NCBI GenBank assembly: GCA_000004695.1
Contig: CM000151.3
Coordinates: 4,288,001 to 4,352,000 of the forward strand
DNA length: 64,000 nt
Direction of reading: 5' to 3'
Source: Dictyostelium discoideum
Taxonomy: Eukaryota
Made by a program: the position numbers and the translations under genes. Positions 1 to 64,000 of this stretch are shown here, in pieces. The number at the start of each line of letters is the position of its first letter. Positions within the stretch are counted from its first letter, which is position 1. The notes beneath the pieces are model-generated. The model was not told where the DNA came from and ran no database searches. It worked only from the letters and a program-made list of their open reading frames with translations.

Positions 1-666
1 CCTTTGCTTTCTACTTATTTTTTGTTGTTCAGTATCGGCGTATTTTACTACTAATGGATAACCACTATCTTTATTAATCCTAACACCATTCATAGCATCT
101 ATTGCCTTTGAAGCATCCAATTCACTTGAAAATCTAACAAATCCTGCAAATTTACTTTGTCCATTATGATCCAACATTACTTTACATTCAATAATTTTAC
201 CAAATGGTTCAAATAATTTCCTTAATTGATCTATTATTATTGTTATTATTATTATTATTTTATATAAAAAATTAATAAATAATAAATAGATAATAAATAA
301 ATGATAATAATAATACATTACCATCTGTTACATCATATGGAAGTGGTTTAATAAATAAATTATTTGATGGGTATTTACTATTTAAATTTGTATAAAGATT
401 GGATAATCTACATAGTAATTTTTTATTTTGGTATTGGTAACCATCCAATTCTTCAATTGCGGCGGCAGATTCTTGTGGACTTGAAAATCTAACAAATCCA
501 TATCCATATGAATTTCCTTTTGGATCAATCATTACTTTGGAACTTAAAACTTTTCCATATTTTGAAAATAAATTCTCTAAATCTTCATCATTAAATTCAT
601 ATGGTAAATGTTTTACAAAAACATTTGTTTGATCTCTTTCTAATTCCAATTCTTTATTATTAACAC

Positions 667-757
<91 letters not shown>

Positions 758-952
758 TATTTGTAGAGATTGATTTTCATTTTGTTGTTGATTTATTTCT
801 TCTTGTGGTTGTTGTTCATTATTAATTATTAATTCATGAGTATCGTATGGTTTTTCACTTGGAGAAAATACTTTTTTTGGTGATGATAATGATTGTGGCG
901 AAGAAGATGGATTTGGACTTTTATCTAATAATTCACTTTCATCCATTTGCAT
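1..952 (-). CDS. RNA-binding protein with tandem RRM domains (RBMS/MSSP-like), 5' part. Exons: complement(322..952) and complement(<1..230); intron 231..321. The gene continues beyond the window start.
   Basis: The minus-strand translation contains RRM1 (VFVKHLPYEFNDEDLENLFSKYGKVLSSKVMIDPKGNSYGYGFVRFSSP, with RNP2/RNP1-like motifs). RRM2 is split by a 91-bp intron: LFIKPLPYDVTD | DQLRKLFEPFGKIIECKVMLDHNGQSKFAGFVRFSSELDASKAIDAMNGVRINKD...LVVKYAD. Donor is gat g|gtaatgtat and acceptor is aataatag|atcaatt. An N-terminal Q/N-rich tract includes poly-N from (AAT)n at 661-760. Confidence 0.75.
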
Positions 953-962
953 TTTGGAAAAG

Positions 963-1007
<45 letters not shown>

Positions 1008-1426
1008 TTTTTTTTAAAACAGACACGATAAAAAAAAAAAAAAAATGGTATTTTTATATTGGATTTGTAATTTTATTATTATTTTATTCTTTAATATTTT
1101 TTTTATTTTATTATTATTATTATTAATATTATTTTTATATTATTATTTTTATTATTATTATTATTATTATTAAAAAAAAAAAAAATTATCTTTAATTATA
1201 AAAAAAAAAATTTTGTGTAATCCTTGGAAAATTTTTAAAAATAAATAATGAAAAAAATTATAAAAGGAATGAAAAAAAAAAAATTAAATGATATTTTTAA
1301 AAAAAAAAACAAAAAAAAACAAAACAAGAATATTTATAATTAATTAATTATAGAATGATTATTGGAAACTGATGATCATTTATATAACTACTTAATTAAA
1401 TAATTTTAATGTAAATAGAATAGAGG

Positions 1427-1460
<34 letters not shown>

Positions 1461-1979
1461 ATAAAATAATTTGTTTTTCAATCACATGGTTTCATTTTTT
1501 ATCATAACCAAACACATTTTTTTCAAATAATCTATTTTTTTTTTTTTTTTTTTTTTAGTTTTTTTTTTAAAAAATTTGGCTTTTTAAAATGGACTAGATA
1601 TATTATCACAAAAATAATAAAAAAAAAAAAAAAAAATATTTTTTTAATTGAAAAAATAAAAAAAATAAAAAAAATATATTTTTTTTTTTTTTGGTAAAAA
1701 CAAAACTAACCATTCTTATTTTTAGATATTTTTTTTTTTTTTTTTTTTTTTTTTCAAACCCTTAAAAAAAAAAAAAAAAAAAAAAAAAAGAAAAAAAAGT
1801 TAATTTAATATCCATTTCGATTTGTTAGAGAATTTTAATTGTTAAAAAATACAATGTTATCATTATTTTTTTTTTAAAATTTTTTTTTTTCTTTTATTTT
1901 TTTATTTTTTTTTTTTTTATTATTTATTATTAAAAGAATAATCTTTTTTTTTTTTTTTTTTTTTTAATTATTTTTTAAA

Positions 1980-3123
1980 TTATTTTTTAAATCTCTTTTG
2001 AGATTTATTATCTTTACCACCACTTGATCTCTTTTTTGAGTAATTTTCTCTTTCTTCAGCTTTAACAAATTGACGAGTTGCTTTATCAACATTTAAGACA
2101 TTCTCTTTCTTAAACATACGATCAATCAATTTTGAATTATTTTCAGATTCTTGAGCGACATCACCAGCACCAAGACCAGCCAATTTCTTTTTACCTCTTT
2201 TTGGAGCATCTTTTTCATTTTCGACTCTTTTATCGAATTTACCAAGTGAAGCAGTTGAAAGTTTTGCAACGTCAAATACCTTTTCCATATCGGATTTAAT
2301 TTGTCCACGATGTTCTTTATCGAATGATAAAGTTTTGCCAACATTTGACATTTGACGCATTGAAGCTTCATCGAAATTTCTTTGTTCTCTCTTCTTTTGT
2401 TTTGAAACTCTATCATTCTTTTCATCCTCTAATTTCTTGAATGGATCTTCACCAACTTTATCATCTGGACGTGCAAGCATTGCCCAATCATTTGCAACAT
2501 CATTTGCTTTCTTATATCCAAAGGTTGGACGATATTCTTCATGTTCTTTATCCCATTCCATTGATGATTTCTTCTTCTTTTTAATACCTTTAATTTCTGC
2601 AAATGCTTCCCATCTTGTTTTTGGTTTACTTGTTGGTAACTAAAAAAAATTAAAAAATAAAATTAAAAATAAAATTAAAATAAATATTATATTATATTCA
2701 ATCAATAAATCAATAAAGAATTGAAACACATACTGATCTCTCTCTTGGAATTGGTGTTGTACATCTTGGTAATAATGCTAATGAACCTTCTTCAATCTCT
2801 TTAATTGGTAATTGAAATAATCTTGAAATTAAAAGTTGTACATTATCTCTTGATAATTTATTAATATATTCATTTGGATTTGATCTAAAATTAAAAGTTA
2901 AAAATTAAAAATTAATAAATTTATTTTTTTTTTGTGGGAGAGAGAGAGGGGAGAAGGGGGAGAGAGGGGTTGTAACATACTTGTATTCAGTTTTATTTAA
3001 TGAGGAATGATCAAAGGCTGTTAAATTTCCAAGATCATATAATAAAGTATCTTCACCATCAATTAAATGTCCATCTAATTTCTTTGTTAAAATATCACTT
3101 GCATTTACGATTTCTTCTGTCAT
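1980..3123 (-). CDS. rrs1: Ribosome biogenesis regulatory protein RRS1 homolog. complement(join(1980..2639, 2734..2884, 2981..3123)).
   Basis: The spliced translation reads [48 protein letters not shown] / [50 protein letters not shown] / [33 protein letters not shown]...[14 protein letters not shown]...KRFKK. It matches RRS1 motifs (YDLGNL, RDNxQLLIxxLxQLP, TRWxxFAxxKGI, AKxSTASxGxF). Donors are GTATGT and acceptors are ttttag; phases close exactly (143+151+660 nt). Confidence 0.85.
2936..2969. repeat. 34-nt purine-only (GA-rich) tract, polypyrimidine on the coding strand, inside RRS1 intron 1.
   Basis: gggagagagagaggggagaagggggagagagggg, immediately 3' (on the minus strand) of the GTATGT donor at 2979-2980. 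It is highly atypical in a genome that is about 78% AT. Confidence 0.8.
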
Positions 3124-3688
3124 TTTTTTTTTTTTTCTATATTTAAATATATCTATATACAAATTATTTGATTTGGTATTATATGTACACAAAAAAAAAT
3201 AAAAATAAAAAAATAAAAAAATAATATAAAAAAAAAAAAAAAAATAAAAACGACAAAAGTTTCGTTTTTTTAATTTTTTTCAAAATTTTTTTTTTTTTTT
3301 TAATTTTATTTTTATTTTATTTTTATTATTTTTTTTTTTTTATTTTTTTTTTTGGGAATCTAATTATAATTATTTCACAATGTGATTAATTACTATTTTT
3401 AATTTAGAATTTGTTATCAAATATGATAATCATGATAATAATAATAAAAATAATAATAAAATAATAACATTTTTTTTTCCATTAATGGAAATATCAATTT
3501 TAATTTCTAAAATGGTCAATAAATTATATTTAATTATTTTTAAAATCTTATTACAAAATGAAAACTATAAAAATAAAATAAAAAAATTAAAAAAGAAAAA
3601 CAATTAAAATTTTCTTTTTTTTTTTTTTTTATTTTTTTTTTTTTTTTACTTTTATGTTTCTTATTACTTTATCTAAGGGTGCAAAAAT

Positions 3689-3720
3689 TTCCCCATTAAA
3701 GTGGTGAAAAGTAGTTTTGT
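3689..3720. repeat. Copy, in reverse orientation, of a dispersed ~30-nt motif (ACTTTT[C/T]ACCACTTTAATGG[G/T]GAAATTTTT) also present at 50191-50220.
   Basis: 3694-3712 cattaaagtggtgaaaagt is the reverse complement of the 50194-50214 motif. The flanks extend the match to about 30 nt with 2 mismatches. Confidence 0.6.
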
Positions 3721-3998
3721 GCGGCACTGGTGGGTTTATATCCTCCTTTTTTTTTTACTTTTATTTTTTTATTTTCCATTTGGCTCCCCTTATTTCATCA
3801 AATTTATTTAAAAAAAAAAAACAATGGTATTGAATTGAATGGTCCATTTTTTATTTTTTTAATTTTTTTAATTTTTTTTAATTTTTTTTTTTTTTTTTTA
3901 TTACACTGAACTGATATTTAAGGAAATGAAGAAATCATTATTAGTTTAAAAATAATTTTATAAACTAAATAAGTAAAAAAAAAAAATGAATTTGTTTA

Positions 3999-4034
<36 letters not shown>

Positions 4035-4501
4035 CAATGATAATCTCGATGGGGTTTGCCAACATATTAAAAAAAATCTTTTTTTTTTTAATTTTTTTTT
4101 TTTAATTTTTTTTTTAATAATTTTTTTTTTAAAAAAATTGATTTTTTTTAAAAATTTTTTTTTTTTTTTTTAAATTTATTACATTATAATTTTTTAATTG
4201 TACAAATAAAATTTGTATTATTTATTTTATTTATTATTTTTTTTTTTAATCTAAATGATTTTTTAGATTATTTTAAACTCATTTATTATTATTATTATTA
4301 TAGAAAATCTTTTTTTTTTTTTTTTTTTTAAAAAAAAATAATAATAAATAAAAAAAAAAAAAAAAATCAAAATAAAAAAAAACAACATCACACAAAAAAA
4401 AAAATCAAAAAAAAAACCATCAATCTTGTACTATTATTAAAACAACAACAACAACAAATCAAAAAAAAAAAAAAATCAAAAAAAAAATCAAATAAAATAA
4501 A

Positions 4502-5400
4502 ATGGCACATACAAATTTACCAGAAAAATTTCAAGTTGTAATTGAAAATGGTGAAAATATATTACAAAGAGTTTATAATACTTATAAATTATTTCAAAAT
4601 AATAAAGTGAAGCCATCATTTTTCAATGATGAAAAGATCTCAAAGATTTTAAAGAATTTGATAGCAAAGTATCCAGAATTACCAGAGAACAATGATAAAT
4701 CAATAACAGGATTCGATTTGTTGACATCACGTGCAAAACAACATTTAGAGGAGTTGGAGGATCATTATTACACAATCACCGATGCATACGATTGGAAAGA
4801 GGCATCATTCATTTTGATGCAAGAGATCTCCTCCAACACAGTGTCGATCAATTTCAACAACAACATTCAATTGTGCAGTAAATTTTTAGATGTACTCGTC
4901 CTATATGGTAAGATCAACTATTTGGTTTCATTGATCCCCGACAAAAAGATCATCACAGCCGTTTACGCCAAACTGTTCCTTTACACTCGTAGTGCATCAG
5001 AACCCACCTTTTCCAAGATGGGTCGTTGGATCAACGATATCGAACAACCCTTCAAAAAGATTCAAGAGGAGTTTCGTGTACTCAATGATGCTGTAGGTCA
5101 TGCACTCTCATCCTTTGAATTAACTTATGCCAAACGTCGTGTTATCACTCAACTTCGTAAAGATGGTGCCCTCAATCTCATCCTTAAACCTGAAGATATC
5201 GCTCGTCCAGTTCAAGATTCTTATCGTATTGAATTAGCTTACGCTGGTCGTATTCAACAATGGATCTTATTTGGTTATCTATTTGCTCCAGGTACATTAA
5301 GTACACCACAATCAATTGAATTACTTAGATTCACTTTATCTGAATGTTTTTATTTATCAGTTTTTAAAGATATTGTAAGTTTGTTTATTTATTTTTAATA

Positions 5401-5443
<43 letters not shown>

Positions 5444-8245
5444 TATCTAATAATTTAATTTTTTTTTTTTTTTATTTTTTTTTTATTTTTTTTTTTACAG
5501 TCAATTTCAATTCATAATGAATTTAATACATTATTTAAAAATTATAAGAGTAAAACTATAAATTTACAAAAACAAAAAAAGATTATTAAAGATGCAGCAC
5601 AAGCATCAACTCAAGAAGCACCACGTAAACATGCAGAGAGAAGAGTTTATATTAGACAAGAATTGGAAGCAATGTGGAATTTGTTTAGAGATAAACCATG
5701 TTTATTGGCACCAAAGATTAATGTACTTTTAGCTGCTCTCTCCATGGCAAAGGAAGAGATTTTCTGGTATTTCCGTCATACTGATGTTATTCCACCAGAA
5801 AAAGTAAAGAAATTCTATAACAAACAAAATGAAGTTAGAGAAAAAAGAATTTCTTCTTTACTTTCATTAGTTGATCATTTAGTTCAATTAGTTCATACTC
5901 ATAAAAAAAGTAAGTTTTTTTTAAAAAAAAAAAAAAAAAAAAAATAGATAATATTATATTAAAAAAAAAAAAAAAAAAAAATTACTAATTTTTAAATTTT
6001 TTTTTTTAATTTTTTTTTTTTTTTTTAATTTTAATTTTAAAAAGTGATTCAAAATTATTATTTAGAATATATTTCAGGTGCAGATATTTTAGGTTTACAA
6101 AAAGTAATTACACCACAATTATTACAAAATGCAGGATCAATTGTTACACAAGCAGTTAATACAATTGTTAACGAATTGAAATCATTGAATGCCAATGGAC
6201 AAGATTATAGTTTTGAAGGATTTAGAGCAAATTGGATGAGATTAGGTTATTTATTACAATCAAATTCATGTCCATTGAAAGAGAGTGAATCAAAACAAAT
6301 CACCAGTCGTTTGAATTTAATTTATACACATAGTAAGAATGTTGATTGTTTGGATCAATTATTGGATGAATATGGCAATATGACTCAGTTGTGGTCATAC
6401 AAAGAACCATTGTTCCATTCATTCGATGCTGCCATTGTTGATATGACATGTGACCAACCATCACATTCAATGATCTATTTGAAATTGTTATCGCAATTCC
6501 CTAATCACGTCGCCAATCAATTCTATCCTGAAGAGAAGGAACTCATCGGTAAGGAGTGTGTAGAGTTGGCAAATAGTTGTCTCACCAAGATCACCAATCG
6601 TATCGTATCGATCATGGCAAACACTATCGCCTCTACTTTCCTCTCTGATGAGCAACAATTGGCCGATGTCAATGCAGCTTTCCCATTGTTGCAAAAGAAG
6701 AAGGATTGGAAACCACCAAAGGATTTCGTACCACCAATCGAACCTGCTAGTGAGTCACAATTTAGAAATAGAGCTAATCTCGAGCAACTTCGTTCCGAAG
6801 AGAAGAATGCATTCCAACTTTGCACTGCCTTGAATGAATTCTTGGACATTACAATCTATGATCACATTTTCGTACCAAGGGAATTCCTTCGTGAGAAATT
6901 GGGTTCTGCACTCAAGCAATATATGCGTCAATCAATTCAACCACCCGCTCCAACCTCTTCCTCCTCCCAAATCGATATCAATATCACTCGTCTCTCAACT
7001 TATGAATCTCAATTACGTGTTTTCATTGGTGTGTTGATTTTGGTAGAGAATCATGTTGACATTGATATCGGTGATCTCATTCGTGAGACTATCCTCACCG
7101 AATTTTACGCCAAGGCTTTGGGTAAGAGTGGTCGTGTCGATTGGTTCCCAGAGGGTGAAATTGAAATGAATGAATTAACGCTCCACTCCATCACAAGCTA
7201 CTATGTCGATTTGGTCTCTAAAAAACTCAATACTCCTGGTGTGGTTTTCTCTCCAGTTAAATTGGGTTTCATCTCAAAGGCTGGTACACCATTCCGTGCC
7301 GAGGAACATGCTGACCTCACTGAAATGAGAGCACTTTGTGATTTGGTTGGTCCATATGGTATCAAGGTCATCGAGAGGGAAATCCTTCGTTTCATTCTTA
7401 CCACTACCACCTCAATGAAAGAGATCCTCTCACTCAATGCTGCAAATCTTGAAGAGTTTGCATCAAATTATTACAAACCAAAAGCAATGGAACTTTTAAA
7501 GAAATTCAAAACTACAGATTTAGATCTCATTGTAACCAAATCCATCGCCATTGGTAATGCCCTTCATTTGAGATCAATGATTAGAGAATCCATGAAAGAC
7601 GTTATCACTGATAACTTCCCATATATTAATAATGCCGTTGCCAATGCTTTCGATCAATATAATCGTAACACATTTATGTTTCCAGACTTTTTAGGTGTTG
7701 ATACTTTGGCTTTGGATTCGGGTTTGAACGTTGGTATTGCCGATCAATACCTTAAAGTTATCCTTAGAAAGGTCTCCTCAGAGGCTGATAAAAGAATTTG
7801 GGAGTTATTACCTGTGATGTTCTCTCTCACATTCTATGGTAACATTTGGAAGGAAACTCAATACAAAGCTACCATCGACGCTCATTCAAATAATGTACAT
7901 GTATTATCAAAAACTATCATCGATTTACTCATAGCATTTGGTGCCATCAATTCAACCACTGGTAATGAGGCAGAGTTATTCCAATCATTTAAACGTTTCC
8001 TCGAAATTTCCTCTGTCAATATCTTACGTATGTTTAAGGGTAAACAAGGTGAAAAATTCGTTCCAAATGAAATTCAATCAGTTATCATCTTTTTAGATAA
8101 ATTCACTCAACAATGTCCATTATTATCAAAAGATTCACTCGAACAATACATTCCTTATTCACTCATCAGAAATATGTATAAAGATTTATATGAACATAAA
8201 AATCTTCAAAAACAACAATCTGAAACTTCTGAACAAAATTTCTAA
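4502..8245 (+). CDS. napA: Nck-associated protein 1 (Nap1/Hem-2 family), SCAR/WAVE complex subunit. join(4502..5374, 5501..5909, 6045..8245), 1160 aa.
   Basis: Three ORF-track segments (4502-5398, 5663-5947, 6044-8245) join through GTAAGT donors and ttacag / aaaag acceptors with consistent phase. The N-terminus (KFQVVIENGENILQRVYNTYKLFQNNKVKPSFF) matches the Nap1 N-terminal consensus. The total length of 1160 aa equals the known size of Dictyostelium NapA. Confidence 0.85.
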
Positions 8246-8878
8246 ATTAAAATAATAAAAAAAAATAATAATCATATAATTTAAAATATAAGAGTAATAA
8301 TAGTAAATATTTAAAAAAAAAAAAAAAAAAAAAAAATAAAAAAAAAAAATTAATCTAATATAATTTAAAAAAAAAAAAAAAAAAAAAAACCTTTTATCAT
8401 TATCTTTGGATACCTCATTAAACAAAAAAATTAACTCTTTCATTACTTTCATCATTAAAAAAAAAAAATTTCTTAATATGGTTTTAAAATGGATCTAAAA
8501 ATAAACTTAAAATCTATTTTTATTTTTTATTTTTTTATTTTTTTTTTTTTATTTTTTTTTTTTTTATTTTTTTTTTTTTTTTAATTTCTTTTTCTTTTTA
8601 TTTTAATTTTATTCAAATTAAAATAAAAAAATCAAAATAATAAAACATTTTATTAATTAATATAATAATAGATATTATTTTTTTTATATTCTTTTCATTT
8701 CATTTCATTTTATTAACAAATATTTTAAAAGCGTTGAAAAATGAAATTGTTTTTTTTTTTCTTATTCACAAACAACTAAATTCTATTAAGAAAATTTTAA
8801 AATAATCTATAAAAACAAATAAAATAAAAAAATAAATAAATAAATAATTATAATAAAGCCCAGTTATTATAAAGCTTG

Positions 8879-8910
<32 letters not shown>

Positions 8911-9069
8911 ATTTGCAATTACAGATTCAAATATTAGTAATTTTAAATAAAAAAAAAAAAAAAAAATTTTTAAAATTAAATAATAATAATAATAATTATA
9001 TAAAATATTATCCATATAAATTTATCATTATATTATAATAAATATTAAATTATAAAAAAAAATAAAAAA

Positions 9070-10246
9070 ATGGAAAAAGATTCTAAAGTTATAGAAAAAG
9101 AGGGAAATAAAGGTTTTACAAAATCAATAATTAGTACTGTAAAAAATATTAAACTTGGTTATGGTATGGACATTTATCAAATGTCGACACCTGCATCATT
9201 AATTGCACCATATTCTTCACTTACATATATTAGTGATAGTTTTTCAAAGAATTTTGAAATTTTAATAAAGTATTATTTAATTTTTAATTTTTAATAATCA
9301 TTAAAAAAAAAAAGTAATAATAATAATATTTATTAATTTTAAAATCTATTATATTAGAGCAAATTCAATTGAAAATGATTTAGATAGATTATTAGAAATA
9401 TTTAAATATATAACAACAATATTTATTATTAATAATAATGCATGTGGTAAACCAATTGTACCAATTGTTGGTGAAACACAAAGATTTAAATTCTCAAATA
9501 AAGATGAAGATGGTAATGAGTTTAATGATAGTTTTCATTGTGCAGAACATGTTCAAAATAGTCCATTTCCATTATCAGTTTCATCAACAGTTAATGAAAA
9601 AGAAGGAATTGAATTATGTTATAACTATGCTGCCAAAATTTTATTCATGGCTACTTACTTTAGAATTAATATAGATGAAGCTGAAACTTTTATTAAATTT
9701 AATAAATTTAATGAAACTTATAATATAATTTTACCAACATTATATACAAGAATTTTTAGAGGTTTTTCAGAATACTCTGGTAAATTGAAAATTGAACCTA
9801 CCAAATCAAATTATTACATAGATGCTAATTTTCAAAGTAAGCCATTAATCGGTGGCAAATATAACTATTTCGAAGCATATGTTTCCAAGAAAGATACTGA
9901 TGAAAAAATTTATAAAATTTTTGGTCAATGGGATAAGGAACAACAAATATTAGATTTTGAAAATTATCAAACTGATTTCTTTTTTAAAAGACCTCAACAG
10001 TTTTATGAAAAACAATTACCAAATGAAATTTTACCAACTGATTCATCAGTGGTTTGGAAAGGTTTAATTGATGCTCATAATTGTGGTAATAATAAATTAA
10101 AATTAAAAGAAAAAACAAAAGTTGACGAAGATCAAAAATTAATTGAAAATCAAAGAAAAAAAGAAAACATTAATTTTAAACCAAAATTTTTTATTAAAAA
10201 TAAAGAAACTGATAAATGGGAATTAGATAAATTTAATAAATATTAA
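9070..10246 (+). CDS. Oxysterol-binding protein (OSBP/ORP)-like short ORP. join(9070..9269, 9388..10246), about 352 aa.
   Basis: Exon 1 has GMDIYQMSTPASLIAPYSSLTYISDSF, an OSBP-like match to GMDLSKVxLPxFILEPRSxLE. Exon 2, in the frame of the 9647 ORF, has KPIVPIVGETQRF and HCAEHVQNSPFPLS, a divergent version of the EQVSHHPP signature region, plus an ORP-like C-terminus. The donor gtatta is weak and the acceptor is gatag|; the splice is phase-consistent but the exact junction is uncertain. Confidence 0.65.
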
Positions 10247-10826
10247 TTAATTAATAATACTTTTTATTTATTATTATTTTTTTTATTTTTTTTTTTTAAA
10301 ACAAAATATAAAAAAAAAAAAAAAAAATTTTAAAAAAAAAGATTCAATTAAAAAAGAAAATTAAAAAAAAATAAAAAATAAAAAAATCATTACCGTGGCA
10401 AACCTTTTGCTTAAATAAAAAAAAAAAAAAAAAAAAGTAATGGTAAACGTGGTAAAAATATATTTTAAAAATTTTTTACATTTCGGGTCTGGGGCACAAA
10501 AATAAAAAAATTTCGTTATATGGTTTGAAAACCTTTTTTTTTTTTATCATTTTGTTTTCATTTTTTTATTTTTTTTTTAAGGAACCTAAATATAATTTTG
10601 TCCAACCCATAAGAATTTCTGAAATGATTATTATTACCTGTACTAGTGTACAAAAAAAAAAAAAAAAAAAAAAAAGAAAAAATCATTAATAAATGTTTAA
10701 TAGTTTTTACAATATAGATTTTTTTTTTATTTTTTTTTTTATTTTTTTTTTTTTTTTGTACATTAATATTTATTTAAAATAAAAATTGTTTATTTTAAAT
10801 ATAAATTATTTAATTCCATTATCAAA

Positions 10827-12600
<1,774 letters not shown>

Positions 12601-13385
12601 AATCAATTGTATGTAAAAATAAATAAAATAATAATAAAATAATAATTAAGTATAAAATAATAATCAAAATTTTGGTAAATAAAAATTAAAAAAAAAAAAA
12701 AAATTTTAAAATAAATAATTTCAAATCATAAAAATAATCAATTAATAACTATATTTTGTTTCCCAGTCCTTATTTTTCAAGAAAACAAAAAAAATAAAAA
12801 AAAAAGTTTTTGTAAATTTCTTCCAAAGATATTTTTTTTTTATTTTTTTTTTTAGTATTTTCATTATGATAATGAAGAGTTTTGCTACGCAAACATGCAC
12901 GATTCTAAGAATTAAAAAAAAAAAAAACACGAAAAATCTAAAAAAAAAAACAAAAATGTTAAAAAATCTAAAAAAAGAAATTTTGATGGGATGGTTTGTT
13001 TGTTCTTACCAATGGGTAATTTGATTTTTATTTATTTATTTATTTATTTATTTTTTTATTTAATTGAAAAAAAAAAATCAAAAAGAAATTGGTAAATTTT
13101 GGGCAATTCCCAAATTTTTAATCATTCTCTTTTGTTAAACCACATTCAAATTTCAGACCACTTTTTTTTATTTAATTTATTTTTATTTATTTATTTATTT
13201 ATTTTTTTTATTTGTTTATATATCATACTGTTGTTAACATTAATCAATTTGGAATTTATGTTCTCTTTAAATTTTTTTTTTTTTTTTTTTTTTTTTGATA
13301 TAAAATTTGTGAATATATAATTAGTCCCAAGTTAAAAAATTAAAAAAATAAAACCAAATCAATAGAAAACAAAATTTTAAAAGTG

Positions 13386-13679
13386 ATGAGATTACAATTT
13401 TTCAAGATTTTAATTTTAATATTTGTGTCATCAATTGTGGTTTTATCATCATTTTTTTTAATTTCTTTAGACGATACTACATTTAAAAATAAAAATGATA
13501 ATATAATACCCATTAAACCAACTACACCTCCGGTCACTATCTCAACAAAAAGCAGTGATTTATTTACTCCTAAAAATAAAGTGGTTGTTTTAGAAAGGGA
13601 AATTATTAAAGAAGTAATAAAAGAAGTGTGTAATAATAATAAAATTGAATTAGTACCAAACTCCAGTGAACAATTAACA

Positions 13680-13722
<43 letters not shown>

Positions 13723-14211
13723 GTTTAAATATTAATAGTAATAAAAATTTAAACAATATTAGTAATAATAATAATAATAATTATTTAAATAGTAATAATA
13801 GTATTAATAGTAACAGCAATAGTAAAAGCAATAGTAATAGTAATAGTAACAATAATAATTATAATAATGATAATACCAATAATTATAATAATTTGAATGT
13901 AGAAGATAAATTGTATGGATTTAAAGATAAACAATCAATGATTAGTTATTTCCTTTCATATCAATATTATTATTATTTAGAAGAAAATAATTATCAACAT
14001 ATAAATAAAACTAATTATGATTTATCAAAATACCAATTCCCAAAATTAGTAAAAATACAAAGTGATTTCAGACCAACAATAGATGAAACAAAAAAAAATA
14101 TTGAAAAACTTAGGGAAGAATATTATATATCACAAATAAAACAAAATTTATCTGTTGTTGAAAATAATAAAATTATTAATAATAATAATACTAATAATAA
14201 TAATAGTAGTA

Positions 14212-14265
<54 letters not shown>

Positions 14266-15530
14266 TTAATAATAATATTAAAATTGAAAATAAAAATAAT
14301 AATATTTTAGCAAATGGAGAAAAAAATAATAATGGTTTTAAAACTCTTGATATTGAAATTAATGAAATGTTAAATAGAGGTATAAATGGAATTCAGGATA
14401 TTAAAAGATTACAAGAACTTATTGAAATGAAAGGTGATGGTGGTGATCATTCAAATCATAATTTAGAATCTCCAACTCCCTCACAAATAGTAGATTTCAA
14501 AAATACTAATGAATATTATAAACAATCATTGAAAATAATTAGAGCCAGAATATGGAATGATTTTTATTCAAATTATTGGAGAGATAAAAACTTTATAAAA
14601 TTTTCAATTGATAATGGTTTGGCTCCATTTGAAGCACCAAAACTTTCTTTACCATTAAATACTTCAACACCACTTTTAACAACTCCATATATATTTATAC
14701 ATTTACCAAAAGTTGGTGGAACATCAATGCAATATCATTTTAAAAAACAATTTAATAAAGGTTCAATTCAACAATGGGGTTTTCCAAGTAAGTAATAAAT
14801 TTGATTAAAAAATAAAAAAAAAAAAAAAATAATAATTACTAATTAGTTTTAATTTAATTTATCTTTTATTCTTTTAATCTTTTATTCTTTTGTATAAAAC
14901 TAATAAGATTCAAAAGAGATTATAGATGTACAAAATGCCGAAAGTGTTATTTTGGGTCATTTTGGATATGGACTTCATTATGTTTTAAAAGAAGATTCTC
15001 AAAAAACTTATAATTATCTTACAATGTTAAGAGATCCAGTTGATAGAGTTATAAGTCATTACTTTTATCATAAATCAACTTCATTCGATGAAGAACATAT
15101 CCCTGCTCGTGATAATAACCTTGAACAGTGGTTAGAAATATCACCTCGAGGTACAAATGAAATGACTAGACATTTATCAGGTATTACTGTAATTGAAGAG
15201 TTTTTACCAACTAATGAAACATTTAATATGGCAATGTATCATTTACGTTCAATGAAATTCGTTGGAATTACAGAAAGATTTGAAGAAACATTAGCACTCC
15301 TTAAATTTTATATAGGTCTTGATGATCCTGTTGTTTCTGATAAAAAGAATGTAGCTCGTACCAAACCAAAGCCATCTGATGTTTCACCTGCAACTATTGA
15401 AAAAATTAAAGAAAAAAATTGGATGGATATTTTATTATATGAAGAAGCTTTAAAAATGTTTGAAAGACAAATCAATATCGTTGGTAGAGTTAATTTTGAA
15501 AATCAATTAAATAAAATATTAAAAAAATAA
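13386..15530 (+). CDS. Type II membrane sulfotransferase, tandem paralog 2. join(13386..14787, 14908..15530).
   Basis: Same architecture as paralog 1: TM anchor, N/S-rich stem, YIFIHLPKVGGTSM, and exon 2 starting ...ILGHFGYGLHYVLKEDSQKTYNYLTMLRDPVDRVISHYFYHK. Exon 2 is nucleotide-identical to paralog 1 over about 300 bp. Confidence 0.75.
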
Positions 15531-15927
15531 TAAAATCAATTCTATATAATAATAAATAAAAATAAATAATAAATAATAAAAATGAATAAAATAAATAAAT
15601 AAAAACAGTTGTTCAAGTTGCCCAATCTTATTTATTACATGACTTGTACAATTACTTGTAAAAAAAAAAAAAAACCCAAAAATTATTAGAAAAAAAAAAA
15701 AAAAAAGATAAAAATATTTCGTGCACCATGTCTGATTTTTATCTAAAAAAAACACCAAAAAAAAAAAAAAAAAAGAAAAATAAAAAAAAAAAAAAAAAAA
15801 TATAAATCATAGTCTCTTATGATCAACAAAGCACCAAAGTACATATTTTTATTTATTTTTTTTAACTTTTTTATTTCTTAAAATTTATACTTTCAGCTTT
15901 TCAGTTTTTAATTAATTGTTAAACCCC

Positions 15928-15993
<66 letters not shown>

Positions 15994-16080
15994 GTTATTG
16001 ATTTAAATAATCAATTTCCTACTTGTAATATATTGAAATAAAACTTAACATTTTATAACAGTTTTATAAAAAATAATTTA

Positions 16081-18109
<2,029 letters not shown>

Positions 18110-18266
18110 TTAATTATTTAAAAAATTATTTAAAAACTTTTTAAAAAAAAAAAAAAAAAAATAATAATATTTCTTGTGTTCGGTTAATCATATGTCATTT
18201 TAATTTTTTATTTTTTTATTTTTATTTTAATCCAAAATTACTTTTATTTTTAGATTTTTTTTATTC

Positions 18267-18298
<32 letters not shown>

Positions 18299-18432
18299 CA
18301 GAATAATCGTTTGTTTGCGAACGAAATGTCAAAAAAAAAAATAATTTTAAAAGTAGAAATAATAACAAATTAAATTAATATCTTTTATTTGTTTTATTTT
18401 AAAATAAAAAAAAAAAAAAAAAAAAAAATAGA

Positions 18433-19943
18433 ATGATAAAAATAAAAGATTTAAGGTTTATAATTTTATCAATTATAATATTAAGTGGATTTACAACATT
18501 TTACTATATAAATTTATATGGTACTATTAATGGAATAAAAAGTGATTTATTAAAACCAAATAATAAATTGGAAATTGTTGAAAAAGAAATTAATAAAAAA
18601 GTTGTATTTGAAAATTGTAAAAATGAAACAGATGAATCAAATTTTTATAATTATTATCAATTTAATGATAAAGAATCAATGATTAATTATTTCCTTACCT
18701 ATCAAAATTATTATTATATTGAAGAGTATAAAGATAAACAATTTAGTAATAGTACAAAATATAATTTATCAAAATATAATTATCCAGTGTTAACTAAACT
18801 TTATAGTAATTTCACACCAACTATCAAAGAAATTGATAATGAAATTGATTTAATTAAAAAGAAATATGATAATGGTGAAATTGTGGAACCCAAAATAAAT
18901 TCAATAACTTCTTCAACTACTTATAGATCTATCAGAGCACCAAAAAAAAAAACAAATAAAAAAATTACCTTTGAAAATGATGAAACCTATCATAGTTTAG
19001 AATTAAAAAAATTTAGATCAAGAGTATGGTCAGATTTTTATTTAAATTATTGGAAAGATAAATATTTCTTATTATTCACCTTAGAAAATGGTTTATCATT
19101 TAGATCACCAAGACTTTGTTTACCATTGGATACTTCAAAACCACTTTTAACAACACCTTATTTATTTTTACATATTCCAAAATGTGGTGGTACAACAATG
19201 TATACTCACTTTTCAAAACATTTTAAAGTTGGTACATTACAACAATGGGCTCATCCAAGTATGTATTTAAATATATGAAAAAAAAAAAAAAAAAAAATTA
19301 ATTATTAACTCTTTTTTTTTTTTCAGACCCTGCGGAATATAAAAAAGTTCAAGATTCTAAAAATTTTATTATTGGTCATTTTGAAATGGGAATACATTTA
19401 ATTTTAAATGAAAAAGAACAAAAAACTTATAATTATATGACAATGTTAAGAGATCCAGTTGAAAGAGTTATAAGTAATTATTTCTATCATAAACATAGTC
19501 CAGGTGATCCACAACATATATTAGCTCGTGATAATGTAATTGAAAATTGGATAATTATATCACCACGTGGTAATAATGAAATTACTAGAGTTTTATCAGG
19601 TATAACCATTAAAGAAGAACCAGTACCATCCAATGATACCTTTAATATGGCATTATATCATTTACGTTCAATGAAATTCGTTGGTATTACAGAGAAATAT
19701 TCAGAGTCATTAGCATTATTAAAGTTTTACACTGGTTTAGAAAATCCAAATGTTGCTGATAAATTAAAAAATTCAAAATTTAGACCATATGGTATAACAC
19801 CTGCAATCATTGAAAAAATTAAAAAAAGAAATTGGATGGATATTTTATTATATGAAGAAGCTTTAAAAATGTTTGAAAGACAAATTAATATTGTTGGTAG
19901 AGATAATTTTGAAAAACAATTAACAAAAAATTATAGACAATAG
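18433..19943 (+). CDS. Type II membrane sulfotransferase, tandem paralog 4. join(18433..19258, 19327..19943).
   Basis: Features are TM anchor FIILSIIILSGFTTFYYI, YLFLHIPKCGGTTMY | DPAEYKKVQDSKNFIIGHFEMGIHLILNEKEQKTYNYMTMLRDPVERVISNYFYHK, and a C-terminal NWMDILLYEEALKMFERQ. Donor is cca a|gtatgt and acceptor is ttttcag|. Confidence 0.75.
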
Positions 19944-19987
19944 TCCAAAAATTCTAACCAATAATAATAATAATAATAATAATAATT

Positions 19988-20021
<34 letters not shown>

Positions 20022-20166
20022 GAATTGAAAAAAAATAAAAAATAAAAAAATAAAATCAAATTGATTTTATTTTTTTACTTTATTATATATATATATGCAA
20101 CTTTTTTTTCTATTTAATTTTATTCTATTTATTATCTAATTTATTTTCACCTTCTTTCTTTTCTTT

Positions 20167-21355
20167 TTATTCTTTTTCATCGATTTCAGTTTCAACTTTT
20201 TTAATGGAGTCTTCACAAAAAGAGTCTGGTAAATTACCAAGCTGTGACATTCTTGCTAGTAATCCACTATCCAACATATCTGCTTCACCTTCTTTTTGTT
20301 GAGCAATCATTGAAAATATTTCAGATTGATTTTTAAATCTTTCAGTTTCTTCTGGTGGATAATGATCTATATTTTTTTCAATCCAGTCTGGATACTATTT
20401 TTTTGAAAAAAAAAAAAAAAAAAAAAAAAATACGTGATATTATTAGTATTATATATAATATCTATACAAAATAAATAAATAGGTGATTAATATAATTACA
20501 TTTTCAGCCATAAATTGAATAGATTCTTCGAATAAATCATTAATTTGACCAGTTTCCTCACCATCGAGATTAAAGTTTTGACCTTCCATTAATTTAGAAA
20601 GGTTACTAAATAAATCATCAATACCACCATTATTATCAGTTTTATTTGATGCATTATCTGCTAAATTCTTTAATGTATCACTAATACTACTTTCAAAATT
20701 ATCTATATGTACACCGCTGTTATTATTATTTTTATTATTATTATTACTGTTGTTGTTGAGTTCATCATTATTGAAATTAAGACCACCCGCTTTTGTTAAT
20801 TCCTCTAAGAAAGGTTTAAAATTATCCATATCACCTAAATCTGAATCCTCCGAAACTCCAAACATTGTTGCTAACTTTTCAGCTAATTCATCAATCTTTT
20901 TTTTATCTTCTTCACTTGGTAAACCACCATTATTACTATCATCACTATTATTATTGATATCTTTATTATATTCTTTATCAAAACCTGCATCTAAATTCTT
21001 TAATGTTTCTTCACCTAAAAGTTTTTTAAAAATATCCATCATATCATTTACATTTGTATTTAAAAGATCATCATTTCCCAATGATGGTGGCGGTGGTTTA
21101 TTATATGTTGGTTTAATTGTTGATGGTGTTACTGTATTATTATTATTATTTATTGTTTTTGTTGTATTGGATGTTGTAGTTGTTGTAGTTGTTGTGGTAG
21201 TTTTTGTGGTTGTTGGTTGTTCTTTTTCTTGAGTTTCAAGCTCATCAAGAGCACCTATTTTTAAAATATGAAAATATGTTAGGAAATTTTTTTTTTTTTT
21301 TCTCTTCTCCATTTTGAAAAGGAAACATACTGTTTAATAAATCATCAAGATTCAT
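20167..21355 (-). CDS. pex19: Peroxin Pex19 (peroxisomal membrane protein import receptor). complement(join(20167..20394, 20500..21254, 21331..21355)), 335 aa.
   Basis: Spliced N-terminus MNLDDLLNS|ALDELETQEKEQP (compare the Pex19 LEELLESALDDF). Central DELAEKLATMFG and DLFEESIQFMAEN. Exon 3 reads YPDWIEKNIDHYPPEETERFKNQSEIFSMIAQQKEGEADMLDSGLLARMSQLGNLP, which matches the Pex19 C-terminal domain (YPEWLQSHRESLPPEQFEKYQEQ...). All three exons are phase-consistent (25+755+228 nt). Confidence 0.8.
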
Positions 21356-21795
21356 TTCTTTAGTTATTTGTTTCTGGCTTGAAACCAACAAAAAAATAAA
21401 AATTAAAAAAAAATAAAAATAAAAAAAAAAATTGAAAAAAAAAAAAAAAAAAAAAAAAAAATTAAATGAAAAAACAGTGGGACTCCCATATTTAAGTGAT
21501 TTTATTATTTTTTTTATTTATTTTTTTATTTTTTTATTTTTTATAAAACACTAGTGAAAAAACCAATTTTAAGAAAATAACAGAGAATGGTAAATTTGGT
21601 TATCTAGAAATTTCCAAATATTAGATAATGCATTAAAAAAATGAAAAGAAAACTTTAAATAGTGTTTTTTTTTTTTTTTATATTTTCAAAAAACACATCT
21701 TTTTACAGTAAATCTATATTGTGTTATTGTAAACATTGTTCGTTTTATATTTTAATTTATTATTATTATTATTATTATTATTGATTATTATTTAA

Positions 21796-21986
21796 TTATA
21801 ATTTTGGAAATGATGCTATTTCATCTAAATAATTGAAATCTTCATCGATCTCATTTACTTTAATTTCAAGAATTTGAGAATTTTCTTTAACTATTTCATT
21901 TACAATTAATTGATATTTATTTTTATCTATTTTTAAACTATTTCTAAATTTAGAATGTAAATTTCTAATTGTCTTATTTCTTAATA

Positions 21987-22048
<62 letters not shown>

Positions 22049-23466
22049 GTGTTGTTGCTATTAATCGAAATTGGGTATGATATATTATTATTATTTTTTA
22101 AATAAATGAATTCTAATAACTGAGTAGTATGAAAAAAGTCAAAAAATAAAGTTTCAATTGATGTATTATTTAAAATCATTGAGCCAATGATTTCAATGAA
22201 TTGAGTTGGAAATTCAGTTTCTTGAAATCGGCCTATTAAATCATTTGGATCATAAGAACATCCATTTGAAATTGAAAATATTTTTAATTTTTTATGATTT
22301 TTGATTTCATTATAAATAAAATTCCATTGTTCAATTGAATCATTATTAGTATATTTATTTTTACAAAATCTACAAGGTAAATATTGTTGTTGTTGTTGTT
22401 GTTGTTGTTGTCCTTCTTCTTTTGTTTTATTATTATTATTATAATTTAAAATTAAATAAATTAAATTATCAAAACAAATATCAATAAATAAACAACTAAT
22501 ATTTGGAGATGATTTTAATAAATAATATAACTGTTCAATTGAAATTGGTATATTTGAATTTGAGTAACCTTTTATTGAATTGAAAACCAATGGATTAATT
22601 AAATAAATCTCTTTGAATGGTATAAAATATGTTGATAAATTTTGAGTTTGATAATCCTGTTGATTGAAATAATTTTTTATTGAGTAAATGTGACATTCAA
22701 AATAATCGATTTTTATCTTTGATAATAGTTCTAAATACGTGTACGGATTTTGTGAGATTGTTTTCAATTTATCAAGAGATACACTTATAACATGATCAAC
22801 TTGTTCAGAACCATATGGTTTAATTCTTGATTTTATAAAATTTGAATAAAAATTATTATCATTTTTATTCTTTTCATATTGATTATCATCATCATAATCA
22901 TCATTATCATCAGGATTATTTTCATTTGATAAAATTGGTGGTTTTATTTGAATGATTTCTTTAAATTTCATTCTTTGAGATAATTGAAATAAATCAGAAT
23001 ATGAAATATTCGAAATGGTTATTTTAATAATGTTTTCATTTGGTAATTTTAATGTTTTTACAAATTCTGATTCATAAATTACATCAATAAGTATTCTTTT
23101 TAGTGATTTTAATTCTCTTATTAGCAAATTCAATTTTTCATTATATTCTTTTAATTGTTGTGAATGTTTGAACTTTTTTTGATTAATAATTAAATATTTA
23201 ATATTACTTTTTTTTATTATACAATATTTATTATTATTACTATTATTGGGTATAATATTTGAAAATCTATAATCTAATATATCAATTCTACTAGATATTG
23301 TAGTGAACCAATACCAACACACTCTTGTTAAAGTTTTAAAAATAAACTTTTCTTTATTTGATTTCTCTTGATTTTCAATTAACTCCTTTTTTTTTTTATA
23401 ATAATCATAAATAATTTTAGAAATTATATTTTTTTGAATATAATTTGGGAATATTATATTTTTCAT
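21796..23466 (-). CDS. Hypothetical protein, 556 aa, N/Q-rich. Possible F-box-like N-terminus; function unknown.
   Basis: A complete ATG-to-stop ORF on the minus strand. The N-terminal segment FIFKTLTRVCWYWFTTISSRIDIL weakly resembles the C-terminal half of an F-box. It has poly-Q and poly-N tracts. No other recognisable domain is visible by eye. Confidence 0.5.
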
Positions 23467-23710
23467 TTTATATTAAAAAAAAAAAAAAAAAAAAAAACAA
23501 AATCAATTTTGATTTTTTGATTAATTTGCGAATTTTTTTTTTTTTTTTTTGAAAATTTAAAACTTAATTCAAATAATACACCTGTTCTAACAAATAATAT
23601 AGTTATTATTTTGAAAAATTAGATTAATTAAATAATTAAATTTTAAAATATATAAATCTTGTATTTTTTTTTTTTTATTATTTTTTTTTTTATTTTTATA
23701 TTTATATATA

Positions 23711-23742
<32 letters not shown>

Positions 23743-23747
<5 letters not shown>

Positions 23748-26700
23748 TTAAATCAGTTTGACAAAGTGGACAATTACTTTTATGACTAGTTTGGAACCAT
23801 TTATAAATACAACCAGCATGAAATTTATTCTTACAAGTTTTACATTGGAATTTTGGAATTGTACCATTGTGAAACATTGAATAACAGATTGGACAAACTT
23901 CAACACCTTGGAAATGTTTATCTAAAGAATTTTTCCAAAGTAAACAAGCATCTAAAACAGTACCATCTTGAGTTAGCAATAAAGATGTCATTGATAATAA
24001 CCATTGTCTCCATTGTGATTCTGAAACACCAACTCTCTTTGAAAATTCTACAGTTAACACACGCAATGGATAATTATCAGAGATGAAGAGTACTAATGAA
24101 ATGGTCATTTCATCTTTTTCATAAGAGGCAGTAACCTCTTTACTTGAGGTTGAACCTTTAATTTGGAATTTAGCATCACTACTATCGCTATCAGTACAAC
24201 GATAAGAATTTACTCTTTGAATTTCATTTTGAATGATAATTGGACTAATGAAACGAGTGATATAACTTTGAATTTGTTGATTCATTTTAGAATTGGTTGA
24301 ATTATCATCAGCCCATCTACGTACCATACTTGGTAAATAATTAACCAATGAATAAAAACAATTTGAACATAATTTTTGAATCATTCTATAAGTAATTAAT
24401 TGATCATTATCAATAATTGAAAATGGAAATTCAATTGAATAATTATTACCATTATTATCGGTTGTTGTTGTTGTTGTTGTTAATGGTGATTCATCTTTAT
24501 TAATAAATGGGAATATTTGATTTAAGAACAATGTAACTTTTTGAATATTATTATCATTTAACCAACCATTTAAAATTGAACGTCTATTTAAATCAATCTT
24601 TGAATAATTTAATAATAATAAATTCCAACACATTAATTGACCCATTGAAATACTATTAATTAATTGATTATCTTTTGATTTCTTCATTGGTTTAAATGTT
24701 GAATCGAAATCTAATAAAATCTTTTCAAATATATTACTAAATAAAATAAAACTAACTTTTTCTTCACCATCATCGTTGTTGTTGTTGTTGTTGTTGTTTT
24801 CATTTTCTAATAAGAATGATTTCACTAATTGAGTATTTTCATTACCAAAATAAGATTCCAATAAATTGTAAGAAGTTTTCTTTATACCTTTATTATTATA
24901 AATACTTGTACTATAATTAAATGTTGATAATAATTCAATTAAATTATCTAATTTAGTTAATGATATCTTATATTTTATATCATTCGACATTTTCATAAAT
25001 GTATTTGAATATAATTCTAAAATATAACTTGAATCACTTGTATTACCATTATTATTATTACTTCTACTATTACTAACTCTATTTAACCAATTATTTAAAA
25101 TTAAAATTGAATGATCAATTTGAAATTGATCACCAATACCTGGTATTATAAATTTAATATTATCATTTGAAATTATAATATTATAAATTTTCAATGATTG
25201 ATATTCAATTAAATTACGATATTGTTGATAATAATAATTTGATTTAAATTTATTGAATGATAGTAATGTGAAATTATTTGATAACCAAATTGATAAAAAT
25301 GATTGAACAAATTGTGATTGGTTATTTGATAAATAAATTGGTTGTTTTGATTTATTCGAATTTATATTGGAAATGTATTGAATAACAATTAAAATGAAAT
25401 TCAAACAAGAGAGTTCAACCTCTTTCATAAATAAAAATTCAAGTTCAGGTTCTTGTTGTTTAATAATTGCACTTTTAATCTTTGAATTCCATTGTTGAAT
25501 AGTTTGAATTAAATTTAATAATGTTAACCATTCTTTTTCCTTTAATATTTCATTATCATCTTGTGTAATTTGTTGTTGTTCTTTTTGTGATTGTTGATGT
25601 TGTTGCTGTTGTCTTTGAATAACTATTGATGATAAAATTGATAATTGAATTGAAATGGATTTAAAATTTGTTGGAATTGAACTTGATAATTGACTTAATT
25701 GATTAATTGACCATTGTTTATAAGATTCAATTGATTCTTTTTGTAAAATTGGTAATAAAATTTGAACTAAATTCAATTGTCTAATTGAATCAATTGAATT
25801 ACCATTATCATCATTATCAATCTTTATTGAATTTAATAATGCTGATTTCAATTTCATTGATGATGTTGGTAAACAAGCATCACTTGTAATATAATCAATG
25901 AATAATGCCAATAGAACGGAATAAATACCACCATTATTACCATCACCACCAACATTTGATACTAAACAATTGAACCAATTACAATTGAAAATTTCGTCAC
26001 CATAAAATTTAAACAATGATTCAATAAATTGATTTAATAAATTTGTTGAATTATTTTCAATAAATTCTAAAATTTGTTCATTTGTTGACACTACTACTGC
26101 TGTTGTTATTGTAGTGGTGGTGGTGGTGGTTGTGGTTGGAGTTGGTGGTAATTGATTATCTCCATTAACGAATAATAAATTTAATAATAATAATTCAATG
26201 CTGTTATTATTTTCTTTATTAGAATATTTAATGAATTTTTCTAAACCAAACGATTCAATAACTTTAAAGTTAAAAATTAAAACCTTTAATAATTTATCAG
26301 TTGAGAAAGTGGTGCTATCGTTATTGTCTTTGTTGGAACCATAATTATCTAATAAATAAAATGGTGTAATTCTATTGTATCTAAACCAAGATATTTTAAT
26401 TTGATCTTTTGAATTGATTACTAATTGATTTGAAGTAAACTCTTTTATGAAATAAGAATACAATTGATCGTCGTCATCATCATCATCACCATTTTCATCA
26501 TGACGGTAGCTACCACTTTTAATTAATTTAATAGCACAATTTGATAAAAAATTTAAATTTAAATTATCATTTGTAATGATAGTACTACTATTTCTATCAA
26601 TGGATTCAATTAATAATGATAAAATGAATTTATCATTTTCAATGTTTGAAGTTGTTGAGAATAGATATTCATCAATTGAATTACATTTTGATTTAAAACC

Positions 26701-28863
26701 AGATAAACTTGGACGATTATTAATTTCAATATTAAATTTACACCATTCAATTAATAATGATTCTAATGATTTTGATTTAAATCTTGATGAAAATAATAAT
26801 TTTGATAATTCAACTAAATAATCAATTGAAACATCATTATCATCACTATCATCATCATTATTATTATCGCCGCCTTTATCATTATCATTAAATACTAAAT
26901 TTAATTGTACCATTGTATTTATAATATCAACCAATTTATTATAAACCCATTTAATTAATAATTCAACTGATTCATTTGGAATTATTGGTGAGAATTCATT
27001 ATTATTATTATTATTATTATTAAATAAAATTGATTTAATTAATTGTAATTGTTTTTTATCTTGAATTTTAATTGATTTAAATAATGTAGTTGATAATAAT
27101 AAATTTCTATTGATTTTATTACTTGCACTATTAATTAAATGAACTAAACTATTTGTTGTATTTGTAATTAAATTTGATCTATTATTTTTCTTTTTACTAT
27201 TATTATTATTATTATTAATTGAATCTAAAAATATTTGTAAAATTTGAGACCAAATTAATTTGATTTCATCTTCATCAGGAACTAAAGCTAACAATCCAAC
27301 TATAACTGAAACTAAATCTCCACCAACTCCTAAATTTAAACCACCTGTTGATAAAAGTGATTCATTTAATGCCAAAGCTAATTGAGTTATTATTTTTTTA
27401 ATATCATCTAAACCATTTGAAATGATTTGATCAATTTTATAATTTCCTAAAATAAAATCTAAAATTTTAATTGATAACTCTTGATTACTATTTAAATTAT
27501 CACATGCTAAATTAAATAGTCTTTTTATAATTACTTGAATAACATTATTATTATTACTATTATTACTATTGTTATTATTTGAACAAACAATTATAAATGT
27601 ATTTAATCTTGAAATTAAAGTTTCTTTTGAAATTGGTTGAATTATTTTCTCTTGTTTTTTAATTATTGGACTACTGTTATTATTATTATTATTATTATTA
27701 TCAGTAGTGATTGGTTCATTATTATTTAAAAGATTTTCTTTATTATTAAAATTTATAAAACTATTTGAATTAAATAAATTTTGAATTTTTAAAAGATTTG
27801 AATTTGATAAATTTGCAAGTTTAATTGTAGATTCTAATAATTTTTCAATGAATAATTTTTCAGAGAAACAAGAATGTTCCAAATTGAAATGATTATTATA
27901 AAAGTTAAATAATAATGTATCGATTAAGTAATCATTGATTTGTTGATATTGTTGACCCCATTTCTTACTCGAATAAATTAAACATTCCAAATAACATGAT
28001 AATAATAAATTGGAAGGTCTATCAACACTATTAGGATTACCATATTGTCTTGGATTATCAACAACTTCTAAACCCTTTTCTAAATTTGTGAATAACTCTT
28101 TAAAGAAACCGATATCAATATTTGTATTTGGTGATGGTGATGGTGATGGTGATGGCGATCCAATTACAATTGAATTTGGAATAAAAGTTAATAATGGCAA
28201 AATTGAAGGATAGGATAATTCAAAAGAACCATAACAACCAGATCTGAGGAATGCCCATAATCTTGGTAATACATGTTTACGAACATCAACATTACTCCAT
28301 GCTTTGTCACCATATTGCTGTAAGAATGATATTATGGCATCCCACATATAAAGATGAGTTGATGAATCTTTCTCTGAAAATAATCCTAAAACTTTACTAC
28401 TAAAATCTTTGAAATTCTTTTCGACATATCCTGCTAACTTTTTAATAACAGTTGTCAATACTCTATATGCTGTCTTTCTAATATTTGAACTCTTTGATTG
28501 AAAAAATGAAAAAAATTGTGATTCAAATATTTTTTCATAAATTTCTGTATTACCTGTATTATTTGTAGTTGTCGTTGTTGTAGTTGTTGATGATGATGAT
28601 GATGAATCAGTTGCTGTTGCTGTTGTATTATTAATTAAATACTCAATTGCTAATAATGAGTTTGAAATACATCTTTCATATCTCTCTTGTAAGATTTCTT
28701 GGCTAATTGATTTACTATCACCAATAGTTTGTGGTGTCTCTTGTAAATTCTCACATAAATAAGTTAATGCTTCATCATGTCCAAATTTAAAAACATCTTT
28801 TCTTTTCTTTTCTGGGAATATATTCTATATATATAAATATTAAAAATAAGTATGTATACAATA

Positions 28864-28906
<43 letters not shown>

Positions 28907-29597
28907 ATACTTGAAATGATAATAAAGCATTATTTATTGATTGATCATTTTGATCACAAATTGCAACAATCCAAGGACCTAATAATTGTTTAACATGTGG
29001 TCCTAAATGTTTACCAATACGTGAACCAATTGAACCTAAACATTGACTTGCTAAATCTCTAACATTTCTATCATCATCATTAACCAATCTCTTATACATA
29101 AACTCCCATGCATTCATTAATGGTGATATTGATGAAATGTTAAATTCTGCATCTTCAATATTTATCTTTTGAAATTTAGAATTTAATTCTTCTAAACCTT
29201 TAATTCTACTAATACTATCTTTTTTTTGTAATTTCTTTAATAATACCTTATATTCTGGTTCAACTTGCTATATTAATAGTGAATTATTTATTTTTATTAT
29301 TATTTTATTATTAATTATTAATTATTGTATATAATTTTAAAGATAGTTAATATTTTAAATAAAAAAATAAAAAAAAATAAAAAAAAATAAAAAAATTAGA
29401 TTAAAATAAAAGAAAATAAAAAAAAAATTAAAAAATCTTACATAATAGTCAGGATCAGTTGCATTTGTAAGATTTGAACTAAATGCTGAAAAACCAATAA
29501 ACCCACTAGATTGAGATCCCATTAAAGTATTGGCCTCACCACTACTTGATGGGTTATATTTTGCACCTCTAAATCCTTTATCTCTATCTTTTCCCAT
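23743..29597 (-). CDS. ltn1: Listerin / Ltn1 E3 ubiquitin ligase (ribosome quality control). complement(join(23743..28824, 28911..29267, 29451..29597)), about 1861 aa.
   Basis: The C-terminal RING-H2 is [46 protein letters not shown], matching the listerin RING signature (CPICYS...C.TCKNKFH..CLYKWF...S.CPLC). Exon 1 ([39 protein letters not shown]) and exon 2 (...[21 protein letters not shown]...[40 protein letters not shown]) match the conserved listerin N-terminus. Donors are GTAAGA and GTATGT and acceptors are tatag; all exons are phase 0. Confidence 0.9.
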
Positions 29598-29686
29598 TTT
29601 TATAACTTTTTTTTTTAGTTTTTTTAAAAAAATAAAAATAAAAAATAAATAAAAAGTGAAAATGAAAATGAAAAGAAAAAAAAAAG

Positions 29687-29720
<34 letters not shown>

Positions 29721-29923
29721 AAATTGGGAAGTGGCTAAGAATATTTTTTAAACACTTTTTGCCATAATTTTGATATTTTCCCAATTAAATATCCATTTTA
29801 AATAAAAAAAATAAATAAATAAAATAATAAAAATAAAAAAAAAATAAAAAAAATTTAGAGGTCTAATATAAAAAAATAAAAAAAATGCGATTTTTTAGGA
29901 GGGGGGGGGGTATTTATACAATT

Positions 29924-30258
29924 TTATTTTGGTGGAAGAGTACCCAAACCATCGACACCAACATTAATATTGACGCCATTATTAATATTACTATTATTAT
30001 TTATATTATTATTTATATTATTATTTATATTATTATTTATATTATTATAAAAATTATTATTAAAAGACCAATCTGTTGTTGGGTCAAAACTCCAAATATT
30101 ATTTGTTTTTGGTGGTGGATCGCCAATCATCGTTTCCAAAAAGTCTGTAAATGGGCCATTTGTGTTCATTAAACCATTATTACTTTCAGTCATTGAACTA
30201 CTTCCAATATTATTATTATTATTGTTTTTAATATTATTATTATTAATATTATTATTAA

Positions 30259-30326
<68 letters not shown>

Positions 30327-31805
30327 GTAAATGATGCCGGTATTAAATATGTATTATCTATACCATTATATAAAATATTATCGCTATTATTTTCAATGTT
30401 ATTATTGGTGCTATTATTATTGTTGTTGTTGTTATTATTATTACTATTTACTATTGTATCAAAATTGGTATTTCTATTATCTAAATCTAATTTTACATTA
30501 AAATCACTTAACTGAGTTGATGGTGTAGCAACATCTCCTGTTGTTGAAGAGGTTGTGGTGTTGTTGTTGGTGATTGGTGTTAAACTATTATTATTATTGG
30601 TAGTAGTGGTGGTGGTGGTGGTAGTTGGTATTAAAATATTATTATTAATATTATTACTATTTGGAGTATTTGGAGAAATTATTGGAGTTATTGGTGTTAT
30701 TGGTGTTGGTGTTGGTGTTGGTGGTTGTTCAACAATACGTTCACTATTTGAATGTTTTTGAATTATCATTTGATAATCATCTGGAGAACCAGGTGGTGAT
30801 TCATCCATTGGTGATATGAAACTTGATGTTTTTGATCTATTAATTAATCTATTATTGATTGGATGATTCGATGATATTAAAGCACCACTATTTAAGCTAT
30901 CAGTACTAACATTTGAAGAAACATTAACATTGTTTATAATTGGATAATCATTACTCAATAATCTAATTGTAACCAAATCACAAATTGCTCTAGTATTATC
31001 TGAATCGCTAATAATTGTATGTGTATCTATAGTACTAAAAATTGAACCATCACGATGTTTATAAACTTGTGCCAACTCAAATGATTTCTTTTCTGATAAG
31101 TCTAATCTATGTTGTTGAAATAAATTCATTGTTTTTTCAATTAAATTCGGATGTGTAATTTCTGTCCATGGTTTACCAATTAACTCATTCTAATTAAAAA
31201 ATAAAAAATTAATATTTATTTATTTATTTATTTATTTATTTATATTTGTAACATGGGGTAAAATGAAATTTATATATATTTATATTTATTTATATTTATA
31301 TATATTTATATTTATTTATATTTATTTATATTTATTTATATTTATATACTTACTTGAGAATAACCTAATAATTCACAAAAACTATTTGAACAATTTATAA
31401 CGATTGGTGGTAATTTTAAAAGATCAACAACCATGAAAACATTTTGAAAGTAATCTGATGAGTCTGTTGATTGGTGGTGATGATGATGATGATGAAGATG
31501 TTTTGATTGTTGATTTCTTGGATAAGATAAGGAACTATCATTTGTATTAATATCAGATGAGTGATGAGCAAATTTCGATTGAAGTAATTGTTGTTGTTGT
31601 TGTTGTTGTTGTGAAGATGGTGTAATGTGTTCATTTGTTGTTAGCATACTTAATTTCGCCAATAATGTCTCATTAACAATTTCTAATTTTTCATTTCTAT
31701 TTCTTAAATTTACTAATTCTTCATATATCTTTTTTTGTCCATCTTTTAATTCCCTTAATTCACTAATTAATAAATTTGCAATACCATTCTAAAAAATAAA
31801 TAAAA

Positions 31806-31854
<49 letters not shown>

Positions 31855-32460
31855 TTAATAAACAAATAAATAAAATCTAAAATTTAAAATATATATTATA
31901 ATTAAAAAAAAAAAAAAAAAAAAAAAAATACATACTTGGTCGGATTTTACTATATCTGATGGATTATTACTGTTATTATTATTATTATTATTATTATTAA
32001 TATTACTGCTATTATTACTATTATTGTTGTTGTTGTTGTTGTTATTATTATTATTATTGCCGATGTTGCTATTGTTATTATTATTACTACTGCTGTTGCT
32101 ACTGCCTGTGTTATTATTGTTATTGTTGTTATTGTTGCTGCCAATACTACCGCTATTATTGCTATTGCTATTGTTATTGTTGCTGCTGCTGCTGCTGCTG
32201 TTATTGTTATTATTATTATTTGAAGGACGGGGTTGTGAATTATTTGGTAACTTTATATTGGAATTTGATATATTTGGTCTGATAGAGTTATTATTAAATG
32301 GATATGACGGAGTTGTTCTATTTGAGCTATAACACATTTGAGGAACACCCTTTATAATACATCTTGAACAAGGTGTTTTCTCATCACATTCGACCATATC
32401 TTTTTGACAAAGAAAACATGATTTCTCTGATGTTTTTCTTTTTCTTGGATGTAAATCCAT
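29924..32460 (-). CDS. Putative transcription factor with Zn(II)2Cys6 binuclear-cluster, coiled-coil and PAS domains. complement(join(29924..31189, 31354..31788, 31936..32460)), about 741 aa.
   Basis: Exon A starts MDLHPRKRKTSEKSCFLCQKDMVECDEKTPCSRCIIKGVPQMC, with spacing C-x2-C-x6-C-x5-C-x2-C-x8-C (the Gal4-type pattern), followed by poly-N/S. Exon B has a heptad-like stretch LISELRELKDGQKKIYEELVNLRNRNEKLEIVNETLLAKLSML, a His-rich tract, then the start of a PAS fold (VVDLLKLPPIVINCSNSFCELLGYSQ) continuing in exon C (NELIGKPWTEITHPNLIEKTMNLFQQHRLDLSEKKSFELAQVYKHRDGSIFSTIDTHTIISDSDNTRAICDLVTI). Donors are GTATGT and GTAAGT and acceptors are ttttag / ttaattag; all phase 0. Confidence 0.6.
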
Positions 32461-32827
32461 TCTTTATTTATTTTTATATGAATTTTTTTTTTTTTTTTTT
32501 ATTGTAATATATATTTTATTTTATTTTTTATTTTATTTTATTTACTTATGTAATTTCTAATGCCTGATATTTTTAAAAAACAAATAAAATGAAAAAAATA
32601 AAAAAAATAAAAAATTCAACAAAAAAAAAAAAAAAAAAAAAAAAATGAATGAAATAATTTTTTTTTTTTTTTTTAATTTTTAATTTTTTTTTATTTTATT
32701 TAATTTAATTATTAAGAAAATACAAATTTGTATTATCTTGATTTGATAAATATTATTACTTTTTTTTTGTATTTTTAAAATTTTTTTCATTTTTTTTTTT
32801 TTTTTTTTTTTTTCGTTTTTTCACAGT

Positions 32828-34705
32828 TTAATTATTAATTGGTAAATAACCAGCACGTTTCTTATAACGAATATAACCATATGCTCCACCAGCAACAGTA
32901 CCCAAGACAGCAACGATAATTAAGAAAACAGCCCAACCTGGTAATTTCTTATGAGATTGTTCTTTTGAATTAAATTTAATTGAGACAATACCATCATCAG
33001 AGACGGAAACAGAGTAATCTAAAGTGGTGGCTTGACCATTTGTAAGTGGAACGATGGTTGAGAAAGTACCAAGAGTGCTACCAGCACATGAGATGATTTT
33101 ATAGGAATCACCATCACTTGGATTGGTATCGGTGATATCCATGATAAGGGTACCATTGAGTACTAAATTACCGTCGACAGTGATAAGAGCGCCAGCATCG
33201 GTAGAGAGTGTCTCTGCGATGAAAATGGTGGATTCAGCATCCATTTCCAAGTTACCAGCAACAGCGAATTGTTCAGAGGTTTGATCCATATCCAAAACGG
33301 CACCACTTGTCATAATTAAATCACCATTGATAGTAGCGATGGATTGTGGATGAATTCTACCGGCGATCAAATCAACTGAGCCACCAATGATACCACTATC
33401 AATACCAATGTATGAGTCTTTATCCAATGTATCGATTGAACCAAAAAAATTGACTTGATTGAATGCAAGATTACCTAAAAGATTAATTGGATATTTTCGA
33501 ACCCAAGAATCGAATGGACCATTCAAAGTGTTCATTGAGGCATCACTGAAAACGATTTGAGTGAGATTGGTGGAGATGTAACCCAATGAATTGCCACCAT
33601 CAAATTGAACGCTTGGAGTTGGTTGATGGTCTGGATTGATTACAAATGATGATTGTTTATCAGTTAAATGACCAAATGTACAATTTTGAACAAATAGATT
33701 CAAACCACCTGCAACAGTTACACTAATACCCACTGAATTAACATTCCATAAATAACATTCGGATTCAACATTACCTTGCTTGTTGATGTCAAATGTGATT
33801 TGACCATTACCTTGGACACCATTTGCGAAGTTTCCTTTTGGATGGAAACAAATTAAGTTGGCATTTTGTAAGTTAATGCTTGGGAAGTTTGCTGATGCTG
33901 AACCAGAGATGGTGAGATTAGCATTGGTGACCTTGATACTTGGATTACCAGTGTATTTGAATGAATCTGCAATGGTAAGAGCACCACCTTGAACGATGAT
34001 ATCATCATTGAGTGTGACAATCTCCAAATTGGATTGACCATAGAATGTGGTTGGACCAACAATGACTCTATCGTCGGAATTGATACCTGCATTGAAGAAA
34101 CATTCGTTGGCAGTTAAAATTGAATTATCAGTGAATGTTACAGTGGTCCAAAATTGAGCGACACCATTGATTAAAACATTTGAGAATGATTGTGCAGAGA
34201 ATTGGGAGTTTTGATCAGTGAAAATATCTTTAAATTGAAGAATTGAATAGGATGCTTGCATTGTGGATCCGAAAAGTAAGAATTTACCATTAACCTCAAC
34301 ATCATAACCAAATTGAGTGATATTGTTACTCTTTTCATTGTCAAATACAATTGTTGCACTATTGTTACCTGTGAACCCACCTGTCACTTGCATGTTGGTG
34401 TTTTGGAATGATACTACAACATTGACTGCACTTGTACCAACGATATTAATACTTGTGAATATGTTATTGATACCAGAAGCTACAATGAAAACTTGTTTAT
34501 TAGCGTTGGTAACCTTGGTGAAATCAATTACAACATTACTATTATTACTTGGAACTGCTCCTTGTTGCCAATTTGTTGGATCTGTGAATCTACATGGATT
34601 TTCTTGTGCACCACATAATGTTGGATCAAATGCAAAATTAAATGTTTGTGCTGAAATAATTCCAATAAAACAAATTAAAACTAATAATAATTTTATAATA
34701 TTCAT
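32828..34705 (-). CDS. Type I membrane glycoprotein of unknown function, 625 aa: signal peptide, large N/T/S/G/V-rich beta-rich ectodomain, single C-terminal TM, short basic cytoplasmic tail.
   Basis: A complete ORF. The N-terminal MNIIKLLLVLICFIGIISAQT is a likely signal peptide. There are many N-x-S/T sequons. The C-terminal WAVFLIIVAVLGTVAGGAYGYI is a TM segment followed by RYKKRAGYLPINN. No recognised catalytic motif. Confidence 0.6.
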   Translation of the reverse strand: MNIIKLLLVLICFIGIISAQTFNFAFDPTLCGAQENPCRFTDPTNWQQGAVPSNNSNVVIDFTKVTNANKQVFIVASGINNIFTSINIVGTSAVNVVVSFQNTNMQVTGGFTGNNSATIVFDNEKSNNITQFGYDVEVNGKFLLFGSTMQASYSILQFKDIFTDQNSQFSAQSFSNVLINGVAQFWTTVTFTDNSILTANECFFNAGINSDDRVIVGPTTFYGQSNLEIVTLNDDIIVQGGALTIADSFKYTGNPSIKVTNANLTISGSASANFPSINLQNANLICFHPKGNFANGVQGNGQITFDINKQGNVESECYLWNVNSVGISVTVAGGLNLFVQNCTFGHLTDKQSSFVINPDHQPTPSVQFDGGNSLGYISTNLTQIVFSDASMNTLNGPFDSWVRKYPINLLGNLAFNQVNFFGSIDTLDKDSYIGIDSGIIGGSVDLIAGRIHPQSIATINGDLIMTSGAVLDMDQTSEQFAVAGNLEMDAESTIFIAETLSTDAGALITVDGNLVLNGTLIMDITDTNPSDGDSYKIISCAGSTLGTFSTIVPLTNGQATTLDYSVSVSDDGIVSIKFNSKEQSHKKLPGWAVFLIIVAVLGTVAGGAYGYIRYKKRAGYLPINN

Positions 34706-34794
34706 TTTTTGATTTATTTATTTTTTTTTTTTTTTCCCTCTTTTTATTCTTTAATTATACACAAAGAAAAAAATAAAAATAAAAAATTTTTAAG

Positions 34795-34825
<31 letters not shown>

Positions 34826-34858
34826 GAGTGAATGATTGATTTTATTTAAAAAATTTCG

Positions 34859-34889
<31 letters not shown>

Positions 34890-35023
34890 AAATTTTTTTT
34901 TTATTTTTAAAATATCTATATTTTCCCAGGCAACCATAATTGATAAAATTCCCAATTACCTCGACTTTTTGATTACAAAAGAAAACACAAACCTTTATTA
35001 TTAATAGAAAAATTTAGTTATAA

Positions 35024-35059
<36 letters not shown>

Positions 35060-36544
35060 ATTTAAATATATTATATATAATCAAGAAAGAAATACATATT
35101 CTTTAATTCCATCATATATTATAAATTACATGTACCCAAAATAATAATGATGATAATAAAATAAAAAATAAAAAATAAAATAAATAATTGAATAATTCCT
35201 AAATTAATTTTTTTTATATTCGTTAGTTTTTTTTTTTTTTTTTTTAATAAATTTCTAGTATTGGTTAAATGTATTGGGTGGTAATTTTATAGTTATAATT
35301 GAACAATTGAGGAAAAATATAACCATTTAAATTAATATATATATATATATATATATAAATTTTCTTTTTTTTTTAATTAATGTGTTTTTTTTAAAAAAAA
35401 AAAAAAATAAAAAAAAAAAATCAACAAAGAACATAAAACAGTTTGACATTTTTCCTTTTATAAAAAAAATCTTAATTTAAATTATTATAATAAACATCAA
35501 AAACAGAAAAATGGATTAAAGACTGGATTATCAATTTTTTTTCATTGAAAACTCTTTTTTTTTTTTGTTTTTTGTTTTTTTTTTTTTTTTATTTTTTTTT
35601 CATTTTATTTTTTTTTTTTTTATTTTTTTTTTTTAATTAATTCTACATAAAAATTTTTTTTTTTCTTTTCATTATTTTTTTTTCATTCTTTTCGAAAAGA
35701 TTTTTATAAATCATATAATATCTTCATACTCTGGTTTCGCAGATTAAAAAAAAAATAAAAAAAAAATAACAAACAAATAATAAATAAATAACAAGGAATT
35801 AATTAAAATAAATAAAATAAAATAAAATAAAATAAAAACAACTCATTCAACTAATAGATAAATAAAAAAAATACAACAAGAAAAAAAAATAAAAAAAAAA
35901 ATAAAAAAATAAAAAAAAATAAATAAAAAATAAAACTTTTTTTTGACTGTCTTTTATAAATAATATTATTATTTTTTTTTTTTTTTTTGAGTTTATTTTA
36001 TATCAAAGAAAAAAATAAAATAAAAAAAAAACCAAGTGTCTTTTATTCATATGTTTATAAATCACACACCACTCTAATTTGTTGTAAATTGAAAAAGAAA
36101 AATAAAAAATAAAAAAATAAAAAAAAAAAAATAAAAAATAAAAAATAAAAAAAAAAAACAAAAAACAAAATAAAACAAAAGCAAAAACATTTTTTATTTT
36201 TTATTTTATTTTTTCATCAATTATCACTATAAAGCTCAAAAAAGAAATAAAAAGAAATAAAAAGAAATAAAAAAAAAAGAAAAAAAAGAAAAAAAAGAAA
36301 ACAAAAAAAAAAAAAAAAAAAAAATCAATAAAGAAAAAAAAAAAAAAAAATAAATCATTAAAAAATATTTTCAAAGTCAAACAAATAAAGTTCACCACCT
36401 TAATGATTACTACTAATAGAATTAATTATAATTTTCAACAACTTCATACACACACAATTATTACAAATAATTTTCATTTCCACCAAAAGAAAAATAAACT
36501 AATTATAACACCAAGATTATAAATAAAAAAAAAAAAATAAAAAA

Positions 36545-37835
36545 ATGTCAAGCACACCAAATAATAATAATAATAATAAGTAAGTATATTTCATGTTAAA
36601 AAAAAAAAAAAAAAAAAAAATAAATAAGTAAAATAATAAAAACTCATATTAATCTTTTTTTTTCTTCTCACCAAAATTTATTTATTTTATTATTTAAATA
36701 GGGCAGAAAATCAAGCCGATTTCGTAGATGAAGAAGAATGGGCATTTGTAGATCTATGGGATAAATATGATCAAAATCTTTTAGAGAGATTTTGGAATGA
36801 ATTAGTTAAAACAACTTTTAACACTTCAGATATTCAGCCATTGAACGATTGGAATAAAGCAATGTCACCAGAGGCTCATAATAATCCTGATATTCCAGAT
36901 TTACACATATTATTAGCTTTTAAAGCAAGTGATTTGGAAACAATTAAAAATTCAACAGAGGCATTTACAACTACAAATACCTCACCAAGAAATACTTCCA
37001 CAGGTGATAGCAATACAAATACATTTAATACTGGTGGTAGCGGTAGTAGTGGCAATAGTACAACAAATACAACCCCTACTACACCAATTATAGTTACAAC
37101 ATCAAATAGTATTAATATACCAACTAAATTAACCTCATCAACAAGTAGTACATTGATACCAACAGCTATACCAGTTGCAACTCCAACAACTCCAACAACT
37201 CCAACAACAACAGCAACCCCAGCAATTCCAACAACAACAACAACAACACCAAAATCACCAATTTCAGATGACTTGGAATTGTCATCATCATCTTCTTCAA
37301 CTATGAGTAGTATTGATTCAAATTCAACATCATCATCAGCTGTAATTAGTCCAACACCAATTCCATTCATCAATACAAGCACAAACATTTCATCATCACC
37401 ATCTTCAACAATTGTTAGTACTCTAGGTAAAGTAACACCACCACAGATTTTAAATAATCGTACTCAAATTATTGCTGGTGTAATTTTTGAATATTATTCA
37501 AATATTAATTGTGGTTTATTTTTACATATGATTATTCAAAAAAAATTTAGAAATATGGTAAGTAAAAATTTAAATAATTTTTTTGTTGTTTTTTTTTTTT
37601 TTTTTAAAATAAATATTAAATTTTTTTTTAATTTATTACTATTATTTTTAGGGATTAGAAGGATTATTAGTTAAAAGAGCAATTGAAATTTTAGATAAGA
37701 ATGCACATTCTCATGGTCATTTAGCAGGTTGTAATGCAATTTTCTTTGAAACTAAATCAGCATCAAATCCAGCTGGTACCAGTACCAGTACCAGCACCAG
37801 TACTAGTACTAGTACTAATTCTAGTGGTAGTAGTA

Positions 37836-37934
<99 letters not shown>

Positions 37935-40900
37935 GTAATAATAATACTTTATGTGTATCTACAAGTGGTGGAAGTAGTCATCAAGATATTAATAAAATTG
38001 ATCCAAGACAACAACATTCAATTTTACATAAGATTGGATTTAGATTAGTAGATTTTGATTATACAAAACTACCATTAAAGAGATTAGGTAAATCAAATAA
38101 TCTCCTATTGACAGTTTATCTTTCGCCACATATACCATCACAAAGTAGTTTAGATGGTGATAAATATTATTTACCATCAGTATTATTAAAGAATTTCGTA
38201 TATGACCTTTGGGATACATCTTATTTGACAGAAAAAGTTAATAGAAAACCAGATGAAGATCCAGAATATGGAAGAGCATTGGAACAAATCGAATTACGTG
38301 AAAAGATACCATTGTTAGATTTACCATGGGGTGCAGGTAAACCATGGACATTAGTTGACCTCTATGAGGATTATGATGAAGAATTATTGGAACGTTGTTA
38401 TAGAGAAGTCATGGTACCAAGTGTGAAACATAGTGAAATTCCTTCACTTGGTAACGTTTTAAGGGCAATGTCTCCCGAGGGTGATGATTCATCCTATCTA
38501 CCAGATGTTCATGTCCTTTTAGCAGTACGTTGGCCAACTGATTTCCATAAGGATGGCAATTCATCATCGCCAATCATCGATGGTCTTTGTGTTTTCGAAT
38601 ATCATACCGAACAAAATTGTGGAATACTCACTCATTTAATTTTACAAAAAAAGAATAGAACATCATTGAATGATGGTTTGGATAGTTTATTAGTGGATAG
38701 TGCCGTAGATATCCTTGATACCAATGCAAGAGAACGTGGTAATTTGGCAGGTTGTAATGCAATTTTCATTCATATTAAAAATGCCCCAACTTCACCAGTT
38801 AGTCCAGATGTTGTTGATATTTGTCAACATCATATGGTATTATATAAAATGGGATTCAAACTTTTAGACTTTGATTTCTATATACCACCATTGGATTTTC
38901 ATTCAGCACCAAAGAAAATGATGTTAGGTTTATTCATTACACCATTGATCCCAAAATCAAATGAAAAAGGTGATCGTCCATTCATTCCATCAAATCTATT
39001 GAAATTATTTGTTGAACTTCAATGGAATAATGCTTTTGGTTCAGAACAAATTAAGAATTCACCAAATACCTACTTGGAATATCAACGTATGATTGAACAA
39101 ATAGAATTACGTGAACGTATTTCATTATCGGATTTACCATGGGATGCAGGTAAACCATGGACATTGGTTGATCTATGGGAAGATTATGATCAAGAGTTAT
39201 TGGAACGTCTATACAAAGAGATTATGATACCAAACTTTTCAAATAAACACGAATTGGAACCATTGGATAATTGGTTACAAGCATTTACTTCAGAGAATCG
39301 TGATGATCCAAACATTTCCGATCTTCATATACTATTGGCACTTAGATGGAGCGATAATAGTTCACAACCAATCATTGAGGGTGTTATCATCTTTGAATAT
39401 TTCTCTGCAAATAATTGTGGTCTATTAACTTATTTAATCGTTCAAAAAACATTTAAAGGTAAAGGTTTGGATAGAATCCTCGTGGAAACAGCAATTGAAA
39501 TCCTAAATCAAAATGCAAAGAGTCAAGGTTTCCTTCCAGGTTGTAATGCAATCTTTTTGGAGGTTTACAGTGGTGAAAAGGTAACTTTGAAACAAGATGT
39601 AGTCGATCCACGTATGAGACATTCCATCTATCATCAAATTGGATTTAGATTGATAGATTTCGAATATGTTGCACCACCATTAGCTTTGACTTATCCAAAG
39701 TTAAAACATTTCCTTCTCACAGTTTATCTTACCGAACATATTCCAAAGATGCCATTGGAGGAGGGCAAATATTATTTACCAAGTAGCGTTTTAAAGAATT
39801 TTATCACCGTCCTTTGGAAGAATGCAATTGCAACCAAGAAAATCATTAAACAACCACAAAGAGATTCAGATTATGTTAGAATGGTCGAACAGTTTGAGTA
39901 TCGTGAAAAAATACCATTGTTAGATTTACCATGGGGTGCAAGTAAACCATGGACATTGGTTGATCTTAGAGACGATTATGATGAGGATCTTATGGTACGT
40001 TTTTACAATGAGTTGATGTTACCAAATTTCCCAGTGAAAAATGAATTGGAACCATTATCAAATTTCATTAGTGCTCTCTCTGAAGAGAGAAGAGAATCAT
40101 TCAATCCACATTTATCAGAGGTTCATGTTTTATTGGCATTGAGATGGCCAACCGATTCATCCGATTTACAACCAACCATTGGTGCTGGTATTATTTTCGA
40201 ATATTTTTCAAATACCAATTGTGGTTTACTTTCCTATTTGGTGGTACATCGTTCTTCAAGAGGTCAAGGTTTGGCTGGTATTTTGGTTGAACGTGCAGTG
40301 GAACTATTGGATAAACATGCAAAAACTCGTGGTCAATTGGCTGGTTGTAACTGTATTTTCTTGGAAACCAATTCTGCTGAAAAAGTAACCGTACAACAAG
40401 ATGTTATGGATCCACGTATGAGACATACTATCTATTATAAAATGGGTTTCAGAATGATCGATTTCGAATATATTATGCCACCACTTTTTCAAGGTTTTGA
40501 AAAATTACGTGGTGTACTCTTATTGACAGTTTATTTAACTCCTCATATTCCCTATCAAGATGTCAATGGCAAGAAACAATACTATCTACCAAATGTTTTA
40601 TTAAAGAATTTCATCTCTTCACAATGGGAGAATGCATTCCGTAATTCACGTCTCTCTGTTAGACCAAGTCAAGATATCGATTTCACAATGTCATTGGATC
40701 AATTGGAGATTAGAGAACGTGTACCACTATTGGATTTACCATGGGGTGATGGTAAAGATTGGATGATAGTTGACCTTTGGGAAGATTATGATCAAGAGTT
40801 ATTGGATGCTTTCTATAAAAAGTATATGATCACTCAGTTTGGTACTTCCGATGAATTAGAACCATTAGAGAATTGGCATAAAGCTCTCTCAACCGAGGGT

Positions 40901-42064
40901 CGTGATGATCCTAATATTTGCGATCTTCATGTCCTATTAACATTGGGTTTGCCAGGTGAACATAAAGGTAAAGGTCATAAATATATCATTGGTGGTTTGG
41001 TTTTCGAATATTATCCAGAGACAAATACAGCATTGGTCACTTACTTGGTTGTAAATCAACGTTGGTCCGGTAAAGGTATTGGTACTGACTTAATTTTACG
41101 TACTCTCACAATTCTCGATCAAAATGCAAAACAAAAAGGTCATATAGCCGGTTGTAATGCAATTTTCTTGGAAGTTATGTTCTTACCACAATCGGGTGAA
41201 TCAGACTCTTCATTGAGTCATGTTTTCCTTTTCAATAAAGGTTTCCGTTTATTGGATTTCGAATATTATCAACCACCAACCTCTTTAAGAAATCCAAAAT
41301 CAAATAATGTTTGTTTAACCGTTCTATTGACTCCACGTATTCCAAAGCATGGTGTTGGTAGTGAAATTCAACCATTTGTACCATCTTCTTTGTTACGTTC
41401 ATTCATTACAACTCTATGGGAAGATGAATGTGGTTTAATTGGTTATAACTTTGAATCTGATCCATGTTACCTTAGAATGATGGAACAATTGGATGGTAAT
41501 GATTATTTCCATTGTTTAGATTTACCTTGGATTAAACATAGAATCGATCAAAATTCAATCAATCCAAATAATTCCACTCTACCACATATAAACTTTTCAA
41601 ATTCTTTTAATAATTTAAATATTAGTTATTCATCACCAAATCCTGTACATTTAAGAGATTTTAAAAATCAACAACAACAACAACAACAACAACAAGTACA
41701 ACAATTACAACAACAAGTACAAAAAGTACAACAATTGACAGCTGGTACTAATTTAGGTGGTAATAGTTTAAATTCAAGTGGTAGTATTTATAATAATAGC
41801 GGCGATAAAAAATCATCACTACCACCATTACCAAATCCAAATAACCTTAGTAATAATTATGATAGTGATCATCTTACAAAGAATAAAAATTTATTAAAAG
41901 TTTCAACACCAGATGGCAATAGTTCCTCTGCTCCTGGTTCACCAATTTTATCTCCTCAATCAATGAATTCAGTTTTCCCACCAAACGCTCCTTTATCACC
42001 TGCTCTTTATCCTTCAAATTTAAGTAATTCAACATTGGCCCAAAGAGTTACATTGGATAAATAA
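36545..42064 (+). CDS. Giant protein with 5 complete plus 1 partial tandem GNAT-fold (acyl-CoA N-acyltransferase-like) modules. join(36545..36579, 36702..37557, 37652..42064), 1767 aa.
   Basis: ORFs 36841-37674 and 38108-42064 are joined by a GTAAGT...tttttag intron (phase 0), and a short first exon MSSTPNNNNNNK joins via aa|gtaagt...aaatag|g. Each module of about 260 aa carries DLPWG(A/D)GKPWTLVDL(W/Y)EDYD(E/Q)ELLER, then EPL.NW, DPNI.DLH(I/V)LLALRW, IIEGxIIFEY(F/Y)...NCGLLTYL(I/V)V, then an R/Q-x-x-G-x-G/A motif-A region (SRGQGLAGILVERAVELL; SGKGIGTDLILRTL), then GCNAIFLE...DPRMRH.IY.KMGFR.IDFEY..PPL and LLTVYL.PHIP. This matches GNAT beta4-alpha3 (motif A), motif B (Y.K.GF) and the terminal beta strands. 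There are long S/T/P-rich and poly-N (37846-37930) insertions in module 0 and a Q/N/S-rich C-terminal tail. Confidence 0.7.
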
Positions 42065-42306
42065 ATTATAAATAATGTATAAAATCATTCATCTCTTATT
42101 CAAAAATAATCACTTTTTTTTTTATTTTTTTTTTTATTTTCAGATTTTTTATTTTTATTTTTTTTATTTTTATTTTTTTTATTTTTATTTTTATTTTTTT
42201 TATTTTTTTAGATTTTTTTTTTTTTTTTTTTTGTGTAGACCAATTCCATAACTTTTTTTTTTTTTTTACTTTTTTTTTTAAAATTCAAATTAAAAAATCA
42301 AAAACA

Positions 42307-42477
42307 ATGAAGGTTTCACTTTCTTTTCTTTTAACAATTTTAATTGTTATAATTACAATTAAAGTTAATTTATCTCAAGAAATTAAAATTAGTCCATTCT
42401 TTGCAAATAATTTAAAATTTGAACCAATCCCTGACTATATTGAATATGATTCAGAGTAAGTCCTCAATTTTTATTAC

Positions 42478-42519
<42 letters not shown>

Positions 42520-44238
42520 TTTTAATTTTAAATGTAAAAGTTAAGAAACTAACAAAACAATTAAAAATTTATATATAGTTCAGATGCAGGTGAAGCATTA
42601 TTCTTATCAAACTATTTAGATGACCACAAAACCGCAAAACAGAAATCTTGTGTTGATATTGGTGCACCTTTTCAATCATGTGATAAATTATTAGAGATTG
42701 ACTCTAACCTCAGAGATACAGAAGATTTCTTTACATTCACTGGTTTCATCACTGTAAATGAAACTTATAATAGTAATACTTTCTTTTGGTTTTTAGAATC
42801 TCAAAATGGTGATAAAAACTCACCCTTAGTTATCTTTTTACAAGGTGGTAAGTATTTTTATTTTTATTTTTATTTTTATTTTAAAAACAATTTAAAATGT
42901 ATATTAATATTATTTATTTATATTTATTTATATAAAAAAAAAAAAAATATAAAATAGGTCCAGGTGGTGCATCAACTTTTTCACTTTTTGTTGAAACAGG
43001 TCCATATGAACTCCTTGATAATTTCACTTTAGTACAAAGAGAAATTACATGGAATTCAGAATTTGCAATGTTATATATTGATAATCCAGTTGGTACTGGT
43101 TTTTCATTTACTGACTCTCAAGAGGGTTATTCAAATAATGAAGATGAAATTGCAACAAATTTATACACCTTTTTACAACAATTTTATAAACTTTATCCAG
43201 AATATTACACAAATGAATTATATATAACTGGTGAAGTAAGTACAAATCAAATATTTAACATTTTAATTCAATTTTAATACTAATTTTATAAAATAATAAT
43301 AAATAATAAATAATAAATAATAAATAATAAATAATAATTATTTAGAGTTATGCCGGAAAATACATTCCAGCATTTTCATATCACATTATCCAACAAAACC
43401 AAAACTCAAATAATCCAAATATTAATCTTAAAGGTATTGCAATTGGTGACGGTTTATGTGATCCAATTACCCAAGTAACTCAATATGCAAACCTTGCATT
43501 CTATACTGGTTTAGCTGATCTCCAACAACAAGAAGTTATGTTTGAATATCAAGATAAAATTGTTGAAGCAATTAATCAAGAACAATGGTCAGTTGCAAAC
43601 GATTTATTCACTGATTTAATTAATGGTCCACCAGATTATTTCCAAGTAAATATATAGTTTTTTTTATTTCCTATTCTTATATAAATGATTAATTAGTTTT
43701 TTTTTTTTCTTTTTTTTTTTTTTAAAATAAGAATATTACAGGTGAATCAGATTATTATGATATTCGTAAAACTGTTGAACCAACATATGGTGGTGATTTT
43801 ACAGCATTTTTAAATCAATCTTCAATTCGTGCAATGATTCATGTTGGTAATAATTATTTTCAAAATAATAATGATGTTTACATTCATTTAGAACAAGATA
43901 TTCCAAAATCAGTTAAACAATTATTCCCAACCATTTTAGATAATATTAAAGTTATTTTATACAATGGTCAATTTGATTTCATTGTTGGTCCATCTCTCAC
44001 AGAAACAATGATTCGTACTATTGAATGGGAAGGAATTCAACCATTCTTAGAATCACCAAAAATCATTTGGAAAATTCCATCAGATAATGTTGATGTAGCC
44101 GGTTTTGTTAGACAATGGAATAGTTTCACTCAAGTTGTTGTACGTCAAGCAGGTCATATGGTACCTTTGGATCAACCTGCACGTGCTTTTGATATGATAG
44201 ATAGATTTATTAACAATGAACCTTTTCCATCAGGTTAA
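42307..44238 (+). CDS. Serine carboxypeptidase (peptidase S10 family), secreted. join(42307..42455, 42579..42847, 42958..43235, 43346..43645, 43741..44238), about 497 aa. The last acceptor could alternatively be at 43732.
   Basis: Signal peptide MKVSLSFLLTILIVIITIKVNLS. S10 motifs: PLVIFLQGGPGGAS across intron 2, LYIDNPVGTGFSF, the catalytic-Ser motif ITGE|SYAGKYIP across intron 3, and the catalytic-His region VVRQAGHMVPLDQP. Four introns with GTAAGT/GTAAAT donors; all phases close. Confidence 0.85.
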
Positions 44239-44351
44239 ATTAAATTAAATTAAAATTAAAAAATAAAATTGTTTTTATTATAATGTATTGGTAAACTTAA
44301 TATATGTCTTTAATTTATTTATTTTTATTTTTTTTTTTTTATTTTGTTTCA

Positions 44352-45848
44352 TTATAATTCAACAAATCCAATATTTGATGGCTTTGATTCTATACCATTA
44401 TAACTTGTAACAACAATACTATATTTTCCATAAGGTATATTAAACATTTTTGTTATGAATTCTGAATTAATTGATCGTTTAATTTTATATCTTAACCATG
44501 TATTATCTGATCTACTGATATAAACAAAGTATTTGATTTTTTGATTACTTTTTTCACTTTTAAAGGAATTTGATTTAAAAGTGATTGATACATCCATATT
44601 AAAATAATATTGTTTTTCAATTGTACAATTGATAATTTGAGGTGGTAATAATTGTTCAAGTTGATTGGTAAATGATAAATTATAAGTTAAGGAGTAATTT
44701 CCATAATCAAGATTATGGTTTTCAACAATAATATAAACATGTTTACCATTTGCTGTCATTCTTAATTGCCTATTATCATTTGATCTATCAATAATAGTGG
44801 TTAAACTTTGACCATATCTAATATTACAACTTCTCATTGAACTATATTTATAATAATTATAAGCTTTTCTTGATTCTAATAAACATATTGAATAGGTGAA
44901 TGGCATAACTCTATTAGCTATTGGATTTATTGACATTGTAATTTCCGTATTACCCTTAACATCACAAGAATATTGATGATATTGATTAAAATTATTATTA
45001 TTAAAACCATTATCTTTTTTAAAATTACAATAATTATTACAAGGTGAATAATCATCATTTCTTAAAAATTCTAAATATGAGTCTAAAAAGTGTAATTGGT
45101 TTATTGATTTAATTTTTTCAATATTATTTTTCAAATAAATTGTATTGTTAATTGAATGTTTAAAAATTGTATTTGAAACGTATGGGTCTGTTATTCTAAT
45201 AGTATCATTATAATATGAATTTACATATCTACGGTAGGTAAATTTATTTATGTTTTGTTTAACATAATCTAAAAATTTATCATCACCAATTGCAGGTTGG
45301 CCAAATGTTACACATGTAATTGATTTTATATATTTTTCATTAAAACGTTGAATTGAGATATCTAAAGTTGCAAAAAATGCAATTACACCGCCAACTGAAT
45401 GACCAGTAAAATAGATATCATAGGGTTTCTCACATGAATCAATAATGCTATATAATTGAATATATAAATCATAATATTCACCTTGAAAACCATTACGAAC
45501 TTCACCACATCCTTTTGGATCAATATAACAATCAACTTTGAAATAATGGGCATTATCTTCGATATTAATTGAATTGTATTCTTTAAATGAAATTATTAAA
45601 TTATTGGTAATGGATGATTTATATGCTAAAATCTTAGAATTATCCAATACAACCTCCCATTCCAAACAATTGTTTTTATCACCTAAAGAAATAAATTGAT
45701 TTTGTTTAACTGCTAATGGATCATATATTAAATCTGAAAAGTATGCAAAAATATAATCTCCATTTTTACCAATTATTGAACTATTTGATCTTTTAAGATT
45801 TATTAATAAATTTATTATCAATATAAAAACTATTGTTTTAAAAAACAT
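44352..45848 (-). CDS. Secreted class-3 (fungal-type) lipase-like protein with C-terminal Cys-rich region and FN3-like domain, tandem paralog 1 (498 aa).
   Basis: Signal peptide MFFKTIVFILIINLLINL. The Lipase_3 nucleophile elbow is YFTGHSVGGVIAFFATL (GHSxG), followed by CVTFGQPAIGD. The C-terminal tail is YSIVVTSYNGIESKPSNIGFVEL. Intronless. Confidence 0.8.
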   Translation of the reverse strand: MFFKTIVFILIINLLINLKRSNSSIIGKNGDYIFAYFSDLIYDPLAVKQNQFISLGDKNNCLEWEVVLDNSKILAYKSSITNNLIISFKEYNSINIEDNAHYFKVDCYIDPKGCGEVRNGFQGEYYDLYIQLYSIIDSCEKPYDIYFTGHSVGGVIAFFATLDISIQRFNEKYIKSITCVTFGQPAIGDDKFLDYVKQNINKFTYRRYVNSYYNDTIRITDPYVSNTIFKHSINNTIYLKNNIEKIKSINQLHFLDSYLEFLRNDDYSPCNNYCNFKKDNGFNNNNFNQYHQYSCDVKGNTEITMSINPIANRVMPFTYSICLLESRKAYNYYKYSSMRSCNIRYGQSLTTIIDRSNDNRQLRMTANGKHVYIIVENHNLDYGNYSLTYNLSFTNQLEQLLPPQIINCTIEKQYYFNMDVSITFKSNSFKSEKSNQKIKYFVYISRSDNTWLRYKIKRSINSEFITKMFNIPYGKYSIVVTSYNGIESKPSNIGFVEL

Positions 45849-46241
45849 TGTTTATTGACAATTAAAATAACACTTGGGTTTTTTTTTAATTTTATATTTT
45901 GTGTGGTTGTGTGTGTTTATATATTAATTAAAAATAAAAATTAAATAAAATTCTCTGTAAATATCCCTATCAATATTAATTATACAAAATTTTAAATCAG
46001 AAAATCTAAATTTAGATCTTAATTACATTTCTTTTTTAATTAAAAATAATAATTAATGAAAATAAAAAAATAAAAATTTCATCATTTAATTTATTAATAT
46101 TAAGTAATCTTTTAAGTGGTGTTTTTAGAAAATTTAATTAAAAGATTTTTAGTAATTTACTAAATTATCTATTATTTTATTTATTTAAAAATTAATGATT
46201 CAGATTAGTTGTTAAATCATTTTTTTCTTTATAATTATAAT

Positions 46242-47810
46242 TTATTTCAGAGTATTTATAAATGCAATATTGGAGGGTGAAGATTGGATATCATTATATT
46301 CTGAAAAAACAACTATACTATATGCTCCTTTTGGGATATCATCTATAGTTTTTGAAAAGTAATTATTATTTTGGTGTGGTCGAATAATTGTCTCTTTATA
46401 TTTTTTCCAGTTTTGCCCAATATTACTAATGAATATATTATATATTGTATTATTAAAATTGTTGTTATTATTATTATGATCTAAATCATTGATACTAAAA
46501 TTAACTTGTAATTTAATAAGATCGTTTTTTATTTCTAAAATATCAGCTGTTAAATTTGTTGGTGGATTTGGAGTTTGATATGGGCTCTTTATTGAAATAT
46601 TATAAGAAAATGAGGATGTCCCTAAAATTGAGTTATGGTTTTCAACTACAACAATAATTTCATTTAAATTTTTAATTCTTTTTGAAACTGATCTAAAATG
46701 TTCTGTCTTATCTACCATTGTTATTGGTTGTTTATAATCTTTATAGTAATTTAAATTACAACTACTAAATAATGTAAAATCATAGTGTTTAAATTGATTC
46801 CTTGATGTAAATAAACATACAGAGTATTTATCAGGTAGAATACCTTTTGGATTAAATTCACCATTGAAAATACATTCATTTTTAACCATACAATGATATT
46901 CTTTAAATTTTGAAAATTTTGCATTCTTTTCAACAAATTTACAATTAGTATTACATTGTGAATAATTTGGATTAAATGTATTTAATAGGTAAAGATCTGA
47001 TGAATGTAAACCCAATGGAAAATTGGGACAACTGTGTTTTTTACAATTTAAAACAATTATTGATTCATCTGCGACCTTTGGATGATAAACATTAAATATT
47101 GACATTATTTCAACAACAGGATCTTCATGATACTTTTTAAAATCAGATGAACGATGTTTATGATTATTAATATTAACGTATCTTCTATAATTTATTTTTT
47201 TAATTGATGATAAAAACAATTTATTAAATTGTTCATCTCCTACTGCAGGCTGACCAAATGTTATACAATTAATAGATTCAATGTTTTTTAAATCATTTTG
47301 ATAAGAATAATATACTGAAGCTAATAATGCAACAGCACCACCAGCCGAATGACCAGTAAAATAAATATCATATGGTTGGTCTAATGATTTTATTATTGAT
47401 AACATTGTATTTTGATTAAAATAAAATTGATCTTGAAAACCAAAATGAATTTTACCACATTCAATATTCCATGGTTTTAATAAAAAACAAGAAATTAATT
47501 TTAAATCAATATCAGATGCAAAATCTTTAAAATAATGAGTTCCTTGAATTGAAATAACCAAGTTATTCGTATATTTTGATTTAAAAATCATCATTTTATT
47601 TTCATTTACAATTATTTCCCATTCTTCACATTCACCATTAATTTTTATTAATTCAAATTTTGAAAATTCTTTATTATTTGTTTTATATACTAAATTTGAA
47701 AAGTAAGCAAATATATGATCTCCATCTTTATTTATTTTTGAAGATAAAATTAAATTTATAAAAATTAATTTAAATAATATAATTATTAAAAATTTTATTT
47801 TAAAAAACAT
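46242..47810 (-). CDS. Secreted class-3 lipase-like protein, tandem paralog 2 (522 aa).
   Basis: Signal peptide. YFTGHSAGGAVALLASV, CITFGQPAVGDEQF, and a C-terminal FN3-like YSIVVFSEYNDIQSSPSNIAFI. Confidence 0.8.
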   Translation of the reverse strand: MFFKIKFLIIILFKLIFINLILSSKINKDGDHIFAYFSNLVYKTNNKEFSKFELIKINGECEEWEIIVNENKMMIFKSKYTNNLVISIQGTHYFKDFASDIDLKLISCFLLKPWNIECGKIHFGFQDQFYFNQNTMLSIIKSLDQPYDIYFTGHSAGGAVALLASVYYSYQNDLKNIESINCITFGQPAVGDEQFNKLFLSSIKKINYRRYVNINNHKHRSSDFKKYHEDPVVEIMSIFNVYHPKVADESIIVLNCKKHSCPNFPLGLHSSDLYLLNTFNPNYSQCNTNCKFVEKNAKFSKFKEYHCMVKNECIFNGEFNPKGILPDKYSVCLFTSRNQFKHYDFTLFSSCNLNYYKDYKQPITMVDKTEHFRSVSKRIKNLNEIIVVVENHNSILGTSSFSYNISIKSPYQTPNPPTNLTADILEIKNDLIKLQVNFSINDLDHNNNNNNFNNTIYNIFISNIGQNWKKYKETIIRPHQNNNYFSKTIDDIPKGAYSIVVFSEYNDIQSSPSNIAFINTLK

Positions 47811-47942
47811 TTTTAATTTAAATAATTATATAATTTTTTTTTTTTTATTTTTTTTAAATAATTATTTTTATTTTTTTTTTTTTTCTGAACATTTAAAAAT
47901 AATTATTTTTATTCCACGTTTATAAAAAAAAAAGTCTTTTTT

Positions 47943-47976
<34 letters not shown>

Positions 47977-48030
47977 TTAAAAAATAAATAAAAATAAAAT
48001 AACAGATTTAATAATTATTTATTATAAATT

Positions 48031-49566
48031 TCAAATTATTTTATTTTTATTATCTAATCCATTAACAAAACAATAATTAGAAGTTTTGGATTCTATTCCA
48101 TTATCACTTGTAGATACAATACTATAAAGACCATCTTTTTTAAGATTTTTTATAATTTCATTTAATTCTATTTTTGATAATGGTTCAACAAATTCATATT
48201 TAATCCAATCTTTTCCAATTTCACTTAAATAAATATTATATTTCATTGTTGGTTGAATTAATGAAATAGTATTATTTGATTTGAATGAAACTGAAATATC
48301 CATTGAATTTTCATTTGTTGAAATTATTTTACATGTTAAATTATTTGGTGGTTGTGGTACTTGAATTGTACTAATGAATGAAATATTGAAAGCAAGAGTT
48401 GAAGTTGAAAAGAATAAATTATGATTCTCTACAATTATAAATAAATCAGAACCAGAAACAGTCATTTCAAACTCCATTGCATTTGTTGTTTTATCAATTA
48501 AAATATTAGATTTACCACCACAAATATTATTTTGACTATATTCATATTTATTAAAATCATCTTTATTTGTAAAAATACAAACTGAATATTTATCAGTGAA
48601 AAAACCAGAACCTGGATAAAAGTGACCTTTAATTGTCGATTCTGAAGATGATGGACAATGATAAACTTGTTTTTTTGTAATTTTTGGATTTTGGAATAAA
48701 AAATTACAATTTGAATTACATTTTGAATATTTATCATTATAAAGTTTATCTTTATAAAGATCCAAGAAATGTAAACCTAAAGAGTAATTTGGACAATCAT
48801 TATTACAATCTAATAGAATTGGACTATTATTTGGATGTGGTACCGATAAGAAATTCACTACTGGATCTTCAATGGTTTTATTATTATTTAATTGTGCAAT
48901 ATTATTAATATTAATATAACGACGATACTGAAATTTATCTAATTTTAAATTTGCAAATTTATTAAATTCAAAATCACCAATTGAAGGTTGTCCAAAAGTT
49001 ATACAATTAATAGAATGAATTATATTGAGATCTTTATGATTTGTAACATAATCCAATGATGCTAATAATGCAGTTGAACCACCTAATGAATGACCAGTGA
49101 AATAAATATCATATTGTTGATCTAATTTTTTAATTGTTGATAAAAGTAATAAACTAATTTCATTATATTTCTCTTGAAATCCATTACGAATCTTTCCACA
49201 ACCGCCACCTCTACCACTACCACCACCACCCCATAAATCATTATTTACTATTAAATTACAATTTGAATATTTGATATCTAAATCAGCTTTTATATCTTCA
49301 ATACTGCTTGTACCTTTGAATGAAACCACAACAGTATTACTAAATTTTGATTTCCAAATATCCATTCCACTACTATCAATTATAATTTCCCATTCCATAC
49401 ATTTCTCATTCAATTGTAAATATTCATTTCCTGTTATCGGTCCATAAACTGTATCTGAAAAATATGCAAATAAAAAATCACCTTCTTTTTTAATTATTGA
49501 ACAATTTATAATTGCAAGTATAATTAAATTTATAAATAATAATAAAGTTATTTTAAAATTTAACAT
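48031..49566 (-). CDS. Secreted class-3 lipase-like protein, tandem paralog 3 (511 aa).
   Basis: Signal peptide. YFTGHSLGGSTALLASL, CITFGQPSIGDFEF, and a Gly-rich insertion WGGGGSGRGGGCGK before the lipase core. C-terminal YSIVSTSDNGIESKTSNYCFV. Confidence 0.8.
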   Translation of the reverse strand: MLNFKITLLLFINLIILAIINCSIIKKEGDFLFAYFSDTVYGPITGNEYLQLNEKCMEWEIIIDSSGMDIWKSKFSNTVVVSFKGTSSIEDIKADLDIKYSNCNLIVNNDLWGGGGSGRGGGCGKIRNGFQEKYNEISLLLLSTIKKLDQQYDIYFTGHSLGGSTALLASLDYVTNHKDLNIIHSINCITFGQPSIGDFEFNKFANLKLDKFQYRRYININNIAQLNNNKTIEDPVVNFLSVPHPNNSPILLDCNNDCPNYSLGLHFLDLYKDKLYNDKYSKCNSNCNFLFQNPKITKKQVYHCPSSSESTIKGHFYPGSGFFTDKYSVCIFTNKDDFNKYEYSQNNICGGKSNILIDKTTNAMEFEMTVSGSDLFIIVENHNLFFSTSTLAFNISFISTIQVPQPPNNLTCKIISTNENSMDISVSFKSNNTISLIQPTMKYNIYLSEIGKDWIKYEFVEPLSKIELNEIIKNLKKDGLYSIVSTSDNGIESKTSNYCFVNGLDNKNKII

Positions 49567-49790
49567 TTTAAAAAAAACAATTATTAATAGAATATTATTA
49601 AAAATTATAATTGGTAATTAATAAAAAATATTTTATTCTATTTGAAAAAAAAAAAAAAAAAAAAAAAGAAACATTTTTTTCAATACGAATTATTCTTTTT
49701 TTGTTTTATGTAAATAGGTACAATTGTAATTTCTAAATTTTTCTTTTTTATTTTAAATTTTTAATATATTAATATGATAGCTTACATGAA

Positions 49791-49828
<38 letters not shown>

Positions 49829-50138
49829 AATATGGTAATTACTACTTATTTATCATTTATTTAATCTCTATGAATCTAATAAATTTTAAAATAATTACTA
49901 TATCAAAATTTTACACACATCCACAAAAAAAAAAAAAAAAAAAAAAATGAAAAATGAAAAACAGAAATAAAAAAATAAAATAAAATTTTATACAAATAGG
50001 GTTTTGTTACTAAAAAAAAAAAAAATTAAAAAAAAAAAAAATAAAAATAAATTTTAAAAAAATTTAAGGGAGTTGTATAGGGAAATAAAAAAAAAAGTAA
50101 AAAAAAAAGAGGTAACTACTGACCAGTCCTCATAGAAT

Positions 50139-50220
50139 CACTTTTTACCACTTTAATTCCGAAATTATTATGTCTGGATGGACCATTTTTTTTCACTTTT
50201 TACCACTTTAATGGTGAAAT
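50139..50220. repeat. Two direct copies of the ACTTTTTACCACTTTAAT motif, 55 bp apart (50139-50158 and 50194-50214).
   Basis: cactttttaccactttaatt and cactttttaccactttaatgg, read directly. Confidence 0.6.
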
Positions 50221-50682
50221 TTTTTTTATCCGACCAACCTTATCATCCTTTTATTTTTAATTTTCTTTTTTTAATTTTACCATAAAAATATGTTCACATT
50301 TAATTGGAACATATGTATATTTTCCATTTTCCTTAATCAGGTATAATTTTATCAATATCTTGAGTACCAATAGTTTTGAGTCATATTGATTCCTTTTTTT
50401 TTTTATTTTTTTTTTTTAATTATTTTCTTTTTTTTTTTAATTTTTTATTTTTTTATATTTTTGAAATTTTACCCATTATTATATTATATTTAATTATTAT
50501 AATTTATTAATAACTTTATCCTATTTTATTTTATTTTATTTTATTTTACTTTTGTTATTTTTAAAATTTATTATATATTACAATATAATTATATATAAAT
50601 AAAATTTTTTTTATTTTTTTTGGACAAAAAAAAAAAAAAATAAAAAATGTTTTATTAATTTTTAATTAAAAAAAAAAAAAAA

Positions 50683-50785
50683 AGTGCTACTAAATTTTTA
50701 ATTAATTAAAAAAAAAAGTGCTATTAAATTTTTAATTAATAAAAAAAAAAAGTGCTACTAAATTTTTTATTAATTTAAAAATAAA
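50683..50785. repeat. Tandem repeat, 3 x about 34 bp (agtgctactaaatttttaattaattaaaaaaaaa), in the ORF-free gap within the lipase array.
   Basis: Three consecutive copies with 2-3 substitutions, read directly from the sequence. Confidence 0.8.
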
Positions 50786-51160
50786 AAAAATACTCAAAAC
50801 CTTAAATCTAAATCTCACAAATAAATTGTTTAATTAATCAAAAAAAAATAATAATAATAATAAACCTCATACAATAATATTAGTTTGCCAGCAAAAAATT
50901 GTAAAATTAAAAAATAATAAAAATAACAAAATATAAGAGTTTTTTTCTATTTCAAATACAAAAAATATTCTTTAAAATTTTAATTTATTCACTATTTTTC
51001 CAATTATTTTATTAATATATAAAAAAACTAATTTCTTATTTTCATGAGTGGATAGAATAAAAAAATTTAAACTAAATAGATATTAATCAATAGAATATAA
51101 GAATTAAATCTTGATTATTTTATTTGTTTTTTTTAATTTTATTTTCCCAAACATTAATTG

Positions 51161-51192
<32 letters not shown>

Positions 51193-51291
51193 GTTTGTGG
51201 TGGGGGTGATAATAAAAATAATAAATCTATTTTTTTTTTTTCAGATTAAATAATTTTTTTTAATTTTTTATATTTATATATTTAAAATAAT

Positions 51292-52830
51292 TTAAATTAA
51301 TGTTGAATTACCAAAAATGTAAGCAAAATTAGAAGCATGTGATTCAGCTCCATTGTCAGCAGTAACAACAATACTATAAATTCCATTCATCGGAATGTTT
51401 AAAAATTTTGAAACAAATTTAGTTGTTGCAGATTCAATGAATTCAAACTTTGACCATTCTTTACCAATTTCACTTAAATAAACCCTATATATAATTAAAT
51501 TATATAAACTATAAATGTGTTGTGGTAATTGGTGATAGTTAAAAGAGACCATAATACCAATTGTATCATTTTTTAAAGATGACACAGTACAAGATAAATT
51601 TGTTGGTGGTGAAGGTGCAGTAATTGAATTTGTAAATGTGATATTATAAGAGAATGACGAAGTTGCGAATAAATTATTACGATTTTCAACAACCACATAT
51701 AACTCTTTGCCTTGTAATACCTTTTTTTCAAACATAGTTCTATTTGATGTTTTTTTAATTATAATTGAAGTTGCATTTGAATTTGTACCTGATTTCAAAT
51801 TACAATCAGTTGATTGTTTATATTCATATTGATCGAAATCTTGAGCTGAAGTGAATAGACACACAGAATATTTATCAGGCATGATACCTTGTGGATTGAA
51901 TGATCCCTTGATTAAAGACTCCTTATTTATTGGACATTTGTAGGACTGATATTTATAAATATTTGCATTGGATTCTTCAAATTTACAATTTGAACTACAT
52001 TCCGAATAATGTTGATTAAAAACATTACCCAAATATAAATCCATGAAATGTAAACCCAGTGGTACCATTGGACACCTGGTTTTTAAGCAGTCCAACATGA
52101 TGGCATTGGTTGGGTGTGAGAATATTGAATTTGGGATGGGATCTTCTTGAGGTGATAGACCGAGTATGGCCGTTTTACTATTATAATTTACATAACGACG
52201 GTATTGGAATCTTTGGGAGTAAAACATCAAACTGTTGGAAAACTGCTCATCGCCCACAGCCGGTTGACCAAAAGTAACACAGTGGATTGATTTAATGTAT
52301 TTTTGTTTTTGTCTTTGATTCACTGTATAATCATAGGCGGCAATCAATGCCAATGCACCGCCTAGTGAATGACCGGTGAAATAGATATCATATGGTTGAT
52401 CTAGTGATTTAATAATTGATAAGAGGATATCATAAGTTTCGTAATACTCTTGTTGAAATCCATAATGAAGTTTACCACATCCACTTGTAATATTACATGT
52501 TGTTGGTACAATTTTAATATCTGTAATAATATCTGAAAATCCTTGTGTACCTCTAAAAGAAACTATTAAATTATTACTAAATTTCGATTGAAATATCATA
52601 ATTCTACTATGATCTAATATTATTTTCCACTCCATACATTCTCCATTTAATGAAATGTATTTATATTGTTCACTATTGGTATTTGTTGATTTTGGCATAT
52701 AAACAATATCTGATAATAATCCAAATAAATAATCACCATCTTCTTTTATAATTGTTCCATTATTAAAATCTATTAGATAATTTAAAATTAATAAAAATAT
52801 AAATAAAATAATTTTAATTTTAAAAATCAT
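51292..52830 (-). CDS. Secreted class-3 lipase-like protein, tandem paralog 4 (512 aa).
   Basis: Signal peptide. YFTGHSLGGALALIAAY, CVTFGQPAVGDEQF, and a C-terminal YSIVVTADNGAESHASNFAYIFG. Confidence 0.8.
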   Translation of the reverse strand: MIFKIKIILFIFLLILNYLIDFNNGTIIKEDGDYLFGLLSDIVYMPKSTNTNSEQYKYISLNGECMEWKIILDHSRIMIFQSKFSNNLIVSFRGTQGFSDIITDIKIVPTTCNITSGCGKLHYGFQQEYYETYDILLSIIKSLDQPYDIYFTGHSLGGALALIAAYDYTVNQRQKQKYIKSIHCVTFGQPAVGDEQFSNSLMFYSQRFQYRRYVNYNSKTAILGLSPQEDPIPNSIFSHPTNAIMLDCLKTRCPMVPLGLHFMDLYLGNVFNQHYSECSSNCKFEESNANIYKYQSYKCPINKESLIKGSFNPQGIMPDKYSVCLFTSAQDFDQYEYKQSTDCNLKSGTNSNATSIIIKKTSNRTMFEKKVLQGKELYVVVENRNNLFATSSFSYNITFTNSITAPSPPTNLSCTVSSLKNDTIGIMVSFNYHQLPQHIYSLYNLIIYRVYLSEIGKEWSKFEFIESATTKFVSKFLNIPMNGIYSIVVTADNGAESHASNFAYIFGNSTLI

Positions 52831-53855
52831 GATTATTGTAATATTTTTTTTTTAGGTTAATTAATCTATAGATTTTTAAAAATAAAAAATAATAGAATTA
52901 CAATTTATAAAATAAAAAAAAAAAAAAAATTGTTTAAATAAAAAATAAAAATAATTAAAAAAAAAAAAAAAAAAAAAATGATTTAAATTAATAAAATAGT
53001 AGTGTGAGTGTGAATGTTTGAAGATTTTAAGTGGATGTAATTATTTTTTTTATAAAATAATAAGCCCAATTAATGAGATATATATAGAAATAAAAAACTG
53101 AAAATAATTAAACAAAAACAAAAATCAAGATATGTGACATATCAAATTAAAAAATAAATTAAATTTTTTGTTTTACAATTATATATGATAGATATACTAC
53201 TGGTTTTTTGTTTAAAAAAATAAAAAAATAAAAAAAAATAAAAAAAAATAAAAAAGAAAATAAAAAAAAAATAAGAAAAATAAAACTTACCACTATGTGG
53301 GTTAAATAATTTGTGTAAAATAAATTTTTGATAATAAGTTTGTAATTTGAATTATTTTAACTATACCTCTCCAATTGGTAGTTTGGAAATCATTAAATAA
53401 TTATATTATTTTTGTTTTATTTATTTTTTTTTTTATAATTGAACACCGCAAAAAATAATTTGACAACATTTTCAAAAATTAAAAATAACAAGAAATAACA
53501 CTAACTCAATTTATTAATAAAGAATCAATAATAATATTAATACCACCAATTTAATTAAAAAATAAAAAAAAAATAAAAAAAAATAAAAAAAAAATAAAAA
53601 TAAGATTATTATTATAAATGACAAATTAAATTTATTTTAATGATCATAATATTATTTCTTCTTCCTTCAATCTTCTCGATTAATCAAAAAAAAAAAAAAA
53701 AAAAAAAAATTAAAAAAATAAAAATAAATCCATCCAATGTCATACTATAAAAAAAAGAATAAAAATAATTTTAGTAAAATCTTAAAAAATATAAACAACT
53801 TTTTTAATTTTTCAAGAAAATATTTAAATTTGAAGGAAAGTTTTAAACATTCAAT

Positions 53856-54085
<230 letters not shown>

Positions 54086-54174
54086 TCTAGATTTAATTTT
54101 TTTTTTTTTAATTTTTTTTTTTTATTTTTTATTTTTTTATTTTTATTTCCAATTCTTACAAATAATAAATATGA

Positions 54175-56320
<2,146 letters not shown>

Positions 56321-56537
56321 GGTGTTATTATTTTATGTATTTTTAAAAAAAAATAATAATTATTTTTTTTTTTTTTACTATTATAGTGGTAATTATAATA
56401 TAAATTTATTATATATTTATATATATAAAAAATGATAAATTATAAATTCCAACTTTCAGAACACCTTTCCAATGAACAAATTAATTTATGAAAATTGAAA
56501 AAAAAAAAATAAAAATAAAAATAAAAAAAAAAAAAAA

Positions 56538-56576
<39 letters not shown>

Positions 56577-57082
56577 AAAAAAAAAAAAATTAAAAATAAA
56601 AAAAAAAATGAATTCATTTTTTGTTCAAATCGATTATTTAAAAAAAAAAAAAAGATCATGTAAATCTTTTCATTTAACTATAATTAGATAAAATAAAATA
56701 AATACAAATACAAATACAAATACAAACACATATAAAATAAAATAAAATAAAAATAAAAAATAAAACAAAACAACACAAAATTGTAATCACTTTTTTTTAA
56801 AAAAAAAAAAAGTATGGTTTTGGTTGGGGTTGGACTTTAAATTTGATCAAAACCAATGGAAATTGGCAATGATTGAAAACCATAATCATATTTTTTTTTT
56901 TTTTTTTTTCAAATAATTTTTTTTTTTTTAATAATTTTTTTTTTATTTTTTTTTTTTATTTTTTTATTTTTTTATTTTTCTTTTTAATCACAAGTTAAGT
57001 GGTTTAAATTGTAAAAAAAAAAAAAAAAAAAAAAAAATTATATTAAATTCACTTATTTTTAAAAAAAAAAAAAAAAAAAAGA

Positions 57083-58462
57083 ATGAATAAGAATTTTAAA
57101 TTTATTATTTTAATATTTTTAATAGTATCAATTTTATTTATAAATTTAAATAATTGTCAAGATAATGATAATGAAGAGGTTGATATGAATGATAATAGTA
57201 ATAGTGATGTTATAATACTTACAGATTCAAATTTTGAAGATTTGACAACATCAAATCCAAATGAAACTTGGATGGTAGAATTTTATGCACCTTGGTGTTT
57301 TCATTGTAAAAACTTAAAGAAAACATATGACCAATTATCTACAAAATTAAAACAACAAGACCCAAATCTTAAAGTTGCAAAAATAGATTGTGTTGCAAAT
57401 CCAAAACAATGTAAAAGATTCTCAATTAGATCATATCCAACAATTAAAGTGTAAGTATATATATTTTATAATTCTTTGAAAATAATAATAATTAATAATT
57501 AATAATTTTTTTAAAAAAAAAAAATTAGTATAAAAGGAAATTCAGTTTATGATATGAAAGGTGAGAAAACATTAAATAGTTTAAATGAATTTATAAATAA
57601 AGGTTATGAAAAGAGTGTTGATCAAATTAAACAATTACCAGCATCAATTATTCTTAAAGTTGTCGATCTTACAGATAAAACATTCCCATCAGTAAATGAT
57701 GGGTCATGGTTAATTTATTTTCATATTCCAAGATGTATTTATTGTGAAAAATTTATGTCAGAATTTGATGCATTGCCATCAGCAGATTTCTCAAAATCAA
57801 ATGAAAAATTTAATTTTGGAAAAATTAATTGTCAAACTTATAAAGGTAAAAATTAATAATTATTAAAAAAAAAAAAAAAAAAAAATATTTATATTAATAT
57901 TATTTTTTCTTTGATTAAAAGAAATATGTGATTTATATAGAGTAGAATATTTCCCAAACGTTAAATTGTAACTATATATGTTTATTTTAAAAAAAAAAAA
58001 AAAAAAAAAATTAAACCCACTTAATCTCACTTCCTGTCTATATTATTTTAATTTTTTTTTTTTTTTATATTTATATATATATAATATTTGTTATTAATTT
58101 TTTTTTTTTTTTTTTTTAATTTTTAAAATTCAAATAATTATTTTAATAGTTTCGAAAATTCAACAAATTTATATTATAATTTCAATCACGAACCTACTAC
58201 ATCTAATTTAAAAGAGTTTGCAATGTTTTATTATAAACATGTTTCCCCTATAAAGAGACCATGGAATGCAATGTTTTCTTTATTTGAAGAGGCAATTAGA
58301 GAGTTTGTTTGGCTATTCTTATTGGTATCGTTTTTATTTGGTTTCTTTATTTGTTATATTTTTTATGGAATGGTACCACCATCACCACCACCACCACCAC
58401 CACCACCATCAACAATTCAATCTAAAAATCAAATTCAAACTAAAATGAAAAAGTCTGAGTAA
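57083..58462 (+). CDS. Thioredoxin-domain membrane protein (PDI family, TMX-like) with two Trx domains, a C-terminal TM and a KKxx ER-retrieval tail. join(57083..57450, 57529..57845, 58215..58462), about 310 aa.
   Basis: Signal peptide MNKNFKFIILIFLIVSILFINL. Trx domain 1 has WMVEFYAPWCFHCKNL (the WCxHCK active site). Trx domain 2 has WLIYFHIPRCIYCEKF (CxxC). Exon 3 encodes the TM segment FVWLFLLVSFLFGFFICYIFYGMV, a poly-Pro, and a C-terminal ...KMKKSE (di-lysine KKxx). Intron 1 has GTAAGT/ttag. Intron 2 (57846-58214) was chosen by phase; its acceptor is less certain. Confidence 0.7.
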
Positions 58463-58854
58463 ACACAACATTATTATTATTATTGTTATTATTATTATTA
58501 TTATTATTATTAATATTCAATATATATAATTACACTTGTTTTTCTAAACTTTTATGTATAAAACATTTCTAAATTTTACATATGCATTCAATACAAATAA
58601 ATAAATTCTTTTTTTTTTATTTATTTTTTTATTTATTTTTTTTTTAAAAAAAAAAAATATAATACACCACAAATCACACTTAAAGTGTATTATTACTCAC
58701 ACACATACACTTTTTTTTTTTTTTTAAAAAAAAATAAAAAAACAATCGAAATCAAAAAAAAAAAAAAAACAAAGAGTAGTTTTGTATGTGAGTATGTGTG
58801 ATGTGTATTTTTTTATATTATAACAATAACCAATTTAAAATGTAAAATTAATTA

Positions 58855-58896
<42 letters not shown>

Positions 58897-59894
58897 AGAT
58901 TCTTTATTCCAATAACCAACCTACACAAGATTTACGCGTATGTACATATTGATTGAAATAGATAGTATTTTCTATCTATTTAAATCTTCTTTTTTTTTTT
59001 TTTTTAAAATAAAAAAAATCTTTTAAAAAAAAGTTAGGAATTGGAAAAAGAAAGAATATGGATATTATTTATTTTTATTTTTTTTTTTTATTAGATTTTA
59101 ATTTTTCTAAACAATTAAATAACGTTTTTAAAAATTCGAAAGTTTTGTTTTTTTTTAAACTTTGAAAAAAAAGAAATTATTAATATTACATACACACACA
59201 CTCTCTCTCTCTCTAATAAATAGATAAAAGATTTATTAAAAAATAAAAAAATAAAAATAATTAAAAACAAATATATACTTACATATTTTTATAATATAAA
59301 AATGAAAATTTTAAACTTACAAGTATTTCATCAAATTTAAAAATAATAAAAACCATCAATTACACAAATAAATATCATAAATATCCTCATTATTTCATCA
59401 TCATATCCCTTTTATAATTTTTTTACAGTATTACTTTATTTTTTTTTATTTATTTTTTTTTTACTTTCTTTTTTTTGTAATTAATATTATTATTATTTTT
59501 TTTTTTTCCACCAATCAATCCACAATCATTTATCAATCAAGTATCTTTTAGTATTTAATTTCAGTTATTTTGAGGTAATTTATTTATTTATTTTTATTTT
59601 ATTTTGTTTTATTTTATTTTGTTTATTTATTTAATTATTTAAAAAAAATAAAAAAAATAAAAAATAAAATATAAATAGAGGTATATTTTTTAAATAAAAA
59701 AAAAAACATTAACAATAATATTTATTTTACTTTTTTAAAACATTATCAATTATATTTATTTATTTATTTAATTTTGTATCAATTCAATTTTTTTAAAAAT
59801 GTTATTTGGTAATTATTTAAAATAAAAATAAAAATAAAAATAAAAATAAAAATAAAAACAAATTTTTAATAAATTTATTAATTTATTATTTTAT

Positions 59895-60119
59895 ATGTGT
59901 GTATGTATAGAAACCTTAAAAAGCCTCAACTCAAATAATCAAGGACTTAGCTCAAATGAACAAGCATTTGGAAGTCCATCAAATATGAATGAATCAATGG
60001 TATTTGGTAGTCCATCTTCAAGTGTTTTGAGTTCATCATTCAAAGGTTCAAATTCAACCTGTGCAACCAATAAATCTGCCTCATCAGCAATGTTCAGCAG
60101 ACCATTCTATTATGAATAA
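59895..60119 (+). other. Small Ser-rich ORF (74 aa), preceded by an acceptor-like tgtatag. Possible small gene or terminal exon; very uncertain.
   Basis: The ORF MCVCIETLKSLNSNNQGLSSNEQAFGSPSNMNESMVFGSPSSSVLSS... lies in an otherwise ORF-free 2.6-kb interval. It has low complexity and no recognisable domain. Confidence 0.15.
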
Positions 60120-60962
60120 TTTCGTTGAGATTTTAATCATCTATCAACACCCTTTTTTTTTTTTTTTTTTTTAAAAAATTAAAAAAAAAAAAAAAAATAT
60201 TTGTAATTCCCATTTAAAACCTTTTTTATTATTATTTTTAATAAACATTTCATTCTTTTTCCTAAAAAAAAAAAAAAAAAAAAAAAAAAATTTATTTTAT
60301 TTTATTTTATTTCACTAAAAATTAAAAATAGAAAAATAAAAATTGAAAATAAAAATTTATTTATACATAGAAATATATACCACTTTCTATTAGTCTATGG
60401 ACTTTAGAAAAATTAATTTTGGTTTTATTTTTTTTATTTTTATTTTATCTATGATTTATTTTTTTAGTTTTGTTTTAAATTTTTATTATTATTTTATTTT
60501 ATTTTATTTTTTTATTTTTAAAAATTAAATAATTGGTTATACTATAATTTTAAAAATCATTTAAATGACAAGATATTTTTTTTTTGGTGTGTGAAAAAAA
60601 ATGATTTTTTTGATTTTTTTGATTTTTTTGATTTTTTTATAAAAAAAATTATTTTATTTTTTATTTTTTATTTTTTTATTTTTTTTATTTTTTTATTTTT
60701 TTCAAATTAATTATAATTTTTTAAATAATATCTAACTTTCTTTTTTTTTTTTTTTTTTTTTTTATTCAATAACAAAAACAATTACTTTATATTTATAAAA
60801 TTTGTATATTATTTTAATTTTTAATTTAGTCAGTGTGTTAGGGGGTTTAGTTTCTATTGCAACCACATCTTAAAAATTAAAAAAAAAAAAAATAAAAAAA
60901 AAAATAAAAATAAAAATAAAATAAAATTTCAAAAATAATAAAATAAAATAAAATAAATTAAT

Positions 60963-61030
60963 AAAAAAAATAAAATAAAATAAAATAAAATAAAATAAAA
61001 TAAAATAAAATAAAATAAAATAAAGAAATA
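60963..61030. repeat. (TAAAA)n pentanucleotide repeat, about 12 copies, upstream of the RhoGEF gene.
   Basis: aaaataaaataaaataaaat... read directly. Confidence 0.85.
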
Positions 61031-61075
61031 AAAAATAAAATAAAGAAATAATAAAAACTATAAAAAAAAAAAAAC

Positions 61076-61110
<35 letters not shown>

Positions 61111-61114
<4 letters not shown>

Positions 61115-63925
61115 AGACAATAGAACAAGAACAACAACAAATAACAGAGGTGAATAGTGAATATTATATAGATGAAAATGGTAATTATCAATATTATGAA
61201 GAAAGTTATTATAGTAGCGAACAAACTGAAAGTTATGACCTACAACAAGAACAAGAGCAACAAAATTATGATGAACAATATTACCAACAACAAGAAGAGA
61301 AACAACAACAACAACAAGAACAACAACAACAACAAGAACAACAACAACAACAAGAACAACAACAACAACCACAACCACCACCACCAACAACAATTCCCTC
61401 AACTATAGGAGATTTAAAAAATTTTGGAGAGGAAGAATTATTTTATAACTCATTATCTCATAGAAGTAAATGTGTATTGGAAGTTTATACAACAGAGAAA
61501 TCATTTTCACAACATTTAAATCATTTTATTTCAGTATGTATTTTTTATAATTTTAATATAAATATAAATATATATAATAATATATAAAAATATATATTAA
61601 TTTTTAAAAATAATTTTTTTTTTTTTTTTTTTTAGTTTTATTTAGATGGTATTAGAAATTCTAATCCACCAATATTAGATAGTTTTGGTATTTTAGAAAT
61701 ATTTTCAAATATAGAATCAATTAAAGATTTTAGTGAAGAGTTAATTAAAGATATGAAAAAGAAATTTGAAGATGGATCAGAGGATGTTGCAACACCATTC
61801 ATATTAAAAGAGAAACAAGTTAGAGAATTATATATACCATATGCAACTAATCATGCTAATCTAGTTGAAGGATTGAGTAAAATGATTGAAAAGCGACCAA
61901 TGTTAGCACAATTTTTACAACAAGTTAAAGAGAATCCATTGAATAAATCGAAATTGGATTTACCTTCATTTTTAATTATGCCAGTTCAACGTATGGTTAG
62001 ATATCAAATGTTATTCAATGAGATATTGAAACATACTGAAAAGGAGCATACAGATTATCAAAGATTAGAAGAGGCAACTCAAATGTCAATGTTAATCACT
62101 AGAACTATAAATGAACAAATTAGGAGACACCAAAATCTATTAAAAGTTCAAGAGATTCAATCCAATTTAATAGGTGGTCCAAAGATCATCAAAGAGAATA
62201 GAGTATTCGTTAGAGAGGGTGGTTTAATGAAAGTTTGTAGAAAAGAGGATAAATTTAGATGGTTTTTCTTATTTTCTGATGCTTTAATGTATTGTACTTC
62301 AACAAATTTACAACAAAATATTATTAACGATGCAGGTGGTGGTGGTAGTGGTGGTAGTGGTAGTGGTGGTGGTGGTGGTGGTGGCAATAATGATTTACCA
62401 AAATTTCAACCATTACCAAATACATCAAATCATTCATTCACATTTCATAGATTAATGTTATTATCAGATATTAATAAAATTAGGGATGTAAAAGATAGAG
62501 ATAATCAAAAGAATGCATTTCAAATAGTTTCTTCCTCTGAGAAATCATTTACAGTTTATGCTGAAACTCAAAAGGAGAAACTCAATTGGTTAAATGATTT
62601 TAAAGAGTTATTAGTCGATAAGAATAGAGTTGTTCAAGAATCAAGTGATATCACCAATAGTCAATTGAATGCTGATGAAGTACCAGTTTGGATACCCGAT
62701 AAAGAAGCAACTAAATGTATGTTTTGTAATGATGGTTTCACAATTATCAATAGAAGACATCATTGTAGAAATTGTGGTAAAGTAGTTTGTGGTAGTTGTA
62801 GTCCTCATAAACGTTTAATTCCTCATATTAAAAAGAATAAACCAGTTAGAGTTTGTTTATTTTGTTATGATTATATTGGTTTAAATGAAAAAGAATCACA
62901 AAATCATAATCAACAATCTTCTTCCTCTTCCTCTTCCTCTTCCTCTCTTCATATAAATGGTGCTCAAAGAAGTCATTTAGATATTTTAAATTCAATCATT
63001 GGTGATAGAAAAAGAACTCTATCATTTAGTAGTTTATATGGTGATGGTAGTATTGAATCAAATTCAACACAACCTTACAATTTAACTTTTAATAATAATA
63101 ATAATAATGGTGGTAGTAATGGTAGTGGTAGTGGTTCAAATCTTAATATTAATAATATTAATAATAATATACCAAATTCTTCAGCAGGTTTATCAAATAA
63201 AGAACATTATAGTACATTTAGAAAATTAAAGAATAAGATTTCAAAGGATTCATCCTCTTCTTCTTCAAGTATTACAATTACAAAAGAAAAGGATAGAGAT
63301 TTTTCAAGATCTCAATCAGATTTAAATTTAACAGGTGGTGGAAACAGTGGTAGTGGTAGTGGTAGTGGTGGATCAACACCAACCGGAAGACCACCATTAG
63401 TAGTTAGAGGTGGTATTCCATTACCAACTACCCAAAGTCATGGTAATTTAAGACCAATGTTACCAATAAATTCTGTTATTTTAAAACCATCAAACAATAA
63501 TAATAATAATGATCAACCTAAATTTCAATCACCCGAATTTCCTCAATCAAAACTTTCAAAAACTTCACCTCAATCATCGAGTAATAATTTAAATTTAATA
63601 ACTAAATCAAATAAACCACCTCTATCACCACCAACTCCACCACATCATAATCATCCTTTGCCACAAACTCCACCACATCATAATCATCCTTTGCCACCAA
63701 CACCACCACAACATCCTTTGCCACCACCACCACCACAACATCCTTTGCCACCAATCCCTCAGTCTCATACTCCACCTCAACACTCTTTGCCATCAGTCCC
63801 TCAATCCCATACTCCACCATCACCATCACAACAACACCCATTAATTATGCAAACTAAAAAAGTTACAAGATCAACTTCACAACCACCATTACCTGAACAA
63901 ACACATTCCTCAACTACTTTACAAC

Positions 63926-64000
<75 letters not shown>
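61111..64000 (+). CDS. FGD-like Rho guanine-nucleotide exchange factor: DH (RhoGEF) + PH + FYVE zinc finger. join(61111..61533, 61636..>64000); 3' end truncated by the window end.
   Basis: Exon 1 has a Q-rich N-terminus and the start of the DH domain (EELFYNSLSHRSKCVLEVYTTEKSFSQHLNHFIS). Exon 2 has the DH core LPSFLIMPVQRMVRYQMLFNEILKHT, a PH-like region REGGLMKVCRKEDKFRWFFLFSDALMYC...FQIVSSSEKSFTVYAETQKEKLNWL, and a FYVE domain WIPDKEATKCMFCNDGFTIINRRHHCRNCGKVVCGSCS...VRVCLFCYDY (the R(R/K)HHCRxCG motif). Donor is tca|gtatgt and acceptor is ttttag|ttttat, phase 0. It continues as a poly-Ser (TCA)n to the window edge. Confidence 0.8.
63925..64000 (+). repeat. (TCA)n coding microsatellite (poly-Ser) at the window edge, within the RhoGEF gene.
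   Basis: Perfect tca repeats, in frame. Confidence 0.85.

Follow-up and report, generated by a model that had tools for sequence, protein, structure and literature searches.

Gene structure and genomic context

The window (the whole stretch of Dictyostelium discoideum DNA that was analysed, 64,000 nucleotides) carries a gene for a protein with a Gal4-like zinc cluster, a predicted coiled coil and a PAS domain. Its coding region (29924..32460) lies on the minus strand, as do all features described below, and splice assembly and translation resolve it into three exons and two introns, with 741 codons and a TAA stop codon (29924-29926). Exon 1 (31936..32460; residues 1-175) encodes a basic patch, the zinc cluster and then an Asn/Ser-rich low-complexity linker. 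It is followed by intron 1 (31789..31935; 147 nt, GTATGT...TTAG, 97% A+T) and by exon 2 (31354..31788; residues 176-320), which encodes the coiled-coil helix, a Gln/His-rich linker and the opening third of the PAS domain. Intron 2 (31190..31353; 164 nt, GTAAGT...TTAG) splits the PAS domain between ...LLGYSQ and NELIGKPW..., and exon 3 (29924..31189, stop codon included), likewise joined by GT..AG splicing, completes the protein. Joining the three exons at GT..AG yields an in-frame product of 741 amino acids, and both introns are AT-rich. The Dictyostelium purpureum orthologue (P0001; E 9e-121) aligns colinearly across both splice junctions and at the N-terminus MDLHPRKRKTSEK, and the junction at intron 2, within the PAS domain, is continuous in orthologues. 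The region is a real three-exon protein-coding gene.

Exon 1 of the listerin gene starts at 29597 on the same strand, 326 bp downstream of the stop codon, a distance that the earlier note had put at about 330 bp. The gene order (membrane protein, Zn2Cys6-PAS gene, listerin) is kept in D. purpureum, where the single match (P0001) sits between orthologues of both flanking window genes. For the neighbouring Nap1 gene, no locus identifier was found in the literature. The base composition of the window is 22% GC.

Domain organisation of the encoded protein

The AF2 model of the protein comprises three confident modules with disorder between them. The earlier note had described the gene as transcription-factor-like on the basis of a zinc cluster, a coiled coil and a PAS domain, and all three domain calls are correct. 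Directly N-terminal of the cluster, a basic patch can be read from the sequence (P5-RKRK-9; 32434..32448), the KRK of which is conserved in dictyostelid orthologues; this site is also basic in many other family members and in fungal ERT1 proteins. The patch would act as a nuclear localisation signal and/or contact the DNA backbone.

The Zn(II)2Cys6 binuclear cluster (CFLCQKDMVECDEKTPCSRCIIKGVPQMC; residues 15-43, 32332..32418) is identified by family conservation, by a family profile and by AF2. The cysteine spacing that had been reported for it is exact: C15-x2-C18-x6-C25-x5-C31-x2-C34-x8-C43. When all six frames of the window were scanned with the Zn2Cys6 pattern, this cluster was the sole non-repeat match, and shuffling of residues 1-60 reproduced the spacing in 2 of 200,000 shuffles. 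The six cysteines and the proline before the fourth of them (Pro30, which carries the number P28 in the trimmed family alignment) are invariant in 17 family members. Chance spacing of cysteines within low-complexity sequence is ruled out by the shuffle test and family conservation. AF2 models the cluster with a pLDDT of 89-95 and places short helices at residues 16-20 and 32-36, each starting at a CxxC pair.

A profile check of both domains, as had been proposed, gave a divided result: the PAS domain was recognised directly (see below), and the cluster was recognised through the family profile but fell just short on its own sequence. The latter missed the Pfam Zn_clus (PF00172) gathering cut-off of 21 bits, with 15.5 bits for the full protein, 20.5 bits for the isolated N-terminus (E 5e-4) and 17.7 bits for a core construct. 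Zn_clus is matched by 9 of the 17 family members at E<=0.01 (best 2.3e-5), and one member (P0005) clears the cut-off with 22.3 bits. Against solved structures, the family cluster profile retrieved Hap1 (4.7e-7), Pho7 (2.2e-6), Cep3 (4.3e-6) and Put3 (5.5e-4), then Lac9, Ppr1 and Gal4; all matches were Zn2Cys6 proteins except two weak cysteine-rich peptides (E 0.1-0.7).

The recognition helix reads C18-Q-K-D-M-V-E-C25 and includes two acidic residues. The lysine located four residues after the second cysteine (the position of Gal4 Lys18 and Hap1 Lys71) is absent, its place being taken by Met22. Family members differ at this +4 position (M, N, H, A, G, K or R), and the lysine at +2 (Lys20) is the only nearly invariant residue of the helix. 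With Met22 at the position of the base-contacting lysine, the DNA specificity may depart from the canonical CGG triplet.

The Asn/Ser-rich linker (residues 49-170) has a pLDDT below 50, and the distance from the cluster to the coiled coil, 137 residues here, ranges from 22 to 168 across the family. The coiled coil that had been recognised from heptad repeats in the middle exon (residues 176-225; 31639..31788) corresponds in AF2 to a single long predicted helix at residues 175-225 with a pLDDT of 90-95, beginning at the last codon of exon 1. Its heptad a/d positions are mostly L/I/V, and the block xxLxELxxxKxxQxxxxxExxxLRxxNxxL is conserved family-wide. This helix would mediate dimerisation.

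The PAS domain is encoded on both sides of intron 2. Its N-terminal part (residues 290-320; 31354..31446) is recognised by Pfam PAS_3, PAS_9 and PAS, and AF2 places strands at residues 293-297 and 304-308 and a helix at 310-316; its C-terminal part (residues 321-400; 30950..31189) is recognised by PAS_3 and modelled with a pLDDT of 90-97. Over residues of about 290-400, PAS_3 (PF08447) reaches 45.2-51.7 bits, the cut-off being 25.6. The PAS fold claimed in the earlier note, a five-stranded antiparallel sheet flanked by helices, is thus supported by Pfam, AF2 and Foldseek alike. A Foldseek search of the PAS model against the PDB gave 518 matches at E<=0.001, with PAS/LOV domains on top; the leading matches were LOV, aureochrome, phototropin and hERG PAS domains, with E of about 1e-8 and target-normalised TM-scores of 0.65-0.8. 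By sequence, the domain comes closest, among solved PAS domains, to those of hERG/eag, which are cofactor-free (hERG eag-PAS, E 3e-4). The PAS domain showed no signature of a ligand or cofactor, and the ligand- or redox-sensing role that had been suggested for it is speculation.

After the PAS domain, the protein continues as a tail of about 340 low-complexity residues, ending in an acidic-hydrophobic motif (residues 665-696, GPFTDFLETMIGD...IWSFDPTTDWSF; 30062..30157) that is identified by its recurrence in the family. Similar D/E-rich motifs with bulky hydrophobic residues occur near the C-terminus of most members (e.g., DDEELYRILT, DEELFQLIMD and DDVYNWILNDDD), and the motif would be a transactivation motif.

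An amoebozoan protein family

The family was recovered only by an exhaustive search of representative sequences, which gave three matches below 1e-30 and 127 below 1e-10. In a word-indexed homologue search, the coiled-coil and PAS segment returned nothing useful and the family profile returned one weak PAS match. Among the best 150 matches of the exhaustive search, at least 17 representatives combine the identical cluster spacing with a coiled coil and a PAS domain. The three shared modules are Zn2Cys6, coiled coil and PAS_3, with the C-terminal acidic-hydrophobic motif present in most members. All named sources are amoebozoan (Dictyostelia, Dermamoeba, Vermamoeba, Stenamoeba, Pelomyxa and Mastigella). 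Judged by sequence, the gene is a member of this conserved Zn2Cys6-coiled-coil-PAS_3 family, which is amoebozoan in every named case. A factor with these three modules has been retained in Dictyostelia, Discosea, Tubulinea and Archamoebae, which shows that both the Zn2Cys6 domain and its pairing with a PAS domain are old and stable in Amoebozoa.

The search for orthologues in other dictyostelids, which the earlier note had recommended, yielded P0001 of D. purpureum and PPL_03999 of Heterostelium (P0004), the latter ranking fourth in the search (E 4.9e-24) and having the same modules. PPL_03999 is also part of a published dictyostelid "Gal4-like" orthogroup (DDB_G0274877/DPU_G0073094/DLA_08797/PPL_03999/DFA_04331; Forbes et al., 2019, PMC6873476), and the gene is tied to this orthogroup because PPL_03999 belongs to both. 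The window gene would be DDB_G0274877 itself, judging from its sequence relationships. Dictyostelia are known to possess a small family of Gal4-like Zn2Cys6 factors, and the orthogroup of DDB_G0274877 is one of three "deeply conserved" Gal4-domain genes there; the data given for it are expression data only, according to which it is constitutive, has no cell-type bias and is up in cysts (Forbes et al., 2019, PMC6873476). Literature searches found no mention of DDB_G0274877 in main texts and none of Zn_clus together with Amoebozoa.

The gene therefore falls in a catalogued, already known Gal4-like orthogroup and is otherwise an ordinary genome feature. The Forbes et al. (2019, PMC6873476) catalogue shares with the present analysis PPL_03999, a clear member of the gene's family; its scope is Dictyostelia, its text mentions neither the PAS domain nor the coiled coil, and it reports no phenotype. 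Zn2Cys6 factors are still routinely called fungus-specific, for example as antifungal targets (PMC12719309). The earlier claim that a Zn2Cys6-PAS combination is unusual outside fungi was overstated: the published dictyostelid orthogroup includes the family member PPL_03999, and Zn2Cys6 with PAS is a known architecture in fungi.

Proposed function and comparison with known regulators

The gene probably codes for a modular transcription factor, with proposed dimerisation, PAS-based signal coupling and DNA half-site binding. Under the proposed mechanism, the basic patch would import the protein into the nucleus, and the coiled coil, probably with the PAS domain, would join two chains into a dimer. 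The two zinc clusters, each tethered by a long flexible linker, would bind paired DNA half-sites, the PAS domain would couple a signal or a partner to the geometry or activity of the dimer, and the acidic C-terminal motif would recruit the transcription machinery. A functional analogue exists in the fungal Zn2Cys6 factors AcuK, AcuM and Pas2, whose dependence on the PAS domain is established; across the fungal ERT1/AcuK group this domain is required for function, and its presumed task is to contact partner proteins (PMC12719309). Counted against the transcription-factor reading are the protein's own sub-threshold Zn_clus score, the QKDMVE helix, the 137-residue linker and a PAS domain that has no cofactor signature. 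Of the readings considered, this one is the best explanation, and the protein is most likely a dimeric, signal-modulated transcription factor, for which we infer DNA binding, a signal and targets.

Zn2Cys6 combined with PAS is a well-studied architecture in fungi (ERT1/AcuK/AcuM/Rds2/Aod2/Aod5/Pas2; PMC12719309), and the protein could be the amoebozoan orthologue of ERT1/AcuK/AcuM/Rds2, with an architecture already present in the ancestor shared by Amoebozoa and fungi and with a related role in carbon and respiratory switching (gluconeogenesis, alternative oxidase, hypoxia). We consider this unlikely, even though the zinc clusters are much alike. The domains come in the same order: a basic patch at the N-terminus and a Zn2Cys6 cluster with identical C-x2-C-x6-C-x5-C-x2-C-x8-C spacing are followed by a single PAS domain C-terminal to the cluster. 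Both have K/R two residues after the second cysteine, a CD/CE motif and an (R)PC motif, and the fungal proteins also lack lysine at +4, having His where Met22 stands here. In hhalign comparisons, the amoebozoan and fungal cluster profiles align with 97.4-98.2% probability (E 1.5e-11 to 4.5e-14) and 36% identity over 47 columns that include the basic patch. Scored with the amoebozoan cluster profile, clusters of the ERT1 family reach 32-42 bits and so equal or narrowly exceed Hap1, the top-scoring solved domain (33.5 bits). The rise of the DDB_G0274877 orthogroup in cysts, a starvation/stress state, is also consistent with such a role. The fungal comparisons were made on database sequences only, the Ert1 query being 99% identical to cluster P0160; the PDB contains no structure of an ERT1 or AcuK protein.

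The PAS domain and its surroundings differ. Real Ert1 sequences match Pfam Zn_clus and PAS_13 (PF24990, "ERT1/acuK family PAS domain"), whereas the amoebozoan protein has PAS_3; PF24990 scores 103 bits in Saccharomyces cerevisiae Ert1 and 121 bits in Rhizopus but gave no match at E<=10 for the PAS domain of the window or for those of two other amoebozoan members. Membership of the ERT1/acuK PAS family is ruled out on this ground. Nor are the PAS domains specifically related by hhalign, which gave 7.5% probability over 22 columns. The PAS motif G-x-I-x3-N-x7-G (PMC12719309) is not matched exactly, as the window has PPIVINCSNSFCELLG, in which the leading Gly is missing and the spacing is N-x6-G. 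For the fungal pre-PAS block FRPSFIA...QRTLLEY, no counterpart was aligned in the amoebozoan protein, and the amoebozoan coiled-coil block had none in the fungal ERT1 alignment (hhalign probability <1%), by which a specific kinship of this block to any fungal ERT1 region is ruled out. Furthermore, the PAS domain ends the protein in fungi, whereas here it is followed by the low-complexity tail and the acidic motif. The lineages also differ (Fungi vs. Amoebozoa).

A wider evolutionary proposal is that the Zn2Cys6-PAS architecture was inherited from the ancestor of Amoebozoa and Opisthokonta rather than invented in fungi, the amoebozoan family and ERT1/AcuK having diverged from a single ancient transcription factor for metabolic or stress sensing; we regard this as distinctly doubtful. 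If it were true, genes linked to starvation or respiration (gluconeogenesis, alternative oxidase, encystation) would be under the control of the Dictyostelium protein, acting through a conserved polar PAS pocket (W328, H333, Y363, D375, H377 and D391). The gene bears on whether the link between fungal PAS-zinc-cluster factors and carbon or respiratory metabolism reaches beyond fungi, and its presence in a genetically tractable lineage opens the DNA target and regulon of a non-fungal zinc-cluster factor to study.

It is very unlikely that the zinc cluster no longer binds DNA and serves as a structural or protein-interaction module in a PAS/coiled-coil signalling or scaffold protein. Methionine in place of the base-contacting lysine, the two acidic residues of the recognition helix, the family-wide variability of the +4 position and the sub-threshold Zn_clus score would fit such a loss. 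Against this, deep amoebozoan lineages have kept the six cysteines, the proline, Lys20 and the adjoining basic patch, the acidic, activation-like C-terminal motif is conserved, and the fungal ERT1/AcuK proteins carry His at +4 yet act at a CCG-containing promoter element (PMC12719309).

LOV chemistry depends on a photoactive cysteine and on flavin-contacting N/R/Q residues. An aureochrome-like blue-light receptor, in which a flavin-binding LOV-type PAS domain comes after the DNA-binding domain and the coiled coil, is suggested by the topology and by the top structural matches to the modelled PAS domain (aureochrome and phototropin LOV, as above) but is extremely improbable, as the segment GKPWTEITHP replaces the flavin-adduct motif GxNCRFLQG, the photoactive cysteine and the flavin-contacting residues are absent, identity to LOV structures is only 15-20%, and the closest solved PAS domains by sequence are cofactor-free. 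A LOV photoreceptor is ruled out by the absence of the flavin motif.

The transcription-factor reading, which we prefer, can be set beside further known systems. Aureochromes (bZIP + LOV) have the same order of DNA-binding domain, coiled coil and C-terminal PAS domain, and differ in using a bZIP domain where the present protein has a zinc cluster. The hERG/eag PAS domain, which among solved structures matches best by sequence, occurs in a channel context that is absent here. Compared with factors of the Gal4/Hap1/Put3/Ppr1 type (PF00172), the linker to the coiled coil is far longer (137 residues vs. about 10-20), the base-contacting lysine is replaced by Met22, and a PAS domain is present, whereas the fungal "middle homology" domain was not detected in the protein by Pfam; the likeness to these factors lies in the six-cysteine signature, the proline before the fourth cysteine, the short helices after the CxxC pairs and the predicted dimerising coiled coil C-terminal to the cluster.

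Gene model and locus

The 741-aa factor is encoded on the minus strand at 29924–32460 by three exons (32460–31936, 31788–31354, and 31189–29924), which join into one in-frame ORF of 741 codons terminated at 29924–29926. Exons 1 and 2 are separated by a 147-nt intron (GTATGT...TTAG), and exons 2 and 3 by one of 164 nt (GTAAGT...TTAG). The window has a G+C content of 22%, with very AT-rich introns and Asn-rich coding repeats, like a group-4 dictyostelid. The gene model is sound, because the N-terminal start (MDLHPRKRKTSEK), both exon junctions (IVKSDQ to NGIANLL; LLGYSQ to NELIGKPW), and the order of blocks throughout are colinear with the Dictyostelium purpureum orthologue XP_003283391 (53% identity overall, E 9e-121).

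Downstream lies a listerin (Ltn1) homologue (23743–29597, minus strand; Pfam LTN1 HEAT, UBC-like, and C-terminal RING domains); its exon 1 starts at 29597, 326 bp from the stop codon of the factor, in agreement with the same-strand spacing of about 330 bp given in the earlier note. The upstream neighbor is a 625-aa ORF (32828–34705, minus strand) with a signal-peptide-like N-terminus, a C-terminal transmembrane segment, and no match in a Pfam search. Its D. purpureum orthologue is the 630-aa membrane protein upstream of the factor in that species (28% identity, E 1e-50; L001 6970–8862); thus, the order membrane protein, factor, listerin is the same in both species. A G10 run on the plus strand (29901–29910; C10 on the gene strand) lies 14–23 nt 3′ of the factor stop codon; such G/C runs are otherwise nearly absent from the window, and this one may be a 3′-UTR element or mere slippage.

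Elsewhere in the window, four tandem Lipase_3 paralogues on the minus strand (44352–45848, 46242–47810, 48031–49566, and 51292–52830; Pfam class-3 lipase, E 1e-16 to 1e-24) constitute a local gene-family expansion. Two plus-strand ORFs (4502–5398 and 6044–8245) match Pfam Nckap1 profile positions 3–292 (E 3e-94) and 422–1118 (E 4e-212), and look like exons of a single gene for Nap1/Nck-associated protein 1 of the SCAR/WAVE complex. A 1318-aa ORF with a central GNAT acetyltransferase domain (38108–42064, plus strand) and a 226-aa ORF with an RRM domain (272–952, minus strand) are ordinary neighbors.

Modules of the predicted factor

The earlier note had proposed a zinc cluster, a coiled coil, and a PAS domain in one gene, and the analysis bears out each point of this observation. 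Residues 15–43 (CFLCQKDMVECDEKTPCSRCIIKGVPQMC) have exactly the spacing C-x2-C-x6-C-x5-C-x2-C-x8-C, after a basic patch (RKRK); outside repeats, a six-frame translation of the window has no other match to the Zn2Cys6 pattern. Pfam Zn_clus falls just below its cut-off of 21 bits (15.5 bits for the full-length protein, 20.5 bits for the isolated N-terminus). We nevertheless assign a Zn2Cys6 cluster because of evidence from the family: 17 relatives all retain the six Cys and the Pro preceding the fourth, and nine of them match Zn_clus at E ≤ 0.01, some above the cut-off. In a PDB search, the family cluster profile matched solved DNA-binding domains of the Zn2Cys6 type best (Hap1 first, 4.7e-7; also Pho7, Cep3, Put3, Lac9, Ppr1, and Gal4), and AlphaFold2 models residues 11–44 with pLDDT 89–95 and two short helices after the CxxC pairs, as expected for Zn2Cys6. 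Coincidental spacing in a low-complexity N-terminus is contradicted by this conservation, and by shuffling of the first 60 residues, which yields the pattern in 2 of 200,000 trials. In Gal4 and Hap1, CGG bases are contacted by a Lys (K18 and K71, respectively); the window protein has Met22 at this position, which is variable across the family, and two acidic residues in the recognition helix, suggesting that its DNA specificity may be non-canonical.

The coiled coil of the middle exon is a single predicted helix (residues 175–225, pLDDT 90–95) with mostly L/I/V at heptad a/d positions and a signature conserved in the family (xxLxELxxxKxxQxxxxxExxxLRxxNxxL). Segments between modules are Asn/Ser-, Gln-, or His-rich and predicted to be disordered. 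Across the family the linker from cluster to coiled coil spans 22–168 residues (137 in the window protein, mostly an Asn/Ser low-complexity expansion), and that from coiled coil to PAS 14–235.

The PAS domain (residues about 290–400) scores 45–50 bits against Pfam PAS_3 (cut-off 25.6 bits) and is modeled as a five-stranded PAS fold (pLDDT 90–97). Foldseek matched this model best to LOV, aureochrome, phototropin, and hERG PAS structures (E about 1e-8), and a sequence search of solved structures placed the cofactor-free hERG eag-PAS first (E 3e-4). A LOV photoreceptor is rejected, because GKPWTEITHP stands where LOV domains carry the flavin motif GxNCRFLQG. Invariant or nearly invariant family residues are G317, W328, H333, Y363, G368, D375, H377, and D391; no known cofactor motif accounts for the polar residues W328, H333, Y363, D375, H377, and D391 (window about 30977–31168, minus strand), which may form a ligand or metal site.

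Most family members end in an acidic-hydrophobic motif (e.g., DDEELYRILT, DDVYNWILNDDD; TDFLETMIGD...IWSFDPTTDW in the window protein), typical of acidic activation domains and a putative one here. A transcription factor, as the earlier note had suggested, is the best reading of these modules and their conservation, with DNA binding predicted. The basic patch would direct nuclear import; the coiled coil would mediate dimerization, probably reinforced or regulated by PAS; paired half-sites would be bound by two zinc clusters, each on a long flexible tether; the acidic C-terminal motif would activate transcription; and a signal or partner acting on PAS would modulate the factor.

An amoebozoan family

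When 1.84 billion representatives were searched exhaustively with HMMER, 1,719 matched at E ≤ 0.001, of which 127 reached E ≤ 1e-10; the top 150 include many long proteins with multiple PAS domains that align by the PAS domain alone. At least 17 representatives have identical Cys spacing together with the coiled-coil block and a PAS domain of the same subtype. Those named to species are amoebozoan without exception: Dictyostelia (D. purpureum, Acytostelium subglobosum, and Heterostelium album), Discosea (Dermamoeba algensis, Stenamoeba stenopodia), Tubulinea (Vermamoeba vermiformis), and Archamoebae (Pelomyxa schiedti; Mastigella eilhardi, two copies); the others derive from metagenome or read-archive assemblies. 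The window gene thus belongs to a conserved Zn2Cys6–coiled-coil–PAS_3 family, newly recognized here, with named members from four amoebozoan lineages. A word-indexed protein search recovered none of the dictyostelid or other amoebozoan relatives found exhaustively, even rows of the query alignment; its negatives are unreliable for low-complexity eukaryotic proteins.

For Dictyostelia, a "Gal4-like" family of five has been catalogued, and the tables give the orthogroup DDB_G0274877/DPU_G0073094/DLA_08797/PPL_03999/DFA_04331 (Forbes et al., 2019; PMC6873476). PPL_03999 is the Heterostelium protein of our search; therefore, the window gene falls in this orthogroup and most probably corresponds to DDB_G0274877. 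The expression table, decoded via its header (a decoding that reproduces the published prestalk/stalk call of DDB_G0291348), gives this orthogroup constitutive developmental expression without cell-type preference and upregulation in cysts (PMC6873476). The main texts in our literature search do not mention DDB_G0274877. In UniRef the D. purpureum orthologue is named "PAS domain-containing protein" alone, with PAS_3 but not Zn_clus among its recorded Pfam matches. In the public PPL_03999 model (1154 aa), the zinc-cluster factor is preceded by a fused multi-pass membrane protein (named a DUF5009 domain protein in UniRef), and the central part of the PAS domain is missing (LLGYSK running directly into HGTVYHSLDNHT); a wrongly predicted fusion with one exon skipped is the probable cause.

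Comparison with fungal ERT1/AcuK factors

Zinc cluster and PAS are combined in the fungal regulators ERT1, AcuK, AcuM, Rds2, Aod2, Aod5, and Pas2 (PMC12719309). The rarity outside fungi asserted in the earlier note was overstated, because the gene family is already catalogued for Dictyostelia, and fungi are well known to pair the two domains; as a kind of object, the factor is not surprising. It is an uncharacterized regulator in a tractable model lineage, and bears on the "fungus-specific" label of zinc-cluster factors.

Database sequences of the ERT1/AcuK family, including Saccharomyces cerevisiae Ert1, have the Pfam architecture Zn_clus plus PAS_13 (PF24990, "ERT1/acuK family PAS domain"). 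Fungal and amoebozoan clusters share the x2,x6,x5,x2,x8 Cys spacing and align by hhalign with 97–98% probability (E 1.5e-11 to 4.5e-14). This likeness is only marginally above that to Hap1, of another zinc-cluster subfamily (32–42 vs. 33.5 bits on the amoebozoan profile). At the Gal4 K18 position, fungal ERT1-type clusters likewise lack Lys and have His. The Archamoebae linker between cluster and coiled coil (~23 residues) is near the fungal norm.

The two PAS domains have no specific relationship: by hhalign they align over only 22 columns with 7.5% probability, and PF24990 does not match the window PAS (Ert1, 103 bits). In hhalign of the families, the fungal pre-PAS block lacks an amoebozoan counterpart, and the amoebozoan coiled coil a fungal one. 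Membership of the ERT1/AcuK family is rejected on PAS subtype (no PF24990 match). The Zn2Cys6–PAS architectures of amoebae and fungi may have a shared origin or may stem from independent domain shuffling. ERT1/AcuK-type regulators control gluconeogenesis, alternative oxidase, and hypoxic adaptation, and PAS point mutations or deletions impair or abolish their function (PMC12719309). The amoebozoan proteins form a family, newly distinguished here from the fungal one by PAS subtype, whose predicted working resembles that of an ERT1/AcuK-type factor in outline.

Follow-up and report, generated by a model that had tools for sequence, protein, structure and literature searches.

How does a protein divide its labor when it carries several copies of one enzyme fold in a row? 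The window that we analyzed, 64,000 nucleotides of Dictyostelium discoideum (contig CM000151.3, positions 4,288,001 to 4,352,000; coordinates below count from its first letter), holds a gene for such a chain, made of GNAT acetyltransferase modules whose cofactor loops differ from one another. In other words, which of these modules would bind acetyl-CoA, and are the others decaying duplicates or domains that have been kept for something else?

Gene and Module Structure

The gene occupies 36545-42064 of the forward strand, on which all features given here lie, and its three exons encode 1767 residues, including all five peptide strings on which an initial annotation of the locus had built its case. 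Exon 1 (36545-36579) runs from the ATG of the predicted Met1 to bases 1-2 of codon 12 and is followed by GTAAGT; joining it to 36702 regains the frame. Exon 2 (36702-37557) encodes the N-terminal part of the first module, M0, and stops within its cofactor loop, after R-N-M, where a GT-AG intron (37558-37651) interrupts the loop. Heterostelium album has an intron at the identical position (AATATG/gtaaag ... cag/GGA), in an ortholog wrongly annotated as several small genes. Exon 3 (37652-42064) is a continuous open reading frame for the remainder of M0, modules M1-M4, a Q/N/S-rich tail and the stop codon, and the array itself contains no frameshift or stop codon.

Six modules had been proposed; we find five (M0-M4), each of about 265 residues and each built as a GNAT core with a C-terminal extension peculiar to the family, two helices and then a terminal strand. 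M0 (36730-38341, residues 22-527) is interrupted by the intron and carries two low-complexity inserts, at about 36949-37450 and 37763-37945; it is followed by M1 (38342-39151, residues 528-797), M2 (39152-39946, residues 798-1062), M3 (39947-40753, residues 1063-1331) and M4 (40754-41536, residues 1332-1592). All five match the module profile HMM over positions of about 6-240, helical extension included. The low-complexity tail (41537-42061, residues 1593-1767) is weakly conserved among the species compared and contains no module, the HMM having no match past residue 1593, and a scan of the window outside the gene found no extra module copies.

The predicted structures have the strand and helix order of the GNAT fold (beta1-alpha1-alpha2-beta2-beta3-beta4-alpha3-beta5-alpha4-beta6-beta7). 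In an AlphaFold model of M3 (pLDDT 89.8, pTM 0.87), the cofactor loop (local residues 105-110) lies between strand beta4 (92-100) and helix alpha3 (109-127); a two-module model gives M4 the same GNAT topology. A profile-to-PDB alignment sets the M3 loop over Q-G-Q-G-L-G of yeast GNA1 and R-G-H-G-I-A of Naa30, and model and alignment together confirm the register in which motif A had been read.

The Cofactor Loop

The consensus that we tested, Q/R-x-x-G-x-G/A at the start of helix alpha3, is satisfied in full by only one of the five modules: M3, with R-G-Q-G-L-A (R1167-A1172) at 40259-40276. The initial annotation had called two modules canonical. For M3 it was right, its string S-R-G-Q-G-L-A-G lying at 40256-40279 (about 40240-40270 had been an approximate placement). 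For M4 it was not strictly so: the string W-S-G-K-G-I-G-T is there, at 41063-41086, and the loop S-G-K-G-I-G (41066-41083) keeps G-x-G, but Ser1436 occupies the Q/R position.

All five modules have the central Gly, at position 4, and where they part is position 6: Ala in M3, Gly in M4, Asp in M2, Glu in M0 and Asp in M1. M2 (K-G-K-G-L-D at 39455-39472) is near-canonical but for Lys899, in position 1, and Asp904, in position 6; its Asp had been read correctly from K-G-K-G-L-D-R (39455-39475). So had the Glu of M0, although the string R-N-M-G-L-E-G is split by the intron (37549-37557 plus 37652-37663, with the loop R-N-M-G-L-E ending at 37660) and lies upstream of the interval, 38100-41300, to which the pattern had been assigned. 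M1 had been described as having no Gly spacing in R-T-S-L-N-D-G-L-D, which we locate at 38657-38683, but the central Gly is present: the G-L-D of its loop (L-N-D-G-L-D, 38666-38683) aligns column for column with that of M2, and the spacing only appears lost because three residues, T-S-L (38660-38668), are inserted ahead of the loop. The insertion is species-specific: of three residues here, of none in H. album (R-V-D-G-L-D) and of two in another dictyostelid.

Outside the loop, F-E-Y, N-C, G-C-N and the alpha4 His are invariant across the array, and the positions conserved in the family are retained to different degrees: 33 of 40 in M3, 28 in M2, 27 in M4, 26 in M0 and 23 in M1. M1, whose loop length varies among orthologs, is thus the most degenerate; the beta5 Glu that is 94% conserved in relatives is His671 there (His or Gln in its orthologs). 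The beta4 Tyr, 92% conserved, has become His287 in M0 and His625 in M1, and the alpha4 Arg, 90% conserved, is gone from M0, M1 and M4. In M4, where beta4 Tyr and beta5 Glu are both retained, this family-conserved Arg, which precedes the alpha4 His, is replaced by Ser, making with the loop Arg two conserved Arg residues lost; a D-V-M-D-P stretch is also gone, and its motif B has Phe, as against Tyr, His or Gln in relatives. Scored against Pfam Acetyltransf_1 (PF00583; gathering threshold 20.7 bits), M3 lies above the threshold (22.7 bits) and M4 (19.7) and M2 (17.4) lie below it; neither M0 nor M1 has a Pfam GNAT match at E <= 10, and the whole open reading frame scores 51 bits.

Relatives and the Ancestral Loop

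Which state of the loop is the old one? An exhaustive search with a profile yielded 1119 relatives. For the ancestral state, we took as our sample 70 relatives that stand alone, as single modules, in other protists; stand-alone members of the family include proteins of Balamuthia mandrillaris and Diphylleia rotans. Of the 70, 57 have R or Q at position 1 and 63 have Gly at position 4; at position 6, 50 have G or A, the other 20 have one of S, L, V, I, M, T, F or Q, and none has D or E. Every D or E at position 6 among the relatives found belongs to an array module or an array fragment. From the counts at positions 4 and 6, the M3 loop is therefore ancestral and the acid of M0-M2 derived, and since 20 presumably active relatives tolerate a bulky residue at position 6, the argument rests on charge and not on size.

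Other arrays repeat the theme and serve as independent replicates. A paralogous four-module array occurs in D. purpureum and Synstelium, with its canonical module first rather than fourth as in the five-module type, and both this array and those on other amoebozoan-like contigs usually have exactly one fully canonical module. In distant five-module relatives, the loop equivalent to that of M4 is fully degenerate (E-R-A-N-L-A in P0017, Y-R-A-S-L-A in L003). In a neighbor-joining tree, the groups of orthologous modules have 91-97% bootstrap support, and M3 falls with stand-alone and other canonical modules at 70%; distance saturation and long-branch attraction make its deep branching unreliable, so we draw no order of duplication from it.

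To what else is the family related? A phmmer search of the PDB with the M3 sequence returned nothing relevant, and the best matches of the M3 profile, GNA1 (E 0.49) and Naa30 (E 0.7), are at E values of only about 0.5, which leaves the family with no solved relative. Only generic GNAT Pfam families match it, which does not place it in the N-terminal acetyltransferase subfamily (Naa10/20/30/50/60). Searching for homologs again, this time from M2, brought in no new M2 orthologs. In the literature, we found no study of Dictyostelium GNAT arrays or of this gene or family, and searches by way of GNAT-polyamine oxidase fusions or an Esa1 loop mutant led to nothing on it.

Conservation and Selection

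The five-module order and the acidic residue recur in H. album and another dictyostelid, and the loops of the window, H. album and P0016 can be written as RNMGL[E/D], R..DGLD, KGKGLD, RGQGLA and SGKGIG. A pattern repeated module by module in two other species is not chance. The modules are 1:1 orthologs across three dictyostelids, with 72-92% amino acid identity versus 36-55% between paralogous modules. Per-module pN/pS is 0.07-0.18; because pS is 0.81-0.95, that is, because synonymous sites are saturated, a strict dN/dS is not computable, and we use pN/pS together with amino acid identity. The slowest-evolving module is M4 (91-92% identity between species, dN 0.066), and dN in M0 and M1 (0.18-0.19) is two to three times as high. 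A per-module comparison of this kind with other dictyostelids had been suggested as a check; it finds purifying selection.

Discussion

We put the probability at a little over one-half that M3 is catalytic, that M0-M2 are conserved pseudo-GNATs without CoA binding and that M4 is ambiguous. M3 alone combines the full ancestral loop with the residues of the family, from which we infer that it would bind acetyl-CoA and transfer the acetyl group; possible acceptors are an amine (a polyamine, for example) and an amino group on a protein. In M0-M2, the acid would sit at the N terminus of helix alpha3, just where the pyrophosphate docks and the loop needs Gly or Ala, and its negative charge would be expected to repel the pyrophosphate or to cap its site. 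These three look like noncatalytic GNATs kept for another role: held by purifying selection, they could bind substrate, partners or each other, the part played by the second domain of two-domain GNAT enzymes. M4, with its Gly-x-Gly backbone intact but both conserved Arg residues gone, may have weak CoA binding or none, and a module so highly conserved probably has an important role. Taken together, M0, M1, M2 and M4 look, from their sequences, like retained, noncatalytic helper domains rather than decaying duplicates. Several observations pull the other way. The central Gly and several invariant residues persist in all five modules, M2 departs from the canonical state almost solely by Asp904 and Lys899, and the most conserved module is not M3 but M4, which would suit M4 as the functional core.

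How much weight do these observations give to other readings? The initial annotation had suggested an array of catalytic C-terminal and pseudoenzymatic N-terminal modules. Its loop differences, its M3 and its M0-M2 survive our analysis; so simple a split, with M4 on the catalytic side, does not find support. That M3 and M4 are both active would fit the Gly that M4 keeps at positions 4 and 6, its beta4 Tyr and beta5 Glu, a Pfam score near the threshold (19.7 bits) and the strongest constraint in the array (91-92% identity, dN 0.066), but we regard it as unlikely: M4 has Ser at the Q/R position, and exactly that residue is reported missing from the central GNAT of Eis, which is inactive (PMC4964394); the alpha4 Arg and D-V-M-D-P are gone and motif B has Phe; and the equivalent loop is degenerate in P0017 and L003. 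Somewhat less likely again is a multisite enzyme in which acetyl-CoA binding and activity extend to the whole array, the Asp or Glu being tolerated or tuning affinity. Every module does have the central Gly and many core residues, every module is under purifying selection and atypical loops can bind CoA (PMC4964394). This reading must contend, however, with the absence of D or E at position 6 from all 70 stand-alone relatives, with the loop indels of M1 between close orthologs and the loss of its beta5 Glu, with the lack of a Pfam GNAT signal in M0 and M1 and with experiments on O-GlcNAcase and OgpAT in which AcCoA binding was lost once the loop carried a negative charge (PMC3814719).

The remaining ideas are less probable still. 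The acid loops of M0-M2 might have been repurposed for a cationic ligand (a polyamine or basic peptide), making the protein a multivalent reader-writer in which three or four pseudo-GNAT modules would capture and position substrate for the single catalytic M3; we doubt this proposal, and with the canonical module fourth in the five-module type and first in the four-module type, such an architecture would have arisen at least two times in Amoebozoa. It is improbable that no module is catalytic and that the entire protein is a GNAT-fold scaffold. No family member has demonstrated activity, and no relative is solved or characterized, but M3 cannot be told from the stand-alone relatives by its loop or by 33 of the 40 conserved positions, exceeds the Pfam GNAT threshold and is the one canonical module of a kind that several lineages have kept; without selection for cofactor binding, such consistency would have no easy explanation. 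Least credible of all is the alternative that the initial annotation itself had offered, relaxed selection after duplication, with the deviant loops as decay of redundant copies. The faster evolution of M0 and M1 (dN 0.18-0.19 versus 0.066 in M4) and their low-complexity inserts would agree with it; 1:1 orthology in three dictyostelids (72-92% identity versus 36-55% between paralogous modules), pN/pS of at most 0.18 with synonymous sites saturated, an acidic residue that is conserved and an array free of frameshifts and stops refute it.

What, then, does a chain with one candidate catalytic module add? To our knowledge, all tandem GNATs described so far in which one domain is dead are two-domain enzymes (MshD, Eis, NMT, NAT16), and a conserved chain of five modules, only one of which has its cofactor loop intact, takes the theme further. 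The protist GNAT family defined here (core plus two-helix extension) is new, uncharacterized and structurally unsolved; its five- and four-module chains offer a natural series of pseudoenzyme states (M2, M4, M0, M1) within one polypeptide, and its gene fusions with amine oxidases point toward amine or polyamine metabolism, a lead that is open to test. Acetylation of polyamines and a functional tie to polyamine oxidase are what mark SSAT-like polyamine/diamine N-acetyltransferases.

Comparison with Known Systems

Among the closest known systems that we considered are the N-terminal acetyltransferases Naa50, Naa10, Naa60 and Naa30 and several enzymes with paired GNAT domains. MshD, the mycothiol synthase of M. 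tuberculosis, has two GNATs, one catalytic and the other helping to form the acceptor site (PMC4964394). The array would resemble it in having tandem GNAT domains in one chain with, as we propose, a single catalytic one; MshD differs in being bacterial, in having two domains that both keep the loop and bind AcCoA and in showing no detectable sequence relationship. In Eis, an active GNAT adjoins an inactive one that is missing the Q/R of the loop, and the substrate pocket lies between them (PMC4964394); that loss is like the one in M4, with no gain of an acid, and Eis is a GNAT + GNAT + sterol-carrier-like protein that forms hexamers.

For the acid itself, the nearest precedent is the C-terminal pseudo-acetyltransferase domain of human O-GlcNAcase, which has an acidic loop residue and does not bind AcCoA by surface plasmon resonance (SPR), and whose loop abolished AcCoA binding when transplanted into an active homolog (PMC3814719). 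Like M0-M2, it is a eukaryotic GNAT fold with an acid in the pyrophosphate loop, but the precedent is inexact: its Asp is at loop position 2, followed by Pro and Ser, so that two further loop residues are changed, while M0-M2 have theirs at position 6 and retain the central Gly; it is also a single domain on a glycosidase, with homology to the array limited to the fold. AAC(2')-Ic and PseH, with atypical loops, bind CoA nonetheless (PMC4964394). The eukaryotic NAT16/HisAT and N-myristoyltransferase each have two GNAT folds, acyl-CoA typically being bound by just one (PMC12219266), and double-GNAT enzymes in general typically have one active domain (PMC12219266; PMC4964394). The hallmarks of that group (MshD, NMT, NAT16, ORF14, Eis) are two GNAT domains that pack into a pseudo-dimer, with a common sheet and an interfacial active site, and a division in which one domain is cofactor-competent or catalytic and its partner helps to bind substrate. 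One fully canonical loop per array, as read here from sequence, resembles that pattern of a single competent domain.

Results

The region flagged in the initial annotation is part of a single plus-strand gene, set in very AT-rich DNA (GC 0.16–0.37), which we rebuilt from GT-AG introns as three exons (36545–36579, 36702–37557 and 37652–42064) encoding 1767 amino acids. Self-alignment and a module HMM divide the protein into five tandem GNAT-like modules, each of ~265 amino acids—M0 (residues 22–527), M1 (528–797), M2 (798–1062), M3 (1063–1331) and M4 (1332–1592)—followed by a Q/N/S-rich tail; neither method found a sixth module in the protein, and the earlier count of six becomes five. M0 is swollen by two low-complexity inserts at about 36949–37450 (Thr/Ser/Pro-rich, in the beta2–beta3 loop) and 37763–37945 (a Ser/Thr run, then poly-Asn encoded by an (AAT)n tract, in the beta5–alpha4 loop), neither of which is present in the Heterostelium album ortholog.

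The next sequence downstream of the GNAT gene holds ORFs that resemble exons of a serine carboxypeptidase (Peptidase_S10) gene (43068–44238, plus strand). Four tandem paralogous ORFs of ~500 amino acids, each with a class 3 lipase domain (PF01764), lie at 44352–52830 on the minus strand. Elsewhere in the window are genes for a homolog of Nck-associated protein 1 (Nckap1/Nap1, SCAR/WAVE complex; 6044–8245, plus strand) and for a Listerin-like RING E3 ligase (23743–28458, minus strand); a scan of the 64 kb with ARAGORN gave no tRNA gene.

In GNATs, the backbone amides of a six-residue loop (Q/R-x-x-G-x-G/A) hold the CoA pyrophosphate at the N terminus of alpha3 (PMC4964394). The loops read R-N-M-G-L-E in M0 (37549–37557 and 37652–37660), L-N-D-G-L-D in M1 (38666–38683), K-G-K-G-L-D in M2 (39455–39472), R-G-Q-G-L-A in M3 (40259–40276) and S-G-K-G-I-G in M4 (41066–41083). 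Misregistration of the motif is ruled out by an AlphaFold model of M3 (pLDDT 89.8, pTM 0.87), in which the elements follow GNAT order and the loop (local residues 105–110) falls between beta4 (92–100) and alpha3 (109–127), and by PDB profile alignments; a profile search of PDB sequences found no significant relative, but its weak alignments still pair the family R-G-x-G-L-A with Q-G-Q-G-L-G in GNA1 and with R-G-H-G-I-A in Naa30.

The initial observation, that only M3 and M4 keep a canonical motif, is essentially right, and all of the peptides quoted for it occur in the sequence, but it needs three corrections. Ser occupies the Q/R position in M4, which is therefore not fully canonical. M1, said to lack Gly spacing, keeps the central Gly, as do all five modules; its odd spacing reflects a T-S-L insertion (38660–38668, +3 residues), which is +2 residues in P0016 (the five-module ortholog of a third dictyostelid) and missing from H. 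album (R-V-D-G-L-D), and given these length differences the loop geometry of M1 appears unconstrained. The M0 loop falls outside the range given in the initial observation (38100–41300) and is split by the second intron (37558–37651) into R-N-M and G-L-E, with an intron at the matching position in H. album.

Which loop is ancestral? A word-indexed search returned only 15 relatives, every one a fragment of similar arrays, whereas an exhaustive HMM search with the module profile (E ≤ 0.001) returned 1119 proteins, including many complete single-module proteins of 240–300 amino acids from protists, Balamuthia mandrillaris and Diphylleia rotans among them. Of 70 well-covered stand-alone members, 57 have R/Q at loop position 1 and 63 have Gly at position 4. 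Position 6 is occupied by G (29 proteins), A (21), S (6), L (4), V (3), I (3) or M, T, F or Q (one each); none of the 70 has D or E there. Seemingly single-module proteins with D/E at position 6 all proved to be pieces of arrays. M3 thus retains the ancestral loop, and the acid of M0–M2 is, on these sequences, derived and array-specific. Bulky residues are tolerated at this position, and so the argument depends on charge, not size.

The rest of the domain was scored at the 40 positions whose conservation among stand-alone relatives is 60% or higher. M3 keeps 33, M2 28, M4 27, M0 26 and M1 23. The Glu ending beta5 (94% conserved) is gone from M1 (His here and in H. album, Gln in P0016), the beta4 Tyr (92%) is His in M0 and M1 and the Arg before the alpha4 His (90%) is retained in M2 and M3 only. 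A Pfam GNAT search gave 22.7 bits for M3 (over the cut-off), 19.7 for M4 and 17.4 for M2, and no match for M0 or M1.

Might the deviant loops simply reflect relaxed selection after duplication, as was offered as an alternative? A complete five-module ortholog, continuous in the DNA and with two introns, lies on H. album PN500 contig GL291023.1 (L001, 6672–10894), and P0016 (EukProt) has the same architecture. (Public annotation breaks the H. album gene into small, partly mis-spliced models, PPL_11814 [P0037] and PPL_11816 [P0011].) Orthologous modules share 72–92% identity across the three species, against 36–55% for paralogous modules within the protein; pN/pS against H. album is 0.07–0.18, with pS saturated (0.81–0.95); and the loops match module by module in all three species. 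Together, these one-to-one identities, low ratios and shared loops refute relaxed selection: the deviant modules are, by these comparisons, old, distinct and constrained. Against H. album, dN is 0.176 for M0, 0.192 for M1, 0.124 for M2, 0.140 for M3 and 0.066 for M4, the slowest-evolving module (91–92% identity); M3, though canonical, is less conserved. The constraint on M4 (40754–41536), from which several family-conserved residues are missing, was unexpected.

Arrays of four or five modules also occur in other amoebozoan-like organisms (L002–L005, P0017 and P0020). Dictyostelids have a second, paralogous four-module gene (P0018; P0019, D. purpureum DICPUDRAFT_5127; and P0021, Synstelium polycarpum), a type that is also found at L002 7914–11594 and L004 7913–12147 and is absent from the window. 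In the arrays compared, usually exactly one loop is fully canonical, the fourth in the five-module type and the first in the four-module type, and the remainder are degenerate, each in different ways. The M2 equivalent of one related contig, for example, reads R-N-T-N-M-A rather than K-G-K-G-L-D. What recurs is therefore the presence of a single intact loop in each chain rather than the particular acid.

Discussion

Our literature search found no study of this gene or of its GNAT family, and PDB sequence and profile searches found no solved structure of the family. Inactive partner GNAT domains are already a known concept; what is new is a conserved chain of five modules of which just one has an intact loop, together with the paralogous four-module version of that chain.

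Fold does not distinguish the classes of acceptor that such a chain might use: N-terminal, aminoglycoside and polyamine acetyltransferases and GNA1 score alike. In six stand-alone relatives (P0091, P0092, P0095, P0102, P0116 and P0123) the C terminus carries a fused flavin amine oxidase domain (PF01593), a fusion that hints at an amine or polyamine acetylation–oxidation pathway, at least for the fused subfamily.

The interpretation first proposed, catalytic C-terminal modules with substrate-binding or scaffold modules before them, is supported in part. By analogy with published cases, we infer that M3 would be the catalytic module and that M0–M2 may be support modules that do not bind the cofactor. 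One such case is the pseudo-acetyltransferase domain of human O-GlcNAcase, which carries an Asp in the loop and does not bind AcCoA; its loop, grafted into the active homolog OgpAT, abolished binding (PMC3814719). Others are the double-GNAT enzymes MshD, Eis, NMT and NAT16, a group in which as a rule a single domain is active and its partner helps to shape the substrate site (PMC4964394; PMC12219266). Three points weigh against a firm loss of CoA binding in M0–M2: some atypical loops, such as those of AAC(2')-Ic and PseH, can bind CoA (PMC4964394), M2 is nearly canonical apart from its loop deviations, and all five modules retain the central Gly.

Follow-up and report, generated by a model that had tools for sequence, protein, structure and literature searches.

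A tandem array of four predicted secreted class-3 lipases with a conserved C-terminal beta-sandwich module in Dictyostelium discoideum

Chromosome 2 of D. discoideum carries a minus-strand array of four Lipase_3 genes, which lies in the 64,000-nucleotide stretch of DNA analysed here (the window, to whose positions all coordinates refer; all features are on the minus strand). The four ORFs correspond to DDB_G0274509 (paralog 1; 44352..45848, 498 aa), DDB_G0274881 (paralog 2; 46242..47810, 522 aa), DDB_G0274883 (paralog 3; 48031..49566, 511 aa) and DDB_G0274675 (paralog 4; 51292..52830, 512 aa), each annotated as hypothetical protein only. All are single unbroken ORFs in a genome of ~20% G+C where stop codons are common, and they lie exactly where a sequence-only reading of this DNA had placed four intronless minus-strand paralogs of 498–522 aa. 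Three of the four translations are identical to AX4 RefSeq proteins, and the remaining one is identical to an annotated protein of another D. discoideum strain. The AX4 gene model of paralog 2 comprises 450 aa and begins at Met73 of the 522-aa ORF, so that the signal peptide is missing from it; our analysis corrects this reference gene model. Pairwise identities among the four proteins range from 37 to 47%, with paralog 1 being the most divergent copy. The genes are separated by spacers of 393, 220 and 1725 bp, the longest of which contains neither an ORF of at least 45 aa nor a tRNA, and a tblastn search of the rest of the window revealed no fifth copy or pseudogene (every other match E > 0.8). 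Our literature search found no paper that names the four DDB_G identifiers or their UniProt accessions, and none that connects Lipase_3 with FN3 in amoebae.

Hydropathy predicts a signal peptide at residues 1–25 of paralog 4 (52756..52830), where the structural model places a helix (residues 2–23). With a 19-residue Kyte-Doolittle maximum of 2.44, compared to at most 1.10 elsewhere, this N-terminal segment is the only strongly hydrophobic stretch of the protein. By the same measure, used here as hydropathy only, each of the four paralogs has a lone N-terminal hydrophobic segment (1.9–2.6; at most 1.26 elsewhere). Sequence inspection found neither a hydrophobic C-terminal tail nor a conserved xDEL in the four paralogs, and a search of the secretome literature returned nothing relevant to the array proteins.

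An AF2 model (pLDDT 79, pTM 0.73) resolves three domains, which in paralog 4 begin with a class-3 lipase alpha/beta-hydrolase domain (residues 30–270; 52021..52743) that includes a short lid helix (residues 99–105) and whose fold is superposable on solved class-3 lipases. The Lipase_3 core proposed from sequence was borne out by Pfam, since the four proteins score 60.2, 74.2, 82.7 and 85.0 bits against PF01764, well above the curated gathering score of 22 bits. The Gly-rich insertion WGGGGSGRGGGCGK is confined to paralog 3 among the four copies, as had been noticed from the sequence; it spans G113–G122 (49201..49230), is encoded by an imperfect (GGT)n run, and sits in the loop directly after the lid helix. 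As two other D. discoideum isolates have a version shortened by 5 aa and the sibling species have none, we regard the insertion as a polymorphic (GGT)n expansion and reject a special function for it.

The predicted catalytic triad consists of Ser151 (45396–45398), Asp221 (45186–45188) and His253 (45090–45092) in paralog 1; Ser155 (47346–47348), Asp230 (47121–47123) and His269 (47004–47006) in paralog 2; Ser160 (49087–49089), Asp234 (48865–48867) and His266 (48769–48771) in paralog 3; and Ser155 (52366–52368), Asp230 (52141–52143) and His261 (52048–52050) in paralog 4. The Ser of GHSxGG, the Asp of EDP and the His of LHxxDxY are invariant in all 20 aligned dictyostelid family members (S155, D230-P231 and L260-H261..D264.Y266 in paralog 4 numbering), and the D, LH and Y positions stay invariant once the homologues from Physarum, Pygsuia and Andalucia join the alignment. 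The nucleophile elbow, GHS[VAL]GG in all four paralogs, aligns with Rhizomucor Ser144. Because a dictyostelid-specific insertion of about 6–15 aa intervenes between the YRRYVN strand and the catalytic Asp, the native sequences were not aligned through this residue. Once the insertion had been cut out (12 aa in paralog 4), the profile aligned the invariant Asp of [ETQ]DP to Rhizomucor Asp203 and the score rose from 64 to 85 bits. A 55-position profile, running from just before YRRY to past the catalytic-His motif, returned Rhizomucor lipase as its sole match in the whole PDB and placed the array Asp in the same register (D-to-D203). Homologues free of the insertion display the canonical motif D.[IV][VT]..PP...GY.H. 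The candidate catalytic His of L-H-x-x-D/x-x-Y lies behind a Cys-Cys loop, an arrangement shared with Rhizomucor lipase, but was not matched to Rhizomucor His257 by HMM, the short-segment profile alignment ending at Rhizomucor residue 224. The sequence-only reading had reserved the label pseudo-lipase for the case that the catalytic Asp and His could not be aligned. With the Asp aligned after excision and Ser, Asp and His invariant across the family, no loss of the triad is seen and that label is not supported, although the HMM did not extend to the His. We therefore predict from sequence a catalytically competent lipase domain. The paralog 1 clade may differ in activity, since it has FKEY in place of FRGT, and hence no GT oxyanion motif, and is missing the Cys pair that precedes the catalytic His.

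What the sequence-only reading had described as a Cys-rich linker does contain conserved Cys, but it is a folded and conserved beta-sandwich domain rather than a linker. In paralog 4 this middle domain covers residues 275–404 (51619..52008); it has no Pfam family match, measures ~130 aa and is disulfide-rich, and five Cys, a Tyr and an E-N-x-N strand motif are conserved in it. It is followed by the C-terminal domain (residues 405–506; 51313..51618), a seven-strand Ig-like beta-sandwich that superposes on FN3 structures, so that the FN3 fold suspected from sequence held up in the structure search. The PF00041 fn3 HMM (gathering score 25 bits) gave no match at E ≤ 1 in any of the four paralogs, and a sub-threshold match to FNIII-A_GpJ in paralog 2 is the sole Pfam match in this region; the homologous domains from Physarum (37.3 bits) and Andalucia (32 bits) pass the fn3 HMM. 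Two-domain FN3 / cytokine-receptor modules match the C-terminal 245 aa over the full length, and no carbohydrate-binding family was detected in this region. The lipase, Cys and YSIV motifs proposed earlier (GHSxGG, C[IV]TFGQP[AS][IV]GD, YSxC..xC.F and YSIV..T/S..N.[IA][EQ]S) are all found in the array proteins, but 'PP.NL.C' is only partly common, the site reading PPQIINC in paralog 1 and PPTNLTA in paralog 2. Among the 1.84 billion representatives searched, Lipase_3 lay directly upstream in every examined non-repeat match covering the C-terminal module, with the lone exception of a 314-aa fragment (P0045). An adhesion or ligand-binding role of this module may be inferred.

The architecture of lipase, sandwich and FN3 occurs across Dictyostelia and in Physarum, while the lipase-plus-sandwich core is present in Pygsuia and Andalucia; as judged from these sequences, the three-domain architecture is old. 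The relatives, all uncharacterised (Physarum polycephalum Phypoly_transcript_05743, Cavenderia DFA_06504, Heterostelium PPL_07168, Pygsuia GCRY01000826 and Andalucia ANDGO_06432), share the core, the conserved Cys pattern and the ENHN motif with the array proteins. An FN3 domain after the core is detected by Pfam in Physarum and Andalucia and covered by the family profile in Cavenderia and Heterostelium. Relatives from outside Dictyostelia lack the pre-Asp insertion, as their Pfam match reaches position 137–138 of 140, and add a Ser/Thr-rich stalk with a hydrophobic C-terminal tail or TM segment, i.e., a membrane or GPI-like tail after the lipase/sandwich module; the Physarum protein further adds an N-terminal Kre9/KNH Ig-like domain. 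D. firmibasis carries the same four-gene array in the same order, between CDC73 and a GNAT-repeat gene. The phylogeny resolves four ortholog clades, each with 100% bootstrap, and groups paralog 4 with the single D. purpureum gene. Phylogeny and gene order thus uphold the local tandem amplification, which by this comparison is not recent and older than the split of D. discoideum and D. firmibasis. Values of dN/dS (0.16–0.27 overall, 0.13–0.42 per domain) indicate that all copies are under purifying selection.

Expression evidence comes from the accessible parts of published transcriptome lists and tables and covers three of the four genes (paralogs 1, 3 and 4); paralog 2 was not found in the readable tables. 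During filter development, paralog 4 is up at 12 h (gradual), paralog 1 is induced at 18 h (rapid) and 20 h (gradual), and paralog 3 is up at 22 and 24 h. Expression of paralog 3 rises from 0.06 at 0 h to 44.9 at 24 h in these sources, and the gene is stalk-enriched (vegetative TPM 0, stalk TPM 7.35). The accessible content of papers on cell-type markers, multicellularity genes and social genes holds no entry for the four genes.

Taken together, the genes are probably functional tandem paralogs used in development, encoding soluble secretory-pathway proteins, predicted to be lipases or acyl-ester hydrolases, that combine the catalytic domain with the sandwich and FN3. The signal peptide would direct the protein to the ER, from which it would reach the cell exterior or a lumen. 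The Ser-Asp-His triad beneath the short lid helix would, judging by family membership, hydrolyse an ester lipid, with TAG, DAG or phospholipid as candidate substrates. The rigid tandem beta-sandwich may position the catalytic head at a surface or matrix, acting as a spacer or for targeting, a role suggested by the architecture of distant homologues. In non-dictyostelid homologues the module or its sandwich core lies between the lipase and the Ser/Thr-rich stalk with its membrane or GPI-like tail, and this anchor would have been lost in the group-4 Dictyostelium copies. Duplication before the divergence of D. discoideum and D. firmibasis gave rise to the array, whose copies may now differ mainly in developmental switch-on time (about 12 h, 18–20 h and 22–24 h for three copies). 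Their most likely role would be to remodel or mobilise lipids in mound-to-fruiting-body morphogenesis, not prey digestion.

Digestive lipases that reach phagosomes or lysosomes, or are released onto prey, and degrade bacterial lipids during vegetative feeding would likewise possess the signal peptide and lipase domain, Dictyostelium does eat bacteria, and paralog 2 lies outside the expression evidence. We nevertheless consider this improbable. The accessible tables place the up-regulation of paralogs 1, 3 and 4 at 12–24 h of development, and none of the four genes appears in the available part of the differential-expression tables for amoebae exposed to different bacteria. The link to bacterial feeding raised by the sequence-only reading is thus not supported by these sources, and the developmental induction, together with the absence of vegetative paralog 3 expression, argues against such a role. 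Somewhat less improbable, yet still unlikely, is that the proteins are not strict lipases but matrix esterases, akin to feruloyl-esterase-like or phospholipase-A1-like class-3 enzymes, which the beta-sandwich/FN3 region would tether to the cellulose-protein matrix, be it that of the slime sheath, the stalk tube or the spore coat, and which would cleave ester links or membrane phospholipids there; the lack of a detected carbohydrate-binding family in the C-terminal module and the fact that the nearest sequence relatives are triacylglycerol lipases speak against it.

These nearest relatives, the class-3 'fungal' lipases of Rhizomucor miehei and Rhizopus (PF01764; PDB 3TGL, 6QPR, 6A0W), are single-domain enzymes of ~270 aa with a propeptide, to which the Dictyostelium proteins add the ~6–15 aa insertion that separates the YRRYVN strand from the Asp and ~240 C-terminal residues forming the two beta-sandwich domains. 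A comparable extension is found in plant EDS1/PAD4/SAG101, where a Lipase_3-type fold is joined to a lineage-specific C-terminal domain (EP), and these proteins are among the sequence and fold matches of the array proteins. A non-catalytic function along these lines, with the hydrolase fold as a binding scaffold and the FN3 module for adhesion or signalling, could draw further on the degenerate oxyanion motif and lost disulfide of the paralog 1 clade and on the His that was not HMM-aligned to a solved lipase; given the family-wide triad, we rate it as the least probable of these alternatives. In pancreatic lipase, the C-terminal beta-sandwich mediates colipase and interface binding. Its family (PF00151 + PLAT) offers an analogous design of lipase domain followed by beta-sandwich, which we treat as a functional analogy only, as it belongs to another alpha/beta-hydrolase family and the array proteins show no PF00151 or PLAT match.

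The array genes are real and conserved, but as uncharacterised members of an enzyme family already known they are ordinary, and they introduce no new biological principle. Their catalytic domain is of the well-understood fungal type, but is fused to a conserved beta-sandwich that lacks annotation. A more far-reaching and tentative possibility is that the 'ENHN' sandwich and FN3 together form an ancient, undescribed surface or matrix module dedicated to lipases, and that the group-4 proteins are its unanchored, amplified and time-staggered representatives, which would act in morphogenesis or stalk-cell death on the organism's own matrix or membrane lipids or on lipid signals. If the favoured explanation of functional, developmentally used paralogs is true, Dictyostelium has a small extracellular lipase family staggered through development, and a four-gene deletion in this haploid genetic system would provide a tractable model. 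It would allow us to ask what job extracellular lipases perform in aggregative multicellularity, and what a lipase-dedicated domain common to Amoebozoa, a breviate and a jakobid may add to interfacial catalysis or targeting.

All four open reading frames that the sequence-only reading had placed on the minus strand were found there, with lengths of 498–522 aa and the motifs it had quoted; the encoded proteins share 37–47% mutual identity, and G+C content across the window is ~16–37% (per 2-kb window). The translations of paralog 1 (DDB_G0274509; 44352–45848, −), paralog 3 (DDB_G0274883; 48031–49566, −) and paralog 4 (DDB_G0274675; 51292–52830, −) equal the D. discoideum proteins exactly, and the 522-aa ORF of paralog 2 (DDB_G0274881; 46242–47810, −) encodes the same sequence as KAM9945245, which comes from a different D. 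discoideum assembly. The AX4 model of DDB_G0274881 (XP_644097), with 450 aa starting at Met73, corresponds to residues 73–522 of the intact ORF and is therefore N-terminally truncated, without the signal peptide and the first lipase-domain strands; a newer strain annotation gives the full 522-aa ORF. By appearance, D. firmibasis RB653_002061 (462 aa) and D. citrinum ACTFIV_002902 (466 aa) are similarly truncated. The annotation of all four genes goes no further than 'hypothetical protein' or 'Fungal lipase-type domain-containing protein', and no mention of them was found in the literature searched.

The intergenic spacers within the array measure 393, 220 and 1725 bp. The one between paralogs 3 and 4 (49567–51291) is unusually long (1725 bp versus 220 and 393 bp), its D. 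firmibasis equivalent measuring only 664 bp. It holds three ~33-bp tandem units near 50690–50775 ('aaaatttagtagcac' followed by a T run), and no ORF of at least 45 aa, tRNA or lipase remnant was found in it. The Gly-rich insertion of paralog 3 (49201–49230, −), an imperfect (GGT)n run, sits in the loop that follows the lid helix. Two other D. discoideum isolates have it in a form 5 aa shorter, and the orthologues of D. cf. discoideum and D. citrinum lack it; the insertion represents a trinucleotide-repeat polymorphism.

Pfam Lipase_3 matches all four proteins at 60–85 bits, above its cut-off of 22, and sequence comparison with solved structures gives the Rhizomucor miehei and Rhizopus lipases as their best relatives. 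The sequence-only reading had allowed for pseudo-lipases should the catalytic Asp and His prove unalignable. In the native sequences, HMM alignments end at YRRYVN-x-N, right before the canonical Asp, with N or S at the position of Rhizomucor Asp203. They end there because the dictyostelid sequences carry an insertion of ~6–15 aa in this region, followed by an invariant [ETQ]-D-P. With the insertion excised, the family profile aligned through Asp203 to the LHAG motif (64 to 85 bits), and a 55-position profile of the Asp segment alone had the Rhizomucor lipase as its sole PDB match, in the same register. At the aligned position, the Physarum, Pygsuia and Andalucia homologues carry the canonical D-[IV]-[IV]-T-Q-x-PP...GY-x-H, and their Pfam Lipase_3 match reaches position 137–138 of 140 (Physarum, Pygsuia) or 127 of 140 (Andalucia). 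Every family member has the His of L-H-x-x-D-x-Y, which follows a Cys-x4-5-Cys loop; in the Rhizomucor lipase, Cys235-Cys244 and then His257 are similarly arranged. No HMM alignment to a solved lipase extended as far as this residue, the putative catalytic His. Overall, the triad residues are conserved, the refutation set out in the sequence-only reading fails, and a pseudo-enzyme is the less well supported explanation. The paralog 1 clade departs from the others: the oxyanion position reads FKEY/FKTY instead of F[RK]GT, and the Cys pair before the His is lost.

Downstream of the lipase domain, an AF2 model of DDB_G0274675 built from a 20-sequence family alignment (pLDDT 78.9, pTM 0.73) folds the last 240 residues into two beta-rich domains, with eight strands at 281–400 and seven at 410–506; the C-terminal part modelled separately agrees (pLDDT 79). 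Foldseek matched all 245 aa end to end to two-domain FN3/cytokine-receptor modules (E ~1e-6). The region first taken for a Cys-rich linker is therefore also an Ig/FN3-like sandwich, and the FN3-like domain proposed for the C-terminus is borne out. In the middle domain, five Cys, a Tyr and an E-N-x-N strand motif (VVVENHN) are conserved across Dictyostelium, Physarum, Pygsuia and Andalucia; the domain matched neither a Pfam family nor, by sequence, a solved structure.

A profile of this C-terminal module (middle domain plus FN3) yielded only 33 matches among 1.84 billion representative proteins. These fall in Dictyostelia (Synstelium, Heterostelium, Cavenderia) and Physarum and, more weakly, in the breviate Pygsuia and the jakobid Andalucia, where mainly the middle domain is covered. 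Lipase_3 lies directly upstream in eight of the nine non-FN3-repeat matches examined in detail; the ninth, a 314-aa fragment (P0045), has no Lipase_3 match. Two very long matches, P0044 (Synstelium) and P0047, join the lipase–sandwich–FN3 unit to WDR11 beta-propellers or Kelch repeats and a RING finger, and probably reflect fused models of neighbouring genes, not real architectures. Whereas the D. discoideum proteins end a few residues past the FN3 domain without a second hydrophobic segment, the non-dictyostelid homologues (P0050 and P0051, Physarum; P0061, Pygsuia; P0056, Andalucia) extend beyond this region with a Ser/Thr-rich stalk, followed by a hydrophobic C-terminal tail or a TM segment, which suggests cell-surface display. 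Both Physarum proteins have an extra N-terminal Kre9/KNH Ig-like domain, and the Andalucia protein has an additional N-terminal middle-domain copy without the ENHN motif.

A neighbour-joining tree separates four clades (100% bootstrap each), each uniting one D. discoideum gene with orthologues from D. firmibasis, D. citrinum and/or D. dimigraforme. The single D. purpureum gene joins paralog 4 (87% bootstrap), and Polysphondylium and Acytostelium genes fall outside. D. firmibasis has a collinear array, its four genes keeping order and orientation, flanked by CDC73 and a large GNAT-repeat gene. The same flanks occur in the window: a CDC73 C-terminal-domain exon upstream (54358–54678, −; E 2e-30), which confirms synteny on both sides, and a 1318-aa GNAT-repeat ORF (38108–42064, +) with 4–5 internal ~290-aa repeats, weak GNAT acetyltransferase matches and a terminal poly-Q/N tail, modelled at 1685 aa in D. 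firmibasis. A terminal serine carboxypeptidase exon (43834–44238, +; Peptidase_S10, E 7e-25) lies between the GNAT-repeat gene and paralog 1; the D. firmibasis locus has no separate gene model at the equivalent place. A 117-aa ORF (53737–54090, +) translates an (ATT/ATA)n simple repeat into nearly pure poly-isoleucine and is almost certainly no gene. Between D. discoideum and D. firmibasis, dN/dS is 0.16–0.27 for whole genes and 0.13–0.42 per domain; the four copies and their three domains are maintained by purifying selection.

The sequence-only reading had proposed a check of bacterial-feeding expression; none of the four genes appears in tables of genes responding to different bacteria. In extracts from the supplementary k-means table of Kin et al. 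2018 (PMC6198379), DDB_G0274883 rises over 0–24 h (0.06, 0.25, 1.1, 2.9, 5.8, 25.4, 44.9), with values of 2.2 in prespore, 0.12 in prestalk, 0.41 in cup, 1.68 in spore, 7.35 in stalk and 0 in vegetative samples. In text extracts of the filter_UP sheet of Rosengarten et al. 2015 (PMC4403905, additional file 7), with columns assigned by tab counting and cross-checked by descending id order per column, DDB_G0274675 stands in UP_Hr12_gradual, DDB_G0274509 in UP_Hr18_rapid and UP_Hr20_gradual, and DDB_G0274883 in UP_Hr22_gradual and UP_Hr24_gradual; DDB_G0274881 is not listed in these extracts. Three of the four copies are thus developmental, with staggered onset; a role in prey digestion is unlikely, and the feeding lipase is less well supported.

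The best-supported interpretation is a family of putatively catalytically competent, secretory-pathway class-3 lipases with a conserved tandem beta-sandwich module, which expanded by duplication within the D. discoideum species group and whose copies came to divide developmental time among them; a matrix esterase is likewise less well supported. The analysis shows the domain architecture, the conserved triad residues, the fold, orthology and synteny, purifying selection and induction in development. We infer secretion of the array proteins, their enzymatic activity and substrate, and a spacer or targeting role for the C-terminal module. As the array genes are already in databases as predicted Lipase_3 proteins, the lipase call is not new, and one D. 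firmibasis orthologue is already labelled FN3-containing. The fixed Lipase_3, ENHN-sandwich and FN3 architecture, its distribution over deep lineages of protists and the staggered developmental expression of the array appear to be undescribed.
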